DNA of 64,000 nt, from positions 1,774 to 65,773 of IMG/VR virus record IMGVR_UViG_3300045996_002560, one strand, 5' to 3'. Under the pieces are notes generated by a model that saw only the letters and a program-made list of their open reading frames with translations, was not told where the DNA came from and searched no databases. Both the position numbers and the translations under genes were made by a program. This document shows, piece by piece, positions 1-64,000 of this stretch (positions within the stretch are counted from its first letter, which is position 1; each line of letters opens with the position of its first letter). This DNA is from a virus (lineage: Duplodnaviria; Caudoviricetes).

Positions 1-1
1 G

Positions 2-535
2 CGCTTGCTCATCCACCTCGAGGACCACCAGCGGAACAACAAACCGCTGGTGGTGTTCGCCTCGCTGGTCCCGGAACAGGAACGGATCAAGACGCTGATT
101 GAGCGGACGACATCCAAGCCATGCGGTCTCCTGAACGGGGCCGCGTCGAGCACGGAGCGCAACCGGATCGACACGGAGTTCCGTGCTGGACGGTTGCAGT
201 ACATGGTGGTGTCGCCCGCGACCGCCTCTGTCGGTTACAACTGGCAGATGTGGGGCACCACCGAGGTCGACCACATTATGTTCGCTAGCCTGGACTACAT
301 GGACAGCTCCCTGGTCCAGGCTTACCGGCGCATGATACGAGGCGTCCGGAAAACACCGTTACGTGTCACGATACTCGCGTACGAACGTAGCATTGACCAG
401 AGGATCTTCCATATCGTTGAGGAGAAGAGCAAGCTCGCCGAATCGGTGGACGCCACCAGAGAGACAGTGAGTATAGTGTCACGTAAGTCGGTTGGGAGAC
501 CTGAATTTTCTGGGCCACCCACCATATCATGGTAA
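2..535 (+). CDS. SF2 DNA helicase, C-terminal part (5' truncated by window)
   Basis: Helicase-C motifs: LVVFAS, VVSPATASVGYN, QAYRRMIRG. Confidence 0.85.
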   Translation, partial: RLLIHLEDHQRNNKPLVVFASLVPEQERIKTLIERTTSKPCGLLNGAASSTERNRIDTEFRAGRLQYMVVSPATASVGYNWQMWGTTEVDHIMFASLDYMDSSLVQAYRRMIRGVRKTPLRVTILAYERSIDQRIFHIVEEKSKLAESVDATRETVSIVSRKSVGRPEFSGPPTISW

Positions 536-588
536 CGCCGGCCGGAAATGGTTCCGGTCGGAAACAAAACGAAAACTGGAAACTGAAA

Positions 589-1248
589 ATGACAACTGCA
601 ATTCAAGACGCCATCAATGCCGCCCAGGCACAGGCTGCCATTCATGCGCAGACCCAGCTGGCGGTTGCTCAGCCGGCTGCTGCGCCGGCACTTGTTCCGG
701 CGGCGGGTCCGCTGAGCCTCAATGATCTGATGAGCGGCGGCATCTCCGTCGATCATTGGCTGAAGGTCAAGGAGGATGGTCTGATTATCGGTGACAAGCG
801 CTCCGATAAGCTCGACTCGATCCTCGTCAAGATCGACATGAGCGCCATTCAGGTCGCTTATGCCGTCAAGTACGATCAGGGTAAGGTCTACAAGAAGAGC
901 TACGACGGGCTGACCACCGTGGGTGGTGGCTCGTGGGCCGAGTCGGTCGCCCAGGCGGCTCGGATCTCCGGCAACGCCAACCCGGTCTATCTGACTGCGG
1001 ATATCCCGATGACACTCCTCGAGGACGTCAAGGGCAAGAAGGGTGATGTTCTGGCCGAAGCTGGCCAGACGTTGGGCCATGGTCTCAGCACGACCAACAT
1101 GAAGTTCTTCCGGGACTTCGTGCGTCGGCTGGCCAAGGATGGGCTGGACAAGGCTGAAGTTACTGTCCGGCTCGGGTACCTCGAGCAGACCAACACCAAC
1201 AAGAACGTTTGGGGTGTTGTGACGTTCGAGCTTGTGACTGCTAGCTGA
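589..1248 (+). CDS. Putative ssDNA-binding/replication protein
   Basis: Ala/Gln-rich N-terminus then beta-rich domain; lies in replication cluster; followed by terminator; function inferred from position. Confidence 0.45.
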   Translation: MTTAIQDAINAAQAQAAIHAQTQLAVAQPAAAPALVPAAGPLSLNDLMSGGISVDHWLKVKEDGLIIGDKRSDKLDSILVKIDMSAIQVAYAVKYDQGKVYKKSYDGLTTVGGGSWAESVAQAARISGNANPVYLTADIPMTLLEDVKGKKGDVLAEAGQTLGHGLSTTNMKFFRDFVRRLAKDGLDKAEVTVRLGYLEQTNTNKNVWGVVTFELVTAS

Positions 1249-1278
1249 TCGCTGGCTACGTGTGGGTTATGTAAGCTC

Positions 1279-1309
1279 AGGGGGAGACGGTGTCTCCCCC
1301 TCTTCTTTT
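1279..1309 (+). terminator. Rho-independent terminator
   Basis: AGGGGGAGAC-ggt-GTCTCCCCCT stem followed by CTTCTTTT. Confidence 0.75.
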
Positions 1310-1320
1310 GAAGGGTCATC

Positions 1321-1890
1321 ATGCCTAACGATGTTGCTATGCTGGGTCAGTACGATTATCCGCGTGCTGAGCTGGATTTCTATCCGACTCCGCGCGAGTG
1401 TGTCGATGTTATCTCAGTCGTCGAGGGCGCCAGGGTTTGGGAGCCCGCTTGTGGCGACGGTGCAATCTCACGCGTTCTGGCTGAGAAGGGCGCGAGCGTC
1501 TACTCCTCGGACATCAAGGACTATGGTTATCCAGGGACTGTGGTCCGCAGCTTCTACGATTTCGACCAGTTCCCTGAGGGTACCGATGGGATCATAACGA
1601 ACCCACCGTACGGGGCCGAGGCTGCTCGCTTCATCGAGCACGGCTTGAAGCTGCTGGAGGGTAGCCCCGAGGCAGGCATGTCGCTGCTGCTGCGCAACGA
1701 GTACGACTGTGCCAAGACGCGCGCACACCTGTTTGACCATCCCTTCTTCTGGAGCAAGATCGTGCTCCGCTGGCGTCCCCGTTGGATACCGGACAGCACC
1801 GGTGGACCGAGGCATAACTACGCGTGGTACAACTGGTGCAACACCACGGTCAACTGCCCCCTGCTCGCCTACGAGGATCGCCCCACATGA
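1321..1890 (+). CDS. Amino-(N6A/N4C) DNA methyltransferase
   Basis: DFYPTP, motif I WEPACGDG, motif IV ITNPPY. Confidence 0.85.
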   Translation: MPNDVAMLGQYDYPRAELDFYPTPRECVDVISVVEGARVWEPACGDGAISRVLAEKGASVYSSDIKDYGYPGTVVRSFYDFDQFPEGTDGIITNPPYGAEAARFIEHGLKLLEGSPEAGMSLLLRNEYDCAKTRAHLFDHPFFWSKIVLRWRPRWIPDSTGGPRHNYAWYNWCNTTVNCPLLAYEDRPT

Positions 1891-2627
1891 ACATCAATAT
1901 TATCGACGGCAACAACTACGTCATCCATCTGCTTCAGCGAGACCCCTCGGGGCTCGCTGCTCGCACCATCTTCACTGACGTGATAAACTCTTCCGACTTC
2001 AGCATCTTCGTGTTCGACCCGGTCGACGGGCTCGCGATCCGCCGCGCCCTCTACCCGGGCTACAAGGTCGGGCGCATCCCACCCACGGACAACGTGGTCG
2101 CCACGTTCGATCTGGTGAAGGAGCTGCTGGGCTACACCAACGCTGTCCAGGTTTGCGTGCCGGGCTATGAGGCTGACGACACCATCGCCACCTTGGTGCG
2201 CACGCAGGTGCCCCAGGCGCGGGTGGTCAGCACCGATCGGGACTTCTGGCAGCTCGGCGTGCCGGTGATTGGGGCTAACCCCCTGGTCGGTGTCGAGGCC
2301 CACTACGTCAGGCTCTACAAGGCTGTGGTCGGTGACCGCTCCGACCGCATCCCTGGGGTCCGCCTGTTCGGCGACAAGGCGTGGGAGCAATGCGACAAGG
2401 CACAGCTCTACAAGCTGGTTGCGGAAGGCGAGGAGGTGGAGCGTGAGACTCTGGGCCTGAGTGAGAAGATGTTAAACCTGCTGTACGATAACCTAGAGCA
2501 GGTGCGGACATTCTACGAGATCGTCGGGTTCTACGACGTCCCCGCCGAGCTTATCAGCAAGCATACGCGTGTTGGCAAGACCGACGTGGCACGTGGTGAT
2601 GCTCGCCTACGGGAGTTTATGCTGTGA
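1887..2627 (+). CDS. 5'-3' exonuclease / flap endonuclease
   Basis: IIDGNN, YEADDTIA, STDRD, GDRSDRIPGV..FGDK motifs; ATGA overlap with the upstream gene. Confidence 0.9.
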   Translation: MNINIIDGNNYVIHLLQRDPSGLAARTIFTDVINSSDFSIFVFDPVDGLAIRRALYPGYKVGRIPPTDNVVATFDLVKELLGYTNAVQVCVPGYEADDTIATLVRTQVPQARVVSTDRDFWQLGVPVIGANPLVGVEAHYVRLYKAVVGDRSDRIPGVRLFGDKAWEQCDKAQLYKLVAEGEEVERETLGLSEKMLNLLYDNLEQVRTFYEIVGFYDVPAELISKHTRVGKTDVARGDARLREFML

Positions 2628-2818
2628 GAGAAGACATTTTTTGGACACTTGTGGCCGGCGGCGTCTCAGGGTTGTCCGTGCTGGTGTTCTGGTTAGTAGC
2701 GAGCCTTACGTCGCCAACAACGGCGGTCAATCTTCTTTTTCTTGCGCCGCTCGGTGTTTGTCTCATGTACGTTTTCGGCAAACTGCTGTGCATAATTCTC
2801 ACGGGGACGGATCGATGA
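2624..2818 (+). CDS. Small membrane protein
   Basis: Two hydrophobic segments; overlaps both neighbours by 4 nt. Confidence 0.6.
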   Translation: MREDIFWTLVAGGVSGLSVLVFWLVASLTSPTTAVNLLFLAPLGVCLMYVFGKLLCIILTGTDR

Positions 2819-3021
2819 ACTTCCTTCTGTGGACACTCCTCGGCTTCGCCGCCTGGAGCGGATTGATTGGTGTTGTTTACCTGCTCGTTAAGGTTTTTCC
2901 CGTCTGGGTCATGTACGGAACCCTCGGCTTTCTATCAAGCGCCATGGTCGGCAACGTGCTCCGAATGGAATACCAGTACATGAAGCGTCGGAGGCAGCTG
3001 AATGCAACCCGTCCTCGTTGA
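2815..3021 (+). CDS. Small membrane protein
   Basis: MNFLLWTLL..., two TM segments, basic C-terminus. Confidence 0.6.
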   Translation: MNFLLWTLLGFAAWSGLIGVVYLLVKVFPVWVMYGTLGFLSSAMVGNVLRMEYQYMKRRRQLNATRPR

Positions 3022-5596
3022 CCGCCGCAATTTCGCCACCCTCTATGACCAGATCCATGCTGAGATATCCACAGCGAAGATCGTCGGCATCGACTGCGAG
3101 ACGCAGGACAGCGCTCGTCATGCTGGGCTGGCGCAGTACAATACTGCCGTCCGCTTGGTGTTTGATCAGCGCCGTCAGGTCATGACGGGGCTGTCCATCT
3201 ACGCCGACAACTCCGACAACGCCTACTACTTCAACCTCAACCACGCCGACGTCGAGAACCGACTGGCTTGGGACAGCGTCAAGGCGCTGCTCAATGCGAA
3301 GACGGAGAGCTGCGTCTGGGTCGCGCACAACGCGCCCTTCGAGTTGACCGTCTTCAAGAACGTCTACGACTACGATCTCGCCCCGATCATCTGTACGCTC
3401 CAGATGGCGGTCTCTGCCTACTCGCCCGACGAGTACGACGCGAACGACTTCGTCAGGCACGGGCTCGGTGGGTTCAGGGCGATCGTGAATGACTTGTTCA
3501 TCGCCGGCTCGAACTACGAGGGCGACCGGAATGAGATGACACCCCTTCAGCAGGACGTGTTCAACCGGATCACGGCCAAGGCGAGCGAAGCCAGGTTCAG
3601 CTACAACGGGTTCGTCCGCGATGTGTGTTATGGGTACGGTCTCAAGAAGGCGGTGAAGTCCTGGTTCGGCCACGACATGACCACCTACGAGGAGGTGCTC
3701 GGCAAGCGGGCGCACATGGGTGAGCTGACCGGACAGGAGGTCGTCGCTTACGGTGCCGACGACGCCTACTGGTGCGTGCGCCTCTACCACGAGCTGCTCG
3801 CCTTCATGATGAAGACGAACCCGCAGGTGGTGACGACGTTCTTCGAGCAGGAGAACCCCATGGTCCACGTCTTCAGCGACGTGTGGCGCATGGGCATGAA
3901 GGTCAACATCGCGGCGATCAAGGAGCGCCAGGGTCTCGAGCGTGCAAGCTACGTGAAGACGCTGCGTCGGCTGAAGGCTGCGGTGCGCACCCTCTTGCCG
4001 TTCCGGAAGGCACCGCACATCGATCTCGCCTTCCGGGACCCGTGGTACGCCAAGGGCTGTCAGGTCTACCGCGACAAGGTTGTCGCCTGGGTTAACAGCC
4101 CGGACGCGATCGATGATTTCGCTGAGATCATGAAAGTCCGCGGTGCCGTCAGCAACGCCTGGGCGCTCGATCGAGGCGTCCTGGAGTCCTCCGGCGTGAA
4201 CCTGTCGCACTACATGCCGATGCGGGTCCTGCTCTACGACCTGTTGGGCTCCGAGCTGATCCTCAGCGACGGCAAGACCAGCTCGGATGGTGAGGCTCGG
4301 GGTAGGCTGAAGGAGCAGCACACGGACCCGACCAAGCTCGCCGTGCTCGACTGCCTCACCGAGCTGGCGAACATCGAGACCAAGATGAAGCTGTTCATCA
4401 CCCCGTACCTCCAGCTCACCGACCCCGAGACGAGCACGATGTACCCGGTGCTGACCAGCAAGCTGGCCTCGCGGCGCATGGCGACGAGCGCACCCAACGG
4501 TATGCAGCTGACCAAGAAGGGCGACGGGGTCTACATCCGTGGCTTCTACCTACCCGACAATGACGAGCACCTCATCGTGTCGGTGGACTGGTCAGGCATC
4601 GAGCTGGTGGAGATCGGGGAATTCTCCGGTGACCCCGGATTTACGGAGGCATTCGGCGAATTACCCCACAAAGATCTGCACAGCAAAGCCGCAGCGTCGC
4701 TGCTGCGGGTCGAGCTGGGCCGTGACGTTTCCGTCGAGGACTTCAAGCGTCTCCCCCGGATGACGGAGGAGGAGGCCATGGACGTGTTTGGACCGAAGGT
4801 CCTCACCTCCACGAAGGGTACGCAGATGACCCCGGCCGAAGCCTACAAGTTTCACCGCGGCAACGATGGTGGCAAGGGCGCCAACTTCAACTACTGGTAC
4901 AGCGGTGCTTTCTCCACCATCGCCGAGAAGCGCGGGTGGACATCTGACCAGATGTGGAAAGCCGTCGAAGCCTACCGCGAGGAATTCCCGGTGGCGGAGA
5001 AGTGGCGGACGGACACGATCCAACAGGCGGTTAAGCTGGGTTACGTCCAGCTCCCTGATGGTCATCGTCGCAGCCGGTATGAGGCCACCGAAGCTTGGCA
5101 CAACATTTTCCTCAAGAAGTTTGAGCACATGAAGATTGACCGCTTCATGTCCGAGATCGCCCGGTCCATTCAGTCTCGGGCGAAGAACCAGGCGGTCAAC
5201 TCCCTCATTCAGGGGAGCTGCGCCACCATTGCGAAGAGGTCGATCCTTCGCATACGAGAGGCCACGAAGGGCATGGACATGAGGTTCCTCCTGCCCATTC
5301 ACGACGAGTTGGTTTTCAGTGTGCATCATTCGATTGTTCCGGAAGCGATTAACTTGATCCGTGGGATCATGTGTGACCACCCCACGATCATCAAGAATTT
5401 GAAGATGGACGCAAGCCCAAGTGTGGGCCGAACCTTTCAACCTTGGTCACCAACCTGCCCCTACGGTCAGGTCGAATTGTACGAGGCTCCCCCGATACTA
5501 GGCTTCAAACCGGGGAGCCGTCTGGACGACGACGGCGTTCGTGCCGTAGTAGAGTATCTCCGCAACCCAACCCTGAGGACTACCCATGCTGCTTAA
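3002..5596 (+). CDS. polA: Family A DNA polymerase with 3'-5' exonuclease
   Basis: GIDCET (ExoI), AHNAPFE (ExoII), YGADDA (ExoIII), motif A VDWSGIEL, motif B KGANFNYWYS, motif C IHDEL. Confidence 0.95.
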   Translation: MQPVLVDRRNFATLYDQIHAEISTAKIVGIDCETQDSARHAGLAQYNTAVRLVFDQRRQVMTGLSIYADNSDNAYYFNLNHADVENRLAWDSVKALLNAKTESCVWVAHNAPFELTVFKNVYDYDLAPIICTLQMAVSAYSPDEYDANDFVRHGLGGFRAIVNDLFIAGSNYEGDRNEMTPLQQDVFNRITAKASEARFSYNGFVRDVCYGYGLKKAVKSWFGHDMTTYEEVLGKRAHMGELTGQEVVAYGADDAYWCVRLYHELLAFMMKTNPQVVTTFFEQENPMVHVFSDVWRMGMKVNIAAIKERQGLERASYVKTLRRLKAAVRTLLPFRKAPHIDLAFRDPWYAKGCQVYRDKVVAWVNSPDAIDDFAEIMKVRGAVSNAWALDRGVLESSGVNLSHYMPMRVLLYDLLGSELILSDGKTSSDGEARGRLKEQHTDPTKLAVLDCLTELANIETKMKLFITPYLQLTDPETSTMYPVLTSKLASRRMATSAPNGMQLTKKGDGVYIRGFYLPDNDEHLIVSVDWSGIELVEIGEFSGDPGFTEAFGELPHKDLHSKAAASLLRVELGRDVSVEDFKRLPRMTEEEAMDVFGPKVLTSTKGTQMTPAEAYKFHRGNDGGKGANFNYWYSGAFSTIAEKRGWTSDQMWKAVEAYREEFPVAEKWRTDTIQQAVKLGYVQLPDGHRRSRYEATEAWHNIFLKKFEHMKIDRFMSEIARSIQSRAKNQAVNSLIQGSCATIAKRSILRIREATKGMDMRFLLPIHDELVFSVHHSIVPEAINLIRGIMCDHPTIIKNLKMDASPSVGRTFQPWSPTCPYGQVELYEAPPILGFKPGSRLDDDGVRAVVEYLRNPTLRTTHAA

Positions 5597-5984
5597 GAAC
5601 GCTATCATCATTCTCGATAACGACGACGGTGTTATCACTCTCGAGGAGAATGATTCGGTCGATAACGTGCTCGTTTACGAGCGCAACGATCTGCCCGACT
5701 ATGTCAGTGACATGCTCGCGGTCATTGCCGGCCCGGACGCTTTCGCCGACAACGATGATCCGTTCGATCTGAGCGACTACTCGGACGACGAGGACGCGTA
5801 CCTGGACGACGACTACGACCTGGACGATTCCTATCTCGACGAGGATGACGACCGCGAGCCTGTGGATGTGAAGTTCTACAAGGACAGCGGTCGGATCTCT
5901 CGCGAAATCTACGAGGATCATGAAGTAAAGTATCACTATCTAAAAGATGGCACCTTGTCGAGGGCCGTCATCACCTCGTACTAA
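5586..5984 (+). CDS. Highly acidic hypothetical protein
   Basis: Long Asp/Glu-rich central tract; overlaps end of polA. Confidence 0.7.
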   Translation: MLLKNAIIILDNDDGVITLEENDSVDNVLVYERNDLPDYVSDMLAVIAGPDAFADNDDPFDLSDYSDDEDAYLDDDYDLDDSYLDEDDDREPVDVKFYKDSGRISREIYEDHEVKYHYLKDGTLSRAVITSY

Positions 5985-6010
5985 GGGGGTTAAGCACCAC
6001 ATAAAGGTGC

Positions 6011-6442
6011 ATGGCAAGGAACTCTGGTAAACTCTCTGAGGCTCATTTCGAAGCCCGCTTCGCCAAGATGGGGAAGCGGGCTTCGGTATTCAGGCTAGTG
6101 GATGCGTCCGATATTTTCGGTCGCAGTAAGAACAAGGAATATCTCGCCGTACCTTCGCAGCCCGCTGACTATCTGGTGGTCTGCAACGGCGCCACCTTCT
6201 TCGCAGAAGTCAAAAGCACCCAGGATAAAACGGCCTTTCGGTTCTCGATGATCGGCCAGGGTCAATGGATAGCCGCGGTGAAGTCGCTCGCGGCAGGTGG
6301 TGACTACCTGTTCTTCGTCCACAACCTCCTCACGAACCAGTGGTACCGCATCCCAGCGTCCTACGTCAAGTTGACCAAGGACGCTGGGATGAACTCCTTG
6401 CCATGGAGTGAACTGAAACCCTTTATGTGGAGTGACTGCTAA
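6011..6442 (+). CDS. RecU-like Holliday junction resolvase (PD-(D/E)xK)
   Basis: GKLSE, PADY...FFAEVKST...Q motifs. Confidence 0.75.
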   Translation: MARNSGKLSEAHFEARFAKMGKRASVFRLVDASDIFGRSKNKEYLAVPSQPADYLVVCNGATFFAEVKSTQDKTAFRFSMIGQGQWIAAVKSLAAGGDYLFFVHNLLTNQWYRIPASYVKLTKDAGMNSLPWSELKPFMWSDC

Positions 6443-6993
6443 TGTTCGACGTAATGGTTGATCTGGAAACGACTGGGCTACGCCCGGACCGAACGGCGAT
6501 CCTTCAGATCGCGGCAGTTAAGTTCGATTATGAGCGGGAGACAATCGACCACGGGTTCTTCGTGCGCTCGCTGCGTGTTCCTCCACACCGTCACTGGGAC
6601 GAATCCACCCGCGACTGGTGGGGCAAGCGCTCTACCACCTACCGAGAGATCGTCGCACGAGCAGAGAACCCTTCTGAGGTCATGCAAGACTTCGCAGACT
6701 GGGCTGGGTACAACCACCCCCAGACTCTGCGGTTCTGGGCGAAGCCGATCAGCTTTGATCATGCCTTCGTCGAGTCCTACTTCAACGACTACGGTATCCA
6801 CTCACCTTTCGATTACCGGCACACGGTAGACATGAAATCGTGGATGAGCGGGATGCTGCACGGCTGGACACGCAATCAGATCAACGACGAGCTTAAGAAA
6901 CTTCCCTTTGAAGGCGTCGAGCATAACGCACTGTACGATGTACTCCATCAGATCAAAGAGGTATTTCACGTGAAGGCTCTCAAAAATGCGTAA
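6442..6993 (+). CDS. DEDDh 3'-5' exonuclease
   Basis: VMVDLETTG, SFD, HNALYDV. Confidence 0.9.
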   Translation: MFDVMVDLETTGLRPDRTAILQIAAVKFDYERETIDHGFFVRSLRVPPHRHWDESTRDWWGKRSTTYREIVARAENPSEVMQDFADWAGYNHPQTLRFWAKPISFDHAFVESYFNDYGIHSPFDYRHTVDMKSWMSGMLHGWTRNQINDELKKLPFEGVEHNALYDVLHQIKEVFHVKALKNA

Positions 6994-7510
6994 CCTTACC
7001 TTTGTCTGGACCGTCTTGGTCAACCTGACCGGGGCGGCGCTGGTCCTGATGTTCTATCTCCAGGGCTGGCTTGTCCCAATCTACGCGACCGACACCACCT
7101 ATGTCACCTACGCCATGTCAGTGCTGTTCCTAACGGCGGTTGGGCTCTGTCTGCATTCCGCATGGTGCCTAACCCGCAGTGCACCCCCCACTGGTCGGAG
7201 CTTCGAGTTCCTCACCAAGTTCTACGAGGACGCCCTCTCCGCTCCCACCCAGCTGAAGGATGCTATCCCTCTGCTGGGCTTGATCGGTACCATCGCGGGC
7301 TTCGCCCTGGCTCTGGCTCAGGTCGATCCCAGTGTTCTCGCGAAAGGTCAGAGCGAGATGGTCATCTCCATGTTCGCTCTCATCCAGGACATGGGGGTCT
7401 CCCTGATCAAGACGGCGCTCGGGGCACTCCTCGGCGGCTGGGTCTGGATAAACCTGTTCATCCTGGAGCGGCGTACCTTCTCCCTCACCGCGGAAAATGC
7501 GGATGTTTAA
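6986..7510 (+). CDS. MotA/TolQ/ExbB proton-channel family membrane protein
   Basis: Four TM segments; PLLGLIGTIAG and GVSLIKTALG resemble the family TM signatures. Confidence 0.7.
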   Translation: MRNLTFVWTVLVNLTGAALVLMFYLQGWLVPIYATDTTYVTYAMSVLFLTAVGLCLHSAWCLTRSAPPTGRSFEFLTKFYEDALSAPTQLKDAIPLLGLIGTIAGFALALAQVDPSVLAKGQSEMVISMFALIQDMGVSLIKTALGALLGGWVWINLFILERRTFSLTAENADV

Positions 7511-8111
7511 GAACCGTCTCGTGGCCCTCGTCTTTCAGGATGTTCTCACCCTGGTGATGGTGGCTTTCGCTGTGGTGGCGCTATGTGCCATCATGCTGAT
7601 CAACGTTGCACGTTCCACCAACTCTGCAGCTGCGGCAGCAAAGCCCACTGGCACGATGATAATAGACGCCATCTGGGATAAAGAACTCAACGCGGATGTC
7701 GATCTCTGGGTGAAAGCCCCAGGCGACATCCCGGTCGGCTACTCCAACAAGGGTGGGTTGATCTTCAACCTGCTCCGTGACGATCTCGGGCATTACATGG
7801 ATGTGTCCTCAACCAACATGGAAACGGCAATTGCCCGAGGGCTCCCTACTGGAGAATACATTGTCAATCTCCAATTCTACCGAAACCGTTCTGCCCGATC
7901 CGATATGCCAGTCAAGGTGGTGATTACGCAGACACTGCCTAACACGCCGCCCAAACAGATCCTTGTGACGGATGCAGTGCTTCCCTTGGAAGGTAAGGAG
8001 ATCACCGCCATGAGGTTCCAACTGGACGACAATGGCAAGGTCGTCCCGGGCAGTGTCGACTCCCTCTACATTCCCCTTCGGGCTGCAGACAGCAAAGGTG
8101 CCGCACCGTGA
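7497..8111 (+). CDS. Single-TM protein with YfaP-like periplasmic domain (ExbD/MotB-like partner)
   Basis: FQD then TM helix; DVDLWVKAPGD...LLRDDLG...NMETAI...GEYIVNL. Confidence 0.6.
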   Translation: MRMFKNRLVALVFQDVLTLVMVAFAVVALCAIMLINVARSTNSAAAAAKPTGTMIIDAIWDKELNADVDLWVKAPGDIPVGYSNKGGLIFNLLRDDLGHYMDVSSTNMETAIARGLPTGEYIVNLQFYRNRSARSDMPVKVVITQTLPNTPPKQILVTDAVLPLEGKEITAMRFQLDDNGKVVPGSVDSLYIPLRAADSKGAAP

Positions 8112-8623
8112 TCATCATCCCTCCCTTCTATCTGGTCGCACTGGCCATCAGCCTCATCACGGTGGCGGTCGGTATTTGGGGAACCCGGCGGAACTGGAAG
8201 CTTGTCGGGGTCTTTCTCGTCCTCTACGCCGGGTCTATCAGCGTTTCCTATTTCGCTTTCGCCGACATCCTCGGGAAGGCAAAGCCGATAAGCCTGGAAT
8301 ACTGGGTTTCCTCCGCCGACGAAGCGACCGTTCAGGGGGCCGTGATCCGTGAAGGTGTCGGCATCTTCATCTACATCGAGGTCCCTGGCGTGCCGGAGCC
8401 CCTGAGCTACAAGCTGCCCTGGCGCCGAGATTTCGGTCAACAGCTCCAGGACGCCCTGGCGCAGGCCCAAAAGAACGGAACCGGCGTCAAGATGCGACTG
8501 CCGTTCGAGCCTACCTGGGATGGTCGCGAAACCAAGTTCTACGCGATGCCCCAACCGAGGAGGCCCCAGAAGGTTCAGCCTGAAGGGGAGGAGCCGCCTC
8601 AGCGAGTGGAGAGAAGCGCATGA
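8108..8623 (+). CDS. Two-TM membrane protein with soluble C-terminal domain
   Basis: Two N-terminal TM segments; GTGA overlap with upstream gene. Confidence 0.65.
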   Translation: MIIIPPFYLVALAISLITVAVGIWGTRRNWKLVGVFLVLYAGSISVSYFAFADILGKAKPISLEYWVSSADEATVQGAVIREGVGIFIYIEVPGVPEPLSYKLPWRRDFGQQLQDALAQAQKNGTGVKMRLPFEPTWDGRETKFYAMPQPRRPQKVQPEGEEPPQRVERSA

Positions 8624-9543
8624 ACCATAGAACCAAGCTGCTGGGCGACCCACACTTGGGTCGCCGTTTCCTTTCGGGAGTACCCGTTCACCGCAGAGGT
8701 GAACGGGAAGATATGGTTTGGAACGCCTTCAAGCAGAGCTTCGAGGGTGACTACGACATCCACATTTGCATGGGGGACTTGTTCGACAAGCCGTACGTGT
8801 CATATGACCTGATTGTTCAGGTCGCAAACTTTTACATGGAGACATCCTACAAACGGCGAAGTTCTGAGTTCGTTGTGCTCAAAGGCAACCACGACTGGAC
8901 TCGTGACTTGACCAAGATCAGTGCGTTCGATCTGTTCGCTCGACTTACCCAGACGAAGGTGCTGTGTCTCGATAAACCAATGGTCGCCTCCGGCTGGCCT
9001 CAGCTGAGCGGTCAATCTGTCGCCTTCTGTCCTTACGATCCGGTTAAGCCGGCGGCGGAAATCATCGCCGGTCTCCCTGAGGTCGAGGTCTATTTCGGTC
9101 ATTGGGACGTGGATCGGCGCAGCCCGCCACACAACCTGGTTCCCTACGAGCTGCTCGAGGGCAAGACGGTCTACACCGGTCACGATCACATCGCTCGCGT
9201 CGAGAACGGCGTCAACGTGGTGGGTTCCTTGCAGCCCTACAGCCACGGTGAGGACCCCAATGAGACCCTGTATGTCACCCGCCCACTGTCTTACGTGAGA
9301 GAGAATGCTGACGAGTTCACCAACAAGTGCCTTCGCGTTGATCTCGCGCCGGGCGAAGCCCTCGACTTCCCCGTCGACTGCCTCCAGCTCAGTGTCCGAC
9401 GTGTCGGGACCGATGGAAGAGTCGATGACGATATCTCCGTCGAGAGCGATTTCGATCTCGACCGCCTCTTCAATGAGGCGTTGGAAGGCAGCAGCGTTGC
9501 CGCTCTTGTCCGTGATAAATTCAATGAGCTGAGGAGTTCGTGA
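8620..9543 (+). CDS. SbcD/Mre11-like metallophosphoesterase nuclease
   Basis: GDPHLG, MGDLFD, GNHD, GHDH; near an SbcC-like ATPase. Confidence 0.8.
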   Translation: MNHRTKLLGDPHLGRRFLSGVPVHRRGEREDMVWNAFKQSFEGDYDIHICMGDLFDKPYVSYDLIVQVANFYMETSYKRRSSEFVVLKGNHDWTRDLTKISAFDLFARLTQTKVLCLDKPMVASGWPQLSGQSVAFCPYDPVKPAAEIIAGLPEVEVYFGHWDVDRRSPPHNLVPYELLEGKTVYTGHDHIARVENGVNVVGSLQPYSHGEDPNETLYVTRPLSYVRENADEFTNKCLRVDLAPGEALDFPVDCLQLSVRRVGTDGRVDDDISVESDFDLDRLFNEALEGSSVAALVRDKFNELRSS

Positions 9544-9749
9544 TGTTCCGCAACGTAATCCTATTCCTGGCCATATCAGCCATGCACATCGGGTTCTTGC
9601 TCAGCGCTGTGCTCTTCATCGGCGGCGTCGTCACCCACTTCAGCACGCTTGTCCCGGTGGTGCTGTTTGGATTGATGGCGTGGATTATGTGGGTTCAGCT
9701 TTACTCGATGGTTTACGTACACTTTTTCCCGAGGAAGGATGACCAGTGA
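9540..9749 (+). CDS. Small membrane protein
   Basis: Two hydrophobic segments; coupled to neighbours. Confidence 0.6.
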   Translation: MMFRNVILFLAISAMHIGFLLSAVLFIGGVVTHFSTLVPVVLFGLMAWIMWVQLYSMVYVHFFPRKDDQ

Positions 9750-10270
9750 CCATCTTCTTCACGGCGGATACACACTTCGGGCACCGCAACATAATCAAGC
9801 ACTGCAATCGCCCGTTTGTCTCCGTTGACGATATGCGGGAGACATTGATCGCCAATTGGAACAGCAGGGTGGGCCAGAATGACTGGGTCTACCACCTGGG
9901 GGATTTCGCTTGGAGGACACAGGATGGTGACGTTCTAGACCGTCTGAACGGACGGAAATTTCTAGTTCTTGGCAACCATGATAGCGCCCGCGTGGAGGAA
10001 GCTCGAAGTGGGTGGCTCTACGTGGCTCCCTACATGGAACTCTCCTCGGGGACAGTTAGGAAGATTGTACTCTGTCACTACAAGCTCCAAGTCTGGAACC
10101 AGATGCGCCGCGGGGCAGTCCATCTCTACGGACACTCTCACGGCAACCTACCCGGTTGCCGGCAATCTCTCGATGTAGGGGTCGACAATGTCGGGTTCTT
10201 CCCGATTACGATTGACGAAGCTTTGGAAAGGATGACCCACCATGCTGAATCGCCTGAGCTACTCGGTTAG
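9746..10270 (+). CDS. Calcineurin-like phosphoesterase
   Basis: ADTHFGH, HLGDF, GNHD, GHSH, DVGVD. Confidence 0.9.
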   Translation: MTIFFTADTHFGHRNIIKHCNRPFVSVDDMRETLIANWNSRVGQNDWVYHLGDFAWRTQDGDVLDRLNGRKFLVLGNHDSARVEEARSGWLYVAPYMELSSGTVRKIVLCHYKLQVWNQMRRGAVHLYGHSHGNLPGCRQSLDVGVDNVGFFPITIDEALERMTHHAESPELLG

Positions 10271-12170
10271 GTTTCCTTCCACTGGCAAGACCATCGCCGG
10301 CGAGCATGACTTTGCCGCCGGGATGACGGCGATCACCGGTCCCAATGGGACCGGGAAGTCGTTTCTGATCGAGATGATCCGCTACGCGTTCTTCGGCAGC
10401 GCGGCCCTCCGTGGAACCGCTGCCGACTACGACCGCCTGTCCGTCTCCCTGGAGTGGGATGACTTCCAGGTGGTGCGCAACTCGCGCACCGCGTCCCTGC
10501 ATCGAGAGGGCGAGATCATCGCGGTCGGCACCACGCCGGTGAATGCGAAGATCGTCGAGCTGCTCGGGTTCAATCTGAAGGTCTTCGATATCGCCCACTG
10601 TGTGAAGCAGGGGGAGATCGCCGCGCTCTCAACCATGACGGCAACCGAACGTAAACGTATGGTTGACAGCGTGATCGGAATGGGCTTCATCGACGAACTA
10701 ATCCGCTGGTGTCACGAGCAGGCCCGGGAGGGCGCCGTCAGGCTCGAAACCCTGCAAGGAGCAGTCGTTGCACCCGTTGAGCCCGCCCCCCTCTCCTTGC
10801 CCTCCGCAGGCGCCCTAGCGGCGACTGTGGCGGAGCTGGAGGTGCAGTTGGCTGAGAAGCACCAGCTTGAGGGCTGGTTGTCCCACCCAAGGACGGAGCC
10901 CGTTCCTCCCGAGCCGCCGCCGTTCAGCGAGACCGTCGAGGAGTTGGAGGAAGCCATCAGGTACCGACAGGGCCTGATCGATGAGATCAACGTGCTGAAG
11001 CACACGCTGCCGGCGGAGGCGACCTTCGACCGCTACGAGCTGTCCTGGAAGCGCGCCGAGCTTGACGCCTGGAACCGCTGGCAGGCTCGACAGAAGCTGG
11101 TGGAGCCTGAATGGGACAGCACGTTCCTTGATGTGTACGAAGATCTGGTCAGGGAGCATCAGGCGGTCGAGGCGCGCAATGCCAAGCGGAGCACACATCT
11201 CCTGACCTGTCCCAAGTGCGAGCACCAGTTCCACGAGGGCGGGGAGATGGAGGTTTCCATCCCTCCTGCCGTGATCATCGACGTGGCGGCGGAGAGACGG
11301 AAGAACGCGGCTTGGGATGCCGCTCCGGCAGGCGTTCGGATCGCCTCACCAATGACCAACCCTGGCTTCACCGCAGCGGACCTGGACCACCTTGAGCAGC
11401 TTATCGATAAGCAGGAAGATAGGAAAATTGTGCTGGCTCAAATCGCCGGCCTGGAAGCTCACCTCGTCACCGTGCCTGACCACTCCGCCGATCTGCGCAC
11501 GCTGATTAAGTTCTACCACGACCGTGATGCTTATGCGAAGGAAATGCGGGACTACCTGCTTTGGGCTGCGGAGTTTGAACTGAAAACAAAGCGCCGCATC
11601 GAGTTGGATGCAGTGCCTACCAAACTGGCCCAAACTCGTGCCTCCCTGGAACTTGCCCTCCAGTGGCGACGCGACATGGACCGGTACGAAGCTGACTTCG
11701 CCCGTTACAGCGAGGCGAAGCAGCAAATTGAGCAACTGAGCGCGCTCGTTACCGAGTGGCGCAACGTGAAGAGTTCGCTGGAAGAGATGCGAACCAAGAT
11801 CAAGACGTACCTCATCCCATCGATCAGCAAAGTAGCGTCGACTCTAATCTCAAAAATGACTCAAGGAGTCAAAAACAATGTCGTTGTGGATGAAAACTTT
11901 GATATTTTTGTGGACAACCAACCGATTTCCACACTTAGTGGAGCAGAGCGTTCCACTGCCAACCTTAGTATACGTGTTGCTTTGGGTCAAGTCTTGACCG
12001 CAAGGCACTTCAGTTTCATCTCAATGGATGAATATGATAGTGACATGGATGAGTTCTGGGCACCAGCAACGGCAGAATGTATTCGCCGACTGACGGCGCA
12101 CATCGATCAAATTTTCGTTGTGTCCCACAAGGACCCTGAAGCCGATCACTACATCCGACTGGCGAGGTAA
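10242..12170 (+). CDS. SbcC/Rad50-like ATPase
   Basis: Walker A GPNGTGKS, Q-loop, CPKC zinc hook, LSGAE signature, MDE, VSH. Confidence 0.9.
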   Translation: MLNRLSYSVRFPSTGKTIAGEHDFAAGMTAITGPNGTGKSFLIEMIRYAFFGSAALRGTAADYDRLSVSLEWDDFQVVRNSRTASLHREGEIIAVGTTPVNAKIVELLGFNLKVFDIAHCVKQGEIAALSTMTATERKRMVDSVIGMGFIDELIRWCHEQAREGAVRLETLQGAVVAPVEPAPLSLPSAGALAATVAELEVQLAEKHQLEGWLSHPRTEPVPPEPPPFSETVEELEEAIRYRQGLIDEINVLKHTLPAEATFDRYELSWKRAELDAWNRWQARQKLVEPEWDSTFLDVYEDLVREHQAVEARNAKRSTHLLTCPKCEHQFHEGGEMEVSIPPAVIIDVAAERRKNAAWDAAPAGVRIASPMTNPGFTAADLDHLEQLIDKQEDRKIVLAQIAGLEAHLVTVPDHSADLRTLIKFYHDRDAYAKEMRDYLLWAAEFELKTKRRIELDAVPTKLAQTRASLELALQWRRDMDRYEADFARYSEAKQQIEQLSALVTEWRNVKSSLEEMRTKIKTYLIPSISKVASTLISKMTQGVKNNVVVDENFDIFVDNQPISTLSGAERSTANLSIRVALGQVLTARHFSFISMDEYDSDMDEFWAPATAECIRRLTAHIDQIFVVSHKDPEADHYIRLAR

Positions 12171-12171
12171 C

Positions 12172-12858
12172 ATGAACATCGCGATCCTCTCTGACCTGCA
12201 CGGGCAACCGGTTCCCACTTTACGGGAGCCGGTTGACCTGGTGCTGGCAGCCGGTGATCTGGACGCGGGCGGCCCTTACGGGGCCATCCAGGTCCATGAG
12301 CGCTACGACTGCCCTGCGATCTGCATTGCGGGTAACCATGAGCATTACGGCTGGACGATCGACATCCAGCACGAAGCCATCTGCAACATGAGCACGCACG
12401 CCTTCGACGACGTGCGCGTTCTGTCCTGCACCCTGTGGACGGACTTCCATTTGTACGGTCTGGCGTGGACCCATGAGGCTCGCGATTGGGCCAACCTCGC
12501 CATGAACGACTACCGGCGCATTCGCTACTGGACGCCTGACAAGGCACAGAAACAACACTTCAAGGAGCTGGACTGGCTCACCACTGAACTCGAGAAGCCA
12601 TGGGATGGTAAGACCATTGTCATGACTCATCATGCTCCTTCCCCAAAATCCATTCACCCCAAATATAAAGATGACATTCTCAATGCTTCCTTCGCGTCAG
12701 ATCTGGAATATCTTATGCCCTATGTGGATCTATGGGTCCACGGTCACGTGCATAGTCCTTTCGACTACCGTGTGGGTGACTGCCGGGTTGTTTGCAATCC
12801 CTGCGGCTACAAAGGTGAGAACCCCGGCCCTTACGAAGCGAGTATCGTGACACTATAG
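12172..12858 (+). CDS. Metallophosphoesterase
   Basis: SDLH, AGD, GNHE, THHAP, HGHVH, NPCGY. Confidence 0.9.
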   Translation: MNIAILSDLHGQPVPTLREPVDLVLAAGDLDAGGPYGAIQVHERYDCPAICIAGNHEHYGWTIDIQHEAICNMSTHAFDDVRVLSCTLWTDFHLYGLAWTHEARDWANLAMNDYRRIRYWTPDKAQKQHFKELDWLTTELEKPWDGKTIVMTHHAPSPKSIHPKYKDDILNASFASDLEYLMPYVDLWVHGHVHSPFDYRVGDCRVVCNPCGYKGENPGPYEASIVTL

Positions 12859-12918
12859 TCCTCACCATTATTTGACTGGGCACACCTTTCTACCATCTAA
12901 GAGGTAGAAAGGTGTGCA

Positions 12919-13248
12919 ATGTTGAATTCACGAATCGAACAGAGACTCAACGTCAGTCGCAACCCGACTGGCTTGGAACAACAGGACAAGTGGGACGCCG
13001 CCAACCGTGCGGTCGATCCCAAATCCTTGGTCTTCGACAGACTTTGCAAGTACGCAATTGCCTGTCGTCCCCTTTTCCAGCAGTGGGACAACACGGACTC
13101 GGTGATCGTCGAGGCCCGTAAGAAGCACGACCAAGGACTGGCGGTGCTGTGCCAGCGAACGACCAAGACGCACTCGATCCTCTTCCTGATACCCCACGTT
13201 AGGAGGGTGGGTCGGAAACCTTACTTCAGTCAGAAAGCGAAAGAATGA
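12919..13248 (+). CDS. Hypothetical protein
   Basis: RBS AAGG/GAGG upstream; ATGA overlap with thyX. Confidence 0.6.
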   Translation: MLNSRIEQRLNVSRNPTGLEQQDKWDAANRAVDPKSLVFDRLCKYAIACRPLFQQWDNTDSVIVEARKKHDQGLAVLCQRTTKTHSILFLIPHVRRVGRKPYFSQKAKE

Positions 13249-14039
13249 CTATCACTGCCACCGTCATCGCGGACAGCGTGGGTGAGTTTGCTCCACGTCT
13301 GACCACGATGCAGCTGCGTTACCCGAGGTGGATTCATGCGGAGTTCCTGACCCACCGGGTGTTCTCTCGGAATAGCTCGAGCAGTCGAGCTATTCCGGTC
13401 GACCGTCTGATCGACGACGTTCTGGACGACTTGGTGGCGCCCAGCGTCTGGGGCAAGAACCGCCCTGGAATGCAGGCGATCGAGGAGCTGACCGAGCCAA
13501 ACCTGGGGCTAGCCAAGCTGGCCTGGGACGTCGCCCGCGAGGATGCGGTTCGGCAAGCGCAGAAGTTACGTGCGCTGGGCGTGCACAAGCAGATTGTGAA
13601 CCGGATTCTCGAGCCCTTCGTCCACATCAACACGGTGGTCTCGGCGACCAAGTGGGACAACTTCTTCGCCCTGAGGGACCACACGGATGCCCAGCCTGAG
13701 ATCAGGGAGCTGGCTCAGGCCATGCGGGCAGCCATGGATACGTCGACCCCCGCGCAGTTGTACGAGGATGAGTGGCACGCCCCTTACCATTCGAACCCCC
13801 GGGCCTCAGCCGCACGCTGCGCCCGCGTCTCCTACCTTACCCATGATGGGCGCGAGCCCGATCTCGAAGAGGACCTGCTCCTGTTCGACCGGCTGCTCGC
13901 TAGCCAGCCGGCGCACGCCAGTCCGGCGGAGCATCAAGCTCGGCCTGACAGCTGGACCCAGTCCGGTGGTTGGGCACGTCCCGATCTCCACGGCAACCTG
14001 GAAGGTTGGGTGCAACATCGTAAGCTTCTGTCTCTCTGA
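13245..14039 (+). CDS. thyX: FAD-dependent thymidylate synthase
   Basis: THRVFSRNSSSSRAIP motif, AQPEI, ARCARVSY, HASPAEH. Confidence 0.9.
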   Translation: MTITATVIADSVGEFAPRLTTMQLRYPRWIHAEFLTHRVFSRNSSSSRAIPVDRLIDDVLDDLVAPSVWGKNRPGMQAIEELTEPNLGLAKLAWDVAREDAVRQAQKLRALGVHKQIVNRILEPFVHINTVVSATKWDNFFALRDHTDAQPEIRELAQAMRAAMDTSTPAQLYEDEWHAPYHSNPRASAARCARVSYLTHDGREPDLEEDLLLFDRLLASQPAHASPAEHQARPDSWTQSGGWARPDLHGNLEGWVQHRKLLSL

Positions 14040-14049
14040 AAGGTAACAC

Positions 14050-14274
<225 letters not shown>

Positions 14275-14291
14275 ACCTGAAAGGAACGTAC

Positions 14292-14453
14292 GTGGCGAAG
14301 TTAACCTCTGACAACGTTTCCCTGATACGACAAATCTACGCCGTATTCAACTTCCGTCGTGCTCCAGCCGGTCTCGCTACCGCACTGGGCAAGCTGTTTA
14401 AGGTGAAGCGCCAGACGGTTGCCGAGGCAGCTCGTGGGATCACCCACAGATGA
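14292..14453 (+). CDS. Small HTH-like DNA-binding protein (53 aa, not in ORF track)
   Basis: GTG start after AAGGA; MAKLTSDNVSLIRQ...LGKLFKVKRQTVAEAARGITHR; ATGA overlap with next gene. Confidence 0.6.
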   Translation: MAKLTSDNVSLIRQIYAVFNFRRAPAGLATALGKLFKVKRQTVAEAARGITHR

Positions 14454-15016
14454 CGATGCTCACCGGTATCCATTCCGGTAGGCTCGTCGATCCGATGAAC
14501 CTGAGTGACGACGAGATTGACATCGACACCATTGCACACTCCCTCGCCATGCAGTGTCGCTACGGGGGGCACGTCAAGACTCACTACAGCGTGGCACAGC
14601 ACTGCGTCCTACTCTCCAAGGTGGTGCACCCCCTCCTGGCTTTCGCCGCATTGATGCACGATGCGTGCGAAGCTTTCGTCAGCGATCTACCTCGGCCTAT
14701 CAAGAGCCGACTCCCCGACTACTATGTGATCGAAGAGGCAGTGATCGCCTCGATCTGCCGCAAATTCGCGATTGATCCTGAGGATATGAAGGCAGTGGTG
14801 CCCTACGATATGGCCATCTGCCTCGACGAGATGGCACAGCTGTGCAAGTTCACGGACCCCAAGCTTGCCACAGTGACCAAGAAACTCAATGTCCACATTG
14901 ACCCCATGAGCATTGGAGATGCAAAGGATGCCTTCCTTGAGAGATTCCTTCAGTTACAAAAAAACGGCCGCGGACTGGGCGCCAGACTGGGAGCTGCTGC
15001 CGGCATCGCCGGCTGA
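14450..15016 (+). CDS. HD-domain phosphohydrolase (YfbR-like 5'-deoxynucleotidase)
   Basis: IAHSLA..CRYGGH, YSVAQH, ALMHDACEAF.SD. Confidence 0.9.
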   Translation: MTMLTGIHSGRLVDPMNLSDDEIDIDTIAHSLAMQCRYGGHVKTHYSVAQHCVLLSKVVHPLLAFAALMHDACEAFVSDLPRPIKSRLPDYYVIEEAVIASICRKFAIDPEDMKAVVPYDMAICLDEMAQLCKFTDPKLATVTKKLNVHIDPMSIGDAKDAFLERFLQLQKNGRGLGARLGAAAGIAG

Positions 15017-15557
15017 GGACGCAACTGCCAAGAATTGGACGCTCGAAGACGCCGTCGTTAAGGCTGAGATAGACTGGGTAGGTCCCGTACCCAAGTGGCG
15101 GACGACCACCGTCACCAAGGAGGTGAACCCCAAGCACGCAGCCGGCAAGTCCAAGCTGCCTCTGAGCATTGTCCCTGCTGTCACCACTGCCTATCTCGCT
15201 TTGGGCCACGCAGAGGGAATGCTGAAGTATGGGCTCGTCAACTGGCGGGCCACCGAGGTCACCATGTCGGTGTACCTGGACGCGCTTGAGCGTCATCTGA
15301 AGAAGTTCAACGAGGGTGAGTGGGCGGACTCCGTCACCAAGGTCCCCCACCTCGCGAACGCCTTGGCCTGCCTGTCGATCATCATCGATGCGCACCACAA
15401 GGGCACCCTCGTTGATGATCGTCCCCTCTCCAATCCCGCAGCCGTCGATTTCATCAACGGGGAAGGCCAGGAGATCTGGAACGGGCTTCGCGAGTTGTTC
15501 AAGGATGCGGACCCGAAGCATTACACTATTAACAACGAGGAACAGACTGGTGGATAA
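14928..15557 (+). CDS. DUF5664 dATP/dGTP diphosphohydrolase-like protein
   Basis: NPK..G..K.PLS.VP, G..KYG..NWR, Y.DA..RH, PHLANA; start uncertain. Confidence 0.8.
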   Translation: MPSLRDSFSYKKTAADWAPDWELLPASPAEDATAKNWTLEDAVVKAEIDWVGPVPKWRTTTVTKEVNPKHAAGKSKLPLSIVPAVTTAYLALGHAEGMLKYGLVNWRATEVTMSVYLDALERHLKKFNEGEWADSVTKVPHLANALACLSIIIDAHHKGTLVDDRPLSNPAAVDFINGEGQEIWNGLRELFKDADPKHYTINNEEQTGG

Positions 15558-15732
15558 GAAATTTTCCGAGAGCATCAGGATCGGTGTCTTCATGACGGTC
15601 GTGTTCAGCATGATCATCGGAGGCTTCGCTCACTCCTTCGGCATCGCCATAGGAGTGTTCGGACTGGGCATTCTCGGCACCGTCCTGGGTGTAGCGTTCG
15701 CGTACAGGGACGCCTTCAATGACCCCAAATGA
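15550..15732 (+). CDS. Small two-TM membrane protein
   Basis: GTG start after GAGG; hydrophobic. Confidence 0.6.
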   Translation: MDKKFSESIRIGVFMTVVFSMIIGGFAHSFGIAIGVFGLGILGTVLGVAFAYRDAFNDPK

Positions 15733-16213
15733 GTATCAAGAGGCCGCGCTGCGGACCTGTTCCACGGTCTTCAACGTCAGCGACGTGCTTGATTTCCAGA
15801 TCGAGCAGATCCTGACAGAGAATATTTACAACGGCGAGATGATCGAGGAGATTAAGAAGAACATTTTCTACGGCAAGCCTTTGAACGTGGTGACCACGCT
15901 GCCTGAACTCCCGATTGTGACATCGTTCGCCTGGGAGGAAGTGAACCAGGACGTCACTCACGGCATCCTCGGCATCGCTGGCGAGGCCAGCGAGCTGGTG
16001 CAGCACCTCTACTCGGCAATCACCACTGAGGGGCAGATCAACTCACTGGCAATCTCAAAGGAGATCGGCGACGTCCTCTGGTACATCGCCATCCTCGCCG
16101 ACGCGATCGGTGTCCCTCTTGAACAGATCATGGAGGAGAACATCGCCAAGTTGAAAGCACGATACCCTGACAAGTGGTGTATTGAACGGGCTCAGAACCA
16201 CGACGGAAACTAA
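15719..16213 (+). CDS. MazG-like nucleotide pyrophosphohydrolase
   Basis: YQ..A.RT, LGIAGEASE, KEIGDVLWY, NIAKLKARYP. Confidence 0.9.
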   Translation: MTPNEYQEAALRTCSTVFNVSDVLDFQIEQILTENIYNGEMIEEIKKNIFYGKPLNVVTTLPELPIVTSFAWEEVNQDVTHGILGIAGEASELVQHLYSAITTEGQINSLAISKEIGDVLWYIAILADAIGVPLEQIMEENIAKLKARYPDKWCIERAQNHDGN

Positions 16214-16217
16214 GATT

Positions 16218-16246
16218 GGGGGCTCGTAAATCGAGCCCCTTTTCTT
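16218..16246 (+). terminator. Rho-independent terminator
   Basis: GGGGCTCG-taaat-CGAGCCCC then TTTTCTT. Confidence 0.8.
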
Positions 16247-16281
16247 ATATGAGACGTTCCCCTCGAAAAACAGGATGACAA

Positions 16282-17901
16282 ATGACGTTCCGCACAGAAC
16301 TGGCGCAGGCCATTTTTCTTCAAAAGTATGCCCACGAGGGATGTGAGACTTGGCCTGCATTGGCGAAGACACTTGCCGAGGACGTGTGCGGCAGTCTTCT
16401 TTCTAAGAGCGTCGTGAGTGACATCGCCCGCCTCATCGAGGAGATGAAGTTTCTTCCCGGCGGTCGCTACCTGTACTACGCCGGTAGGGACATCAAGGCG
16501 TTCAACAACTGCTTCCTGTTAAACTTTGAGGACGACAGCCGGGAGGAGTGGGCCAACGTCTCCTGGCGCGCCGAAAACTGCCTGATGACCGGTGGCGGCA
16601 TCGGCGTGGACTACAGCCCGCTGCGGGGTCGGGGCTCCCCCCTGAAGCGCACCGGAGGTACCGCCAGTGGGCCTGTCTCCAAGATGCGGATGATCAATGA
16701 GATCGGTCGCGAGGTGATGCAGGGCGGGTCTCGTCGCAGCGCCATCTGGGCTGGCCTGAACTGGCAGCACGCGGACATTCAAGAGTTCCTGCACTGTAAG
16801 GACTGGGATCGAATGATCATGCCTGGAACAGGCATGAGCTTAAAGGACGCCAAGGCGATCGACTTCAACTGGCCAGCACCGTTGGATATGACCAACGTGT
16901 CCGTGGGCTACGATGACAAGTGGTTGGTAGACCCTCTCAATGAGGTGTTCCTCGAGAACGTCAGGCAGGCGCTCCGCACGGGCGAGCCCGGTATGTCCTT
17001 CAACTTCGATGACCAATCCGCGGAGACGCTGCGCAACGCCTGCTGTGAGGTGACGAGCGCCGACGACAGCGATGTGTGCAACCTTGGCTCCCTGAACATG
17101 TCGCGGATCGAGACGTTGAAGGAGTTCCGCGACGCTGCCGAGCTGGGCACCCTGTTCCTTCTCTGTGGTACCTTGAAGGCGCACCTTCCGTACGAGAAGG
17201 TCTATGCGGTTCGCAGCCAGAACCGTCGTCTGGGCCTGGGCCTGATGGGCGTCCACGAGTGGCTCATGCAGCGCAACAAGCGCTACGTGGTCACCGACGA
17301 GTTGCACGAGTGGTTGGACGCGTACGAGACAGTCAGCAACGCCGCGGCAGCCAGGGGGGCCTACGAGCTGAGCGTGAGCCGCCCCGTCGCGGTCCGGGCC
17401 ATTGCCCCCACCGGGACCATTGGGCTCCTGGCGGGCACCACAACGGGCATAGAGCCCCTCTATGCGGTCGCCTACAAGCGCCGCTATCTGAAGAACGGGA
17501 CGGACTGGCATTACCAGTACGTGGTGGATGGCACTGCCAAGGAGCTGATCGACCGGTACGATACGGACCCGGAGAAGATCGAGAGTGCGATCGACCTGGC
17601 TGCGGACCCGGAGCGACGGATCAAGTTCCAGTGGGATGTCCAGAGCTACGTCGACATGGCCATCAGCAGCACCATCAACCTCCCCGAGTGGGGTTCCCCG
17701 TTGAATAACGAGGACACGGTGTTACATATGGCTGAGACCCTGGCGAAGTATGCTCCTGGGCTGAGAGGGTTCACGTGTTACCCCGACGGCTCGCGCGGGG
17801 GTCAGCCGCTGGAGAGTGTGCCTTACCGGGAAGCCCTTGACTGGGAAGGCGTCGAGTTCGCAGAGCACGACAGTTGCAAGGGCGGAGTGTGCGGGATATG
17901 A
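16282..17901 (+). CDS. nrdJ: Class II (adenosylcobalamin-dependent) ribonucleotide reductase
   Basis: FLPGGR, NNCF, GGGIG, NACCE, CNLGSLN, IAPTGTI, C-terminal CKGGVC; no beta subunit in window. Confidence 0.85.
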   Translation: MTFRTELAQAIFLQKYAHEGCETWPALAKTLAEDVCGSLLSKSVVSDIARLIEEMKFLPGGRYLYYAGRDIKAFNNCFLLNFEDDSREEWANVSWRAENCLMTGGGIGVDYSPLRGRGSPLKRTGGTASGPVSKMRMINEIGREVMQGGSRRSAIWAGLNWQHADIQEFLHCKDWDRMIMPGTGMSLKDAKAIDFNWPAPLDMTNVSVGYDDKWLVDPLNEVFLENVRQALRTGEPGMSFNFDDQSAETLRNACCEVTSADDSDVCNLGSLNMSRIETLKEFRDAAELGTLFLLCGTLKAHLPYEKVYAVRSQNRRLGLGLMGVHEWLMQRNKRYVVTDELHEWLDAYETVSNAAAARGAYELSVSRPVAVRAIAPTGTIGLLAGTTTGIEPLYAVAYKRRYLKNGTDWHYQYVVDGTAKELIDRYDTDPEKIESAIDLAADPERRIKFQWDVQSYVDMAISSTINLPEWGSPLNNEDTVLHMAETLAKYAPGLRGFTCYPDGSRGGQPLESVPYREALDWEGVEFAEHDSCKGGVCGI

Positions 17902-18104
17902 GCGCCTTCCGGTTTCAGTACATGCGATACATGGTCCCAGGTGAGCTGAGGTGTGACTCATTGGAAGACGCTATTGGCGCAGCATGGGCCAGCCTGGAGG
18001 ACAACACAGCTTGGCCCCGTCAGATAGTGGACGAGAACGACAACGTAGTCCTCAACCACGAAGCGCTGCGCGACGCTATTCGCGCGCTTGATGAGAGGAT
18101 GTAA
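17898..18104 (+). CDS. Hypothetical protein
   Basis: ATGA overlap with nrdJ; RBS GGAG. Confidence 0.55.
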   Translation: MSAFRFQYMRYMVPGELRCDSLEDAIGAAWASLEDNTAWPRQIVDENDNVVLNHEALRDAIRALDERM

Positions 18105-18182
18105 GATGGAAAAGGACTTCGGTTACCGCAGCAAAGAGACGATCTTCCGCGACACCAACCCAGGTTTCTAGTTTTCTCCCAC

Positions 18183-18277
18183 ACGGTAAGAGGGTTCGCC
18201 CCGCTTCCCGTCGCCCACTCAGGAGGGGCCGCTTGCGGCACCGTTAGTGACTTAGGTGGACTTTCGGCGGGCAGCCA
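18183..18277 (+). ncRNA. Candidate structured RNA
   Basis: UUCG and CUUG tetraloop hairpins, several complementary stems, directly upstream of tRNA-Trp. Confidence 0.35.
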
Positions 18278-18284
18278 ATTTTTT

Positions 18285-18360
18285 ATCAGCGTAGCTCAAT
18301 TGGCTAGAGCAGTGGTCTCCAAAACCACCGATGAGGGTTCGAGTCCCTACGCTGGTGCCA
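18285..18360 (+). tRNA. trnW: tRNA-Trp (CCA)
   Basis: Acceptor ATCAGCG/CGCTGGT; anticodon arm GTGGT-CTCCAAA-ACCAC; TTCGAGT T-loop; encoded CCA. Confidence 0.95.
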
Positions 18361-18373
18361 AACTCCCCTCTTC

Positions 18374-18589
18374 CTAGAACACCACCGCTGCGGTGATTGC
18401 CACCAATGCGGCGATCGCCGTATACATCCACCAGTGACCAGCCGTGTAGGGGTCCACCCTACAGAACTCCACAGGAAGGTTGGTCACTGCGTGGGGTATA
18501 TCCTTCCATCCCAGGCGCCCGCGGCTCTCTTCATGCCGCGTCCAAGGGTGCCGAATATCCCTGACTAACCTGTCGATATGTTCCTTCAT
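18374..18589 (-). CDS. Small protein with C-terminal TM segment
   Basis: TAATG coupling to spike gene; hydrophobic C-terminus. Confidence 0.6.
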   Translation of the reverse strand: MKEHIDRLVRDIRHPWTRHEESRGRLGWKDIPHAVTNLPVEFCRVDPYTAGHWWMYTAIAALVAITAAVVF

Positions 18590-20940
18590 TACTCGCGCAC
18601 CAGTTGCAGCATTGCTATGACCGGCGTGCTGTCGGCTATGTTGGCGCCGCTGGCGTTGGTTGCCTTGACGGTGATGGTGTTGTCAGCCGTGACCACCGGT
18701 CGGTGGATGATCAGCCCATCGTCGGGCGCCGACAGCAGGCGCAGCTCGGCCGAGTCGACGCCTGCCTTGGCGCCGGTGATCGTCACGGTGCCGGACGCAG
18801 TGGCATCGGCGTTGACGGCGGTGAAATCGAGGCAGGCGACGGCCTCGAACATGTGACCCCACTTCTTGAGCGCCTTGCCAGTGCTCGACGGGTCATGCAA
18901 CGTCGACACCGAGACACCAAAGCTCAAGAAGAGCACGACGCCCAATGCCGCGGCAGTCGTCTCGGTATCGGTGTCGGTCGTACGATAGGAGATCGTCGTC
19001 GATGTGACGGACTGGATCACCGTTTCGCTGTCGGTATAGCCCGTGCCGTTGCAGCGAGTCTGGATACGCATGCCGACCTTGAGGCTGTGCGTGCCGATCG
19101 TCAGGGTCACCATGCCGCCCGTCTTGGCCCGATGTGTGATCGTGTAGGTGCCTGGCAGAACGGTGCCGGTCGCTTCCTTGGCGAGCGCCGAGGTGCCGGT
19201 CGTGTTGGCGACCTTGAAGGTGTGCTGATTGATGACATGAGAGACGGTGTAGGGAGTGGCGCTCGAATAGCCCGAGTTGGTGGCGCTCGGAATGCAGAGC
19301 GGATCACCAACGCGGAAGAAATGCTTCTCCTTGGTGTAGATCGTGGCATGCGTCGTATCGCGACTGACGGCGACGATATTGAGCGCGGCCGAAGCCCAGG
19401 CCCGCACCATCTCACCTTGCGTGTTGATCTTCTCGAAGTATACCCGACCCGAGGCGTCGGCGTCGCTGTCGCGCACCGGCACGAGACCAGAGGCGCGCAC
19501 GGAGCTGGTGGTGCCGATGACGGTGGTGTCGCGCGCGTGCAGCACCTCAACAAACCAATCTTCGCAACCGCTTGGGTTGTCGATCAGCACCGCGTTCGTG
19601 GTCGTGCCCAAAACGACCGTGCCGTGATCCGTGCCGGAAGGCAAGGTGCCGGGGCTGCTGGTGCCGCCATCGACCGCGAAGCTGAACTCGTCGTAACGGG
19701 CGGTCTCGCCGGCGAGCGTCGCCTCGTCGCTGACACTGATCGCCGTGACGGTATGGGCGCCATTATAAGCCGCTTCGGCAAAGCCGGCCACGGTCACGGT
19801 GTCACCGACCTTCAGGCCATGACCGACGTTGTTCAATTCCTCGCTGTCGAATACATCAATTCGGGCCGTCGCGACGCCGCCAGTCTGGGCAATCTCAACG
19901 ATCTTCTGTCCGCCGACAAAGCAGCTGTCGACCTGCATGTTGGTGATGCGACCTATGCCGCGGCCGCTGACGCCGACGAAGCCGCTGCGCGAGGTCAGAC
20001 CGTCGAAGGTAGTGCCGCCGCCGAGCAGCGAGACCTTCTCGAAATGGACCTTCGCCGTGACTTCGAGGCAGTTGTCAAACAGGAGCGGGCGGTCCATGCA
20101 CAGGGCGTGCTCGCAGTTAATCTGGAGGAAATCGCCCTGAAATGCATTTCTGACCCGTACCAGGCCCCACACACGCTGCCGCACACCGGCGCTGATGTGC
20201 CAGTTGCTGAACACGTTGCCGGTGCTGGGCGTGAGATCCATGCCATATTTGAGATGATCGTAGGCGCGGATGTTGGCGACTGTATTGCTGAAGAAGCTCG
20301 GAGTGCCGCCGGACGTATGAAAGCTGTACATTCCACGAAAGCCGCCGATTATCAATAGATCGTCATAAATATTGAAAAAACAGCTATCTTCGCAGGTAAT
20401 ACATGATGCATCCGTTTCGTCCTCTTCGGAATAGGGCGCGAACTTCACTGTCAGGCCGCGAACCTCAGTGTAGCGCCCGCCCGTGCGCAGGATCGGGCCG
20501 TCGGCGTTGACCCGCTGAATGATCGACTTGCCGCGCCCCATGCCGACGATACCGACGCGAGCATCGGTTGAACCCACGTTGCGCAGATCGATCTCGTCTT
20601 CGATCGAATAGACACCGGGGGGGATCAGGAGCGGCAACTTGGCCGCGAGCGCCTGGGCCGCAGCGGCCTGCAGCTCGCTCGTGCACTCATTGTCACCGGT
20701 GGTGTCGACCGTCGTCCAATCGAGGATCGAGACACCCTTCTCACGGACGGCTCCCGCAATCGACCGGGCGCCTTGACCCGTGTCGGTGTCGGCGGGGAGG
20801 GTAACTGCGGCGCCAAGAGCGTCCTGATTAACCTTCCCGCTTCCTCGTGTACGACTCTCGAAGCTGATCAGAGCGTCAGAGGGAAGGTCATCGAACTCGA
20901 GACCAGCGGTTTCTTTGTTAAGCTGCGTGAAAGTGGTCAC
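18589..20940 (-). CDS. Beta-helix spike/fibre protein (pectin lyase-like, putative depolymerase)
   Basis: VSILDW..DTTG...ELQAA...LLIPPGVY beta-helix start; N-terminal ~40 aa shared with 46893-48878. Confidence 0.75.
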   Translation of the reverse strand: MTTFTQLNKETAGLEFDDLPSDALISFESRTRGSGKVNQDALGAAVTLPADTDTGQGARSIAGAVREKGVSILDWTTVDTTGDNECTSELQAAAAQALAAKLPLLIPPGVYSIEDEIDLRNVGSTDARVGIVGMGRGKSIIQRVNADGPILRTGGRYTEVRGLTVKFAPYSEEDETDASCITCEDSCFFNIYDDLLIIGGFRGMYSFHTSGGTPSFFSNTVANIRAYDHLKYGMDLTPSTGNVFSNWHISAGVRQRVWGLVRVRNAFQGDFLQINCEHALCMDRPLLFDNCLEVTAKVHFEKVSLLGGGTTFDGLTSRSGFVGVSGRGIGRITNMQVDSCFVGGQKIVEIAQTGGVATARIDVFDSEELNNVGHGLKVGDTVTVAGFAEAAYNGAHTVTAISVSDEATLAGETARYDEFSFAVDGGTSSPGTLPSGTDHGTVVLGTTTNAVLIDNPSGCEDWFVEVLHARDTTVIGTTSSVRASGLVPVRDSDADASGRVYFEKINTQGEMVRAWASAALNIVAVSRDTTHATIYTKEKHFFRVGDPLCIPSATNSGYSSATPYTVSHVINQHTFKVANTTGTSALAKEATGTVLPGTYTITHRAKTGGMVTLTIGTHSLKVGMRIQTRCNGTGYTDSETVIQSVTSTTISYRTTDTDTETTAAALGVVLFLSFGVSVSTLHDPSSTGKALKKWGHMFEAVACLDFTAVNADATASGTVTITGAKAGVDSAELRLLSAPDDGLIIHRPVVTADNTITVKATNASGANIADSTPVIAMLQLVRE

Positions 20941-21203
20941 TTCGTTTCCTCTAGTATGCGCCGCACGCTGTTTAATTTATTCCGGCAATCCTCACCGGCT
21001 GCGTCCACCATAGCAAGGTGGTTCATGACATCTGCGTCAGTGACTATCTGCGCCGACGTGGTGACCGGTCGGGCATTACACGTCAGCAGGTGCCCGCTTA
21101 TCTTAGGGCTTTCCACCTGTATCCTGGTGACTATCTTCGGCTCGGGGCGCGTACAGCTGGTCAATAGCGTCACGAACAAAAGGAGCAGCAGGGCGATCTT
21201 CAT
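20937..21203 (-). CDS. o-spanin (Rz1-like lipoprotein)
   Basis: Signal peptide with lipobox LTSC; LLTC...DC..KL; overlaps the i-spanin. Confidence 0.8.
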   Translation of the reverse strand: MKIALLLLLFVTLLTSCTRPEPKIVTRIQVESPKISGHLLTCNARPVTTSAQIVTDADVMNHLAMVDAAGEDCRNKLNSVRRILEETK

Positions 21204-21504
21204 TGGTTTCTCTGGCACGCTTGGTCCTCCTTGTGACCGCCGCGACTAACTCCTTCTGTCTTTCTGTTGCGTCACGAAGGCGAGTTATCTCTTCGTCCTG
21301 CTTCTTCAGGAAGCGTTGCATCGCCTCCACGGCAGTCTTGTTCGCCTCCGCTACCTCGCTGACCGTCTTGAGCCGCTCCGCCTGGAGGGTGTAGTCAGCG
21401 ACCATCGAACGGATCTGGAGCTTCTGCCATCCTACTGCCACCAGAAGCAGCAGCAGGATGGCTCCGAAGAAGCCCCAACGGTTCATGAACAAGCCGGCTA
21501 TCAT
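21103..21504 (-). CDS. i-spanin (Rz-like)
   Basis: N-terminal TM plus coiled coil; overlaps lipoprotein gene. Confidence 0.8.
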   Translation of the reverse strand: MIAGLFMNRWGFFGAILLLLLVAVGWQKLQIRSMVADYTLQAERLKTVSEVAEANKTAVEAMQRFLKKQDEEITRLRDATERQKELVAAVTRRTKRARETNEDRPAAPFVRDAIDQLYAPRAEDSHQDTGGKP

Positions 21505-24386
21505 GGCAGCCGGTACGTCTTGTCGGTGCTGCCACGTGGGGTCCAATTGTCCTTGTAACGATCAGACTCCGTCTCTAAGTACCCATAGACCGCGGTGTTC
21601 TCGTTGGAACGGTCACTTTCGTTGCCACGCGGCCACAAGTCATGACAAAGTATATCCGTCGTCTGATTAAATCCGATTTCAAAGAAATCGAGTTCTGGTG
21701 TGTCCGCCGCGATGCTTTTAAACCACCCCCACATCCCATCAATGTACTGCGGGTAGTTCTTGCGGTCCACCTCGTCTGGCACTGTATTCTTTGGGTCGCG
21801 CTTGACGCCAGGGAACCACTCCTGAATACCGAACTTACAGTTAAAGCGTTTGGCGTAACCTAGATGTGACTTGGGACCATTGTTTCCGGTCGCGCCGTTA
21901 TCGTTGACAGCTTCGGAGCCAATCCAGTAGGCCCAAGCTGCATCGCCGGTGCGCCCGCCGAGGCCCGCGCCCGTGCGGAAGTTCTTCTCGTGATCGTAAC
22001 AGTCTGAGGTGAACCAGTCGATCGGGTTGTAGTTCCTGAGGTTGGCGCCCTCCACCGTCCAGTCAGCCGACAGAGGATGAACAGGGCAAGTAAGCCCGGG
22101 GTACGAGGACATCCAGTTGTTCATGGCGTTCCATGAAAATTCCACTCGTGGATTGTGGTTGACACCAAACCCAGTCGACGTGCGGTGTCGAATTCTTGAC
22201 CCGGTGTTCAGCGTCTTGTCCATGTAGTAGGCAAGACGCTTGTACGCCTTCTTATAGTTGTTGCACTTCGCCAGAAGCTCCGCGGTCGGCGACGCCGGGG
22301 TGCCCCCGAAAGGCCAACCGGGCATGGAACGGACCGCCCAGGGGTACCCGCCCGTGTTCTCCTGCCCAAAGCAAAAAATCACCGGTGGTGCAGTAGGATG
22401 GTTGTCCATCCACGGAATGAACCAGTCGGCCATTTCGTCGATGATGTCCCGGTGGATGGCCATCCGGTTATCATCATTGTCGACCGTGATGCGATCGAAC
22501 AAACCTTTTTCCTGTTCACACAACATGGCGTGAGCGTAGACACACTTGAAGCCGGCGTTCAGTGCGTCGGCGAGTAGTCCGGAACTGCTTCTCAGATTGC
22601 TCTGCGTTCTCACCCGCTCGTATTGGTCGTCCGCGGAAACACGGTCGGCGACAGGAATGTTGGGATTGGTCGCACCTTTACCCCACGCATTACCGCCGGT
22701 GTAGAGCAGGATGATGTCGGACTGACGCCCGCGGAACTCCCTGAAGCTGTTGGTCTCTCTGTTGATCGCCGGGTCCAAACCACCAAAGGTGACGCCAGAA
22801 GCCCAAGGCAGATTGCTGCGCCACGTCCGCGCGACGCCGCGGTCCGTTATCGTGAAGCTTGCCGCACCTTGCCCGGAGATGATCTCACCACCGGTCGGGC
22901 TCGACAGGGTGACGGTGACCGTGCGGGTACCATTGGTAGCCGTTCGATTGACTGTCTGAATGGTGATCTCGTTCTCAGTGTCACTCGCGGCAAAGGTCGA
23001 CGTGCCTGTGATCGTCCCGGACAGATCATTGTCCGTGTTCAGGCTGCTCACGGCGGTCCAGACGACGGAGCACGAACCGGTCAGCAAACCGGAGCGATTG
23101 ATCCGGAGGGTGACTGCGCCGCCTTCAGCAACCGTCGAGGCATTCGAGGTGATGCTCATGCGCCGAACAGTGGCAGCCCCGCCTGAGTCGGTGACGGTGC
23201 AGGTTGCCGAGGCGGTCCCGATCGTGCAGTAAATTGGATCGGTAAGCGTGACGATGACGGTCTCGTTGGACTCGACTGTCTCGTCACCCTTGTAAACGAA
23301 CGTGATCGTCTCGGTTGTCCGCCCGATTGGGATGTCGACCTGACCCGTGAATACAGCGCCAGAGGCAAAGTCGGCGTCATTGCTCGTGCCGCTCTTGGTC
23401 CAGGTTGCTCGAACGAGACCGTTGCCACCGCTCCGGGTGACAGTGAAGACGATGTTTTGAGTGCCCGACGTACCTTCAACCAATGTGGCAGGTGCCACGG
23501 AGATGGAGATGGAGTTGTTCTCCACCACCATCGTGATCACGCCCGTATCGGTGGTCACACCGTCCGTGATCGAGTAGGTGAGCGTGACATTCCCGAGAGA
23601 AGCACCCGAGGTGTAAGTGATCTCGTTCTCGGCAGTGACAGTCGCGGTGCCTGCTGAAGGGGCTACCGTGATCGCGACGGTTATCGGCAGACTACCGCGG
23701 TAGTTGCCTGTGACGTTGTGTGTCTTCGACGTCGAAGGGGGCGTGTAGAACGTGTAGTCGAGCGCGACCACACTATCGTCCGGGGCATCGACTTCGTAGT
23801 TCAGACCGACATCCGCCTCGAACAGACGAACGGGAATCTTGGAGAAGTTTGCGTCAGCCACGGTGGTGGCTGCATCAGTGTCGGTAACGGAATGCCCGGC
23901 GCCGTAGGTGATTTCCGAGTTGCGATCCGCACGATCTGATGAGTTAGGTGCGATGACGTTCTGGGAGGCATTGATGGTCGTGTCGGTAGCCAGCCACGGG
24001 TGCATGTCAGCGGAGCCGACATGGACATTCATGTGGTTGCCCCCGACCTTGTTGCGCCCCGCATTCGGCCACGGCTTCCCCGTGGGGGCATCCCCGGCAT
24101 TGCCCGGGAAGTTCAGGTAGTTCCTGTTCCCCTTGCTGAGGTGGATCTTGGCCTTGCCTCGGGCAGAGGTAGCAACCGGCTGGGCAGTTGCGGCAAGCTT
24201 TGCCGCCCAGTTGTTGATGATCACATGGTAGCCATCCTTGACCATGATGCCACCGATGTCGACGTTGGCGTCAGCATCATCTGGCTCGACCCACAGATTG
24301 CCATCAATGATGGCCCCATTGCCGGCGGTATCGGAAGTCTTCTCGGAACCGAACTGGTGACGCCAAATGTTCTTTGCGTTGGGCAT
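21501..24386 (-). CDS. Multidomain protein: beta-helix-like N-terminus, Ig/Calx-beta domains, GH26-like C-terminal domain
   Basis: EG....FTVTRSG...GDETVESNET Calx-beta; FGQENTGGYPW, SDCYD, GIQEW. Confidence 0.7.
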   Translation of the reverse strand: MPNAKNIWRHQFGSEKTSDTAGNGAIIDGNLWVEPDDADANVDIGGIMVKDGYHVIINNWAAKLAATAQPVATSARGKAKIHLSKGNRNYLNFPGNAGDAPTGKPWPNAGRNKVGGNHMNVHVGSADMHPWLATDTTINASQNVIAPNSSDRADRNSEITYGAGHSVTDTDAATTVADANFSKIPVRLFEADVGLNYEVDAPDDSVVALDYTFYTPPSTSKTHNVTGNYRGSLPITVAITVAPSAGTATVTAENEITYTSGASLGNVTLTYSITDGVTTDTGVITMVVENNSISISVAPATLVEGTSGTQNIVFTVTRSGGNGLVRATWTKSGTSNDADFASGAVFTGQVDIPIGRTTETITFVYKGDETVESNETVIVTLTDPIYCTIGTASATCTVTDSGGAATVRRMSITSNASTVAEGGAVTLRINRSGLLTGSCSVVWTAVSSLNTDNDLSGTITGTSTFAASDTENEITIQTVNRTATNGTRTVTVTLSSPTGGEIISGQGAASFTITDRGVARTWRSNLPWASGVTFGGLDPAINRETNSFREFRGRQSDIILLYTGGNAWGKGATNPNIPVADRVSADDQYERVRTQSNLRSSSGLLADALNAGFKCVYAHAMLCEQEKGLFDRITVDNDDNRMAIHRDIIDEMADWFIPWMDNHPTAPPVIFCFGQENTGGYPWAVRSMPGWPFGGTPASPTAELLAKCNNYKKAYKRLAYYMDKTLNTGSRIRHRTSTGFGVNHNPRVEFSWNAMNNWMSSYPGLTCPVHPLSADWTVEGANLRNYNPIDWFTSDCYDHEKNFRTGAGLGGRTGDAAWAYWIGSEAVNDNGATGNNGPKSHLGYAKRFNCKFGIQEWFPGVKRDPKNTVPDEVDRKNYPQYIDGMWGWFKSIAADTPELDFFEIGFNQTTDILCHDLWPRGNESDRSNENTAVYGYLETESDRYKDNWTPRGSTDKTYRLP

Positions 24387-25912
24387 TATCGGTACACCGA
24401 AAGGTAGGCTGCGGAAGCGACCGCGTTGAACTCAGGCATCGGGTTCGCATAGATGTGATGCCACTGCTTGGTGGTACCCGCCTGGAAGTAACACTCGTAG
24501 AACAAGTGCTCCTCATACTCGTCGAACAGGGCTTTCATTGCCACAATGAAGGGCGCCCTGTTTGACTTGTCGGTCGCAACGAGAGGCAGATTGGTGACGC
24601 CCCACTCGGCAACAGCCCACTTCTTACCACGAGCGCGCGCGAACTTCGCGATGCCTCGAGGCCCAGTCACCATCCCGGTGGTGGTGTTGTAGTCGCCCAT
24701 GAAGCCGTTGGGGTTATCGACGTAGAAGCTCCCGGTGAAGCTGTCGTAGGCGTCGACCGAATAGATGTCCGCGCTCTCCGGAGCCCAGAGGGCCAGCGGG
24801 CGGGTGATGTTGCGCAGGCAGTTGAACTCCAGCACGGCACCCGGCAGCTCGGCACGATAGATAGCGGCGATGCGGTTCCAGCAAGCCTTGTAGGCAGCCG
24901 CCGTCTCGGGCGTGTTCGCCGTCTGCACCGCCCCGTCCTGCCAGCTCCACGGGTAGCCAGCGTTCGCCTCCCAACCGAGACGGATCACCACCATGTTGGT
25001 GCCGAAGATCAGGGCCAGCTTCCTGGCGTTCGCCACGTGGTAGGAGTCGAAGTCACCGCGGGCGCCCTCGACATACTGCCGGGCGTTCGGCAGGCAAAGG
25101 AGGGGCACAGCGATCGTCCAGGGGTTCAGGCCCATGGCGACGGAGTCGCGCAGCAGAGTATGAACCCAGTTGCTCGCCAGCGTAGGCCAAGAGTTGATGA
25201 TCGTGTCGCCCATGAAGGCGCTGTGGATATCGGTCGGGCGTCCACGCCACGCCGCAATCGCGATCTGACCATCGCGTTGGCTGGCGGGTGTGTTGGTCTG
25301 AAGACGGAACCCGGAGCGCCAAGTCAGGCGCGATGCGAACCGATGGACAGGGGCGTCCACCACGGTTGTCATTGCCGTCTCGTTGCGCAAGGTGGCGCCG
25401 ACCGGGTTGGTAAGCGTGACGGCTACAACCTCGTCACCCTCGAGCTTGCGGTCGCCCTTCAGGGCTACCTCGATGCGGGCTTCCTTCTGCCCCTCTGACA
25501 GGGTCAGCGTCCCAGCGGGCAGAACACCACCGAGGAAATCGTCGGCAGCCACGGTGCCGCCCACGCTCCACTCCAACATCACGCTCGGGTCCACATCACC
25601 ATGGCGGGTCACAATGAACGTGACGAACCGTGTCGTATGCTGGTCCTCCGCCACGGTCGGAGACAGGGCAGTAATCTCCAGCTCAGTCGGAGCGCGCATC
25701 GACTTCTCGAGCGCCTTCACCGAAGCCAGAGTCGCCTCCAGGGAGGTATCCTCGTCCTCGTAGTCCGCCGTGCAGTCAGCAACCAGGATGCCCAGCTCAG
25801 CCTTCACCTCGTCGACATTGAACAGCAGCATGGCCTGCCGCTCAACATTCTCTTTCTTCATGGCTTCGAGCTTGCTGATAATCTCAAGCACCTTGTCGTG
25901 CTGCACGGTCAT
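24386..25912 (-). CDS. Calx-beta plus GH26-like glycoside hydrolase
   Basis: GDRKLEGDEVV Calx-beta; IRLGWEANAGYPW, SVDAYD, AVAEWGV. Confidence 0.8.
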   Translation of the reverse strand: MTVQHDKVLEIISKLEAMKKENVERQAMLLFNVDEVKAELGILVADCTADYEDEDTSLEATLASVKALEKSMRAPTELEITALSPTVAEDQHTTRFVTFIVTRHGDVDPSVMLEWSVGGTVAADDFLGGVLPAGTLTLSEGQKEARIEVALKGDRKLEGDEVVAVTLTNPVGATLRNETAMTTVVDAPVHRFASRLTWRSGFRLQTNTPASQRDGQIAIAAWRGRPTDIHSAFMGDTIINSWPTLASNWVHTLLRDSVAMGLNPWTIAVPLLCLPNARQYVEGARGDFDSYHVANARKLALIFGTNMVVIRLGWEANAGYPWSWQDGAVQTANTPETAAAYKACWNRIAAIYRAELPGAVLEFNCLRNITRPLALWAPESADIYSVDAYDSFTGSFYVDNPNGFMGDYNTTTGMVTGPRGIAKFARARGKKWAVAEWGVTNLPLVATDKSNRAPFIVAMKALFDEYEEHLFYECYFQAGTTKQWHHIYANPMPEFNAVASAAYLSVYR

Positions 25913-26628
25913 TATCGCACTTCCTCCTTTTCAGGATTAATAAGCTTGCGCAGACGCTTGTTGCGGCTGGCGATGAATAGGATCACGGCGAAGCTCACGA
26001 CACCGCAGGCGACGGAGAACCAAGGCAGCAGGGTGTCCATGGTGCTCGTCGCGACCACGACATTGTCGTATGTTTGCTTCGCTTCCGGCAGGGAGGCCAT
26101 AATGTCCGGAGCTATCGAAGCCGCAGCGCCGGCAATGCTGGCCACTGCACCGACCACCTTGGCAGTCTTCGTCTTCGCGCCGTTCACCTTCGAGCCGGGA
26201 ATTTGCAGCCCGGCCAGGATCAGACCGGCATCGATGGTCGCGTCGTCGTAAGGCTGGTAGCCCAGCTCGTGCTTGATAATCGCCAGCACGAGTCCACGCA
26301 TGGTGTACCACTCGTAGACATCGGTCGGTGCGTCCGCCGTCCTACCCAGGGACGTGGCCACGGCGTTGATGTAAGCACCGGTGTTGTTCTCGACCGGAGG
26401 CGCCCAGCGGTCGATAATCTCCCGCACGCTGTCGATGTTATGTTTGTCTTGGTAGGTGATCAGCACCCGGCAAATGGCACGGACGCCCCACTTCGGCTCC
26501 GTGAAGACGACAAAGCGAGGGTCGCTCGACTGATCATCAGCCTGACCCTGCCATCTTACTCCGGCAACCCGGTCGATATTACCGGGATTTTTATTCCGCT
26601 CGCCACGAGCGCTGTCACCAGTCGTCAC
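25912..26628 (-). CDS. Putative endolysin (lysozyme-like) with C-terminal TM segments
   Basis: RGERNKNPGNI, RWAPPVENNT..Y, IIKHE.G; hydrophobic C-terminus. Confidence 0.75.
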   Translation of the reverse strand: MTTGDSARGERNKNPGNIDRVAGVRWQGQADDQSSDPRFVVFTEPKWGVRAICRVLITYQDKHNIDSVREIIDRWAPPVENNTGAYINAVATSLGRTADAPTDVYEWYTMRGLVLAIIKHELGYQPYDDATIDAGLILAGLQIPGSKVNGAKTKTAKVVGAVASIAGAAASIAPDIMASLPEAKQTYDNVVVATSTMDTLLPWFSVACGVVSFAVILFIASRNKRLRKLINPEKEEVR

Positions 26629-26630
26629 GT

Positions 26631-26882
26631 CTAATTCGTCCCCTTTAACTTGCCGGAGCCTTCCTCCGCCTTCTTCAGATATCTTGATTTGATTTTCATC
26701 AGGTAAGACGGGGCGCTCTGCTTATCAAGTCCAAACTGCTCCAGCAGCGGGTAATTCGCCATGACGGGCTTCGGGTCCGTCCGAATTGCCCGGATTTCCT
26801 CAATTAAAAAATGGAAGAGGATTGGGTCAAATCGAGGCGTTTCATCTTTGACCAGTTCGGTTTTACGCACTCTCAAGTTCAT
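26631..26882 (-). CDS. Hypothetical protein
   Basis: ATGA overlap with upstream tail gene. Confidence 0.55.
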   Translation of the reverse strand: MNLRVRKTELVKDETPRFDPILFHFLIEEIRAIRTDPKPVMANYPLLEQFGLDKQSAPSYLMKIKSRYLKKAEEGSGKLKGTN

Positions 26883-27268
26883 ATGACAACCACCTCCACT
26901 GCGTACGGAAGGTAGGGCCAATGATCCACTGTCACGCGGTAGACAGCCGGCTCGTCGGATGTAATGGTTAGAGTGGAGGTCATGCTCTCCAGCGGTATAT
27001 CATCAACGTAGATCTGCACGTCAAACGGAAACTCGAACACGACACTGTCGACGCCGTCGCTTTCGATCGTCGTGTTCGCCGGCACGTCAAAGCTCGGTCG
27101 GTCAGCAACTTCGCCCAGACCGGGTGGATACCACTGCGTATCCGGATTGGGGAATTCATCAACCACGTACGAGTACGGGTCGTCAAAGAAGAGGTAGCCG
27201 AAACCCTCCGGGTCGCCCGTGCTCAGTCTCTCAATCCTACCAGTCGGATCGACACCCACCATCATCAT
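26879..27268 (-). CDS. Putative tail-associated protein
   Basis: Directly follows central tail fibre; TIESDGVD...PYLP pattern. Confidence 0.55.
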   Translation of the reverse strand: MMMVGVDPTGRIERLSTGDPEGFGYLFFDDPYSYVVDEFPNPDTQWYPPGLGEVADRPSFDVPANTTIESDGVDSVVFEFPFDVQIYVDDIPLESMTSTLTITSDEPAVYRVTVDHWPYLPYAVEVVVI

Positions 27269-30200
27269 CGTTTGTACTCCATTACCGTGCAGGTCAGAGC
27301 CCGCCTAATGTATTGATTGGAGCGCCCGCTCATTTCATCTCGGCTCACCAGCAATTCCATGCGGTAGGATATGCTCTGCTGCACACCCGGCGTGTCAGAC
27401 AGCACCAAGCACCCTGGGAGCTGTCTGCTCGAGGTCACCGGCGCGCCTGTCGCACCCGGAGCGTTGAACGACTGGCTCAAGTTGAGCAGGTTTGTCTCCA
27501 CCAACGTGGTCTCATTCCGACGGAATACCCGGAGCCTAAGGGTGCATTGACTGATGCTGCTTCCCGTCGATTGCACCAGGGCAAGATAGTTCTCATCCTG
27601 CGCGGCCAGGGTCAGCAAGGTTCGCCCGACACCATTGTATGAGGTGGTGAAGTTCGCCAGGACGACCGTGTTGCTGGTGGTCTCACCAGTTGTGGTGCTG
27701 TTCGCGCCCCCAACGTTGTTAACCTGCATGGTGGTGATGGCGTCGTTACGAATTCTTGGCGTGTCGATATCCCCGTCCGCGGTCAGCGAGAAGATGGGAA
27801 CGTAGTTCAGGTCACCGCCGTCGAACGTATCGAACGCGGTGAACGTGAAATACTTGGTACCGGAACCAGCGATCGTAACCTGATTGTTCTTGCCCTCGTA
27901 CATCAACGTCGCCGGTGAGGGTGTGAAGCCAGCAACCGTCGAGGAATAGATGCGATAGCCGACGAAATCCGGCAGGCTGGCAGCCGGTCCGGACATGCGG
28001 AAGCGATACACCTCGAAGCCACCGACTGAGTTGTTGGTCAACATCGCCGGTGGCGGATTGTAAAAGGTCCGGTTCACAAAGTCGGAGGCGTTGAGGTTGC
28101 GATCCACCTGCCGGACGTACACGCGCACCCACCGCTGTGGGGTGCCGCCATTGTCCGCGGTATTGGAAACGATGTCGTACACGTAGCGGTTTGATACCTG
28201 CCGGACCGCCCGCTGGAAGGTGAAGGTTTCGTTGTTCACACTCGTGTAGATGTGAATTTCGTAGTGCAGGAAGAACGGATCGTCGAACGTTTGGGTCCAC
28301 GCAACGGTCAGGTTCTCACTCTGAAACTGTGTGTCTGTAGGACCCTTACCGGGCTGCACGGGAGCGAGCGGCGCGGGGATGGTCCTGACTTCGCCCACCA
28401 CCTGGAAGTTGGTGATGGTGCGGGGCGGGGACTTGTACCCGAAAACATTGACAGCAACTAGGCGGAAGTTATAGACGCCGGCGGGGGCGCCAACCCAGTC
28501 GTAGGAGTTCAGCTCGACGTCGACAAGTTTCGCAGCGGTGCTTCCGTTACGTGTGTAGTGAATCTCATATTCACGAACCGTGTTGCCTACCGATTTGGTC
28601 CAGGAGAAATTAATCACAGGGGTTCGCGCCAGACCATTGATAGTCTCGTACGACACCGATGCTTCAAAGTTCGACGGTGGCGGAACCAGCTTCTCGTTGA
28701 TGTAAGAGTAGTTGGGCGGTGCGTGGAACACCGAGTTGTCGACGTAATCCCACTTGAGTCGGTTAACCTCGATGGCGGTGATCTCGAAATTGTCCGGATC
28801 GCCCTCCACCTCGCTGATCTTCATGACCCGGAATGGCTTGGGGGAGCCGTAGCCCGCCCCAACCTGCTCCAACGAGAAGGCGGCATCGAGGGGAACAGCC
28901 GCGGGCAGCGCCTCGGCGAGCAGGAGGCGGTTGACCAGACCGGTTGCCGCTTGAGGGCTCACGGCAACGCGGACGATCTCGAACTCATTGTCCTCCGTCG
29001 TCGGGTAGTTCGGGTTCAGCACCTGGACGTTGAAGGTGTAGGAGATACCAGCTTCCAGAAACAGCTTGTCCCTGAACTCGACGATGCGCCGGCTGACCGG
29101 ATCGAGTCCTGTGAGCCTGCCCGTGAGGGAGAAGCCCAGGCGCGGGTCCCCGAGCAAGATCACCTGGAAGGGCTCGACGCAATGGGCGAGCCGGTTGGTG
29201 CTGAAGGTCACCATCATCTTTTCGGTCAATGAGGTGATCAGCTTGTACCGGGCTCGCCGCATTGCCTCCTGCTGATGGATGGCACCGACCGCGTTGAAGT
29301 CCAGGGCGTTGCGCCCGTACTTGGTGATGTGGGCCTGATTGAAAATGCGGCGTCGATCGGTCTCCCAGTTCAGCTCCGGGTTCGTGAACGCGACCGTGAT
29401 GTCGTTGTATCGGCTCGCCATGTCCGTGAAGGAGTATTCAAACTTGCCGCCGACCACGTTCTCGGGCACAAACAGGTGGACGGCGTCGTCGGGCTTATCG
29501 ACGCGCACCTTGGCGACGCCGTCGCCGCTGTCGAAGAAGGTGGCGTTGAAGATGCCCGCCATGAACCGGGCAACCTCCTTGCCGCTGGCGGGCTCGGCAA
29601 TCGTATGGTTCAGGCTGTACCTTGGGTGTCGCCCGCCATTGCCGTCCAGGACCTGTTCCGAGCACCACTTGCTGGCCTCAAAGATATCCCACTTGTCAAT
29701 GCTGACCTTGTCGTAGGCGTTGAGACCGTACCGATCGTTGGTGACGAAGTCGTAGAGGCACCAAGCAGGATCATCGGTCCAGGCAAACTTGAAGGTGCCG
29801 TCCCACTGCCCGGTGTAGACTCGAGCCGCCGTGTTGTAGTTCGCCGGAACGCGAACGACGCGCCCCTTGTAGATACCATGGAAGCTCAGGTTGCCGCTGA
29901 GCTGGTTGCTGGCCTTGGTGTTGAGGTGGGCAATCGCGGTGAAGGGCCACTGTCTCGGGCCAGACAATACCTGCTGAAAGCTCTCCCAGGCGACGACGCA
30001 GATACTCTCCTGGTCACTCTCCGCCGGGTTCACCTTGGTCACGCGGATATCGTAGAAATCGTTGATCGGATCGACCAGGAAACGATATTCCTTGACCGTG
30101 TTGGTCGCAGCCTTGCCGGTGACCCGGATCAGGCGCTCGTTCAGGGCATCTACCCACACGGTGGAGTTGGCCGGCTTCCACTCAATGTGGAAATCGCCGT

Positions 30201-30582
30201 GTCCGTCGTAACTGCCTTTCTCGTTGTTCTCACTCAGTGCGCTGAACACGAGGCGGACATCGATGTAGTTCAGGTTCTTCTGAACCGTTCTGCGGATCAC
30301 TGGCACGTTCTTGACGAGGGTCACACCCACATTGATCGAGGAGGCTATCCCGCCCAACACCGGTCTGATGATCTCACCGGGACCGTACCCGCCGTGGAAC
30401 CGCAGGTTGGCACCCTTGTAGTTCAAGGTCCCATCGGAAGCCATCACCGGGGTGTCGCCGATGAAGAAGCTCTTCATGCCCAGTTCGGGGCCGAAGATCG
30501 GACCCTCACCGATACCGAGGATCACCTCCATGGTATCGACCGAGCGAAGGTTGACTTCCTTGTTGTCGTATTCGACGCCCAT
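27265..30582 (-). CDS. Central tail fibre / tip attachment protein (lambda gpJ-like)
   Basis: GEGPI.G, VPANY...YTGQWDGTFK.AWTDDPAW, FN3-like domains. Confidence 0.92.
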   Translation of the reverse strand: MGVEYDNKEVNLRSVDTMEVILGIGEGPIFGPELGMKSFFIGDTPVMASDGTLNYKGANLRFHGGYGPGEIIRPVLGGIASSINVGVTLVKNVPVIRRTVQKNLNYIDVRLVFSALSENNEKGSYDGHGDFHIEWKPANSTVWVDALNERLIRVTGKAATNTVKEYRFLVDPINDFYDIRVTKVNPAESDQESICVVAWESFQQVLSGPRQWPFTAIAHLNTKASNQLSGNLSFHGIYKGRVVRVPANYNTAARVYTGQWDGTFKFAWTDDPAWCLYDFVTNDRYGLNAYDKVSIDKWDIFEASKWCSEQVLDGNGGRHPRYSLNHTIAEPASGKEVARFMAGIFNATFFDSGDGVAKVRVDKPDDAVHLFVPENVVGGKFEYSFTDMASRYNDITVAFTNPELNWETDRRRIFNQAHITKYGRNALDFNAVGAIHQQEAMRRARYKLITSLTEKMMVTFSTNRLAHCVEPFQVILLGDPRLGFSLTGRLTGLDPVSRRIVEFRDKLFLEAGISYTFNVQVLNPNYPTTEDNEFEIVRVAVSPQAATGLVNRLLLAEALPAAVPLDAAFSLEQVGAGYGSPKPFRVMKISEVEGDPDNFEITAIEVNRLKWDYVDNSVFHAPPNYSYINEKLVPPPSNFEASVSYETINGLARTPVINFSWTKSVGNTVREYEIHYTRNGSTAAKLVDVELNSYDWVGAPAGVYNFRLVAVNVFGYKSPPRTITNFQVVGEVRTIPAPLAPVQPGKGPTDTQFQSENLTVAWTQTFDDPFFLHYEIHIYTSVNNETFTFQRAVRQVSNRYVYDIVSNTADNGGTPQRWVRVYVRQVDRNLNASDFVNRTFYNPPPAMLTNNSVGGFEVYRFRMSGPAASLPDFVGYRIYSSTVAGFTPSPATLMYEGKNNQVTIAGSGTKYFTFTAFDTFDGGDLNYVPIFSLTADGDIDTPRIRNDAITTMQVNNVGGANSTTTGETTSNTVVLANFTTSYNGVGRTLLTLAAQDENYLALVQSTGSSISQCTLRLRVFRRNETTLVETNLLNLSQSFNAPGATGAPVTSSRQLPGCLVLSDTPGVQQSISYRMELLVSRDEMSGRSNQYIRRALTCTVMEYKR

Positions 30583-31139
30583 TACCCGACAACATCCTTG
30601 GCCTGAATATCAAACGACAGGTAGTGACCGCCGACCTTCTGGCGCCCGTAGATAATCGGAATGCGGGTCCCGATCGCCACCGTATTGCCGGGGGCGCCGA
30701 GGTACTTGGAGTCCTTGTTCGATCTGGTTGGTGAGTCCGTCACCGGTGCTGGCGAGAGCATCTGCATGACACCGCCCAAGGCGAGGGCGACACCGGTGGA
30801 GAACAGGGCACCGGCGACCATGACACCAAGGGCGGGTGCGAAGACTATGGAGGCGCCGATGAGAAGGGCGCCGATGCCGATCGCGACGAACGGAGACTTG
30901 CCACCCTGGAAGGCTGGTACGATGTGGATCTCTTCAACGTCGGTCTCGGCCAGCAAACTCTCCGTGCTGTCGAACCCAACGATGGCGACGGGGTACTGCT
31001 TGCCATTGAGCTTGCGCTTGAAGGCGTCAATCTGCGAGGCTAGCGCCCTCAGCGCCTCCATTGGGGTGGACACCTCGAAAGACAGCGAGCCAGGGTGCAG
31101 CGCCTTCAAGTAGCCATGTAAAATGATTTTCTTTAACAA
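30582..31139 (-). CDS. Tail assembly protein (lambda gpI-like)
   Basis: I.LHG.L, EALRAL, IHIVP...GG, NTV..G..IPIIYG. Confidence 0.9.
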   Translation of the reverse strand: MLKKIILHGYLKALHPGSLSFEVSTPMEALRALASQIDAFKRKLNGKQYPVAIVGFDSTESLLAETDVEEIHIVPAFQGGKSPFVAIGIGALLIGASIVFAPALGVMVAGALFSTGVALALGGVMQMLSPAPVTDSPTRSNKDSKYLGAPGNTVAIGTRIPIIYGRQKVGGHYLSFDIQAKDVVG

Positions 31140-31416
31140 TGGCGTCTTCCACTATGCCGTATCGGGTTATTCCATCCGTGCCAATCACGAAGTGAGCCAG
31201 TTGAGGCCAATCCAGAAAGCAACGGTAGTCCTCAGCGGACAGGTTGCTATCATCATCCGGATGAGTGTGCCACGTGGCATAAGTGTCCTCATCCTCAAGC
31301 TGTAGAACATCAGCGCCCTTGATCCGAAAGTGGTCCTCGGGCTTCTCGTGGATATTCTCAAACTCCACGAGGGAAAAATCTCTCCGAATAATTCCCACTC
31401 GCTCGTGGTAGGTCAT
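31027..31416 (-). CDS. JAB/MPN domain protein (gpK N-terminal-like)
   Basis: ERVG, WHTHP.....S.ED. Confidence 0.8.
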   Translation of the reverse strand: MTYHERVGIIRRDFSLVEFENIHEKPEDHFRIKGADVLQLEDEDTYATWHTHPDDDSNLSAEDYRCFLDWPQLAHFVIGTDGITRYGIVEDAIVKENHFTWLLEGAAPWLAVFRGVHPNGGAEGASLAD

Positions 31417-31834
31417 CGAACTCAATCCTCTCATAACTCGTGGGCGCCTTGACATCCTTGTGCCGCATCTGAGCGACGGTGGTGTTGAACCAGACCCCCT
31501 TATACAGCTCGACATTGGAGAGCCTGCCGTAGAAGTGATGGAGGATTTCACCGTTGCCGAGATAGATGGCGCAATGGTTGGCTATCGGTGCCCGGATCGC
31601 CATCAGCATCACGTCGCCTACCCGCAGTTCGTCGGGCTCGACATCAATGATGGAGAACCGCTCCTTGCGGTAGTTCTCCATATATAAGTTCAGCCCCTGA
31701 TCCCACCAGTGATCAGGGCGAGCATAATCATTTATGTGGATGGAATACTCGTCGAGATAGAAGCATCGCAGAAGACCAAAACAATCGTTACTACCGTGCT
31801 GCCACTCCCGTCCCTTGTACTGGTTCAGGTTCAT
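31358..31834 (-). CDS. NlpC/P60 protein (gpK C-terminal-like)
   Basis: G.NDCFGL, NHCAIYLGNG.ILHH. Confidence 0.9.
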   Translation of the reverse strand: MNLNQYKGREWQHGSNDCFGLLRCFYLDEYSIHINDYARPDHWWDQGLNLYMENYRKERFSIIDVEPDELRVGDVMLMAIRAPIANHCAIYLGNGEILHHFYGRLSNVELYKGVWFNTTVAQMRHKDVKAPTSYERIEFDDLPRASGNYSERFFPRGV

Positions 31835-32325
31835 GTCAGGCTTACAGTGGGGAATTCTGGCGGCATGTACATGCGTGCCGGCACCAGGAACTGTGTACCT
31901 TCAGTTGGCGTCCGCAGCTCCAGTGCGATGATGTCATCGTTCATGGAGGTGATGCGGGTCACGATCCAGCGGCGGGTCTGAGCGACGTTAAGGTTGCTGT
32001 CGAGGTGGTTGCGCAGGATGCGACGCCGGTAGACAGTGGCACCGTCCAGCTCGCCGCTCTCGATGAACGGGCTGAACATGGATAGCCGGCTTTCGGTGCG
32101 GTTGGCCAGGACCATGGTTGGGCGAGACTCCTGCTCATCAGCGCTCGTCTCAACACCGGTCAGCTGAACCGCCCAGCCTTCGTAGGTCTTGTCCTGCCAC
32201 TCCACCCGGTCGTTGTTCTTGCAGAAGAACCGAGCACCGCTGAGCATATGGATCTCGTACAGATCCACGAACCCGATCGTCGTTAACTTTTGCCCCTCGA
32301 CGGCATGACTGATAGGTATGCCCAT
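31831..32325 (-). CDS. Minor tail protein (gpL-like)
   Basis: DLYEI, W....Y, RPT..LAN, GATVYRRR, ELRTP. Confidence 0.8.
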   Translation of the reverse strand: MGIPISHAVEGQKLTTIGFVDLYEIHMLSGARFFCKNNDRVEWQDKTYEGWAVQLTGVETSADEQESRPTMVLANRTESRLSMFSPFIESGELDGATVYRRRILRNHLDSNLNVAQTRRWIVTRITSMNDDIIALELRTPTEGTQFLVPARMYMPPEFPTVSLT

Positions 32326-32326
32326 G

Positions 32327-33226
32327 CTATTCCCACTCTATGTACTCGCCCGCCTCGGTGATAAGGTAATCACCCTCTTCCGTCAGCACCGTCTCGTTCA
32401 AGTCCTCGCCGAACGCTGGCTCGAGGTCATTGCCCGTGTAGATGTTGGTGACGGCGTTGAACAATGCGATCTGACAGTTAAATGGTGCGGAAAGCCCCAC
32501 AATTAAAGTCTTTGTCGGATCGTTCGTTGCACTCGTATTGACGCCGACCGTTATTTCGACGCTGGCCTCGTTTGCGTCGAAGGTTCGAATTCCAGTGCGA
32601 ACTTGACCCGGAGCCAGATCAACATGGCTGGCGGTACCTGCAACCGTATAGTTGACCGAGCAGGCGGTGGTAAGGGCGGTGAGGCGAGTGACTAAGAACG
32701 AAAAATAGGTCACGGCGCCATCGACGATGAAATCCGTGGGTGCAGCGATGGAGACTACGGAGCGGTTGGGCGTCGACATGCCGGGCAGCAGCGGCGACGG
32801 ACCACGCTCGGGAGTAGCTTCGGCGTACTGGAACCCCTGGAGCCCGGGGATCTCGATCAGCCTGAGTTCGAACTCCTCGACCACACCCTGACTGTTCTTC
32901 AGGACGTAGGGGATATCAAGCGGCTCCTTGAAGCGGCAGACCAGGAAGCCGTGCCCCGCGTGGTAATACCAGAAGGGTAGATGTGTCCTGTGGGCAATGT
33001 AGAAGTTCTCAAGCCGACGCATATTATTGCCCGGCCAAGCATTCTGATCAACCTCACCCGCGGTGTTCGTGTAATACGTCATCCCTGCCATGGACAGGGT
33101 GAACTCGCGCTGATCAGGTGCTTCTGGCGACGCCGCGAAGACCCAGCTACGCCCGAAGTTGATCTTCGGGCTGCTGTCCGGGTACTTGGTGCGCACCATG
33201 TGGTAGGGGAAGTCAAATACTAGCAT
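32327..33226 (-). CDS. Distal tail protein (gpM-like) with Calx-beta extension
   Basis: Follows tape measure; F..HR...PF.Y.H; C-terminal F.VTR...SVNYTVAGTA...D. Confidence 0.7.
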   Translation of the reverse strand: MLVFDFPYHMVRTKYPDSSPKINFGRSWVFAASPEAPDQREFTLSMAGMTYYTNTAGEVDQNAWPGNNMRRLENFYIAHRTHLPFWYYHAGHGFLVCRFKEPLDIPYVLKNSQGVVEEFELRLIEIPGLQGFQYAEATPERGPSPLLPGMSTPNRSVVSIAAPTDFIVDGAVTYFSFLVTRLTALTTACSVNYTVAGTASHVDLAPGQVRTGIRTFDANEASVEITVGVNTSATNDPTKTLIVGLSAPFNCQIALFNAVTNIYTGNDLEPAFGEDLNETVLTEEGDYLITEAGEYIEWE

Positions 33227-36200
33227 TACCGTGGCACCGTCTTGATCAGCTGTTTCAAGGGACCGCCGGTTCTGATGTCCCTGGCAACCACGGCGATGAT
33301 GTCGTTCGGACCTGGAGGCGGCATTTGATCCGGGGTGACCGCCCAGACATTGACCGGTGCCGCCGGTGGGGGTGCCGCCACGGGCTGGATCTGGTTGTTC
33401 GACGAGGCCATGCGACCAGTCTGGTTGATCCGGTCGAGGTTATCACGGCCCACCATGTCCACCGCGGACTTCCGCATCACGAACTCGCCGGGCATCAGGT
33501 TGGCCTTGACGCTGTCACGCCCAGGCGTGCCGCCGCGAACCTCGCCACCCACGGCGAAGCCAGCTCGAGCACCCTGATTGCCGCCCATCATCATGCCGGT
33601 ACCAGCACCGGCGGGGCCTCCAAACAAGGCACCGATCGCGAAGCCCATGATCTGCTGAACCGCCTGCTCCGCTGCGATGCGGATGAACGTCTCGATCAGG
33701 TTCTTACCGAAATCCGCGAACGCCTCGCTCATGGACTTGGTACCCGTGGCCACGTCCACGAACAGGTCCGTCATGCCGGACGAGAGCGCGCTTAACGACT
33801 GGTTCGTGACCGTCTCGATGCGCTTGTTCAGGCTGTCGAACGCACCGTTCTGCTGGCCCCAAAGCATGGTAGCGCCAGAGATGGTCTCAGCAATCGACTT
33901 GTCCTTGTACTCCTGGATGCGGGCGTTGTATTCCGCCTGGGCTTCCGATGCCCTTTCCACAGCAGCGGTCACCTCGTCCTGCGACTTGACGATGGTGCTG
34001 TTGAGGGCCTCGACTTCCTTACCAACCTTGTCCCGGCGGCTCTTCAGCTCGTCGGCTGCTTGCTGGGTGATCTTGCCGCTGCCGTCGAGGAACTCCTGAT
34101 TGAGCTTCTCAAACTCGGCGCGCTTGGAGGCAATCTCCAGTTCAGCATCCGCCCGGACCTTCTGGAGCTTGGCGACCCGCTCCTGCTCCAGCTCGGAGAC
34201 CTTCATCAGGCGCTCCGTCTCAAGAGCCTCCTGCTCCTTCTCCGCCTCGAACCGGTCGACATCCGTCACACGGTTCTGGTTGCGGATCAGGTCGAACGAG
34301 CTGGACCGGTACTGGGCGTTGCGCAGCGGCTCATTGGCGCGGGTGATCCCGCGATCGATGCCCTGGTTGACCAGCTCGAGCTGGTTCTTGGTCTCCCGAT
34401 TCTCGTTCGGCCTGAAGGCGTCGCGGTTCGGGTTGTAGGTAAAGATCTCAGGGCCTTTGCGAGGCTTGCGGGCAAGAACGTCGTTGAAGCTCCGGGACAG
34501 GTCGTCACGCTCGGCTTGCGCCCGGGCGCGAACGATGTCCTGGTTGCGCTTCATGATGTCAGGCGCGGTGTTCGCCAGATCTTTGTCGTTCTTGAGCTGG
34601 GCTAGCTCCAACTTCTCCTTCTCGTTGATCCTGCTCAGGATGGCGTTATAGACACCCTTGCGGTCCTTCGTCGTTTTGGCGCCCAGCATCCGCTGGCGAA
34701 CGTCGATCTCTTCGTTCAGCAGGCTGATCTCATTCGTGAGCGTCTTCTCGCGAGCCTCGGCACTCTCGGCCAGAACCGCACCGAGCTGGCTGTTGGTAGC
34801 CGTCTTGAGCGAGGTCAGCTTGTCGTCATAGATCTGAGCGAAGGTCGCCGCTTCGTCGGGGTTGAGTGTCGCCACAATCGCGTCGATGTTCAACGACAGC
34901 ATGGCCAGTGCGGCTTCGTTGACTTGCTTGGCGATCTTGTCACGCTCGTCGGCGTTCTGCACGCCCTTGAGACGGGTCTCCATCTCCGTGTTGCGATAGA
35001 TCTCACTGGAAGCAAGGGCAGCGTCAACGCCGGAGCCGACCTTGTCGACGACGTACTGCTTCTCCAGCTGCTTGGCCTGGATATTCCCGGTGAGCTGGGT
35101 AGCCTGTGTCTGGTTGATTGCGCCCCTGAGCTGACGCAGAGCCTCGACAACGCCGGTCAGGATTTCCTTGTCGCTCTCCGACATGTTTGTTGAGCTGTCG
35201 CGCGAGGACTGAAGATTGCGGATGGCGTCGTCGACATCGCTGGTGTTGCGCGAACTGAACAGCGTGTTGAGCCCGTTCTCCGCCACGGCTTTCGCCCCGG
35301 CGGACTGGATGGCGCTCACGCTCTCGGCTAGGTCGGCCTGCACATCGGAGTTGAACCGGGCCTCGATCTGGTTGCGCTCCAGGTCCAGCTTCTGCTGAGA
35401 CTGCCGGATGCTCTCGACGAGGTTGATGGCGATGCCCTGCTCCAGGGTCGCCTTCAGGTTCAGGTACTGCTGCGCCAAGTTCGCGAAGGTGGGCTCGAGA
35501 CCCTCCATGCTGAAGCCTAGCTCGCCGAAGCGGATCGTCGCCTCCGCAATCGCGGTGTTCAGTTCGTCCTGGTGCTCATTCAGACGGACGGAGCGGCTGA
35601 TGATCTGCTCGAACGCACCATCCACGCTCTGGATGGCCTGACGCTGCCCATCCAGTCTCCCCTTGGTCTCGTTGATGCGGGTCTGAAGCTTAGCGAGGGC
35701 GCTGTCGAGATTCCCACTGCCGGTGGAGAGCAACCCGAAACCGTCGGTGAGGTAGGCGGCCCCGGCGACAAGGGCAGTGATGCCGGCGATGGCGACAGCG
35801 ATCGGTCCACCCAGCGCGGCAATCACGGCAGCGAACCCACCCATGACGGTGGAGGCTCCGGCAATGCCGGACACGATGCTGCCTATCAGACCAGTCAGCC
35901 CGACCAGACGGGATACCGCCAAAGCGGCAGCAGCAGCCACGCCAGCCGTTAGGACAGCAGCGACCGCCTGACCAGCCGTGCTCAGGTTCCCGAGGCCCCC
36001 GACGAGCGCCGTAGCGCCGTCCAGCAACAGCTTCAGGATCGGAACGATACCGCTCGATAGGCTGTTGGCAGCCAATCCGGTGACGTTCTTGAATCGGTCG
36101 AACTTGGCGCTGAGTGAGTCCAGCTGGACTTCGTTCGCCCGAGCTGCCGCGTCGGTGTACAGGAACGCCTGCTGAAGCTCCTCGATCTCGCCAACACCGC

Positions 36201-38103
36201 GCGCGATAGCGGTGAATGCCGCAGCGGCACGAACCTCGATCGTCTCCAGAGCGTCGGCGGAGGTGAAGCCGGCAGCGCGCAGGTTCTTGAGAACCCCGGT
36301 CAGACCGTTGGTCTTTACGTTCACGTCGTTGACGGTCAGACCGAGCTGCTTTAACCGGGCGGTCAGCTTCTCACTGGGGTTGCTCAGGTCAATGATGAGC
36401 TGCCGGATACCGGTACCCAGCGTGGAGCCGGAACGGACACCGGAGTCGGCAAACTGGCCCATGACCGCGGCCAGCTCCGTGAACCCAACACCGGAATCAG
36501 CGGCGACGTTACCAGCGTACTGGATGCCCAGGGCGAGCTTATCGACCGTCAGCTTGGTGAGGTTCAGGGCAGCCGTGGTGATGTTGGCAACGTTGCCCAT
36601 CTCCTCGGCACGCAGGTTGAACACGCTGACAACGGAGGTAGCCAGGTCGACCGACTCCTCCAAGGTGGAGCCGGTGGCAGTGGCCAGCTTGGTGACAGCC
36701 CCGATGCTGTTCTGGATCTCACTGACCGAAAAGCCCGCCTGGGACAGGATGACCGCCGCGTTGGCGACTTCGACCGCGCTGAACTTGGTTTCCTTGCTGG
36801 CATCGACGATCGAGCTGCTGAGCTTGACCATCTCCTCGTCGGTTGCCGAGGCAATCGCTTGGAGCTGCGTGAACGCCTTGTCCAGCTCGACGATGAAGCC
36901 GCCCATGAAGCTGAACGAGTTGAAGATGCCCTGGAGTAGCTGGAAGTGCAGCAGCAGCCGTGCCTGGATCTTGAACAGCGAAGCGCCGCCGTCGCTGAAC
37001 AGAACACCCTCGCGGTTCGCCCTGGTCTGGTCTTCCTTGGCGCGGATACCGGCGGGGCTACCTTCGAATTGCTTCTTGGTGTCCCTCTCTTCCTGCTTCC
37101 TCCGCCTCTCCTCTATCTTGGCGGACTCGACCATGAAGCGCGCACGACGGGTCTGCCGGGCCTCGTCCGCCTTCTTCTCAGAGTCCCGATCGCGCTCCGC
37201 CATCTTGGCCGAAGCGAGCTGCCAGCCGATGCGCTTCTTCTGGTAGCCCTCCTCCGCCTTGGTGCGCTCCGCCAGCTCCTTCTCGAACCGCTTGCCCTCC
37301 TGCATGGCGGAGCGGGCGCGGATGGCGTCAAGGAACTTCTGGTTCTTGTCGCGCTCCTTCTGCTCGGCAGCCAGATTGCTGAACACCGTCTGGGCGTCCG
37401 CCATGGCGGACTTGCGGCGCAGCCCGGCGAGCAGCAACTCGTTGCGCTCCTGCGTCTTCTGATCGAGCGCGAAGGTGCCGAGCGCACCCTTCCCGTCCAG
37501 CATGGCGGAGCGAGCCTTGACGCCGGCCAGATAGCGCTCGTTGGTGACCTGTTGCTTACTCTTGCTGTTCAACCGGTCCAGCAACGAGACGGAGGCGGAG
37601 AGCTGCTGATTGGCTTTCGCCACTTCCCCGGTGTAGGTGCCCCCACTTTCCTGGAGCGCCTTGGCGAGCTTCAGCTCGCGCTCCTTGATGGCCAGCCGGA
37701 GCTGGCCCAGCCGGTTGCCGGCCAGGATGTCCTTGTTCTCGAGTGCCGCCTGCTCCAGGGCATTCTTGCCGCCGCGGATGGCGTTGTTCATGAACGCTGA
37801 GCGCTGGTTGGCGATCTGACTGAACTGCCCCAGCGGGCTCGTGTTCAGCTGGGCGCCGGCGCCCTTGATGGCAGCGTTGCGCGTGGCGGCATCGAGCCCA
37901 CCCCGAGACAGCTCACGCAGCGCCTGCTGCGCCAGCCGGGCGTTCTTCGGCAGCTCACCAAGCGCTCTTTCCAGCGTGCTCCGGAGCTTATCGGCGTCAC
38001 CGATGTTCTGCTGAATGACATCGGTGAGACGGTTAAGTTGCTCAACCGCCTGTTTCGTCGAAAGGGAGAGAGGAAGCTCTAGTCCGCCGGGTTCTACTGC
38101 CAT
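33226..38103 (-). CDS. Tail tape measure protein
   Basis: 1625 aa helical; TP901-type core (TKFSA.EVA.A...LSQAG); C-terminal FA.GG.V.G...DSV.A.L.PGEFV. Confidence 0.95.
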   Translation of the reverse strand: MAVEPGGLELPLSLSTKQAVEQLNRLTDVIQQNIGDADKLRSTLERALGELPKNARLAQQALRELSRGGLDAATRNAAIKGAGAQLNTSPLGQFSQIANQRSAFMNNAIRGGKNALEQAALENKDILAGNRLGQLRLAIKERELKLAKALQESGGTYTGEVAKANQQLSASVSLLDRLNSKSKQQVTNERYLAGVKARSAMLDGKGALGTFALDQKTQERNELLLAGLRRKSAMADAQTVFSNLAAEQKERDKNQKFLDAIRARSAMQEGKRFEKELAERTKAEEGYQKKRIGWQLASAKMAERDRDSEKKADEARQTRRARFMVESAKIEERRRKQEERDTKKQFEGSPAGIRAKEDQTRANREGVLFSDGGASLFKIQARLLLHFQLLQGIFNSFSFMGGFIVELDKAFTQLQAIASATDEEMVKLSSSIVDASKETKFSAVEVANAAVILSQAGFSVSEIQNSIGAVTKLATATGSTLEESVDLATSVVSVFNLRAEEMGNVANITTAALNLTKLTVDKLALGIQYAGNVAADSGVGFTELAAVMGQFADSGVRSGSTLGTGIRQLIIDLSNPSEKLTARLKQLGLTVNDVNVKTNGLTGVLKNLRAAGFTSADALETIEVRAAAAFTAIARGVGEIEELQQAFLYTDAAARANEVQLDSLSAKFDRFKNVTGLAANSLSSGIVPILKLLLDGATALVGGLGNLSTAGQAVAAVLTAGVAAAAALAVSRLVGLTGLIGSIVSGIAGASTVMGGFAAVIAALGGPIAVAIAGITALVAGAAYLTDGFGLLSTGSGNLDSALAKLQTRINETKGRLDGQRQAIQSVDGAFEQIISRSVRLNEHQDELNTAIAEATIRFGELGFSMEGLEPTFANLAQQYLNLKATLEQGIAINLVESIRQSQQKLDLERNQIEARFNSDVQADLAESVSAIQSAGAKAVAENGLNTLFSSRNTSDVDDAIRNLQSSRDSSTNMSESDKEILTGVVEALRQLRGAINQTQATQLTGNIQAKQLEKQYVVDKVGSGVDAALASSEIYRNTEMETRLKGVQNADERDKIAKQVNEAALAMLSLNIDAIVATLNPDEAATFAQIYDDKLTSLKTATNSQLGAVLAESAEAREKTLTNEISLLNEEIDVRQRMLGAKTTKDRKGVYNAILSRINEKEKLELAQLKNDKDLANTAPDIMKRNQDIVRARAQAERDDLSRSFNDVLARKPRKGPEIFTYNPNRDAFRPNENRETKNQLELVNQGIDRGITRANEPLRNAQYRSSSFDLIRNQNRVTDVDRFEAEKEQEALETERLMKVSELEQERVAKLQKVRADAELEIASKRAEFEKLNQEFLDGSGKITQQAADELKSRRDKVGKEVEALNSTIVKSQDEVTAAVERASEAQAEYNARIQEYKDKSIAETISGATMLWGQQNGAFDSLNKRIETVTNQSLSALSSGMTDLFVDVATGTKSMSEAFADFGKNLIETFIRIAAEQAVQQIMGFAIGALFGGPAGAGTGMMMGGNQGARAGFAVGGEVRGGTPGRDSVKANLMPGEFVMRKSAVDMVGRDNLDRINQTGRMASSNNQIQPVAAPPPAAPVNVWAVTPDQMPPPGPNDIIAVVARDIRTGGPLKQLIKTVPR

Positions 38104-38469
38104 CTATTTACCGAACATCAGCCTCATTTGTTGTTGCAATTCATTCTTATTCTGAGGCACCACAACCCCCTCGCGTGGCTTTTCCCCTCCCCCCAACGCC
38201 CGACTTACCACAATGCAGAGTGTCTCATATTCCTGTATGGTCTTGATCTGCTCGTACTGCATCCGCATTTTCATCTTGAAGCGGATGTCTTCCCAGGAAT
38301 TGGACCAGAAAATTTCAGTAAGTCTGGAGGGCACCGTGTCAAATGACCAGCAGATGGATTCAACCTGGGACAGGTTCTCCATCCACTGGGATAGTGCTAC
38401 AGGGCCTTCAGTTTTTCCTCGTTCTTGTCGCTGATCGCCTTTATGCTCACGGCCTGATTGATAAAAAAA
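38104..38469 (-). CDS. Tail assembly chaperone GT extension (-1 frameshift)
   Basis: -1 frame is open from T TTT TTT (38463-38469) through 38104. Confidence 0.75.
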   Translation of the reverse strand, partial: FFYQSGREHKGDQRQERGKTEGPVALSQWMENLSQVESICWSFDTVPSRLTEIFWSNSWEDIRFKMKMRMQYEQIKTIQEYETLCIVVSRALGGGEKPREGVVVPQNKNELQQQMRLMFGK

Positions 38470-38756
38470 TCCAGCACGTGCTCCGAGGCCCAGGCCAGGA
38501 TCGCAACCACGGCCTGCGGGTCGATATCCATTTCATCCATGGAGCGAGCACCGATGATCTTGCCGACCCTGTTGCGATCCTGAAGCAGCGCGGTCAGGAA
38601 GGTGTCACGCATGGTGTGCTCGAAAGGTAGACGGGTCACCGTCTCGGGGTCGCCGACAAGCTTGCAGAGTTCGTTCAGCAGGCCGAACGACATGAACACC
38701 TCAAAACCCGCTCCGTCGAGCGTAGTGAAGGTGAAGTTAGAGGACAGTTTCGCCAC
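38397..38756 (-). CDS. Tail assembly chaperone (gpG-like)
   Basis: Between major tail and tape measure genes; slippery GAT TTT TTT. Confidence 0.8.
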   Translation of the reverse strand: MAKLSSNFTFTTLDGAGFEVFMSFGLLNELCKLVGDPETVTRLPFEHTMRDTFLTALLQDRNRVGKIIGARSMDEMDIDPQAVVAILAWASEHVLDFFINQAVSIKAISDKNEEKLKAL

Positions 38757-38773
38757 GCAACATTCCTTGCCAG

Positions 38774-38809
38774 AAAAGAAAACACGCTCAGGATATGATC
38801 CTGAGCGTG
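38774..38809 (-). terminator. Terminator after major tail gene
   Basis: 12-bp stem CACGCTCAGGAT/ATCCTGAGCGTG plus TTTTCTTTT on minus strand. Confidence 0.8.
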
Positions 38810-38839
38810 CCTAATTGCAAGGTGTTTTCTTCTTATTGA

Positions 38840-39646
38840 TTAAAAGACAGAGTGGATCGCCATCGGACCAGTCGTCACAAAGTCCGAGTAGAAAGTATCG
38901 GTGCTAACGAGATCGTACGGAGTAAACTCGTACGGCAGGTTACCAAAATTATCCGAGTTGAATGCGAGGGTGAAGCCGCGAGTGATGCGGAGCTTCGGGA
39001 TCAGAATAACGATGGGGCGATTGTCCTGGGGAAGGGTCGCAACCACCTTGGCAGAGAAGAACGGCTGCGCCGTCTTCGAACCAACCGCAATACGGTTGAT
39101 GCGGGAAACCAGCGTGGTGGTGATCGGGTAGGCCAGACCGGTCGGCATCGCCGTGCCGGCGGTCAGGGTCAGCGTCACCTGGTTCGTCGAGAAGACGCCA
39201 TCGCTGGCCAGCTTGCCGACATGCACCTTATCACCAGCTGCGTCCTGGACCATGACCCAGTCGCCAGCGTCGTACTCAGGATCGACCGTGGCGTTCGCGA
39301 CAATCGCGGTACCGCCGGTGGTGATCGCGGTCTTCAGCGTCAGCGGCGCCTGCGCATCAGCGCCAGTGGAGCCGTCGAGGCCGAGGCCGTACTTCAGGGT
39401 GCGGGCGTTGAACTCGTAGACTTCCATCGAGCAACGGACCGGGTTGCTGGTCAGAACCGAGTACACGATCGTGTTCTGCACGCCCTGCGTCAGCTCGGTG
39501 TAAGCCGGCTCGGAAGTGGCCTGGAAATTCTTGACGAGGCCAATGCTGTGCTCATCGGGCGTCAGCTTGTACAGATCGTCCTGAGGACCAATCATAACAG
39601 TGGCCGACCCGAGGAGGAATGCGTTCGTTTTGGCTTCACCTGCCAT
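38840..39646 (-). CDS. Major tail (tube) protein
   Basis: Position upstream of chaperones and TMP; own RBS and terminator; beta-rich with inserted domain. Confidence 0.8.
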   Translation of the reverse strand: MAGEAKTNAFLLGSATVMIGPQDDLYKLTPDEHSIGLVKNFQATSEPAYTELTQGVQNTIVYSVLTSNPVRCSMEVYEFNARTLKYGLGLDGSTGADAQAPLTLKTAITTGGTAIVANATVDPEYDAGDWVMVQDAAGDKVHVGKLASDGVFSTNQVTLTLTAGTAMPTGLAYPITTTLVSRINRIAVGSKTAQPFFSAKVVATLPQDNRPIVILIPKLRITRGFTLAFNSDNFGNLPYEFTPYDLVSTDTFYSDFVTTGPMAIHSVF

Positions 39647-39742
39647 AAGTTATTCTCCGATGGAAATGTTGCTTCGTGCTTGATATATAGGTAAGGGGGT
39701 ACCACGTACACAATATTGAAAACTGATGCTTTTTGGTGTACC

Positions 39743-39937
39743 ATGAAAGAAGAAGTCGTTAGACACACCGTATATCTGCCGATGTCGCTGCTTATGCAGC
39801 TGCAAGCAAGGGCAACCATTAACCGCCGGTCTGTTTCCAAGGAAATCGTCGTCCTCATCGAGGATGGGATCGACTACTCCGTCAAGGCCGACCTTGCTGT
39901 TATAGAGGCACAGCGGCGGGGTTTACTAGGAAAGTAG
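39743..39937 (+). CDS. Arc-like ribbon-helix-helix DNA-binding protein
   Basis: TVYLP..L...L..RA..NRRSVSKEIV..IE matches the Arc/Mnt pattern. Confidence 0.8.
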   Translation: MKEEVVRHTVYLPMSLLMQLQARATINRRSVSKEIVVLIEDGIDYSVKADLAVIEAQRRGLLGK

Positions 39938-40346
39938 CCTGGACCATCTGGAGCGCCCTGGTCTCTGACCTACTGACCGGGTGGAGCCCAGTGCCATCAG
40001 CGACCACCATCCAACCCAGATAGTCCGTGGTTGTCGCATCGTAGTATCCGATGATCTTCTCGGGTTGCAACGCCCGATATAGCTGATCCAAAATCATGTA
40101 ATGGCGGAACATGTTTATATCGCGGACCGTCATGACACAGAACGCACACGAGACGATGTGAAAACCTTCGTTCACCTCGCAGGAAAACCCAGACAGTCCA
40201 AGCAGATCAACGTGCGGCAGCTCATTGATGTTGGGGTGAGAGTCAAGATTGATAAACGCAAGGTCCGTCGATAGCTCCTTCTCGACCGCGACAACGATCT
40301 GATCCTGACAGAACTTGATGAGTGAGGACAGGAAATCTTTGACCAT
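39900..40346 (-). CDS. Putative tail completion/terminator protein
   Basis: Size and position before major tail gene. Confidence 0.55.
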   Translation of the reverse strand: MVKDFLSSLIKFCQDQIVVAVEKELSTDLAFINLDSHPNINELPHVDLLGLSGFSCEVNEGFHIVSCAFCVMTVRDINMFRHYMILDQLYRALQPEKIIGYYDATTTDYLGWMVVADGTGLHPVSRSETRALQMVQATFLVNPAAVPL

Positions 40347-41131
40347 TAGGATCTCTGGAGCTGCTTGCTGAGCGACACCGCGCCGCGCCTCTTGACATTA
40401 CGAATAATGGCGTTCGGGATGGCAACATTCAAGTAAAATGACGCCACTGGCTGTATCAATGGACGGTGCGTGCCCGCATTGAACTTAAAACCCTGCAACT
40501 TGTCACCGATTGTATGACCGAACAGCTGACGTTCCATGCGGACATTGGAGTCGAATTTACCGCCGGCAAGGTTGCCCAGATAGGCTCTGATCTTCGGGAA
40601 CACGCTGAACCGGATCTTGCCCAGCAGAACGCTGAGAGGGACAAAGCTCCCGACCAGTTTGGTTGGTGTCTTGAAGGAGACGTAGGTCTTGACACCGCCG
40701 AAAACGGAGATTGCACTCTGCTTCGCCATGAAGCTTTTGAGAGCGCCGGTGTCCTCGAAGAACCGAGAATGTCCCTTGCGCTGGATGGTCTTGAACGAGA
40801 GCGGGCGCCACGTAACGCCCTTGTAAGCCTTGTAATCGATCGAGTTGGTGGAACGCACCAGGAGTGAGTTGAGGACGTTGACTTCCCCGCCGGCATAGCT
40901 AGTCGGAATGGTGAGGACATAAGGTGAGGCGCCGCGGCTTTCGGTGCCGATCAGCTGGTTGGCGATCAGCGGAAACATCTTCATCGCTTCTTTGTTCGCC
41001 GCTGCTTCCAGCTCACGCCGCAGCTTGACGTAGTAGCCGGATTGCAGCTTGACGCTGGCCTGCCCGACCGCTTTGCTCAACACCGACTGGATGAACTTGT
41101 TGGCGCTGAACGCGGACTTAGCCGCGACCAT
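40346..41131 (-). CDS. Putative neck/tail completion protein
   Basis: Basic; W.PLS..T..RKG....DTG.L motif of virion morphogenesis proteins. Confidence 0.6.
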   Translation of the reverse strand: MVAAKSAFSANKFIQSVLSKAVGQASVKLQSGYYVKLRRELEAAANKEAMKMFPLIANQLIGTESRGASPYVLTIPTSYAGGEVNVLNSLLVRSTNSIDYKAYKGVTWRPLSFKTIQRKGHSRFFEDTGALKSFMAKQSAISVFGGVKTYVSFKTPTKLVGSFVPLSVLLGKIRFSVFPKIRAYLGNLAGGKFDSNVRMERQLFGHTIGDKLQGFKFNAGTHRPLIQPVASFYLNVAIPNAIIRNVKRRGAVSLSKQLQRS

Positions 41132-41679
41132 TACTGGGTTTCCACAAAGCTCAAGCCGAGCTGCTTGGTAACGCGCACGACGGGACGACCGCCCAGCCAG
41201 TCACCCTCCTGGACGAAGGCGCCGGTCATGATGCGCGGGCGCTCCTGAGCGATGTGGGTCATCCGATCCACATCCTCGCGCTTGTCGAACTCGATGACAC
41301 ACCACGGGTTGCCCTGGCTATCCATGGTCACTTCCTTGGTCAACCCGGTGAGGGCATCGGCGGTGGTGGTGGCGCGCAGCCACTCCAGCCGCTCCGTCAC
41401 CTCGAACACCCGATGGACCCGGTAGATCGTCTCGTTGCCGTAGTCGGCAGCCAGGGAAGAGCCGACCAGATAGCGCTCATTGGCCTGGTTGAGGAAGATG
41501 TCACGCACGCGCACGAGACATTGCGGGCGCACACTGAGCAACCGTCTCGCTTCGGCGAAGATGAATGCCGGCGGTTCCCGGTCACCCTCGGGGGTGTCCA
41601 GGATGCCGAAGAACTCGAGACCCTCGTCGGTGAGGAACCGGCTCTGGAAGCGGTGGCCGATCGAACCGAGATTAGGCAT
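41131..41679 (-). CDS. Putative head closure protein
   Basis: Position in head-tail connector block. Confidence 0.5.
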   Translation of the reverse strand: MPNLGSIGHRFQSRFLTDEGLEFFGILDTPEGDREPPAFIFAEARRLLSVRPQCLVRVRDIFLNQANERYLVGSSLAADYGNETIYRVHRVFEVTERLEWLRATTTADALTGLTKEVTMDSQGNPWCVIEFDKREDVDRMTHIAQERPRIMTGAFVQEGDWLGGRPVVRVTKQLGLSFVETQ

Positions 41680-42388
41680 TGGTGAACGGATCAATCTGGG
41701 TGGAGAGCAGGAAAATCTCAGACTGCACCACGGTGGTGCCGGCCAGTATCGCCACGAGAGCGCCGAACCGATCAGCGGTCGCCTGCCTCAGCTTGTCGAG
41801 AGTGAGTTTGCTCAGCCGGGCATATTCCTTCTCGCCATTGGTCTCGCTCTGCACGATCCTGAGTTCCAGGGAGGGGAACAGATCCAGCACGGTCTTGTAG
41901 AGCACCAGGTCGTTCGCCCGGACCGCGGCGATGCCGCCCGAGGTCAGCGCCGTGCTCAGCACACTGGCGCCAACCAGCTCTGCCAGCTCCAGATATGACT
42001 TGGTGAGATCGATCTCGTTGTCGGGCAGCTCCTGGGGGTTCACGCCCAGATAGTCGCGAACGTCCCTAGGCTCGATCCAATGGGGCTGATATTCGGTGAG
42101 CCGCACGTGATAACTGCGGGTCCACTGGTTTCCCAGCCGTAGCGCCTTAACGACCAGGGTGCGAACCTCGATCGATGCGGTGATGTCGTTCAGCTCAGCT
42201 GGAACCGTCAGGGTCACGGCCGTGGTCAACGAGCTCGTTGTGATCGGAACGTCGATGTAGTCCTCGATGAGGACGCCATCGTTGCCCCGGATGCTGTAGC
42301 TGGCGCTGCCGTCATCCGGAACGAACGGGTCCAGTCCATCGGTAAAGGCTACCCTGATGGAAACGTCTTCGCCCGCGAGGCCGTACAT
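41672..42388 (-). CDS. Putative head-tail adaptor
   Basis: DVRDYLGV...ELPD motif; position after capsid genes. Confidence 0.6.
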   Translation of the reverse strand: MYGLAGEDVSIRVAFTDGLDPFVPDDGSASYSIRGNDGVLIEDYIDVPITTSSLTTAVTLTVPAELNDITASIEVRTLVVKALRLGNQWTRSYHVRLTEYQPHWIEPRDVRDYLGVNPQELPDNEIDLTKSYLELAELVGASVLSTALTSGGIAAVRANDLVLYKTVLDLFPSLELRIVQSETNGEKEYARLSKLTLDKLRQATADRFGALVAILAGTTVVQSEIFLLSTQIDPFTNA

Positions 42389-42690
42389 TAGCGCGCCTTC
42401 GGCTTCCGCGTGGCCTTGCTGGGCTTCTCAACAGTGGTGAAGGTCGCCTTGAACGACTCGATCGCCAGCTCCTCGTCGCCCTCGCTCTCCTCCCAGAACT
42501 TGGCGAACTCAGCGTCGGTGGCCTCATCGGGCAGCTCAGCCAGGACCCGCAGTTGGCCGTTGGCGCACTGGACTTCAACAAAGCTGGAACGCTCGATGAC
42601 CGTGGGGCGCAGACGCTTCACGTCAACGCCATTCGGACCCAGCAAGGAAAAGGCACCGGTGGTCTCTACAAGCAGCATCAATCTCTCCAA
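42388..42690 (-). CDS. Hypothetical protein
   Basis: TAATG coupling; follows MCP; start uncertain. Confidence 0.6.
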   Translation of the reverse strand: MERLMLLVETTGAFSLLGPNGVDVKRLRPTVIERSSFVEVQCANGQLRVLAELPDEATDAEFAKFWEESEGDEELAIESFKATFTTVEKPSKATRKPKAR

Positions 42691-42722
42691 AGAAAAGAGC
42701 CCGCCCGAAGACGGGCGGGCTC
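42689..42722 (-). terminator. Terminator after major capsid gene
   Basis: GAGCCCGCCCG/CGGGCGGGCTC stem plus TTTTCTTT on minus strand. Confidence 0.85.
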
Positions 42723-42747
42723 AGGTTACACAACCCATCCAGAAGGA

Positions 42748-43935
42748 TTAGGCGCCGAAGTCGTACACCGAGCGGGTGTCACCGAACACCAGACGGTAGC
42801 CAACATTCTCAGTCTTGTAGTAGGTGATCGTCTGGTTGCTGATCGAGGTCTCGCTCTCGTTGATCATCGAGCCCGACTCCACCAGCTCCTCCAGCGTATC
42901 CGCCTTCGAGTAGCCAACCAGCTTGTTCGCCGTCATCGTGCTCGACAGGGCGAAGTTGACAGCGCCGGTCAGGAGCGGAGCGCCACCCAGGGCGAAGCCG
43001 GCGCGACCAACATTGTCGGCCTCGGCGGTCACGCTGGACGACGTGGGCATCCACAGGAGCAGCCACTGGATGTAGGCATCCCAGTTGCCAACCACCGTGT
43101 CGATCGGCAGGCCGAGCTTCGCGCGCGACACCAGCCACATGATCAGAGCGGTGCGGTTGATCGCGCCGTTGGTGGTGCCGGAGACGAAGGACGACTGGTT
43201 CACCTCAGGGGCAGCCGCATGAACGCTATCACCGTTGACCAGCAGGCTGGTGGCAACACTCACCTTGCTGATCTCGATCTCGCGCTGCGAGCGGGCAGCG
43301 TAGGGGGTGAGCAGGTCGATACGAGCGCGACGGGCGAACTCGTAGGTGGTACGGTAGCCCATACCATGCTTCCAGATCCCCACGGTGTTGCCCGAGGTGC
43401 GGATCGACCTAACCGGGATGCGAGCACCCTCGGCAATAGGCTGCGCCACCTTGTAGTCCGCAGCGGCATCGTCAACCACGGTCGAGATCATCTCGACGCC
43501 GTTGATCGTGCGCGAGGAGCCGACAAGAGCCGCCGCCTGCTCAATCTGATCCTGACGGTACGCCCACTTGACCATGTCGTCCACAACCTCGGGGAACATG
43601 GCGCGGGTGCCGGGGAAGGTCTGGAAGGTCTCAGAAGCCGCCTCCATGACCACGCCGTGCTCGAACTGGTTGCGAGTCGGCAGGTTCAGGTAGGCAAGGC
43701 TCGCCTCGAACCCATTGAGGAACTGGCCGTTGTCGACATACTTCTCCTTGGTCTCGGAGAGGCGGGGGTCGATCGCCAGGATGAGGTAATCACGCAGGCC
43801 CAGATTGGCCTCGCGGGCTTCAGCAACCAGCTTCATGCCCGCTTCCGCCGACGCGCCGGGGCTGTTGCTCTTCAAAGCGCCGAGGAGAGTCTCAGGCGAC
43901 TTGCGGTTCTCAGAGATTTGAGTAAGACGGGCCAT
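42748..43935 (-). CDS. Major capsid protein
   Basis: 395 aa; IAEGARIP...K.G.G...TYE HK97-fold-like pattern; followed by terminator. Confidence 0.85.
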   Translation of the reverse strand: MARLTQISENRKSPETLLGALKSNSPGASAEAGMKLVAEAREANLGLRDYLILAIDPRLSETKEKYVDNGQFLNGFEASLAYLNLPTRNQFEHGVVMEAASETFQTFPGTRAMFPEVVDDMVKWAYRQDQIEQAAALVGSSRTINGVEMISTVVDDAAADYKVAQPIAEGARIPVRSIRTSGNTVGIWKHGMGYRTTYEFARRARIDLLTPYAARSQREIEISKVSVATSLLVNGDSVHAAAPEVNQSSFVSGTTNGAINRTALIMWLVSRAKLGLPIDTVVGNWDAYIQWLLLWMPTSSSVTAEADNVGRAGFALGGAPLLTGAVNFALSSTMTANKLVGYSKADTLEELVESGSMINESETSISNQTITYYKTENVGYRLVFGDTRSVYDFGA

Positions 43936-43946
43936 ATTATTTTTCC

Positions 43947-44372
43947 TTAGACCTTGACAACAATTGCGTAGGTGCCGTCGATCTCCGCGACGAAGTTATC
44001 GTTGAGATCGGGGGTGGCGACCGTGGAGACCACGCGGGCCTTCACCTCGCCGGAACCAGCGCCGACCACCGTGCTACCAACCACAACCGCCTCGGCACCG
44101 GTGAGACCGGTCTTGACGGGGAGGCGCTGAAGGAACTTCAGCGAGACGGCGCCGACCTTGATGCCCTCCTGCTCACGATCCTCGAACGTCTCCAGACGCC
44201 CGATGATACGATCGTTGTCAGCAGCGAGCTTGACGGTGTTGGCAGTGGTACCATCCAGCGAAACAGCCTTGCCAACATCAGCGGCGACGATTGCCGAGTT
44301 CAGGAGGAAGGTGAAGTTGAAATCTTCGAGGAAGTAACCACGGAGAGAAACCGGGAAGCCAATGTTAGCCAT
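43947..44372 (-). CDS. Head decoration/cement protein
   Basis: VGKAVSL....TVKLA.D...IIG; immediately upstream of MCP. Confidence 0.7.
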   Translation of the reverse strand: MANIGFPVSLRGYFLEDFNFTFLLNSAIVAADVGKAVSLDGTTANTVKLAADNDRIIGRLETFEDREQEGIKVGAVSLKFLQRLPVKTGLTGAEAVVVGSTVVGAGSGEVKARVVSTVATPDLNDNFVAEIDGTYAIVVKV

Positions 44373-44377
44373 TTGTA

Positions 44378-45493
44378 TTAACCCTTCTTACTGCGATATG
44401 CACTGGCGGTGGTGCTGGTCATGGTGGACTTGAGGTCCGCAGCGGCAACCGCCTTGCCGCCCAGGGGGATGATCGACTTGAGCGCGGCCTGACTGTCCAG
44501 AACCACCTTGATGTGGTCGGCGAGGGAAGCCTCGTTCACGAAGGCCACACCGCTCAGGGGGGCGAACACCTGGGCCTGACCCTTGATGAAACCAGTGGCC
44601 TCGTTCAGTTGGGCCTTCAGCTCGTCAACCGCGGGGTCCTTGGCACCCTTCAGCGCCTCAACCTCAGCCTGCGCAGCGTCAAGAGCGGCCTGAAGCTCCG
44701 TCACCTGAGCCTTCAAGGTGGCCATCTCGTTCTCAGCCAGCTTCAGGGACACCTTGGTGTCCGTAAACTGCACGATCAGGTCGCCAAGCTCAATCGTATC
44801 CGCCATTACATTCATTTCCTTGTTGGACAATCTCAGTATCACACTGCACGGGTCGATACCGGAAGCGGCAAGGCGATGGTTGTTGTCGAATACACTGGTA
44901 GATTTCGAATGTATTCTGGCCTTTTGAGCCCCACCGGTGTTGACCAGGGACAGTTCGGTCCAGCGGTCCAACCCCACCATAACTCCGTGAGTATTACCAA
45001 CACCTAATTGGTGTTCGTTCGCGCAAGTTCCAGAGTAAATGTTATCGAAAGTGCTTTCCCCACCGAAAAAATCCCAACCGCAGTCACTGCACAAGAGCTT
45101 CTCGGAGAGAATGGACACACTAACCTGGTCCACGGTACCACTATCGATCAGCTCAATTTCATCTGTTGCCGACTTCGGCAGGAAAAAAAGCACCCGGAGT
45201 TCCGAAACTCCATTCTTCGTAAACACGTCGCCCGAAAACACGCGCCCTGCGGGCAGGGTGTCGGAGTAGTGCATGACATGCAAGGGCAGGCTTTCCTGAT
45301 TTACCTGCGCTGCCATCGCTTGCAGCACGTCAACTCCAGCAGTAGCCTTCATGAACAGAGGATGACGCTTACGTAGCGGCATCGTGTTCAGAGCAGTAGC
45401 CTCGTAGATCACCAGATCGTCGAGGTTAACATCATCCCCAACGGCAGCCTTCAGTCTGGCAGTTATCTCTGGCGTCTTACTAATCTGCTTCAC
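44378..45493 (-). CDS. Prohead protease / scaffold
   Basis: H...P.GRVF, I.SG....VSV, CSDCG, ELSLV..G; C-terminal coiled coil. Confidence 0.8.
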   Translation of the reverse strand: MKQISKTPEITARLKAAVGDDVNLDDLVIYEATALNTMPLRKRHPLFMKATAGVDVLQAMAAQVNQESLPLHVMHYSDTLPAGRVFSGDVFTKNGVSELRVLFFLPKSATDEIELIDSGTVDQVSVSILSEKLLCSDCGWDFFGGESTFDNIYSGTCANEHQLGVGNTHGVMVGLDRWTELSLVNTGGAQKARIHSKSTSVFDNNHRLAASGIDPCSVILRLSNKEMNVMADTIELGDLIVQFTDTKVSLKLAENEMATLKAQVTELQAALDAAQAEVEALKGAKDPAVDELKAQLNEATGFIKGQAQVFAPLSGVAFVNEASLADHIKVVLDSQAALKSIIPLGGKAVAAADLKSTMTSTTASAYRSKKG

Positions 45494-45555
45494 GGTGTAT
45501 ATTTCATAGTGAATTCTAATAGATCAAGTGGTGTACAGGATGTAAAGTGCGGCGT

Positions 45556-45966
45556 TCATGCAAGTTTTACCGGTGACCGTGCGGTGCTCGGCATCCCTGT
45601 GCGTCTCGGATGGAACACCGGACATTCACCGCGGTCTGACAGCGGGCATTGCAGCTTCTGCAACAGATCAAAGGCACCCTGAAGAGCACTCAATTCCTTC
45701 TCAACTTCCCGAAGGATCTTGGTGTTGTGGTTGACTTCACCACGAAGCGCATAGTTTTCGCCTCTCAGCTCTTCACGCTGTCTTTCCGCCATGTCGTAGA
45801 TGTCGCGAACCGTCTTGTCGCCCAACGCCTCGAGGTCAATCTTGTCCTTCTTACGGGCCACCCGATAGGTGATGAGACCAGCGAAGATGCCACCGATCGT
45901 GGTGGCCAGGGTGCCAGCTAGAGCCAACCCGCCCGGAGAAAACAGAAGTTCAATGGACACGTCCAA
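45556..45966 (-). CDS. N-terminal TM plus coiled-coil protein (holin/antiholin-like)
   Basis: One TM segment, long coiled coil, CP-x5-CP near C-terminus. Confidence 0.55.
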   Translation of the reverse strand: MDVSIELLFSPGGLALAGTLATTIGGIFAGLITYRVARKKDKIDLEALGDKTVRDIYDMAERQREELRGENYALRGEVNHNTKILREVEKELSALQGAFDLLQKLQCPLSDRGECPVFHPRRTGMPSTARSPVKLA

Positions 45967-46447
45967 CCTCCCAGGAAATCAACATCAGGGAGGTCATGCT
46001 TAACGTGGCGAAGGAGCCGTATTGCCACGGAGCCAGTGCGTCAGGAACCGCGGCGGTGGTGAACGTCAAAAAGCTCCAGAACAGAAGCGCCGTCGCCGTA
46101 GCACCGAAGCGCCAGTGACCCCCAAAGCGAAGCGACAGTAGGTGAGCAAGCGCCAGGGATATCAGAGCGGCCGCCCAGACAGGCTGAGGGAGAATGGACA
46201 GCAGCATGTCAAAAACAAGACTTGAGTTACGCTCCATCAAGCCAGGGGTCACCGCCAAGCCGAGCCCCATGGCCAGCGATATGACCCCGAGGCAACACTC
46301 GAACGCAGGGACGCAAAGAATCGCCATCCGGCACAACCGGCACGGCCGCGGGCTGTTGCCCAGGTTCCAGACCGAAAGCAGCGGTCGGAACGTGAAGGCA
46401 ATCGCCGTTCCACCAGCGAGGGACAACAACAATACATACCAGATCAT
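45950..46447 (-). CDS. Multi-TM membrane protein (holin candidate)
   Basis: 4-5 hydrophobic segments; CRLC motif; coupled to both neighbours. Confidence 0.55.
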   Translation of the reverse strand: MIWYVLLLSLAGGTAIAFTFRPLLSVWNLGNSPRPCRLCRMAILCVPAFECCLGVISLAMGLGLAVTPGLMERNSSLVFDMLLSILPQPVWAAALISLALAHLLSLRFGGHWRFGATATALLFWSFLTFTTAAVPDALAPWQYGSFATLSMTSLMLISWEVGRVH

Positions 46448-46797
46448 GTGCTCTCAAACCTTGACCGAGCCCGCCAGAATGCAATAGCCGTCAAGATCGA
46501 GACCAGAGCCATGATGGTGACGATTAACGCGAGGAGATAATATGACCAGGTGCCCACGAACATAGAGAGCACCATTGCGAAGTGTGCCAGCCCACAGGCG
46601 ACCACGAATATTTGGATCAACCGTGTGCGAGAGCGGGTCACGCCCAGCTGCTTGGACGCCAACTGAGTCAGCGACATGGGAATAACCAGATAGGCGATGC
46701 CTGTCAGCACGTGGCCAATGGCCAGCACCCAAACGAGTGCTGGATCGGCGTAGAGACACATAACGTGCGGTGCAAGATCAGCTATGTGGTTCATCAT
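46444..46797 (-). CDS. Stand-alone ETR1-type ethylene/copper-binding domain homolog
   Basis: Three TM helices with PHxxC..P.L.W, IAYLVIP..L, FVVACGLAH, ALVSILTA. Confidence 0.75.
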   Translation of the reverse strand: MMNHIADLAPHVMCLYADPALVWVLAIGHVLTGIAYLVIPMSLTQLASKQLGVTRSRTRLIQIFVVACGLAHFAMVLSMFVGTWSYYLLALIVTIMALVSILTAIAFWRARSRFEST

Positions 46798-46819
46798 TAA
46801 GCCAGTATGTAGTGGCGGT

Positions 46820-46876
46820 TCAATCTAAACCAAGGGTTATAATCAAACGTCTATTGAGCTGCGTGAAGGTGGTCAC
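46820..46876 (-). pseudogene. Remnant of spike-gene start (MTTFTQLNR then unrelated sequence)
   Basis: RBS and first codons match starts at 48878 and 20940; stop after 18 codons. Confidence 0.7.
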
Positions 46877-46886
46877 TTGTTTTCCT
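46865..46886 (-). repeat. 22-bp direct repeat, copy identical to 48867-48888
   Basis: AGGAAAACAAGTGACCACCTTC on minus strand at both sites. Confidence 0.9.
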
Positions 46887-46892
46887 TGAGCA

Positions 46893-48878
46893 TCAAAGCG
46901 GGGAGACACCAACCACGCCGGCCGAGAACGTCACGGTGGCGCCGAGCCGGTTGACGAACATGACGGTGCCGGCATTGGTCGTGCTGACCAGGAACTCGCC
47001 GGCCGAGCCGCTGGCGCTGCTGATCGTGCCGGTGAGCAGGTTGAAGTCCGCATGCTCCGAGATTGCCCCGATGGACGGCGTGCCCACCGTCTTGCAGGCA
47101 ACAACCGCCTGCCGGATTGTCCCGGCATGCACGGCCACCAGCAAAGTGAAGTAGTCGACCGGAGGGCGGAAGATCACCGTGGCGTTGTTGGCGACCGATC
47201 GAGTGATGTAGGTGTTGCTTTCGATCAGCCTGCCATTGCTCTGACAGCCGATCTGGAAACGGGTCGAGCGCGCGACGTTCTCCAGCGGCTCGACATGTCC
47301 GCTCGGCCAAATGGTGAAGTCTTCGAGGAAGTCGGTGCCGTTGTGTGCCGTGAACTCAACTGCGTACTTGCCATAGGCGACCGACTGGCCACTGTCGGCG
47401 CGAACGACATAGCCGGTGATACCCGTGCCGGCGACTAGGCAGCTTGCCCGGATCTTGAGTGGGCCGTGCATGTGGTTATGCCGGCTGGGCGAGGCGTTGG
47501 TGTTGTAGCCGCCGTAGAACTCGTGATTGACCCAATGCCGCAGCTCGTACATGTCGGCATTGATCTTCAGATCGCAGAAGCGGGCCGTGCCGCGCCAGAC
47601 ATCATGTCGGCCTGTCGAATTGCGCACGCGGACATTGCCGACCACGCCATAGGCGGCATTCGAGCAGATCGGCGCGAAGCCGTCCGTGACCGTTGTTGGC
47701 TTGCCGCAATCGATCAGATTGACATTGCTCAGCGAGATTTCGGAAACGGTGCCCTCGGCTACCGGATCGGCCGAGAACTCACCCCAGAGCAGCAGACCAG
47801 CCCACTCCGAGCCTTGCACCACCACGTTGGAGATCAGGCAGCCATTGGTGTAGGCGTCGTTGCTGGTGCCGCCCTCATAGGTGATGCCAATATCGGCATT
47901 CTCGATGAACAGCCCATCAACGATGTTGCGCCGCGGGCCGCTCTGGAGCGAGACGCCCTTGCCGCCGCCGCGACCGATGTCCGAGACGCTCGACAGCAGC
48001 GCCGCGAGATGCGCGCCACCGTGTCGGACATTGCAGATCTTCAGCCCGCCGCCGATGAACAGGCGATAGCCGGCGCCGCCAAGATCGGAGCGACCCGAGG
48101 CGCCGATCGCGTTGCAGTTGCCGATGAAGTTGGCGTCCAGCGTGCCATGGCCGAACACGGCGACATCGACATCGGAGCGGATGCGGACCAGTCCGCCCTC
48201 GTCATCGTCGTTCGCCGCGATCAGGTTGCCCTCGACCTGCAAGGACACGTAGTCCTCCAGGTCGATCTGCACGTCGGCCAGGAGCGTGAACCCGGCGGGC
48301 AGCAACAGGAGCTGCTTCTCTTGCCGCGCCGTGGCGCGCGCCGTTGCCCAGTCGATCATGTCCTGGATGGCACCGCTGGCGCAAGGGCCAACCAGCACAT
48401 CACCAGCCGTGACCGTGGTGAAGGCAGCGGCACTCAACTCGACCGTCGTGGCGTTAGTGACGCTAGCGATCGTCGCCGCATGCGTGGTGGCGCCACCGAC
48501 GCTGAATGTGAAGCTGCGCCCCGCCCCGGCGATCGTCACCCGCTTGCCGACATCAGCCGACGTGAACGAGGCGCCCGTGACGACAAGCGTCGCATCGGCA
48601 GCCGTGATCGCACCCGCCGCCGCGAACTTTTGAACGGCGGCCAGCTCCTCGTAATCGAACGGGGTCACCGCGTAGTCGGTGAGCTTGTCGGCCAAGGTGC
48701 GAGCACGGGGACGCCCCAAGGCTTCATCAGCCGCAAGAGTTAACCCCCCGCCCAGCGTCTCCCGATTAACCTTCCCACTACCACGGGTGCGGCTATCGAA
48801 GCTGATCAGAGCGTCAGAGGGCAGATCATCGTATTCGAGACCGGCGGTTTCTCTGTTGAGCTGAACGAAGGTGGTCAC
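46893..48878 (-). CDS. Beta-helix spike/fibre protein
   Basis: ARTLADKL.D..VTPFDY, AIQ..ID; Gly/Asn-rich beta-helix; N-terminus shared with 18589-20940. Confidence 0.75.
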   Translation of the reverse strand: MTTFVQLNRETAGLEYDDLPSDALISFDSRTRGSGKVNRETLGGGLTLAADEALGRPRARTLADKLTDYAVTPFDYEELAAVQKFAAAGAITAADATLVVTGASFTSADVGKRVTIAGAGRSFTFSVGGATTHAATIASVTNATTVELSAAAFTTVTAGDVLVGPCASGAIQDMIDWATARATARQEKQLLLLPAGFTLLADVQIDLEDYVSLQVEGNLIAANDDDEGGLVRIRSDVDVAVFGHGTLDANFIGNCNAIGASGRSDLGGAGYRLFIGGGLKICNVRHGGAHLAALLSSVSDIGRGGGKGVSLQSGPRRNIVDGLFIENADIGITYEGGTSNDAYTNGCLISNVVVQGSEWAGLLLWGEFSADPVAEGTVSEISLSNVNLIDCGKPTTVTDGFAPICSNAAYGVVGNVRVRNSTGRHDVWRGTARFCDLKINADMYELRHWVNHEFYGGYNTNASPSRHNHMHGPLKIRASCLVAGTGITGYVVRADSGQSVAYGKYAVEFTAHNGTDFLEDFTIWPSGHVEPLENVARSTRFQIGCQSNGRLIESNTYITRSVANNATVIFRPPVDYFTLLVAVHAGTIRQAVVACKTVGTPSIGAISEHADFNLLTGTISSASGSAGEFLVSTTNAGTVMFVNRLGATVTFSAGVVGVSPL

Positions 48879-48892
48879 TTGTTTTCCTCTCG

Positions 48893-50875
48893 TTAAGCCG
48901 CCAGGGCGCCGGTCGATTTGAACACAGGCGGGCTCCAGCTGACCGCCAACCCCGACCCGCTGGCCGTGGTGGCAACGGCAAGGGTGACGGTGCTGCCCGA
49001 GATCGCCACGATTTTGCGCGCGGTCGCGTCGCCGCTAATCAGAAGGTATTGGCCCTTGCGCAGCAGAGTCGTGCTGCTGACCGATGTCAGGCTGGTGCTG
49101 GCCGCGGCTGTGGCTGTGATCGCCAGCGTGCCGACCGTGCCGGGCTCCGTGCAGATCGACTTCCAGTTCGATCCAGCGCTGGGCTCGGCCAGCTGGATCT
49201 CCTCGCCGCGCTCAAAGCTCAGCGCGGTTGCGGTCGGCGTCAAGGAAGACACGAGCCCCTTGGTCGAGGCGCCGATATTAATGTTCTTGGTGTTGGCGCT
49301 GTTCGAGCTGAAATACTGCGGTCCCACAACTGTCCGCGTACCAGCCTCATTGAGGCCATAGCGATGCCGGCGCGAGCCGCTGTCCGTGCCGGAGAAGAAA
49401 TTGCCGACGATGATATTCTCGACACCGGTGTTGCGAATGCCGTCATAGGTCGCGACACTGTCGCCAGAGTTCTGGCCGATCAGGTTGCCGGTCACGATGT
49501 TGCGCAAGCTGGCGGTGGCCAAGTCGATACCGTCGCGCTCCATGCCGGTGATGTTGTTGCCTTGGATCAGGCAGTTCGCGCACTCGACATAGATGCCCTT
49601 GCCGTTGGTGTCCTGGTCGAACCCAGTGATCGTGTTGTTCTGGCAGGAGCCGCCGCTGTCCTCGCCCGATGCCGCGGCCAGGAGATTGATCACCCCCATG
49701 TACGAGTCGGCCGAGTGCCCCCCCTCGCAATTGTAGATGTTGTTCTCGCTGATACGGCTGCGCTTAGTGGTGCCAACGTAGAACCTGACGACCTGATCGG
49801 CCTGGTTCTGCTGCACCTGATGACCATAGTCGTAGGTGCCGCTATCCGTGCCGGGGTCGATCCAGATGCACGAGGCGATGCTGTCCTCTGACTTGATCGA
49901 ATAGGTGGTCGTCGCATCCGGCGTGACCGTCCAGGCATCCTTGACCGTCGCTACCTTGGTCGTCGCGTTGTTCGCGGTGATGACACCCACCTGACCCGAA
50001 CCAGTTCCGCCGGTCAGCGTGATGATCCGGCCCTTGTAGAGGTCCGTCGTGCCAGCGTTGTCTGAAGCCAAAGTGATCGTGCTGGCAGCACCAGCTTGTG
50101 CGGTGCCAGTGACCGCCGTCACGTGCAGGCCGCCGCCGGAGCTGTGGAAGCGGTTGCTGTAGATCCGCTCGCCGCGCTGCGTGTCAGAATTGCCAGCGTT
50201 CGCGGAGGTGGCCGCGGGCTCGACATAGACACCCTGCACGCACCCCGCATGGATGTTCCACGAGTATTCCCAATTGCGGGCGCGGACATCCAAGGAGCGA
50301 TAGAGCCCGAAAAACGCGCAGCGGCTGATCCAGCCGTCCCAGTCGGCGTTGTCGTTTGTGCGGCGGATCTTGACGCCGATGCAGGTGCCACCTTGGCCAG
50401 CGTTGAAGATGTCGCCGTCGCCGTAGAGCTGCATGCCCCAGAGTGAGAAGTTCTTGTACTCGGAAAAGATCAGGTTTTTGCCGGCTTCGACGCAACGTAG
50501 CTGTGGCAGCCGGAACCCCTGCTCACCAATCAAGGTGATGTCGGCGCGCGGGATAACGAGGCAGTTGCCGTCATTGTCGTCATCTGAGATCGAATAGAAA
50601 TACTTCGGCCAGGAAACGAGGTTGTTGGCGGCTGGCGGCGGAAAGTACAGCGAGCCATATTGTGGAACCTGATCGAGTGCCGCCTGAATGCCAGCTGTGC
50701 TGTCGTTTGCGCCGGTCTCGTCAACATCGAAGTCGCGGATATCGACCCGCATCCCGCCGGCCGATATCTTGTCCAAGATGGATCGAGAGATCTGCCCCGT
50801 AGCCGCATCGGCAGAGATCGACAGCGCCGTTGAGCTTAAATCAACCGGTGAGGGGAAGGAGATACGCTTGCCCAT
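48893..50875 (-). CDS. Beta-helix spike/fibre protein (pectin lyase-like)
   Basis: VDIRDF....G.NDSTAGIQAALD..LYFPP; repeated I.GN.I turns. Confidence 0.8.
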   Translation of the reverse strand: MGKRISFPSPVDLSSTALSISADAATGQISRSILDKISAGGMRVDIRDFDVDETGANDSTAGIQAALDQVPQYGSLYFPPPAANNLVSWPKYFYSISDDDNDGNCLVIPRADITLIGEQGFRLPQLRCVEAGKNLIFSEYKNFSLWGMQLYGDGDIFNAGQGGTCIGVKIRRTNDNADWDGWISRCAFFGLYRSLDVRARNWEYSWNIHAGCVQGVYVEPAATSANAGNSDTQRGERIYSNRFHSSGGGLHVTAVTGTAQAGAASTITLASDNAGTTDLYKGRIITLTGGTGSGQVGVITANNATTKVATVKDAWTVTPDATTTYSIKSEDSIASCIWIDPGTDSGTYDYGHQVQQNQADQVVRFYVGTTKRSRISENNIYNCEGGHSADSYMGVINLLAAASGEDSGGSCQNNTITGFDQDTNGKGIYVECANCLIQGNNITGMERDGIDLATASLRNIVTGNLIGQNSGDSVATYDGIRNTGVENIIVGNFFSGTDSGSRRHRYGLNEAGTRTVVGPQYFSSNSANTKNINIGASTKGLVSSLTPTATALSFERGEEIQLAEPSAGSNWKSICTEPGTVGTLAITATAAASTSLTSVSSTTLLRKGQYLLISGDATARKIVAISGSTVTLAVATTASGSGLAVSWSPPVFKSTGALAA

Positions 50876-51195
50876 TACTTGCCCCAGATCACGGTCAGGT
50901 CGGGGCTGGTGGCACCGGTCAGGCTCAGAGCAATGGCGCTGTAGGAGAGAATATCCACGGAGTAGACACGATCCACGTCGAGATCGTCAGCACCATTGAT
51001 GGTGATCCAGTGGGCATCCGTGGCCAGAACGGGGGTCTCTTCGTAGCTCACCTGTAGGGCGATGGTGCCGCTGCCCGCCGTGCCCTTAATAGCCACGTCG
51101 AAACTGTCACGCACCGAAGGCTTCGCATTGGAGCGAAGAAGGACGCGACCATTGTCCTCCAGGGTGGATTCATTGAAATTGGTGGAGGTGGCCAT
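50875..51195 (-). CDS. Small beta-rich virion protein (possible spike base)
   Basis: FDVAIKGT..GTIALQVS...W pattern; between portal and spike genes. Confidence 0.5.
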   Translation of the reverse strand: MATSTNFNESTLEDNGRVLLRSNAKPSVRDSFDVAIKGTAGSGTIALQVSYEETPVLATDAHWITINGADDLDVDRVYSVDILSYSAIALSLTGATSPDLTVIWGK

Positions 51196-51197
51196 AA

Positions 51198-52667
51198 CTA
51201 TTTCACCTTCTTCTTGACATTATTAGATTTGGCGGACTTGGACCCAGGCGAGGCCACGGAGCGACCTAGAGGATCTGAATTGGGGGACACACCTTCGGCA
51301 TCAACTGAAGCAGTTTGAGGCGCCATGAACCCGGTGCCCGACAGCTCGGGTGCATCCGGAAGCGGCAGCCTGCCGTACATCTCGAGGCTGTACTCGATGT
51401 CGCTGATGATGCCGAGGCTCAGGTCCTGCAACAGGCGCGCGGAGCGCATGACGAGCTGGCTCTCCAGCTCCGTCTCCGGTCGCAGTTCCACCGGTCGGTA
51501 GTACACCTCACAGGTGCCCTGGAAACCGTTCAGCTGGAGCAGCAGGCTCAGCATCCCGGACCAAATGTCGGCGATCGGGAAGTTGATGCTGTCGGCGTTC
51601 ATGCAGGCGATGCGGGCCTCAACACTTGCCGTGTTCACACCGCTGTCGCCACGACCGATCGTGGTGGCCAGCACCTTCAGACCAGCCTGGTTCTGTCCGT
51701 TGAGCACGTCGATGACGCTGTCGATGTTCAGCGCAGCGCCCGGGCTCTTCTCGTTGAGGATGGACACCTCGACGGAGTCGGTGTGGATGTACGCTTGGTC
51801 CGGTCGGATCGACCCGAAGCTGCTCTGGATTTCCGCCATGCGGGCATTGACCCACTCGCGGGTCTTCGAGCTGTCCAGCTTTATGTCGGAGGGCACCGAC
51901 TTTTGCAGGATCTCCTCGACAACCTTGATGTCCGTGCGGGGGAATCCGGTGATCCGCATGATTCGGTACAGGTCGTTGATGACCTGTTGGCGCGCAGCCA
52001 GTGTGTTGATCGCTGCAACGAACGGCGAGTACGTGTAGACCGAGGTGGGGTCGCGACGATAGAAGGAAACGAAGAAGGTCGGGATGTCCAGGTTAATCTT
52101 ATCGTTCGATCCCTTCACCACCTGAAGCGGCTTGTACTGGCCCGGGTTCTTCTCCACCCATTCCAGGCTGGCCGGGTCGACCTGACGCACCTCAGAAGGA
52201 ACACCCTGCTTGTTGAACACCAGCTCGGCAGCGATCATGCCTCGCATGAGCAGCATGGTCCGCATGTCGGCGTCGATGGACTCCCGGCTCTGCTTGAGCT
52301 GGAAGCCCAGGGAGTAGTCGAGCCGGTTGGTCAAAACGCGGATGTAGTCATAGGCCAGCTTGGTGGCGTCGGCGTCGATGACGCCCTGGAAATCACGCGC
52401 CAGGATGACCGGCTCGGTGTTGGCAAGGGTGAGATACGAATGAAAAGCGGCGGAAACGTCGGGGTCCGTCTTCATCAACTGCTTGATGAGTGCCCGACTG
52501 TCTTCCGCCGCACGTGAATCAAAAATATCAACAAGATGTTCACGGTATAATGGTGCCGTTACGATACCAGTCGTGCTTCCCCGGTCGTACGTCCCTGTAT
52601 AACCAGTGCCGCCGCTCTTGTTTGTCTTTTTCGGAGCTATGAAATTCAGGAAATTTTGCAGCGCCAT
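51198..52667 (-). CDS. Portal protein
   Basis: 489 aa directly after terminase; helical; DPDVSAA, Y..SP...A. Confidence 0.8.
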   Translation of the reverse strand: MALQNFLNFIAPKKTNKSGGTGYTGTYDRGSTTGIVTAPLYREHLVDIFDSRAAEDSRALIKQLMKTDPDVSAAFHSYLTLANTEPVILARDFQGVIDADATKLAYDYIRVLTNRLDYSLGFQLKQSRESIDADMRTMLLMRGMIAAELVFNKQGVPSEVRQVDPASLEWVEKNPGQYKPLQVVKGSNDKINLDIPTFFVSFYRRDPTSVYTYSPFVAAINTLAARQQVINDLYRIMRITGFPRTDIKVVEEILQKSVPSDIKLDSSKTREWVNARMAEIQSSFGSIRPDQAYIHTDSVEVSILNEKSPGAALNIDSVIDVLNGQNQAGLKVLATTIGRGDSGVNTASVEARIACMNADSINFPIADIWSGMLSLLLQLNGFQGTCEVYYRPVELRPETELESQLVMRSARLLQDLSLGIISDIEYSLEMYGRLPLPDAPELSGTGFMAPQTASVDAEGVSPNSDPLGRSVASPGSKSAKSNNVKKKVK

Positions 52668-52718
52668 CCGATTTTTCGTTGAATGTATGATGCTGTCATG
52701 TAAGTTGAACCGCGTCGG

Positions 52719-54437
52719 TTACAAGTGGAAGAGACCCCTGTTCTGACGCTTCAAGGCTATGATACCGTCCGGAATTGTCGTGACCTGCGCTCCACCGAAA
52801 CCGACAGTGGTTCTGACGTCCTCGCCATTGAGTTCGTCGATCGCTCCCTTCAGCCGAATGGCGAACAGGTAGAAGGAAATCGCGTGGAAGTAGTGGTCGC
52901 CACCGGTCAGTTTCTTCCATACCGCGGGTTTCTCCGGCGTCTCATCCCGGATGAGGTCTCTTAGATGGTCGATCACCGTCCGGCGCTGCTCGCGGTAGCC
53001 TTCCATGCGCAGCGCACGCTTCCGGATGATCTTGCTGACCTGATCCAGGACCTGGGTGCGGTTGCATTGGACGTGGGTGATCGATTCGTACTCGTCCTTG
53101 ACGAACGAGAGCGGGGCCACGCCACGATATTCGACCGGCATGACGCGCCCGTTGGAGAGATGACGCAGATTGTCGGCGTCGTTGGTGTAAGGATGACGGT
53201 CCACCGTGCCCATGACCACCCGGTACTGGCGCAGGAACTGATCGACGCGGGCCTCGAGATCGGCGATCTGACACGTCTCCATGAGGAAGATCCCCTTGCC
53301 AGGGGTGCCCAGCACGATGTGACAGGTGAGACCAACGTCAATCCCGATGAAAACCGGGTCGTCCGAGCTGATTTCCGGCTGCGCCGGGGCGCCCATGCAG
53401 GCGATGATGTCCTCCTCGCTCAGCCGGATGTTCGAATCGGTGTAGGACTCGCCCAAAACGGTGTTGTACCAGCTGCGAAGGTTGTCCTGGTCCTTCGCTT
53501 TGAGCAAACGCCCGAAAATGTACGGGATGGTGAGCCGGTGGGTCGAAAATGGCCGCACCCGATAGCCCCGCTTGAGAATTCGGGACGGATAGGCAGCCAC
53601 CCACTCCCTTTTTGACGGGTCCGTCAGGTCCAGCGGGCTCCGGCACTTCTCACAGCACACATAGGCGTTGAGAAGGTCGGTTTTCTCCATGATTTCGGCA
53701 TCGACGGTCGAAAAATCCTCCAGATCGTGCGGTAGACCCTCGATTTGGATGAATTTCGGCATGAAAAGGGGCACTTGCCGCAGGTTGCAGGCGTCGCAGC
53801 GGACAAAATATTCCCGCTGGTCGCTGCTCTCATATTCCCGATCGATCCCGACGCCGGTGAACGTCGGCGTGCTGAACGCCTGTGTCATCTTCAGATCGGA
53901 GTTCTGAAGCCGGGACTGGAACAGGGCGATCATCTTTTCGTCGGACAGGTCCAGCTCGTCGTGGAACAGGATGTCCAGCGGCAGCGAGGTGGCGTCCTTT
54001 TCCGTGCAGCCGGTGATGTAGAGGAAGCTCTGACCGATCTGGACCACGCCCACGGTGCGCACCGCCCCTTGATCGCTGTCCAGGTTGAACACGCGGTCCT
54101 GCTCGAGGATCGGACGGAACCGGGTCTGGCTCATCCGCTTGAACATCTCCTCGAACGGCAGTGAGAACAACGCGTTGACGCCGCTGGAGCGCTTGAGCAG
54201 GCCCAGAATTTTCCGGATCTGGACTTCGGACAGGCCGACCTGGGAGCATTTGATGCAGGCCAGGTCCGGGTGCATGTCGTCGACGATCGCTTGCTGGAAC
54301 TCATAGCCCCGATACGAGAAGGGGCGCCCCTTCATGGTCGTGTTTTTGGCCACCCATTGGGACATCGAGATAGTCTCGCGGTCCTCCACGTACCGGTTCT
54401 GCATTTCGGTGAGGAGATTCGAAATCAAAAGGTTCAT
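52719..54437 (-). CDS. Terminase large subunit (GpA-like)
   Basis: KCSQVGLSE, Walker B ILFHDELD, FSTPT, CxxC pairs, IGIDVG, DHYFHA. Confidence 0.9.
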   Translation of the reverse strand: MNLLISNLLTEMQNRYVEDRETISMSQWVAKNTTMKGRPFSYRGYEFQQAIVDDMHPDLACIKCSQVGLSEVQIRKILGLLKRSSGVNALFSLPFEEMFKRMSQTRFRPILEQDRVFNLDSDQGAVRTVGVVQIGQSFLYITGCTEKDATSLPLDILFHDELDLSDEKMIALFQSRLQNSDLKMTQAFSTPTFTGVGIDREYESSDQREYFVRCDACNLRQVPLFMPKFIQIEGLPHDLEDFSTVDAEIMEKTDLLNAYVCCEKCRSPLDLTDPSKREWVAAYPSRILKRGYRVRPFSTHRLTIPYIFGRLLKAKDQDNLRSWYNTVLGESYTDSNIRLSEEDIIACMGAPAQPEISSDDPVFIGIDVGLTCHIVLGTPGKGIFLMETCQIADLEARVDQFLRQYRVVMGTVDRHPYTNDADNLRHLSNGRVMPVEYRGVAPLSFVKDEYESITHVQCNRTQVLDQVSKIIRKRALRMEGYREQRRTVIDHLRDLIRDETPEKPAVWKKLTGGDHYFHAISFYLFAIRLKGAIDELNGEDVRTTVGFGGAQVTTIPDGIIALKRQNRGLFHL

Positions 54438-54511
54438 GACACTATCCTCGACGGACGACCATTGGCATCCCCAGGATTTCGACCATCTATGTGGAAAGGA
54501 GAACGCATTAC

Positions 54512-54991
54512 GTGGCTTACTACCCCGATGTGAAGGATGATTACTTCATCCCTCTAATGACCATAATGATGAGCTACAGGAAAGATCCTGACTACCTAGG
54601 TAGGGATTGTCCCTACTCGGCACAAGCTATTTCGTTCTTGACTAGCCTCGCCAGCGGAGAAACCGGCGGAATGGTCGAGGAATACTTGGGACACCGTCTC
54701 GACAAATGGTCAGCGGTGGAGCGGGAGAGCCTGGCTCTCTATGAGGAACTCAGACAGGTGGGAGACGCACTCGACGGAGACGATACAACCGCGGCCTTGC
54801 AGACGATCAAGACGAAGACCCAGTTGCTCGACAAGCTGTCCCAGATCGGCGAACGCGCCAAGTGGATGAAGCAGCTTCACACGTTCAACACCATCGTGCT
54901 CAACGCGATGGAAACGCACATGAGCCCGGACCAGCGGTCCGACATCATGGCCAAGCTCCGTAACACACTCACACAAGGTGAAGACATTTGA
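54512..54991 (+). CDS. Helical protein, possible terminase small subunit
   Basis: RBS AAGGAG; divergent from terL; no other TerS candidate seen. Confidence 0.4.
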   Translation: MAYYPDVKDDYFIPLMTIMMSYRKDPDYLGRDCPYSAQAISFLTSLASGETGGMVEEYLGHRLDKWSAVERESLALYEELRQVGDALDGDDTTAALQTIKTKTQLLDKLSQIGERAKWMKQLHTFNTIVLNAMETHMSPDQRSDIMAKLRNTLTQGEDI

Positions 54992-57471
54992 CTATCTTCG
55001 GTACCTATGCCCCCTTCTACTGGGCGAAGAATCTCCCCGTCATCCCCCTCACCACGCCCACCAGCGGTGGTGCCGGTGCTGGCAAGCGTCCCGTCCACAG
55101 CGAGTGGTCGCGGTTCCAGAACGAACCGGTGTCGCCCGACGAAATGCGCCTCTGGGTTGAACAGTTCCCGGACCACAATCTCGGGCTGGTGCTAGGTCCA
55201 CAGTCCGGTGTGTGCGTGGTCGACATCGACACCTACGACACCCACGTCCAGGACATCATCAAGCAGGCCCTGCCGCTGTCGCCCTGGGTTCGGGTGGGAC
55301 GCAAGGGCGCCGTGTTCGCCTACCGCTACAACGGCGTCGCCTCGTTCCAGATCAAGGATCACGAGCGCAAGGTGATCGTCGAGTTCCTGAGCGCCGGTCG
55401 ACAGGTCGTGCTGCCGCCGTCGATCCATCCTGACACCCGTCAGCCCTACATGTCCAACAGCAACCTGTGGGATGTGATCGATCACTTGCCGGAGCTGAGC
55501 CCGCACGTCGAGGACATCCTCCGACAGGCGCTGCTTGCCAAAAACGTCCAGTTGTCCACGTCCGGCCTCGTGAAGCTGACCGAGTTTGTGCCCGAAGGCG
55601 CGCGCGACACGGAGATGGTTCGCCATGCCGGACTCTGGGCTGGGACAGTTTGTCGCGGGGAGCGCACACTGCTCGAAGCCCTGGGCGAAATGGAGCACTG
55701 GTGCAAGACCTACGTGCAGTCCGTCGCCGGGGATGAGATTGATTTCCGCAAGGGTCAGCAGCGGATCATCCAGTACCTGACCATGGATGTGACCGGTCGG
55801 GCGAGGAAGCCTCTACCACGTGGTTGGGACAAGGGACTCACCGATCAGGATAAGCTAGACCTTGGTTTGATCTTCGACGAGACCCACGTCGAGTGGAGTC
55901 TGGAGGAGATGATCTCGTACCTCCAAAAGAAGTTCGAGGCCCACAGCAACGACGCCCAGGAGCGGGCGGAGGCTGTGAATTTCGTCCTAGAGCGACTTGC
56001 CCGGTCGAGAAGCATTGACAATCTTGCAACCGACAGGCTACTAAACTGGATCAGCAGCCAGTCGCGTTTGAACATGACGTTCTCCAGCCTAAAAACCAGC
56101 CTCCGCGAACGGCGGCAGGGAGATTTGCAGGGAAACAACCACGCTGAGTTGGCAGACGCGCTTCTCGATAAGCTGAAGGAACGCAACCACAAGGCGATCA
56201 CGCCTCGTCATGACGAGGACGGGTTTTGGGAGTGGAACGGCGCCCACTGGACGCAAATCCAGGATTCCACCATGCACACCATTGTGGCCGAGGAGTTCGG
56301 TCACATGCAGGCGGCACGGCGTTACGCTGACCACACCGGTATCGTGAAGGTCTTGAAGGACCGGTTGACGCAGCCTCTGATCAAGAACACGCAAGGCGGG
56401 ATCAACTTTGCCAATGGATATCTGACCACCGAGCTAGAACTGAAGCCGCATGATCCGGACTTCGGCGCGATTTACAATATGCCGTACCGGTGGATCGCCG
56501 ACCATGACGAGGAGCACTGCCCAAAATTCATGAAGTTCCTCCACCAGATCTGGGGGCACGACGAGGACTACGAGGAGAAGAAGCAGGCATTGCGGGAAGC
56601 GATGGCCCTCACCCTGTTCGGGAAGGCCACCAGGTATTCCCGGGCGTTCGTCCTCTACGGGTCCTCGCACGCTGGCAAAAGCGAGCTGCTGAACATCATC
56701 ACCGGCCTGATGCCGGAGAATTGCAGCGCGTCGGTACCGCCGACCAAGTGGGACGACAAGTTCGCGCCGGCGCAGATGAACAAGAAGCTGCTGAACAGCG
56801 CAGGAGAACTGAGCAACACGAAACTGATCGACGGCGAGATGTTCAAGCTGATCGTCGAGGGCGCCGAGATTATGGCGCAGCACAAGGGGCAGCAGCTGTT
56901 CCGCTTCCGCCCGATGTGCGCTCAGTGGTTCAGCACCAACTACCTGCCGAAGAGCAAGGATACCAGTGGGGGGTTCCTGCGTCGCTGGCTGATCTTCCAG
57001 TTCACCAAGACGGTCGAGGAAAAAGACCGGGTAATGGACCTGAACAAGATCATTCTCGAGGAGGAGCGTGAGGCGATTTGCGCCTGGGCTTGTAAGGCGA
57101 TCTTAACCATCGAGGCCCGCCGCGGGTTTGCGCTGCCGAAGAGTCACCATATGCTGTTGCAGAACAGCGCTGAGCAGATGAACACGGTTCGGTTCTTCCT
57201 GCGCTCGTCGGGCATGGTTCGGTTCTCGCCCCACATCGAGGTGGAGCCCGTGCCGAGCCACGAGTTGATGACCGCCTATCAGACCTTCACCCTGGGCACC
57301 CTTGGGGGCCATCCGGTGAAGATGCAGGAGTTTGATATCCGGATGATGGAGCTAGCCTCCGAGTTCGGGTTCAAGATGAAGGTAGTGAACACCGACCGCG
57401 GGGAGCAATATTTTGAATATTCCGGTATCATATTGGGGGACAGACGTGGAACTTCTCGTAAAAGAGCTTGA
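54988..57471 (+). CDS. Prim-Pol primase fused to D5/P4-type SF3 helicase
   Basis: VIPL..GKRP, NLGL, VVDID, QVVLPPSIHP; INFANG; LYGSSHAGKS; STN.LP, RRW. Confidence 0.92.
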   Translation: MTIFGTYAPFYWAKNLPVIPLTTPTSGGAGAGKRPVHSEWSRFQNEPVSPDEMRLWVEQFPDHNLGLVLGPQSGVCVVDIDTYDTHVQDIIKQALPLSPWVRVGRKGAVFAYRYNGVASFQIKDHERKVIVEFLSAGRQVVLPPSIHPDTRQPYMSNSNLWDVIDHLPELSPHVEDILRQALLAKNVQLSTSGLVKLTEFVPEGARDTEMVRHAGLWAGTVCRGERTLLEALGEMEHWCKTYVQSVAGDEIDFRKGQQRIIQYLTMDVTGRARKPLPRGWDKGLTDQDKLDLGLIFDETHVEWSLEEMISYLQKKFEAHSNDAQERAEAVNFVLERLARSRSIDNLATDRLLNWISSQSRLNMTFSSLKTSLRERRQGDLQGNNHAELADALLDKLKERNHKAITPRHDEDGFWEWNGAHWTQIQDSTMHTIVAEEFGHMQAARRYADHTGIVKVLKDRLTQPLIKNTQGGINFANGYLTTELELKPHDPDFGAIYNMPYRWIADHDEEHCPKFMKFLHQIWGHDEDYEEKKQALREAMALTLFGKATRYSRAFVLYGSSHAGKSELLNIITGLMPENCSASVPPTKWDDKFAPAQMNKKLLNSAGELSNTKLIDGEMFKLIVEGAEIMAQHKGQQLFRFRPMCAQWFSTNYLPKSKDTSGGFLRRWLIFQFTKTVEEKDRVMDLNKIILEEEREAICAWACKAILTIEARRGFALPKSHHMLLQNSAEQMNTVRFFLRSSGMVRFSPHIEVEPVPSHELMTAYQTFTLGTLGGHPVKMQEFDIRMMELASEFGFKMKVVNTDRGEQYFEYSGIILGDRRGTSRKRA

Positions 57472-57670
57472 TGATTTCGTGGCGGAGCAATTAGGCACCC
57501 ACAAGGAAGGCATCGTTGCCAGGGTGTTGCTGGATAAGGCGTTTGACCTTGCCCTGATCATCAACGGCGATGGCAACACTGCCCTCGCCGCGCTGCTCTC
57601 GGAAGTGTCGAACTTGGCAATGGTCAGTGGATTAAGGGAGATGAAGTTTCGTGGACAAAGACCGAATTAA
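57446..57670 (+). CDS. Hypothetical protein
   Basis: GTG start after GGGGA; overlaps primase end. Confidence 0.55.
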   Translation: MELLVKELDDFVAEQLGTHKEGIVARVLLDKAFDLALIINGDGNTALAALLSEVSNLAMVSGLREMKFRGQRPN

Positions 57671-57815
57671 AGAACTGGAACAGCGCATTATTCGATTAGA
57701 GCGTCTGCTCAACGTTCGCCAGCCGGAGAAGCCCGGTAAGTGTTTGCAGTGTGGCTATGACATTAATCGACCATGGAGGTGCTCTCGTGCAGATTGTATC
57801 CGGCTCTTTAAGTAG
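57651..57815 (+). CDS. Small coiled-coil plus Cys4 zinc-binding protein (54 aa, not in ORF track)
   Basis: MDKDRIKELEQRIIRLE...CLQCG...CSRADC. Confidence 0.6.
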   Translation: MDKDRIKELEQRIIRLERLLNVRQPEKPGKCLQCGYDINRPWRCSRADCIRLFK

Positions 57816-57984
57816 ACAACAAGAGACCGCTTTGGTTGCCGAGTTTCTCGGCGGGGTGGTCGAGGCGCAGGGGAACGGACTGTACAAGATCCGTTTCCCC
57901 TCTGAGGGGGACGAGTATTGGTTGCCTCCCTACACCACCGCGCTGTGGCGACGTCTGGTCTACGTGGCGCTGATGCAAGAATAA
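57787..57984 (+). CDS. Hypothetical protein
   Basis: RBS GGAGG before GTG. Confidence 0.5.
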   Translation: MQIVSGSLSRQQETALVAEFLGGVVEAQGNGLYKIRFPSEGDEYWLPPYTTALWRRLVYVALMQE

Positions 57985-57989
57985 GTTAC

Positions 57990-58145
57990 CCACAGGCAAA
58001 ACGAAAAAATTGGCCGCGCAAAAAATGGGGGATGATAAGCGGCCTAACCCCTTGCTACAGCATAGAAAATCATCCCCCCCTTCTACAACACCTGCCCTCT
58101 AACCACGGTTATAGTGATCATAGTTAGTAGATGAGCTACTAACGA
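57990..58145. other. Non-coding region with A-tracts and inverted repeats; candidate genome end/packaging site
   Basis: GGGGGATGAT (58027-58036) / ATCATCCCCC (58069-58078); A-tracts; hairpin 58123-58143. Confidence 0.4.
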
Positions 58146-58280
58146 GGTGGTAGAGGAGTGCTTAAGGTAAGCAGTCAAGGTATAGTCACATCTTCCTAGC
58201 TCAAGCCTAGCTTGGACCAAGAGGAGAACTGTGACCAACGCCTACCTGCTTAAGTTAAGCAAATCACAAGGAATTCTAAG

Positions 58281-58916
58281 ATGCCCGAGATTGCGATGGT
58301 CCACTCGATCGACAACGTGAAGATCGAAAAGTTCTTCGTGGCGTACGCCACCAAGGCCAACAACGTGATGTACAACGCAGTTGCCAATGCCACTGCGGCG
58401 ATCCTCAACATGACACCCAAGAAGCTCAAGATCCTGAGGGAGAACCTGGTCTACAAGCATGGCGCGCCGAAAGGCACGATCGATCACGCGTTCGCGATCG
58501 CGAAGAACCTGGCTCCTCTGTGCGAGCAGGGTGCCAAGGATGCGTCTAACCATGAGGACGCTATTCGCTCGATCATGACGTACCTGTGCCAGCGCAAGGG
58601 TGACGTGCTGCTGACGTCGGGCAAGATCGAGCGTGGCGAGGAAAGCCTGTCCTGGGCCAGCCTCAAGGCGGACCTGTCCCCGGACAGCAACAAGGGCAAG
58701 GCTGCTGCTGATCCCAAGCCGGGCGAGGTGGTCGAGGTCGAGGTCCCTGCAACCGAGACACCCGCATCCGACGTCCCCTTCGTTCCGGTCACGGCACTGG
58801 AGGCCATCCTCGCCTCCCTGCCTTCGCTGTCGACCGAGGATCTCAACATCCTCCTGGATGAGGTGTCCCGTGCGGTGCTGGCTAGGGACAGCCACGTCCT
58901 GGCCGCAGCCGCTTAA
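58281..58916 (+). CDS. Hypothetical early protein
   Basis: RBS AAGGA; strongly biased codons; flanked by palindromes. Confidence 0.8.
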   Translation: MPEIAMVHSIDNVKIEKFFVAYATKANNVMYNAVANATAAILNMTPKKLKILRENLVYKHGAPKGTIDHAFAIAKNLAPLCEQGAKDASNHEDAIRSIMTYLCQRKGDVLLTSGKIERGEESLSWASLKADLSPDSNKGKAAADPKPGEVVEVEVPATETPASDVPFVPVTALEAILASLPSLSTEDLNILLDEVSRAVLARDSHVLAAAA

Positions 58917-58977
58917 CTTAAGCAAACCTCTACCAAGGGGGCGGCCGATGCAGCCGCCCCCACCTGGAGCCCTCGCC

Positions 58978-59142
58978 GTGCCTAACTTCCCCTTGACCAC
59001 GATCGCAGCCTACTTGGCCTTGGGCGTTCTCCTGCTGACCACCTTCGTCAGCGTGCCGGACTTCCCAAAACTCCTAGGGGCCGCGCTAACCGGAATTTGG
59101 ACCGTTGGCGCAACCTTGATTTTTTGGGGAAATTCCCAATGA
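58978..59142 (+). CDS. Small two-TM protein
   Basis: GGAG then GTG; ATGA overlap with next gene. Confidence 0.55.
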   Translation: MPNFPLTTIAAYLALGVLLLTTFVSVPDFPKLLGAALTGIWTVGATLIFWGNSQ

Positions 59143-59369
59143 ACACGTTCGATCAGATAGCAGCGGTCGCACATGCCAGATGCGACAACGAACTTTCCCT
59201 GACCCTGGCAGCGCTCGCCAAGAACCGAGACGAGCGCATCCTGGCCATTGACGCGGTGACACAATCGCACATGGCACGTGCGATCAAGATCATGGAAGCC
59301 GGTGGCTTCACCCAGCAACAGATCGCCACCCTGTTCTACGGGCTGGCGGACAAATATGCGGTGCACTGA
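59139..59369 (+). CDS. Hypothetical protein
   Basis: Coupled to neighbours. Confidence 0.6.
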   Translation: MNTFDQIAAVAHARCDNELSLTLAALAKNRDERILAIDAVTQSHMARAIKIMEAGGFTQQQIATLFYGLADKYAVH

Positions 59370-59563
59370 TGACCACACTTGATGAGCTGTTTGACTATTG
59401 GTGCGAATGGAACCGTACCGACAAGGTGGAGCGGTTCGGTCAATATGTGATCAACCGGTGGGGGCTCGAGATGGGCGAATACCCACGCATCTACTACCAG
59501 GAGAACCCGATTGCCGCCTTCCACATGCTCTGTGATGTCGTTCAGGGCATTTACCGCCCTTAG
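59369..59563 (+). CDS. Hypothetical protein
   Basis: RFGQY..N...P.IYY motif; TGATG coupling. Confidence 0.65.
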   Translation: MTTLDELFDYWCEWNRTDKVERFGQYVINRWGLEMGEYPRIYYQENPIAAFHMLCDVVQGIYRP

Positions 59564-59634
59564 ACATGTGCGGACGCGTCCGCGGTCTTTGGGTTGGCCG
59601 CTGGAACGTGGTACCACTAAGCTGGAGTAATGTG

Positions 59635-59799
59635 ATGCACGCTGTCGAATATGTGGTCTACAACTGCATAAACCATATGTGGGGTGAACATGTGTTCGAC
59701 CACTATTACAACGAGTCCGCGTTCTACGACTTTCGGCCCTCTGAGTGCTACTGGATCGTATCCGGTCCATTCCCCTGGCTTAAGAGCCACCTGTACTAG
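59635..59799 (+). CDS. Small aromatic-rich hypothetical protein
   Basis: RBS GGAG. Confidence 0.5.
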   Translation: MHAVEYVVYNCINHMWGEHVFDHYYNESAFYDFRPSECYWIVSGPFPWLKSHLY

Positions 59800-59851
59800 G
59801 GCGGAGCTATGTCCGCCTTCCAACCGCTTAACTTAAGCAACGGAGCGTGTG

Positions 59852-60034
59852 ATGTCAGACCCGCAGTTGTGGCAACGGAGCGAGCATCCGTTGCATGTGA
59901 GCAGCATCCAGCGAAAGGAGGCATGGCAAGAGGAAATTCGAAAGCTGACCGTCAATTCGCTTGCAACGGCACAACGTCGGGCCGAGCATAAGCGTCGTGG
60001 TGGTCGCACTCTCTATCCAACCATGGGAAGTTGA
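59852..60034 (+). CDS. Small basic hypothetical protein
   Basis: RBS GGAG just after palindrome. Confidence 0.5.
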   Translation: MSDPQLWQRSEHPLHVSSIQRKEAWQEEIRKLTVNSLATAQRRAEHKRRGGRTLYPTMGS

Positions 60035-60035
60035 A

Positions 60036-60167
60036 ATGACCAACAGGCAAATCGTTACCTGGTCGATTGTGGCCAGTGCATTTATGGCTCTATCGTATCT
60101 CGCAGCCTTTCTGTCATTCGTGGCATTGGTCACATGGGTGGTCAAGCGCGTCTGGCTAGGAGTATGA
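60036..60167 (+). CDS. Small TM protein, paralog 1
   Basis: MTNRQ...YLA..LS.VAL..WVVKRVWLGV. Confidence 0.6.
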   Translation: MTNRQIVTWSIVASAFMALSYLAAFLSFVALVTWVVKRVWLGV

Positions 60168-60371
60168 ACATGCCTATCAAACCATGGGAAGTTGAAATGC
60201 GCCTTCCAAGACTAGGTTCCAAGTCCGTCCTAGCCCTGTATTTATTGGGGGCTGTGAGTATCACTCTAGCCTACCTCGCAACCATTCTGTCAATCGTGGC
60301 CTTGATCGCATGGGTGATCGCACGGGTGGTCAAGCTCGTTTGGCTAGGAGTATGAACATGCCTATCAAACC
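60153..60371 (+). repeat. 31-bp direct repeat (60153-60183, 60341-60371) from tandem duplication
   Basis: TGGCTAGGAGTATGAACATGCCTATCAAACC occurs twice. Confidence 0.9.
60197..60355 (+). CDS. Small TM protein, paralog 2
   Basis: MRLPR...YLA..LS.VAL..WV...VVKLVWLGV. Confidence 0.6.
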   Translation: MRLPRLGSKSVLALYLLGAVSITLAYLATILSIVALIAWVIARVVKLVWLGV

Positions 60372-60555
60372 GGGTGATGAGTTTATGGGCGATTGATCGA
60401 TAAGCTTGCCCTATCGAAACAAAGAAATCTCATAGGAGAATACGATGTCGACCAAGAAAAGCACCGATTTCTACGGTGACTGAATAAGAAACCGTGACTG
60501 CGTCGAGAAATTCGGGGCTCCACCCTAAAAAACATAACACAAGGAGTCCGAGAAG

Positions 60556-60696
60556 ATGAGCAACACCGTCAAAAGAACCAAGACTGACAATGAATTCTAT
60601 CCCCGTCGTACCAGGGCAGAGGCAGCTAAAGTAATCGCGAAGATGCGAACTGACGGAAAGCGGTTCCTTCGCGTGGAGCTGCGCCAGTTCAACTAG
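60556..60696 (+). CDS. Small basic protein (46 aa)
   Basis: RBS AAGGAG; followed by hairpin 60705-60731. Confidence 0.55.
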   Translation: MSNTVKRTKTDNEFYPRRTRAEAAKVIAKMRTDGKRFLRVELRQFN

Positions 60697-60750
60697 TTAC
60701 CCCTGAGCCCGTCCCATGATGGGACGGGCTCCCACCCTAAGGAGTGAGTT

Positions 60751-60846
60751 ATGTTCTGGCTTTACGTCGGCATGGTCTACGCCGCCTTGTTGGTGGCAAT
60801 AGTCCATTTTGTTCATCAAGCGACCTACGGGGAGCCCGACGAATGA
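60751..60846 (+). CDS. 31-aa single-TM peptide
   Basis: RBS AAGGAG; MFWLYVGMVYAALLVAIV...; ATGA overlap. Confidence 0.5.
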   Translation: MFWLYVGMVYAALLVAIVHFVHQATYGEPDE

Positions 60847-60953
60847 TTATGTACATCGCGGAGTTCATCACAGCCACTGTCATGACGATCGTAGCTGTTG
60901 GGATGATGACAGCAGCCGTGCTGCCGCCGATCATGTACTGGTTTGGAAACTGA
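60843..60953 (+). CDS. 36-aa single-TM peptide
   Basis: RBS GGAG; hydrophobic. Confidence 0.5.
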   Translation: MIMYIAEFITATVMTIVAVGMMTAAVLPPIMYWFGN

Positions 60954-60995
60954 TCCGGCAGGATTCCCTGCGGGATAACCGAGGGGAGTTCTGCC

Positions 60996-61199
60996 ATGGA
61001 AGTTATCGGACTGGCTGCATGGATTGTTGCGGCGATCATCCTGTTTGTCGTAGGAGGTTATCTCCTGGTGTATCTCATCGTGATCGTCGCCATGCCTTTC
61101 GTCGCCATTTGGACAGGAATTCAGTGGGCCGTGAAGAGGTACAAGGGTAGGACTGAAAATGGACAACCTCGACGACCAGCTGCAAACCGTCAGCCGTGA
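60996..61199 (+). CDS. Small membrane protein
   Basis: RBS GGGGAG; long hydrophobic stretch. Confidence 0.6.
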   Translation: MEVIGLAAWIVAAIILFVVGGYLLVYLIVIVAMPFVAIWTGIQWAVKRYKGRTENGQPRRPAANRQP

Positions 61200-61365
61200 G
61201 CTGATTGCGCAGTCTGCCTTAACCCTCGAGCTGCTGAACATCATCAGGTGGTGTCAGCCCAAGCTGGCAGCAGAGGACAATCTCACCATCGCTCGGGGGC
61301 TCACCCGAGCTGTGCAGACGACCGCTCTGCTGAAGCAGCCAGCGGCGAGCCTGTCGGTTCACTAG
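61159..61365 (+). CDS. Hypothetical protein
   Basis: RBS AGGA; helical. Confidence 0.55.
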   Translation: MDNLDDQLQTVSRELIAQSALTLELLNIIRWCQPKLAAEDNLTIARGLTRAVQTTALLKQPAASLSVH

Positions 61366-61371
61366 CTCTAG

Positions 61372-61447
61372 ATCCCCATCGTCTACAGGACAGGACGCCT
61401 CCCCTCTCGGGGTGGAAACGTTGGTTCGAATCCAGCTGGGGATGCCA
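61372..61447 (+). tRNA. tRNA-Glu (CTC)-like with atypical anticodon arm
   Basis: ATCCCCA/TGGGGAT acceptor; Glu-type D arm GTCTA..GG..AGGAC; TTCGAAT; CCA end; 18-nt anticodon arm. Confidence 0.8.
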
Positions 61448-61470
61448 CCATCAAGTGTGAGGGGTGTGTC

Positions 61471-61821
61471 ATGAGTCTCTATGCCGAAGCCATCGCCATC
61501 TTTGGTGAACTGGATAAGGAATTCAATCCATATTCAGATGAGTTCAGGCAGAGCGTGTTCCACGAGTGGAGCAGTGATCGGGATTTGAACTCATGGATGT
61601 TGGCTGTCTTTCCCCGTGATTATGACGACATCGACCCTTACGTGGTCCCCATCACCACAGAGCTTCTGGACCGGCTTCAGCTGGCAATTCGGAAGCCAGT
61701 GGGGGCCGAGGACAACTGGACAGGTGATGAGTGGCGTTCAGCGGAGACCCTCAAATTCATTGAGGCAGCTCGTGTTGCCCTGAACTCGGGCAGGAACGTA
61801 TACTACATCGCAAGCTGGTAG
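61471..61821 (+). CDS. Hypothetical protein
   Basis: RBS GAGG; C-terminal VYYIASW typical of small phage proteins. Confidence 0.7.
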   Translation: MSLYAEAIAIFGELDKEFNPYSDEFRQSVFHEWSSDRDLNSWMLAVFPRDYDDIDPYVVPITTELLDRLQLAIRKPVGAEDNWTGDEWRSAETLKFIEAARVALNSGRNVYYIASW

Positions 61822-61928
61822 TTCCATGCTTAGTCAACTCCTGAGCTGGGCTCACCATCGTTACTGCGTGAGCTACTGGAGCCACGTGATAGCGACCAAC
61901 AAGATGTACAACCTGATTGAGATGTGAA

Positions 61929-62132
61929 ATGAAAGTAGCTGAGTTGATCGAGATCCTCACGACGCTCGACCCCAAGCTGGAGGTGCGTATCGCATCATCC
62001 AGCGAGGAGGAGATCGTTGAATTCGTCGAAGTTGAGACAAGGGCATATATCCGCCCCGGAGTGCCGCTTGGTATTGACAGCTTTGTTGACAAGCGGAACT
62101 GGATGACGAAGGACGTTGTTATTCTTTCCTAA
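61929..62132 (+). CDS. Hypothetical protein
   Basis: MKVAELIEIL..LDP..EV N-terminus common in phage ORFs. Confidence 0.7.
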   Translation: MKVAELIEILTTLDPKLEVRIASSSEEEIVEFVEVETRAYIRPGVPLGIDSFVDKRNWMTKDVVILS

Positions 62133-62143
62133 CGAGGTGTGAA

Positions 62144-62317
62144 ATGCCAACCAAACAATGGGTTGTCTGTGTAGAACGTCGGAACAATGAGAGGGTCTAC
62201 AAAGGGTTCTGGAGTCTGGAAGAGGCCTACGAAGCCGTCGTGCGGACGGCTCGAGTCTGGAGGCTGTCTCGAAAACCACGCATTTTTTACGGCTATCTGG
62301 ACGACCGCTGCTGGTAA
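62144..62317 (+). CDS. Hypothetical protein (57 aa, not in ORF track)
   Basis: RBS GAGGT; fills gap exactly. Confidence 0.55.
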   Translation: MPTKQWVVCVERRNNERVYKGFWSLEEAYEAVVRTARVWRLSRKPRIFYGYLDDRCW

Positions 62318-62328
62318 TGGAGTGTGAG

Positions 62329-62673
62329 ATGCCAAGCCTTTCCACGGACGCAAAGTTCGACAAGCTCATGGCCAACGGAATGGCCGCGGCTTTGGACTGG
62401 GACAATGAGTCCCGTGAGTCCTACCTAGGTGGACTTGCTCGTGAGGACCTAGTGTTGGAGCGCTGTGTCAAGCGCCGCTTCAAGCCACTACCTCATAATC
62501 CCTTCGCTCGGAAACAGCTTAACGTTAAGCGCATCCAGTACCAGCGAGTTGCTGGCGAGAAGGACGTCTACGGCATCTATCATGATGGCAAGTTTCTGCT
62601 CAAGGTACGAGCGAGCCAGCTGAGTAAGCGGGTGATCGTACAGATGCTGAAGGAGTACGGCTTCGATGTATAA
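62329..62673 (+). CDS. Hypothetical protein
   Basis: RBS GGAG; overlaps next gene. Confidence 0.65.
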   Translation: MPSLSTDAKFDKLMANGMAAALDWDNESRESYLGGLAREDLVLERCVKRRFKPLPHNPFARKQLNVKRIQYQRVAGEKDVYGIYHDGKFLLKVRASQLSKRVIVQMLKEYGFDV

Positions 62674-63007
62674 AGACGTAGCCGAGGTTCTTGAAGGTGC
62701 ATTTCTCTGGGCTGAGAGCCGTCAGGGTATGGATTTCTGGCTAGCAGTGTGGGAGGCGTTTAATGCGTTGGATGACCTGGACGTCATCGGTGACTTCATC
62801 CTGAGGGCAGCGAACACTTATTCGTGGGACGACGACATCACCACCGAATACAAGGGTCAACCAGTCTTTACGGACCTTTTCAACCATCCAGAGGGAGCAC
62901 ACCACTGGTGGTATGTGTCCTTCGTCAGCGCTTTCAGGTACCCCGAAAAGTTTGACCGGTACATTGACGACATGATCCAGGAGCTGTCTGAAGGAGTGTG
63001 GCTGTGA
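62666..63007 (+). CDS. Hypothetical protein, paralog family A
   Basis: AFLWAESRQGMDFW; close match to next ORF. Confidence 0.75.
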   Translation: MYKDVAEVLEGAFLWAESRQGMDFWLAVWEAFNALDDLDVIGDFILRAANTYSWDDDITTEYKGQPVFTDLFNHPEGAHHWWYVSFVSAFRYPEKFDRYIDDMIQELSEGVWL

Positions 63008-63354
63008 CGTATGATTATAAGGACGTCGCAAACTCCCTTGCCGAGGCATTTCTCTGGCGTGAGAGCCGTCAAGGTGTGGACTTCTGGGAGAAAGTAGCGG
63101 AAGCGTTTAGATCGTTGGATGATCTGGAAGTCATTGCCGATTTCATTTTGAGAGCGGCCAATGAGCATCCCTGGAGTAACGACATCACCACTGTGATTGA
63201 TGGTCGCACGGCTCTTACGGGCTTCTTCAACCATCCGGAAGGGGTCCGGCATGATTGGTACCTGTCTCTTGTCTGTGCCTTCATGACCAAGCGGTTTGAC
63301 GAGTACATCGACGACATGATCCGAGAGTTGAGGGTGCGAGATGATACAGCCTGA
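62998..63354 (+). CDS. Hypothetical protein, paralog family A
   Basis: AFLWRESRQGVDFW; close match to previous ORF. Confidence 0.75.
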   Translation: MAVTYDYKDVANSLAEAFLWRESRQGVDFWEKVAEAFRSLDDLEVIADFILRAANEHPWSNDITTVIDGRTALTGFFNHPEGVRHDWYLSLVCAFMTKRFDEYIDDMIRELRVRDDTA

Positions 63355-63709
63355 CAAGACGCTAGCGAGGCTCGTTGACCAAGCGCTCAGCTGGTATCCC
63401 ACCAAGCAGGGGGCTGAGTTTTGGGGCAAGGTCTACGATTATTTCTACGAAATGGCCTATTACAGCGATGCACGGCCAGGCAGTTTGAAGGGTTTATGGG
63501 AAGAGAACCTCTGGCGTTATGATCTCAGAGACCCGACGAAAGAGAGTGTTTTCCACATCGACAGGTTACCAGAGATGGTGAAGTACATCCAGGACGCACA
63601 CGGCCCTCTCACGAAGGAGGAGCCGTTCTGGTACTACCTACACGCAGCATTCGAGCACCCAGGGTTCTTTGACGCCTTCATTGAGAAGGCTTTCACCAGT
63701 CTCGAGTGA
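63341..63709 (+). CDS. Hypothetical protein, distant paralog family A
   Basis: ALSWYPTKQGAEFW and WY...AF..P..FD.FI. Confidence 0.65.
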   Translation: MIQPDKTLARLVDQALSWYPTKQGAEFWGKVYDYFYEMAYYSDARPGSLKGLWEENLWRYDLRDPTKESVFHIDRLPEMVKYIQDAHGPLTKEEPFWYYLHAAFEHPGFFDAFIEKAFTSLE

Positions 63710-63838
63710 TCCACCGGTATGTGGGGAAGTGGCCAAAGGCCCAGCACCATCGGTACCATCGGGTTGCTCGATCGAGAAATCGACCTTTTTTCCCTTGAAA
63801 CCCTCAGAGAGAATAACCACATGAAGCCTACCTAGTGC

Positions 63839-63918
63839 GCTTCTCTATACTCTCTTCTTTTTTTCTTTCTTTTCCTCCTAGGGAAGGGAAGTCCAGCGGG
63901 GGGGGGTCCGGGGGGGGG
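63839..63918. other. Polypyrimidine tract followed by G-runs
   Basis: ~40-nt C/T-rich tract then GGGAAGGGAA...G9-TCC-G9. Confidence 0.7.
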
Positions 63919-64000
63919 TGTAAACTTTCCTTGACACTTTCTCTCTCCAGCAACAGCTGGCACCCACTGGTCCACAAAAAATTTCCTTACTCGTGCGTTA

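Follow-up and report, generated by a model that had tools for sequence, protein, structure and literature searches.

A stand-alone ETR1_N-family membrane protein encoded in the late structural operon of an uncultured siphovirus and its possible role in a late membrane or lysis-control module

In plant and bacterial signalling receptors the ethylene-binding domain serves as the input, and its presence in a phage genome raises the question of what it does there. We analysed a 65.8-kb IMG/VR contig (IMGVR_UViG_3300045996_002560) from an uncultured siphovirus; all coordinates refer to the window, i.e. the whole stretch of 64,000 nucleotides of this contig that was analysed. A preliminary description, made from the sequence of the window, had proposed that three overlapping genes encode a stand-alone ETR1-type sensor domain and two holin-like membrane proteins, which would either time lysis on a plant-derived cue or act as a decoy for a host receptor. 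We report that the 117-aa product of the first gene almost certainly belongs to the ETR1_N family, i.e. to the three-helix copper-site membrane domain type, as an intact protein without an output domain, and that its gene is a phage gene situated in the late structural operon. Tentatively, with a probability of roughly 0.4, we assign it to a late membrane or lysis-control module rather than to a hormone relay.

The three open reading frames are as previously described (117, 165 and 136 aa, all on the minus strand; Table 1), and so are their overlaps: the 117-aa and 165-aa genes have a common ATGA stop/start at 46444-46447, and the stop codon of the 165-aa gene overlaps the third gene. This cassette is located between spike-like genes and head genes; it shares its strand with the genes for terminase, portal, capsid and tail, from which it is separated by short gaps. 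A promoter/terminator scan of 45300-47100 gave no signal above shuffled controls, and no foreign-DNA signature was seen in the composition.

Table 1. Features of the cassette, its upstream border and the lysis genes in the window
Feature	Position	Strand	Basis
ETR1_N-type 117-aa membrane protein, stand-alone	46444..46797	(-)	PF25487, AlphaFold2, alignment of relatives
165-aa multi-pass membrane protein, no known family	45950..46447	(-)	ORF, hydrophobic segments
Single-pass coiled-coil membrane protein, 136 aa (or 134)	45556..45966	(-)	ORF, overlap
Orphan RBS and start copy of the upstream 661-aa spike-like gene	46850..46886		37-nt direct repeat
Endolysin-type muralytic protein	25912..26628	(-)	phrog_873 'endolysin', E 7.2e-58, residues 4-217
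i-spanin	21103-21546	(-)	phrog_89 Rz-like spanin, E 2.9e-6
o-spanin lipoprotein, overlapping the i-spanin gene	20937-21218	(-)	phrog_456 Rz-like spanin, E 3.4e-8

The assignment to the ethylene-binding domain, first made by eye, was borne out by the Pfam profile PF25487 (ETR1_N), which matches the 117-aa protein at 46.8 bits (E 3.8e-12; cut-off 27) over residues 21-110, corresponding to profile positions 2-90 of 97, and at 46.4 bits in a six-frame search of the genome. AlphaFold2 predicted helices at residues 19-47, 55-81 and 83-114 (pLDDT 88.1), and the charge distribution points to an N-out/C-in topology. The motifs and residue numbers given earlier are present in the translation: PHVMC (10-14), His29, IAYLVIP (34-40), FVVACGLAH (64-72) and ALVSILTA (97-104). 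Moreover, the protein is stand-alone as claimed; it terminates right after the domain, 45 residues past His72, and carries no GAF, PAS, histidine kinase or GGDEF output domain, and the next gene is in a different frame and encodes a membrane protein with no domain match. A fold search of BFVD gave one significant match, to a viral protein of 289 aa (E 9e-4, TM 0.79 by query), with holins appearing only at E 0.38 or worse; 289 aa is also the length of the Maribacter phage protein discussed below. Among PDB entries no relatives were found by sequence, and a profile search gave two unrelated matches only (E 0.61 and 0.88).

The three-helix membrane domain is common to the 117-aa protein and the ethylene receptors (Arabidopsis ETR1/ERS1, SynEtr1 and AzoEtr1), as are a Cys and a His one turn apart in helix 2 and Tyr-x-x-Ile-Pro in helix 1, and the N-terminal Pro-His-x-x-Cys is shared with bacterial members of the SynEtr1 and AzoEtr1 type. 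In contrast to these receptors, it lacks an output domain and is encoded by a phage in a late operon, and it differs from them in three further respects: a His for Asp25, a Val for Lys91, and a TM2-TM3 turn longer by two residues. ETR1 positions were assigned from an alignment of 52 relatives, which does not include ETR1 itself, together with the mapping of the preliminary description. His11, Cys14, Cys68 and His72 are invariant (52/52), including the CxxxH noted earlier, and Pro10, Pro19, Tyr36, Ile39, Pro40, Phe64, Gly69, Tyr86 and Ser100 are conserved in at least 90% of the aligned sequences. Tyr36, Ile39 and Pro40 correspond to ETR1 Tyr32, Ile35 and Pro36, and position 65 (ETR1 Ile62) is Val, as in 5/52 sequences, with Ile in 47/52; these four ETR1 residues are among those needed for ethylene binding. 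The replacements at the other two positions, also noted earlier, were confirmed: the Asp25 equivalent is His29, in a column with 33 Asp, 11 Asn, 7 His and 1 Glu, and the Lys91 equivalent is Val93, in a column with Lys in 25/52. Cys68/His72 on helix 2 form a putative copper-ligand pair, equivalent to Cys65/His69, which are reported as the copper ligands of ETR1 (PMC10266040).

An exhaustive phmmer search with the 117-aa protein returned 703 proteins at E<=1e-3, and the 150 listed of these (98 long, 25 of middle length and 27 short) were compared. Among these 150, the Asp and Lys pair is kept in 69/98 long, 17/25 middle-length and 6/27 short proteins, and its loss in the phage protein is typical of the short forms. 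The longer TM2-TM3 turn is present in 9/150, all of them 117-145 aa, and in 0/98 of the long relatives. A quick tree was built from 150 of 153 rows, leaving out P0047, P0051 and the Colly_1 protein, in which the motif filter found no core. A clade of 115 rows (88 long) with 95% support excludes the 117-aa protein, which is placed in a set of 35 rows, 19 of them short; the short forms do not resolve as one clade. The protein belongs with diverged, mostly short relatives in which the Asp-Lys pair is largely lost. Its score of 46.8 bits is far lower than that of canonical bacterial members, since 31 of the 34 PF25487 matches from 401 sampled genomes of the class of Sabulicella rubraurantiaca have 80-146 bits. 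Closer relatives were sought in several ways: a near-length word-index search gave only the protein itself among 19 candidates, a word-index search for longer relatives scored 0/257 candidates, an IMG/VR scan gave no relatives, and neither tblastn of the protein nor megablast of 8 kb matched any of 50,697 GenBank phage records. A search of viral and metagenome contigs for the short relative P0002 gave no match, and neither did a search of viral contigs for P0069 and P0026.

With respect to the neighbours, the 165-aa protein has, as described, multiple hydrophobic segments (about 4-5 in a simple Kyte-Doolittle scan) with CRLC in the first loop; a search for relatives found only itself among 924 candidates, and tblastn against the 50,697 phage records gave no match. 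Language-model features place it nearest to clusters that are unnamed and for the most part viral (score 0.90); we treat this as no more than a lead. The third gene product is single-pass with a long coiled coil, in agreement with the preliminary description, and the charges flanking its helix suggest an N-out/C-in orientation. Two details of that account had to be revised: the C-terminal Cys motif is CP-x6-CP (CPLSDRGECP) and not CP-x5-CP, and the start is more likely GTG 45960 (134 aa) than TTG 45966 (136 aa), because GGGAGG is six bases ahead of the former and directly abuts the latter. PHROGs gave weak matches for this protein, all of them to unnamed families (phrog_3671, E 2.7e-4) and none to a spanin, and a search for relatives gave one coiled-coil match at E 0.3; by Atlas features it is nearest to unnamed viral clusters (0.96/0.95). 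That it retains a kinase phospho-acceptor helix, as a by-eye likeness to the HWE H-box had suggested, was rejected, the protein having neither a Pfam kinase match nor a BLASTP alignment to the Sabulicella kinase considered below.

The designation of the two neighbours as holin-like finds support in their hydrophobic segments but not in family matches: neither has a holin or other named family in Pfam, PHROGs, NCBIfam or PADLOC, and none of the three cassette proteins matches a holin family (Pfam, PHROGs) or a lysis PHROG. Nor was the suggested conservation of the three-gene order seen: the sole related phage that we found (42% identity, in a scaffold-like protein) is without the cassette and without a PF25487 match. 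Complex prediction for the three cassette proteins, with the 117-aa protein as the scored partner, gave no answer (0.00 in both runs, with controls not folded), which has no bearing on whether they bind.

The lysis genes of this phage are about 20 kb from the cassette. The endolysin-type protein has no match in Pfam and carries a C-terminal hydrophobic segment (199-223) as membrane anchor. Among this gene (25912-26628) and the spanin genes there is no small membrane-protein gene, in line with the earlier remark that no holin is visible beside the endolysin; other small membrane-protein ORFs in the window are possible holins, e.g. 58250-58429(-) and 9540-9749(+). As the phage has its own i-/o-spanin pair, the 136-aa protein is not needed as a spanin.

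Phage proteins with an ETR1_N domain also occur elsewhere. In the Maribacter phage Colly_1/Molly the 289-aa protein Colly1_63, annotated as hypothetical, matches PF25487 at 59.9 bits; a single-pass coiled-coil gene overlaps it upstream and an Amidase_3 endolysin gene follows directly. A second viral contig (G403) encodes a 127-aa PF25487 protein (54.4 bits) with overlapping single-pass coiled-coil genes on both sides, flanked by Phage_lysozyme2 and small membrane genes on one side and by a lipoprotein and the small terminase on the other. The latter protein is about 30% identical to the 117-aa protein, and the coiled-coil partner aligns with our 136-aa protein by BLASTP at E 0.017 (22% over 73 residues); DUF7940, a family of small membrane proteins encoded next to the lysozyme gene of G403, was not found in the present record. 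All three proteins are phage members of PF25487 without a signalling domain. Colly1_63 differs from the 117-aa protein in having about 165 additional C-terminal residues and no N-terminal His/Cys, and while both homologues are in or beside a lysis cluster, the 117-aa gene is 20 kb from its endolysin gene. The preliminary description knew of no such phage system; we likewise found none in print, but cultured Maribacter phages do carry a homologue, which has passed unremarked.

These data lead us to favour, tentatively, the late membrane or lysis-control module. The 117-aa protein would be made late from the structural operon, co-translated with the multi-pass and the single-pass coiled-coil membrane proteins, and its site of action would be the inner membrane of the host, where, as a holin, an antiholin or a pinholin-type partner within a late module, it would control the lysis lesion or help to make it. 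It would not relay ethylene to a kinase, and the copper/thiol site may be a structural or a redox/metal-sensitive element. Several observations favour this reading: a homologue with a coiled-coil partner is in the lysis cluster of both Colly_1 and G403; the phage's own lysis cluster encodes spanins and an endolysin-type protein with a membrane anchor but shows no holin; the cassette shares its strand and short gaps with the late structural genes, without a promoter/terminator signal; and the protein resembles class I holins. Class I holins, e.g. lambda S, have three transmembrane helices, an N-out/C-in topology and a charged cytoplasmic tail, and the 117-aa protein shares with them a size of about 100-120 aa, the three helices, a short charged C-terminal tail and late expression, although it has no holin family match and is not adjacent to the endolysin gene. 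Plant receptors of the ETR1_N family have been described as Ca2+-permeable dimers (bioRxiv 10.1101/2025.10.20.683334; for rice, PMC13261662), which makes ion leakage through such a domain conceivable.

The lysis reading is weakened by the 20 kb that separate the cassette from the endolysin-type gene and spanins, by the absence of a holin-family match for the domain or its neighbours, by the other ORFs in the window that could be the holin, by the lack of conservation of the three-gene arrangement, and by the lysis link resting on the two other phage lineages that could be checked; moreover, the orphan gene start upstream fits a recent accessory cassette equally well, and the bacterial short type, coupled to a kinase, points to signalling (see below). 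An output-less version made late by a phage suggests a second use of the fold, unrelated to hormone relay. Should it act in lysis, a metal-site protein would join the holin-type factors, and it would offer a model, small and easy to express, for a domain that has so far defied structure determination. An extension of this reading, speculative and in our judgement quite unlikely, is that short ETR1_N and coiled-coil pairs make up a new class of phage lysis control, in which copper, redox state or a small unsaturated gas acts through a copper-thiolate domain, taken over from gas receptors, to gate or time the membrane lesion; in this phage the three genes would then make up the missing holin system for the anchored endolysin.

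An alternative is interference with host signalling, in which the short domain, alone or together with the coiled-coil protein, would insert into the host membrane, pair there with a host ETR1_N sensor kinase or a single-pass host kinase and alter host behaviour during infection, whether as decoy, dominant-negative subunit or adaptor. In Sabulicella rubraurantiaca the gene for a 146-aa stand-alone PF25487 protein (66 bits) has an ATGA overlap with that for an HWE histidine kinase (HWE_HK, 69.6 bits) that spans the membrane once and has a coiled coil. The pair is a split receptor, in which the short type works with a separately encoded membrane partner. The split form is like the phage genes in its short domain, the same type of turn and the gene overlap with a membrane partner, and both partners are single-pass with a coiled coil after the helix. 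Furthermore, hosts bearing suitable partners exist, as ETR1_N sensors were present in 30/401 sampled genomes of Sabulicella's class, and ETR1 is reported to function as a dimer (PMC10266040). However, the phage coiled-coil protein bears neither a kinase nor a phosphotransfer domain and shows no similarity to the Sabulicella kinase by BLASTP, and a multi-pass gene separates it from the domain gene, unlike in Sabulicella; the cassette is in a late operon, from which rewiring of the host brings little gain; and Sabulicella is a single bacterial example. We consider host interference unlikely; if it does occur, the phage would be using the protein to interfere with a pathway by which bacteria sense gases.

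The cassette might instead have been swapped in at a recombination seam as an accessory unit with a role other than lysis, e.g. in superinfection exclusion, modification of the envelope or the handling of copper. Just ahead of it is the orphan copy of a gene start (Table 1), a 37-nt direct repeat (46850-46886 against 48852-48888, 89% identical), which on the minus strand opens an 18-codon frame that stops at once and which is the mark of a recombination seam; this is as compatible with the recent acquisition of an accessory cassette as with a core lysis gene. Different genes occupy the site in the related phage, the neighbouring genes are orphans, and the four conserved His/Cys suggest metal binding. 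On the other hand, PADLOC defence models gave zero matches to the cassette proteins, exclusion genes are usually early or prophage-expressed and not part of a late structural operon, and homologues recur next to lysis genes in Colly_1 and G403. An accessory, non-lysis role is on balance not probable.

That a working sensor of copper and of ethylene or another gas times lysis on a plant-derived cue was one of the two proposals of the preliminary description; it has been weakened and is in our view decidedly improbable. Cys68/His72, Tyr36, Ile39 and Pro40 are all kept, the bacterial homologue AzoEtr1, with an ETR1_N domain, is reported to bind ethylene (PMC11819568), and the lysis-cluster link in Colly_1 and G403 would suit such a role. 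The His and Val at the Asp25 and Lys91 positions speak against it: in ETR1, Asp25 is described as critical for copper/ethylene binding and the Asp25-Lys91 bridge as the signal relay (PMC10266040), and Asp25Ala is reported to abolish ethylene binding and Asp25Asn to lower affinity, with Lys91 relaying the signal (PMC10266040; PMC11971883). In the survey of PMC10266040, Asp is found at ETR1 position 25 in 93.55% of 1,221 sequences. In addition, nothing ties this phage to plants, and a plant cue is unlikely for the marine Maribacter host of Colly_1. The short forms, with copper ligands kept and Asp-Lys mostly lost, bear on the published ETR1 model of coupling between binding and output.

Finally, a non-functional remnant, i.e. 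a captured and drifting 5' piece of a host sensor-kinase gene, as might be expected of the N-terminal domain only of usually long proteins at a mosaic junction, is hardly credible, as no long protein among the 150 listed relatives is more than 41% identical to it (P0003), which means that capture was not recent, every invariant family residue is intact, the special turn is seen only in short relatives among those 150, with which the protein groups, the frame is open with a charged tail and translational coupling to the next gene, and the third-position GC of the gene is 0.68, like that of the other ORFs listed for the window.

The 117-residue protein encoded in the window matches Pfam PF25487 (ETR1_N) over residues 21-110 with 46.8 bits (E 3.8e-12; cut-off 27 bits), which bears out the preliminary description of an ETR1-type ethylene-receptor sensor domain; PHROGs and NCBIfam gave no match for it. 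An exhaustive phmmer search against 1.84 billion representatives returned 703 proteins at E<=1e-3, in many of which the domain is N-terminal in chains of 300-1,100 residues, while about a third of the 150 relatives listed of these 703 have at most 205 residues. All 52 relatives in an alignment share His11, Cys14, Cys68 and His72, and conservation reaches at least 90% at Pro10, Pro19, Tyr36, Ile39, Pro40, Phe64, Gly69, Tyr86 and Ser100. The AlphaFold2 model built from this alignment (pLDDT 88.1, pTM 0.75) has three long helices (19-47, 55-81 and 83-114); the PDB holds no solved relative detectable by sequence or by profile. The chain terminates 45 residues beyond His72, confirming that no output domain is present, and we put the probability that this is an output-less ETR1_N protein at roughly 95%.

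According to PMC10266040, 93.55% of 1,221 related sequences share Asp25 of ETR1 and 3.67% have Asn instead. In that work ethylene binding is eliminated by Asp25Ala and reduced in affinity by Asp25Asn, and Lys91 forms a bridge to Asp25 and hands the signal on to helix 3. At these two columns the 117-aa protein has His29 and Val93 (mapping based on the family alignment and the numbering in the preliminary description), as had been proposed for Asp25 and for the lack of conservation of Lys91. Judging from the aligned sequences, loss of the Asp+Lys pair is not peculiar to the window protein: among 150 aligned cores, 69 of 98 long, 17 of 25 middle-length and 6 of 27 short relatives retain it. On a quick tree (150 of 153 rows used) these six short relatives all fall inside a large clade of long proteins, and at least one of them, the phmmer relative P0017, is named as a longer protein ('GGDEF domain-containing protein'). 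A clade of 115 rows (88 long) with 95% support excludes the window protein, which is placed among 35 rows, 19 of them short; on this tree the short label requires 12 changes compared to a shuffled mean of 25.1. Moreover, the turn between helices 2 and 3 is two residues longer in nine of the 150 listed relatives (eight found by spacing and one, P0046, by alignment), all of them 117-145 aa and none long. Together, turn length, tree position and Asp/Lys counts place the 117-aa protein with diverged, mostly stand-alone relatives that have kept the metal ligands and largely lost the relay pair. It is not a recent kinase fragment, as no long protein among the 150 listed relatives exceeds 41% identity to it (P0003).

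The window covers nearly all of the IMG/VR record, which comprises 65,773 bases, is classed as linear and has a CheckV completeness estimate of 78%. The gene lies in a three-gene cassette inside a late operon on the minus strand.

Late-operon, cassette and lysis genes of the phage
Feature	Position	Strand	Remarks
Large terminase	52719-54437	-	
Portal	51198-52667	-	
Two adjacent spike-like genes, ~660 aa each	48893-50875, 46893-48878	-	between portal and cassette; no Pfam or PHROG match
117-aa gene (ETR1_N)	46444-46797	-	cassette
165-aa gene	45950-46447	-	cassette
136-aa gene	45556-45966	-	cassette
Scaffold-like gene, 371 aa		-	phrog_37797
141-aa gene		-	listed between scaffold-like gene and major head protein
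Major head protein	42748-43935	-	
Tape-measure-sized gene, 1,625 aa		-	named by size alone
Lambda-type tail-tip genes (tail L, NlpC/P60, tail I)		-	1,105-aa gene next
Lysis cluster		-	in late operon, ~20 kb from cassette
Endolysin-type protein	25912-26628	-	phrog_873, E 7e-58; no Pfam match
508-aa and 961-aa genes			neighbours of endolysin-type gene; no family match for either
Overlapping Rz/Rz1-type spanin pair			lysis cluster; phrog_89, phrog_456

The three cassette ORFs are present as first described. The stop of the 117-aa gene and the start of the 165-aa gene overlap in an ATGA, and the third gene overlaps the 3' end of the 165-aa gene; judging by the sequence, the third gene most likely begins at GTG 45960, with GGGAGG six bases upstream, and not at the TTG 45966 listed for it. 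Ahead of the cassette, positions 46850-46886 form a direct repeat of 48852-48888 (37 nt, 89% identical), duplicating the translation start region of the 661-aa spike-like gene (ribosome-binding site and first codons) just past that gene's stop. This copy opens an 18-codon dead-end frame and looks like a recombination seam. The 165-aa and 136-aa neighbours have no family match (Pfam, PHROGs, NCBIfam, PADLOC) and relative searches detected no relative, so the term "holin-like" describes their hydrophobic segments and is not a finding; by language-model features, which provide a lead only, both are closest to unnamed, mostly viral clusters of like size.

The endolysin-type protein has a C-terminal hydrophobic segment (residues 199-223) followed by a charged tail and may be a membrane-tethered muralytic enzyme. 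That no holin lies beside it holds for the whole lysis cluster, where there is no small membrane-protein gene; the holin must therefore be elsewhere, and the cassette is a late-operon candidate, with further small membrane ORFs also present in the window.

Sabulicella rubraurantiaca (scaffold L004, 9989-11253) encodes a 146-aa stand-alone ETR1_N protein (66 bits), the gene of which has an ATGA overlap with that of a 275-aa protein in which a single membrane helix and a coiled coil are combined with an HWE histidine kinase (69.6 bits). The pair is a split ethylene-receptor-type system, and the genome also carries the canonical 512-aa form (140.9 bits). Among 401 sampled genomes of its class 30 carry the domain, and five of the 34 matches are in open frames shorter than 200 aa, one of these at a contig edge. 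In GenBank phages, tblastn with three family members as queries found the domain only in Maribacter phages Colly_1 and Molly_1 to Molly_5 (8 records). Colly1_63 (289 aa, annotated as hypothetical; PF25487, 59.9 bits) has a 148-aa single-pass coiled-coil gene overlapping it on the upstream side and an Amidase_3 endolysin directly after it; a BFVD fold search using the 117-aa model gave one significant match, a viral protein of 289 aa that presumably is Colly1_63. The closest related phage found (42% identity in the scaffold-like protein) differs in the genes that separate portal from scaffold and lacks any PF25487 match. Literature searches turned up no account of phage proteins of this kind.

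A motif scan of IMG/VR identified one contig, G403, with a 127-aa domain protein (54.4 bits) that is 30% identical to the window protein. The start of its gene is overlapped by an 84-aa and its end by a 98-aa single-pass coiled-coil gene, and the group is flanked by a Phage_lysozyme2 gene plus small membrane genes (one DUF7940) and by a lipoprotein plus small terminase. The 98-aa partner and the window's 136-aa protein are alike in architecture, but their sequence similarity is weak (E 0.017, 22% over 73 residues). This lysis-type cluster (L009, the same contig, 6425-9510) is unusual in that four or five small single-pass coiled-coil or membrane genes follow one another from the Phage_lysozyme2 gene to the lipoprotein, the ETR1_N gene being among them.

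With respect to function, we tentatively favour a late membrane module that takes part in controlling lysis. Ca2+ conduction by dimers of plant receptors of the ETR1_N family is reported in a preprint (bioRxiv 10.1101/2025.10.20.683334) and in a paper on rice; an ion-leak role for the 117-aa protein is thereby conceivable, though not proven. Interference with host sensors is unlikely, and some other accessory membrane role is no likelier. That the lysis-control role takes an ethylene-sensing form is decidedly doubtful, and a dead remnant is highly improbable.

Several very small ORFs with one or two hydrophobic segments each, at 58250-58429(-) and 59961-61199(+) in the lower-GC window end, are further candidates for a holin or for exclusion; the sequences in which two of them end (59961-60167 and 60134-60355) are nearly identical. 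Finally, the early strand carries a row of three membrane-protein genes (6986-8623(+)), the first of which (174 aa) has a weak MotA/TolQ/ExbB match of 21.6 bits, marginally below the 22.9 cut-off; they may constitute a phage-borne proton-channel-type module.
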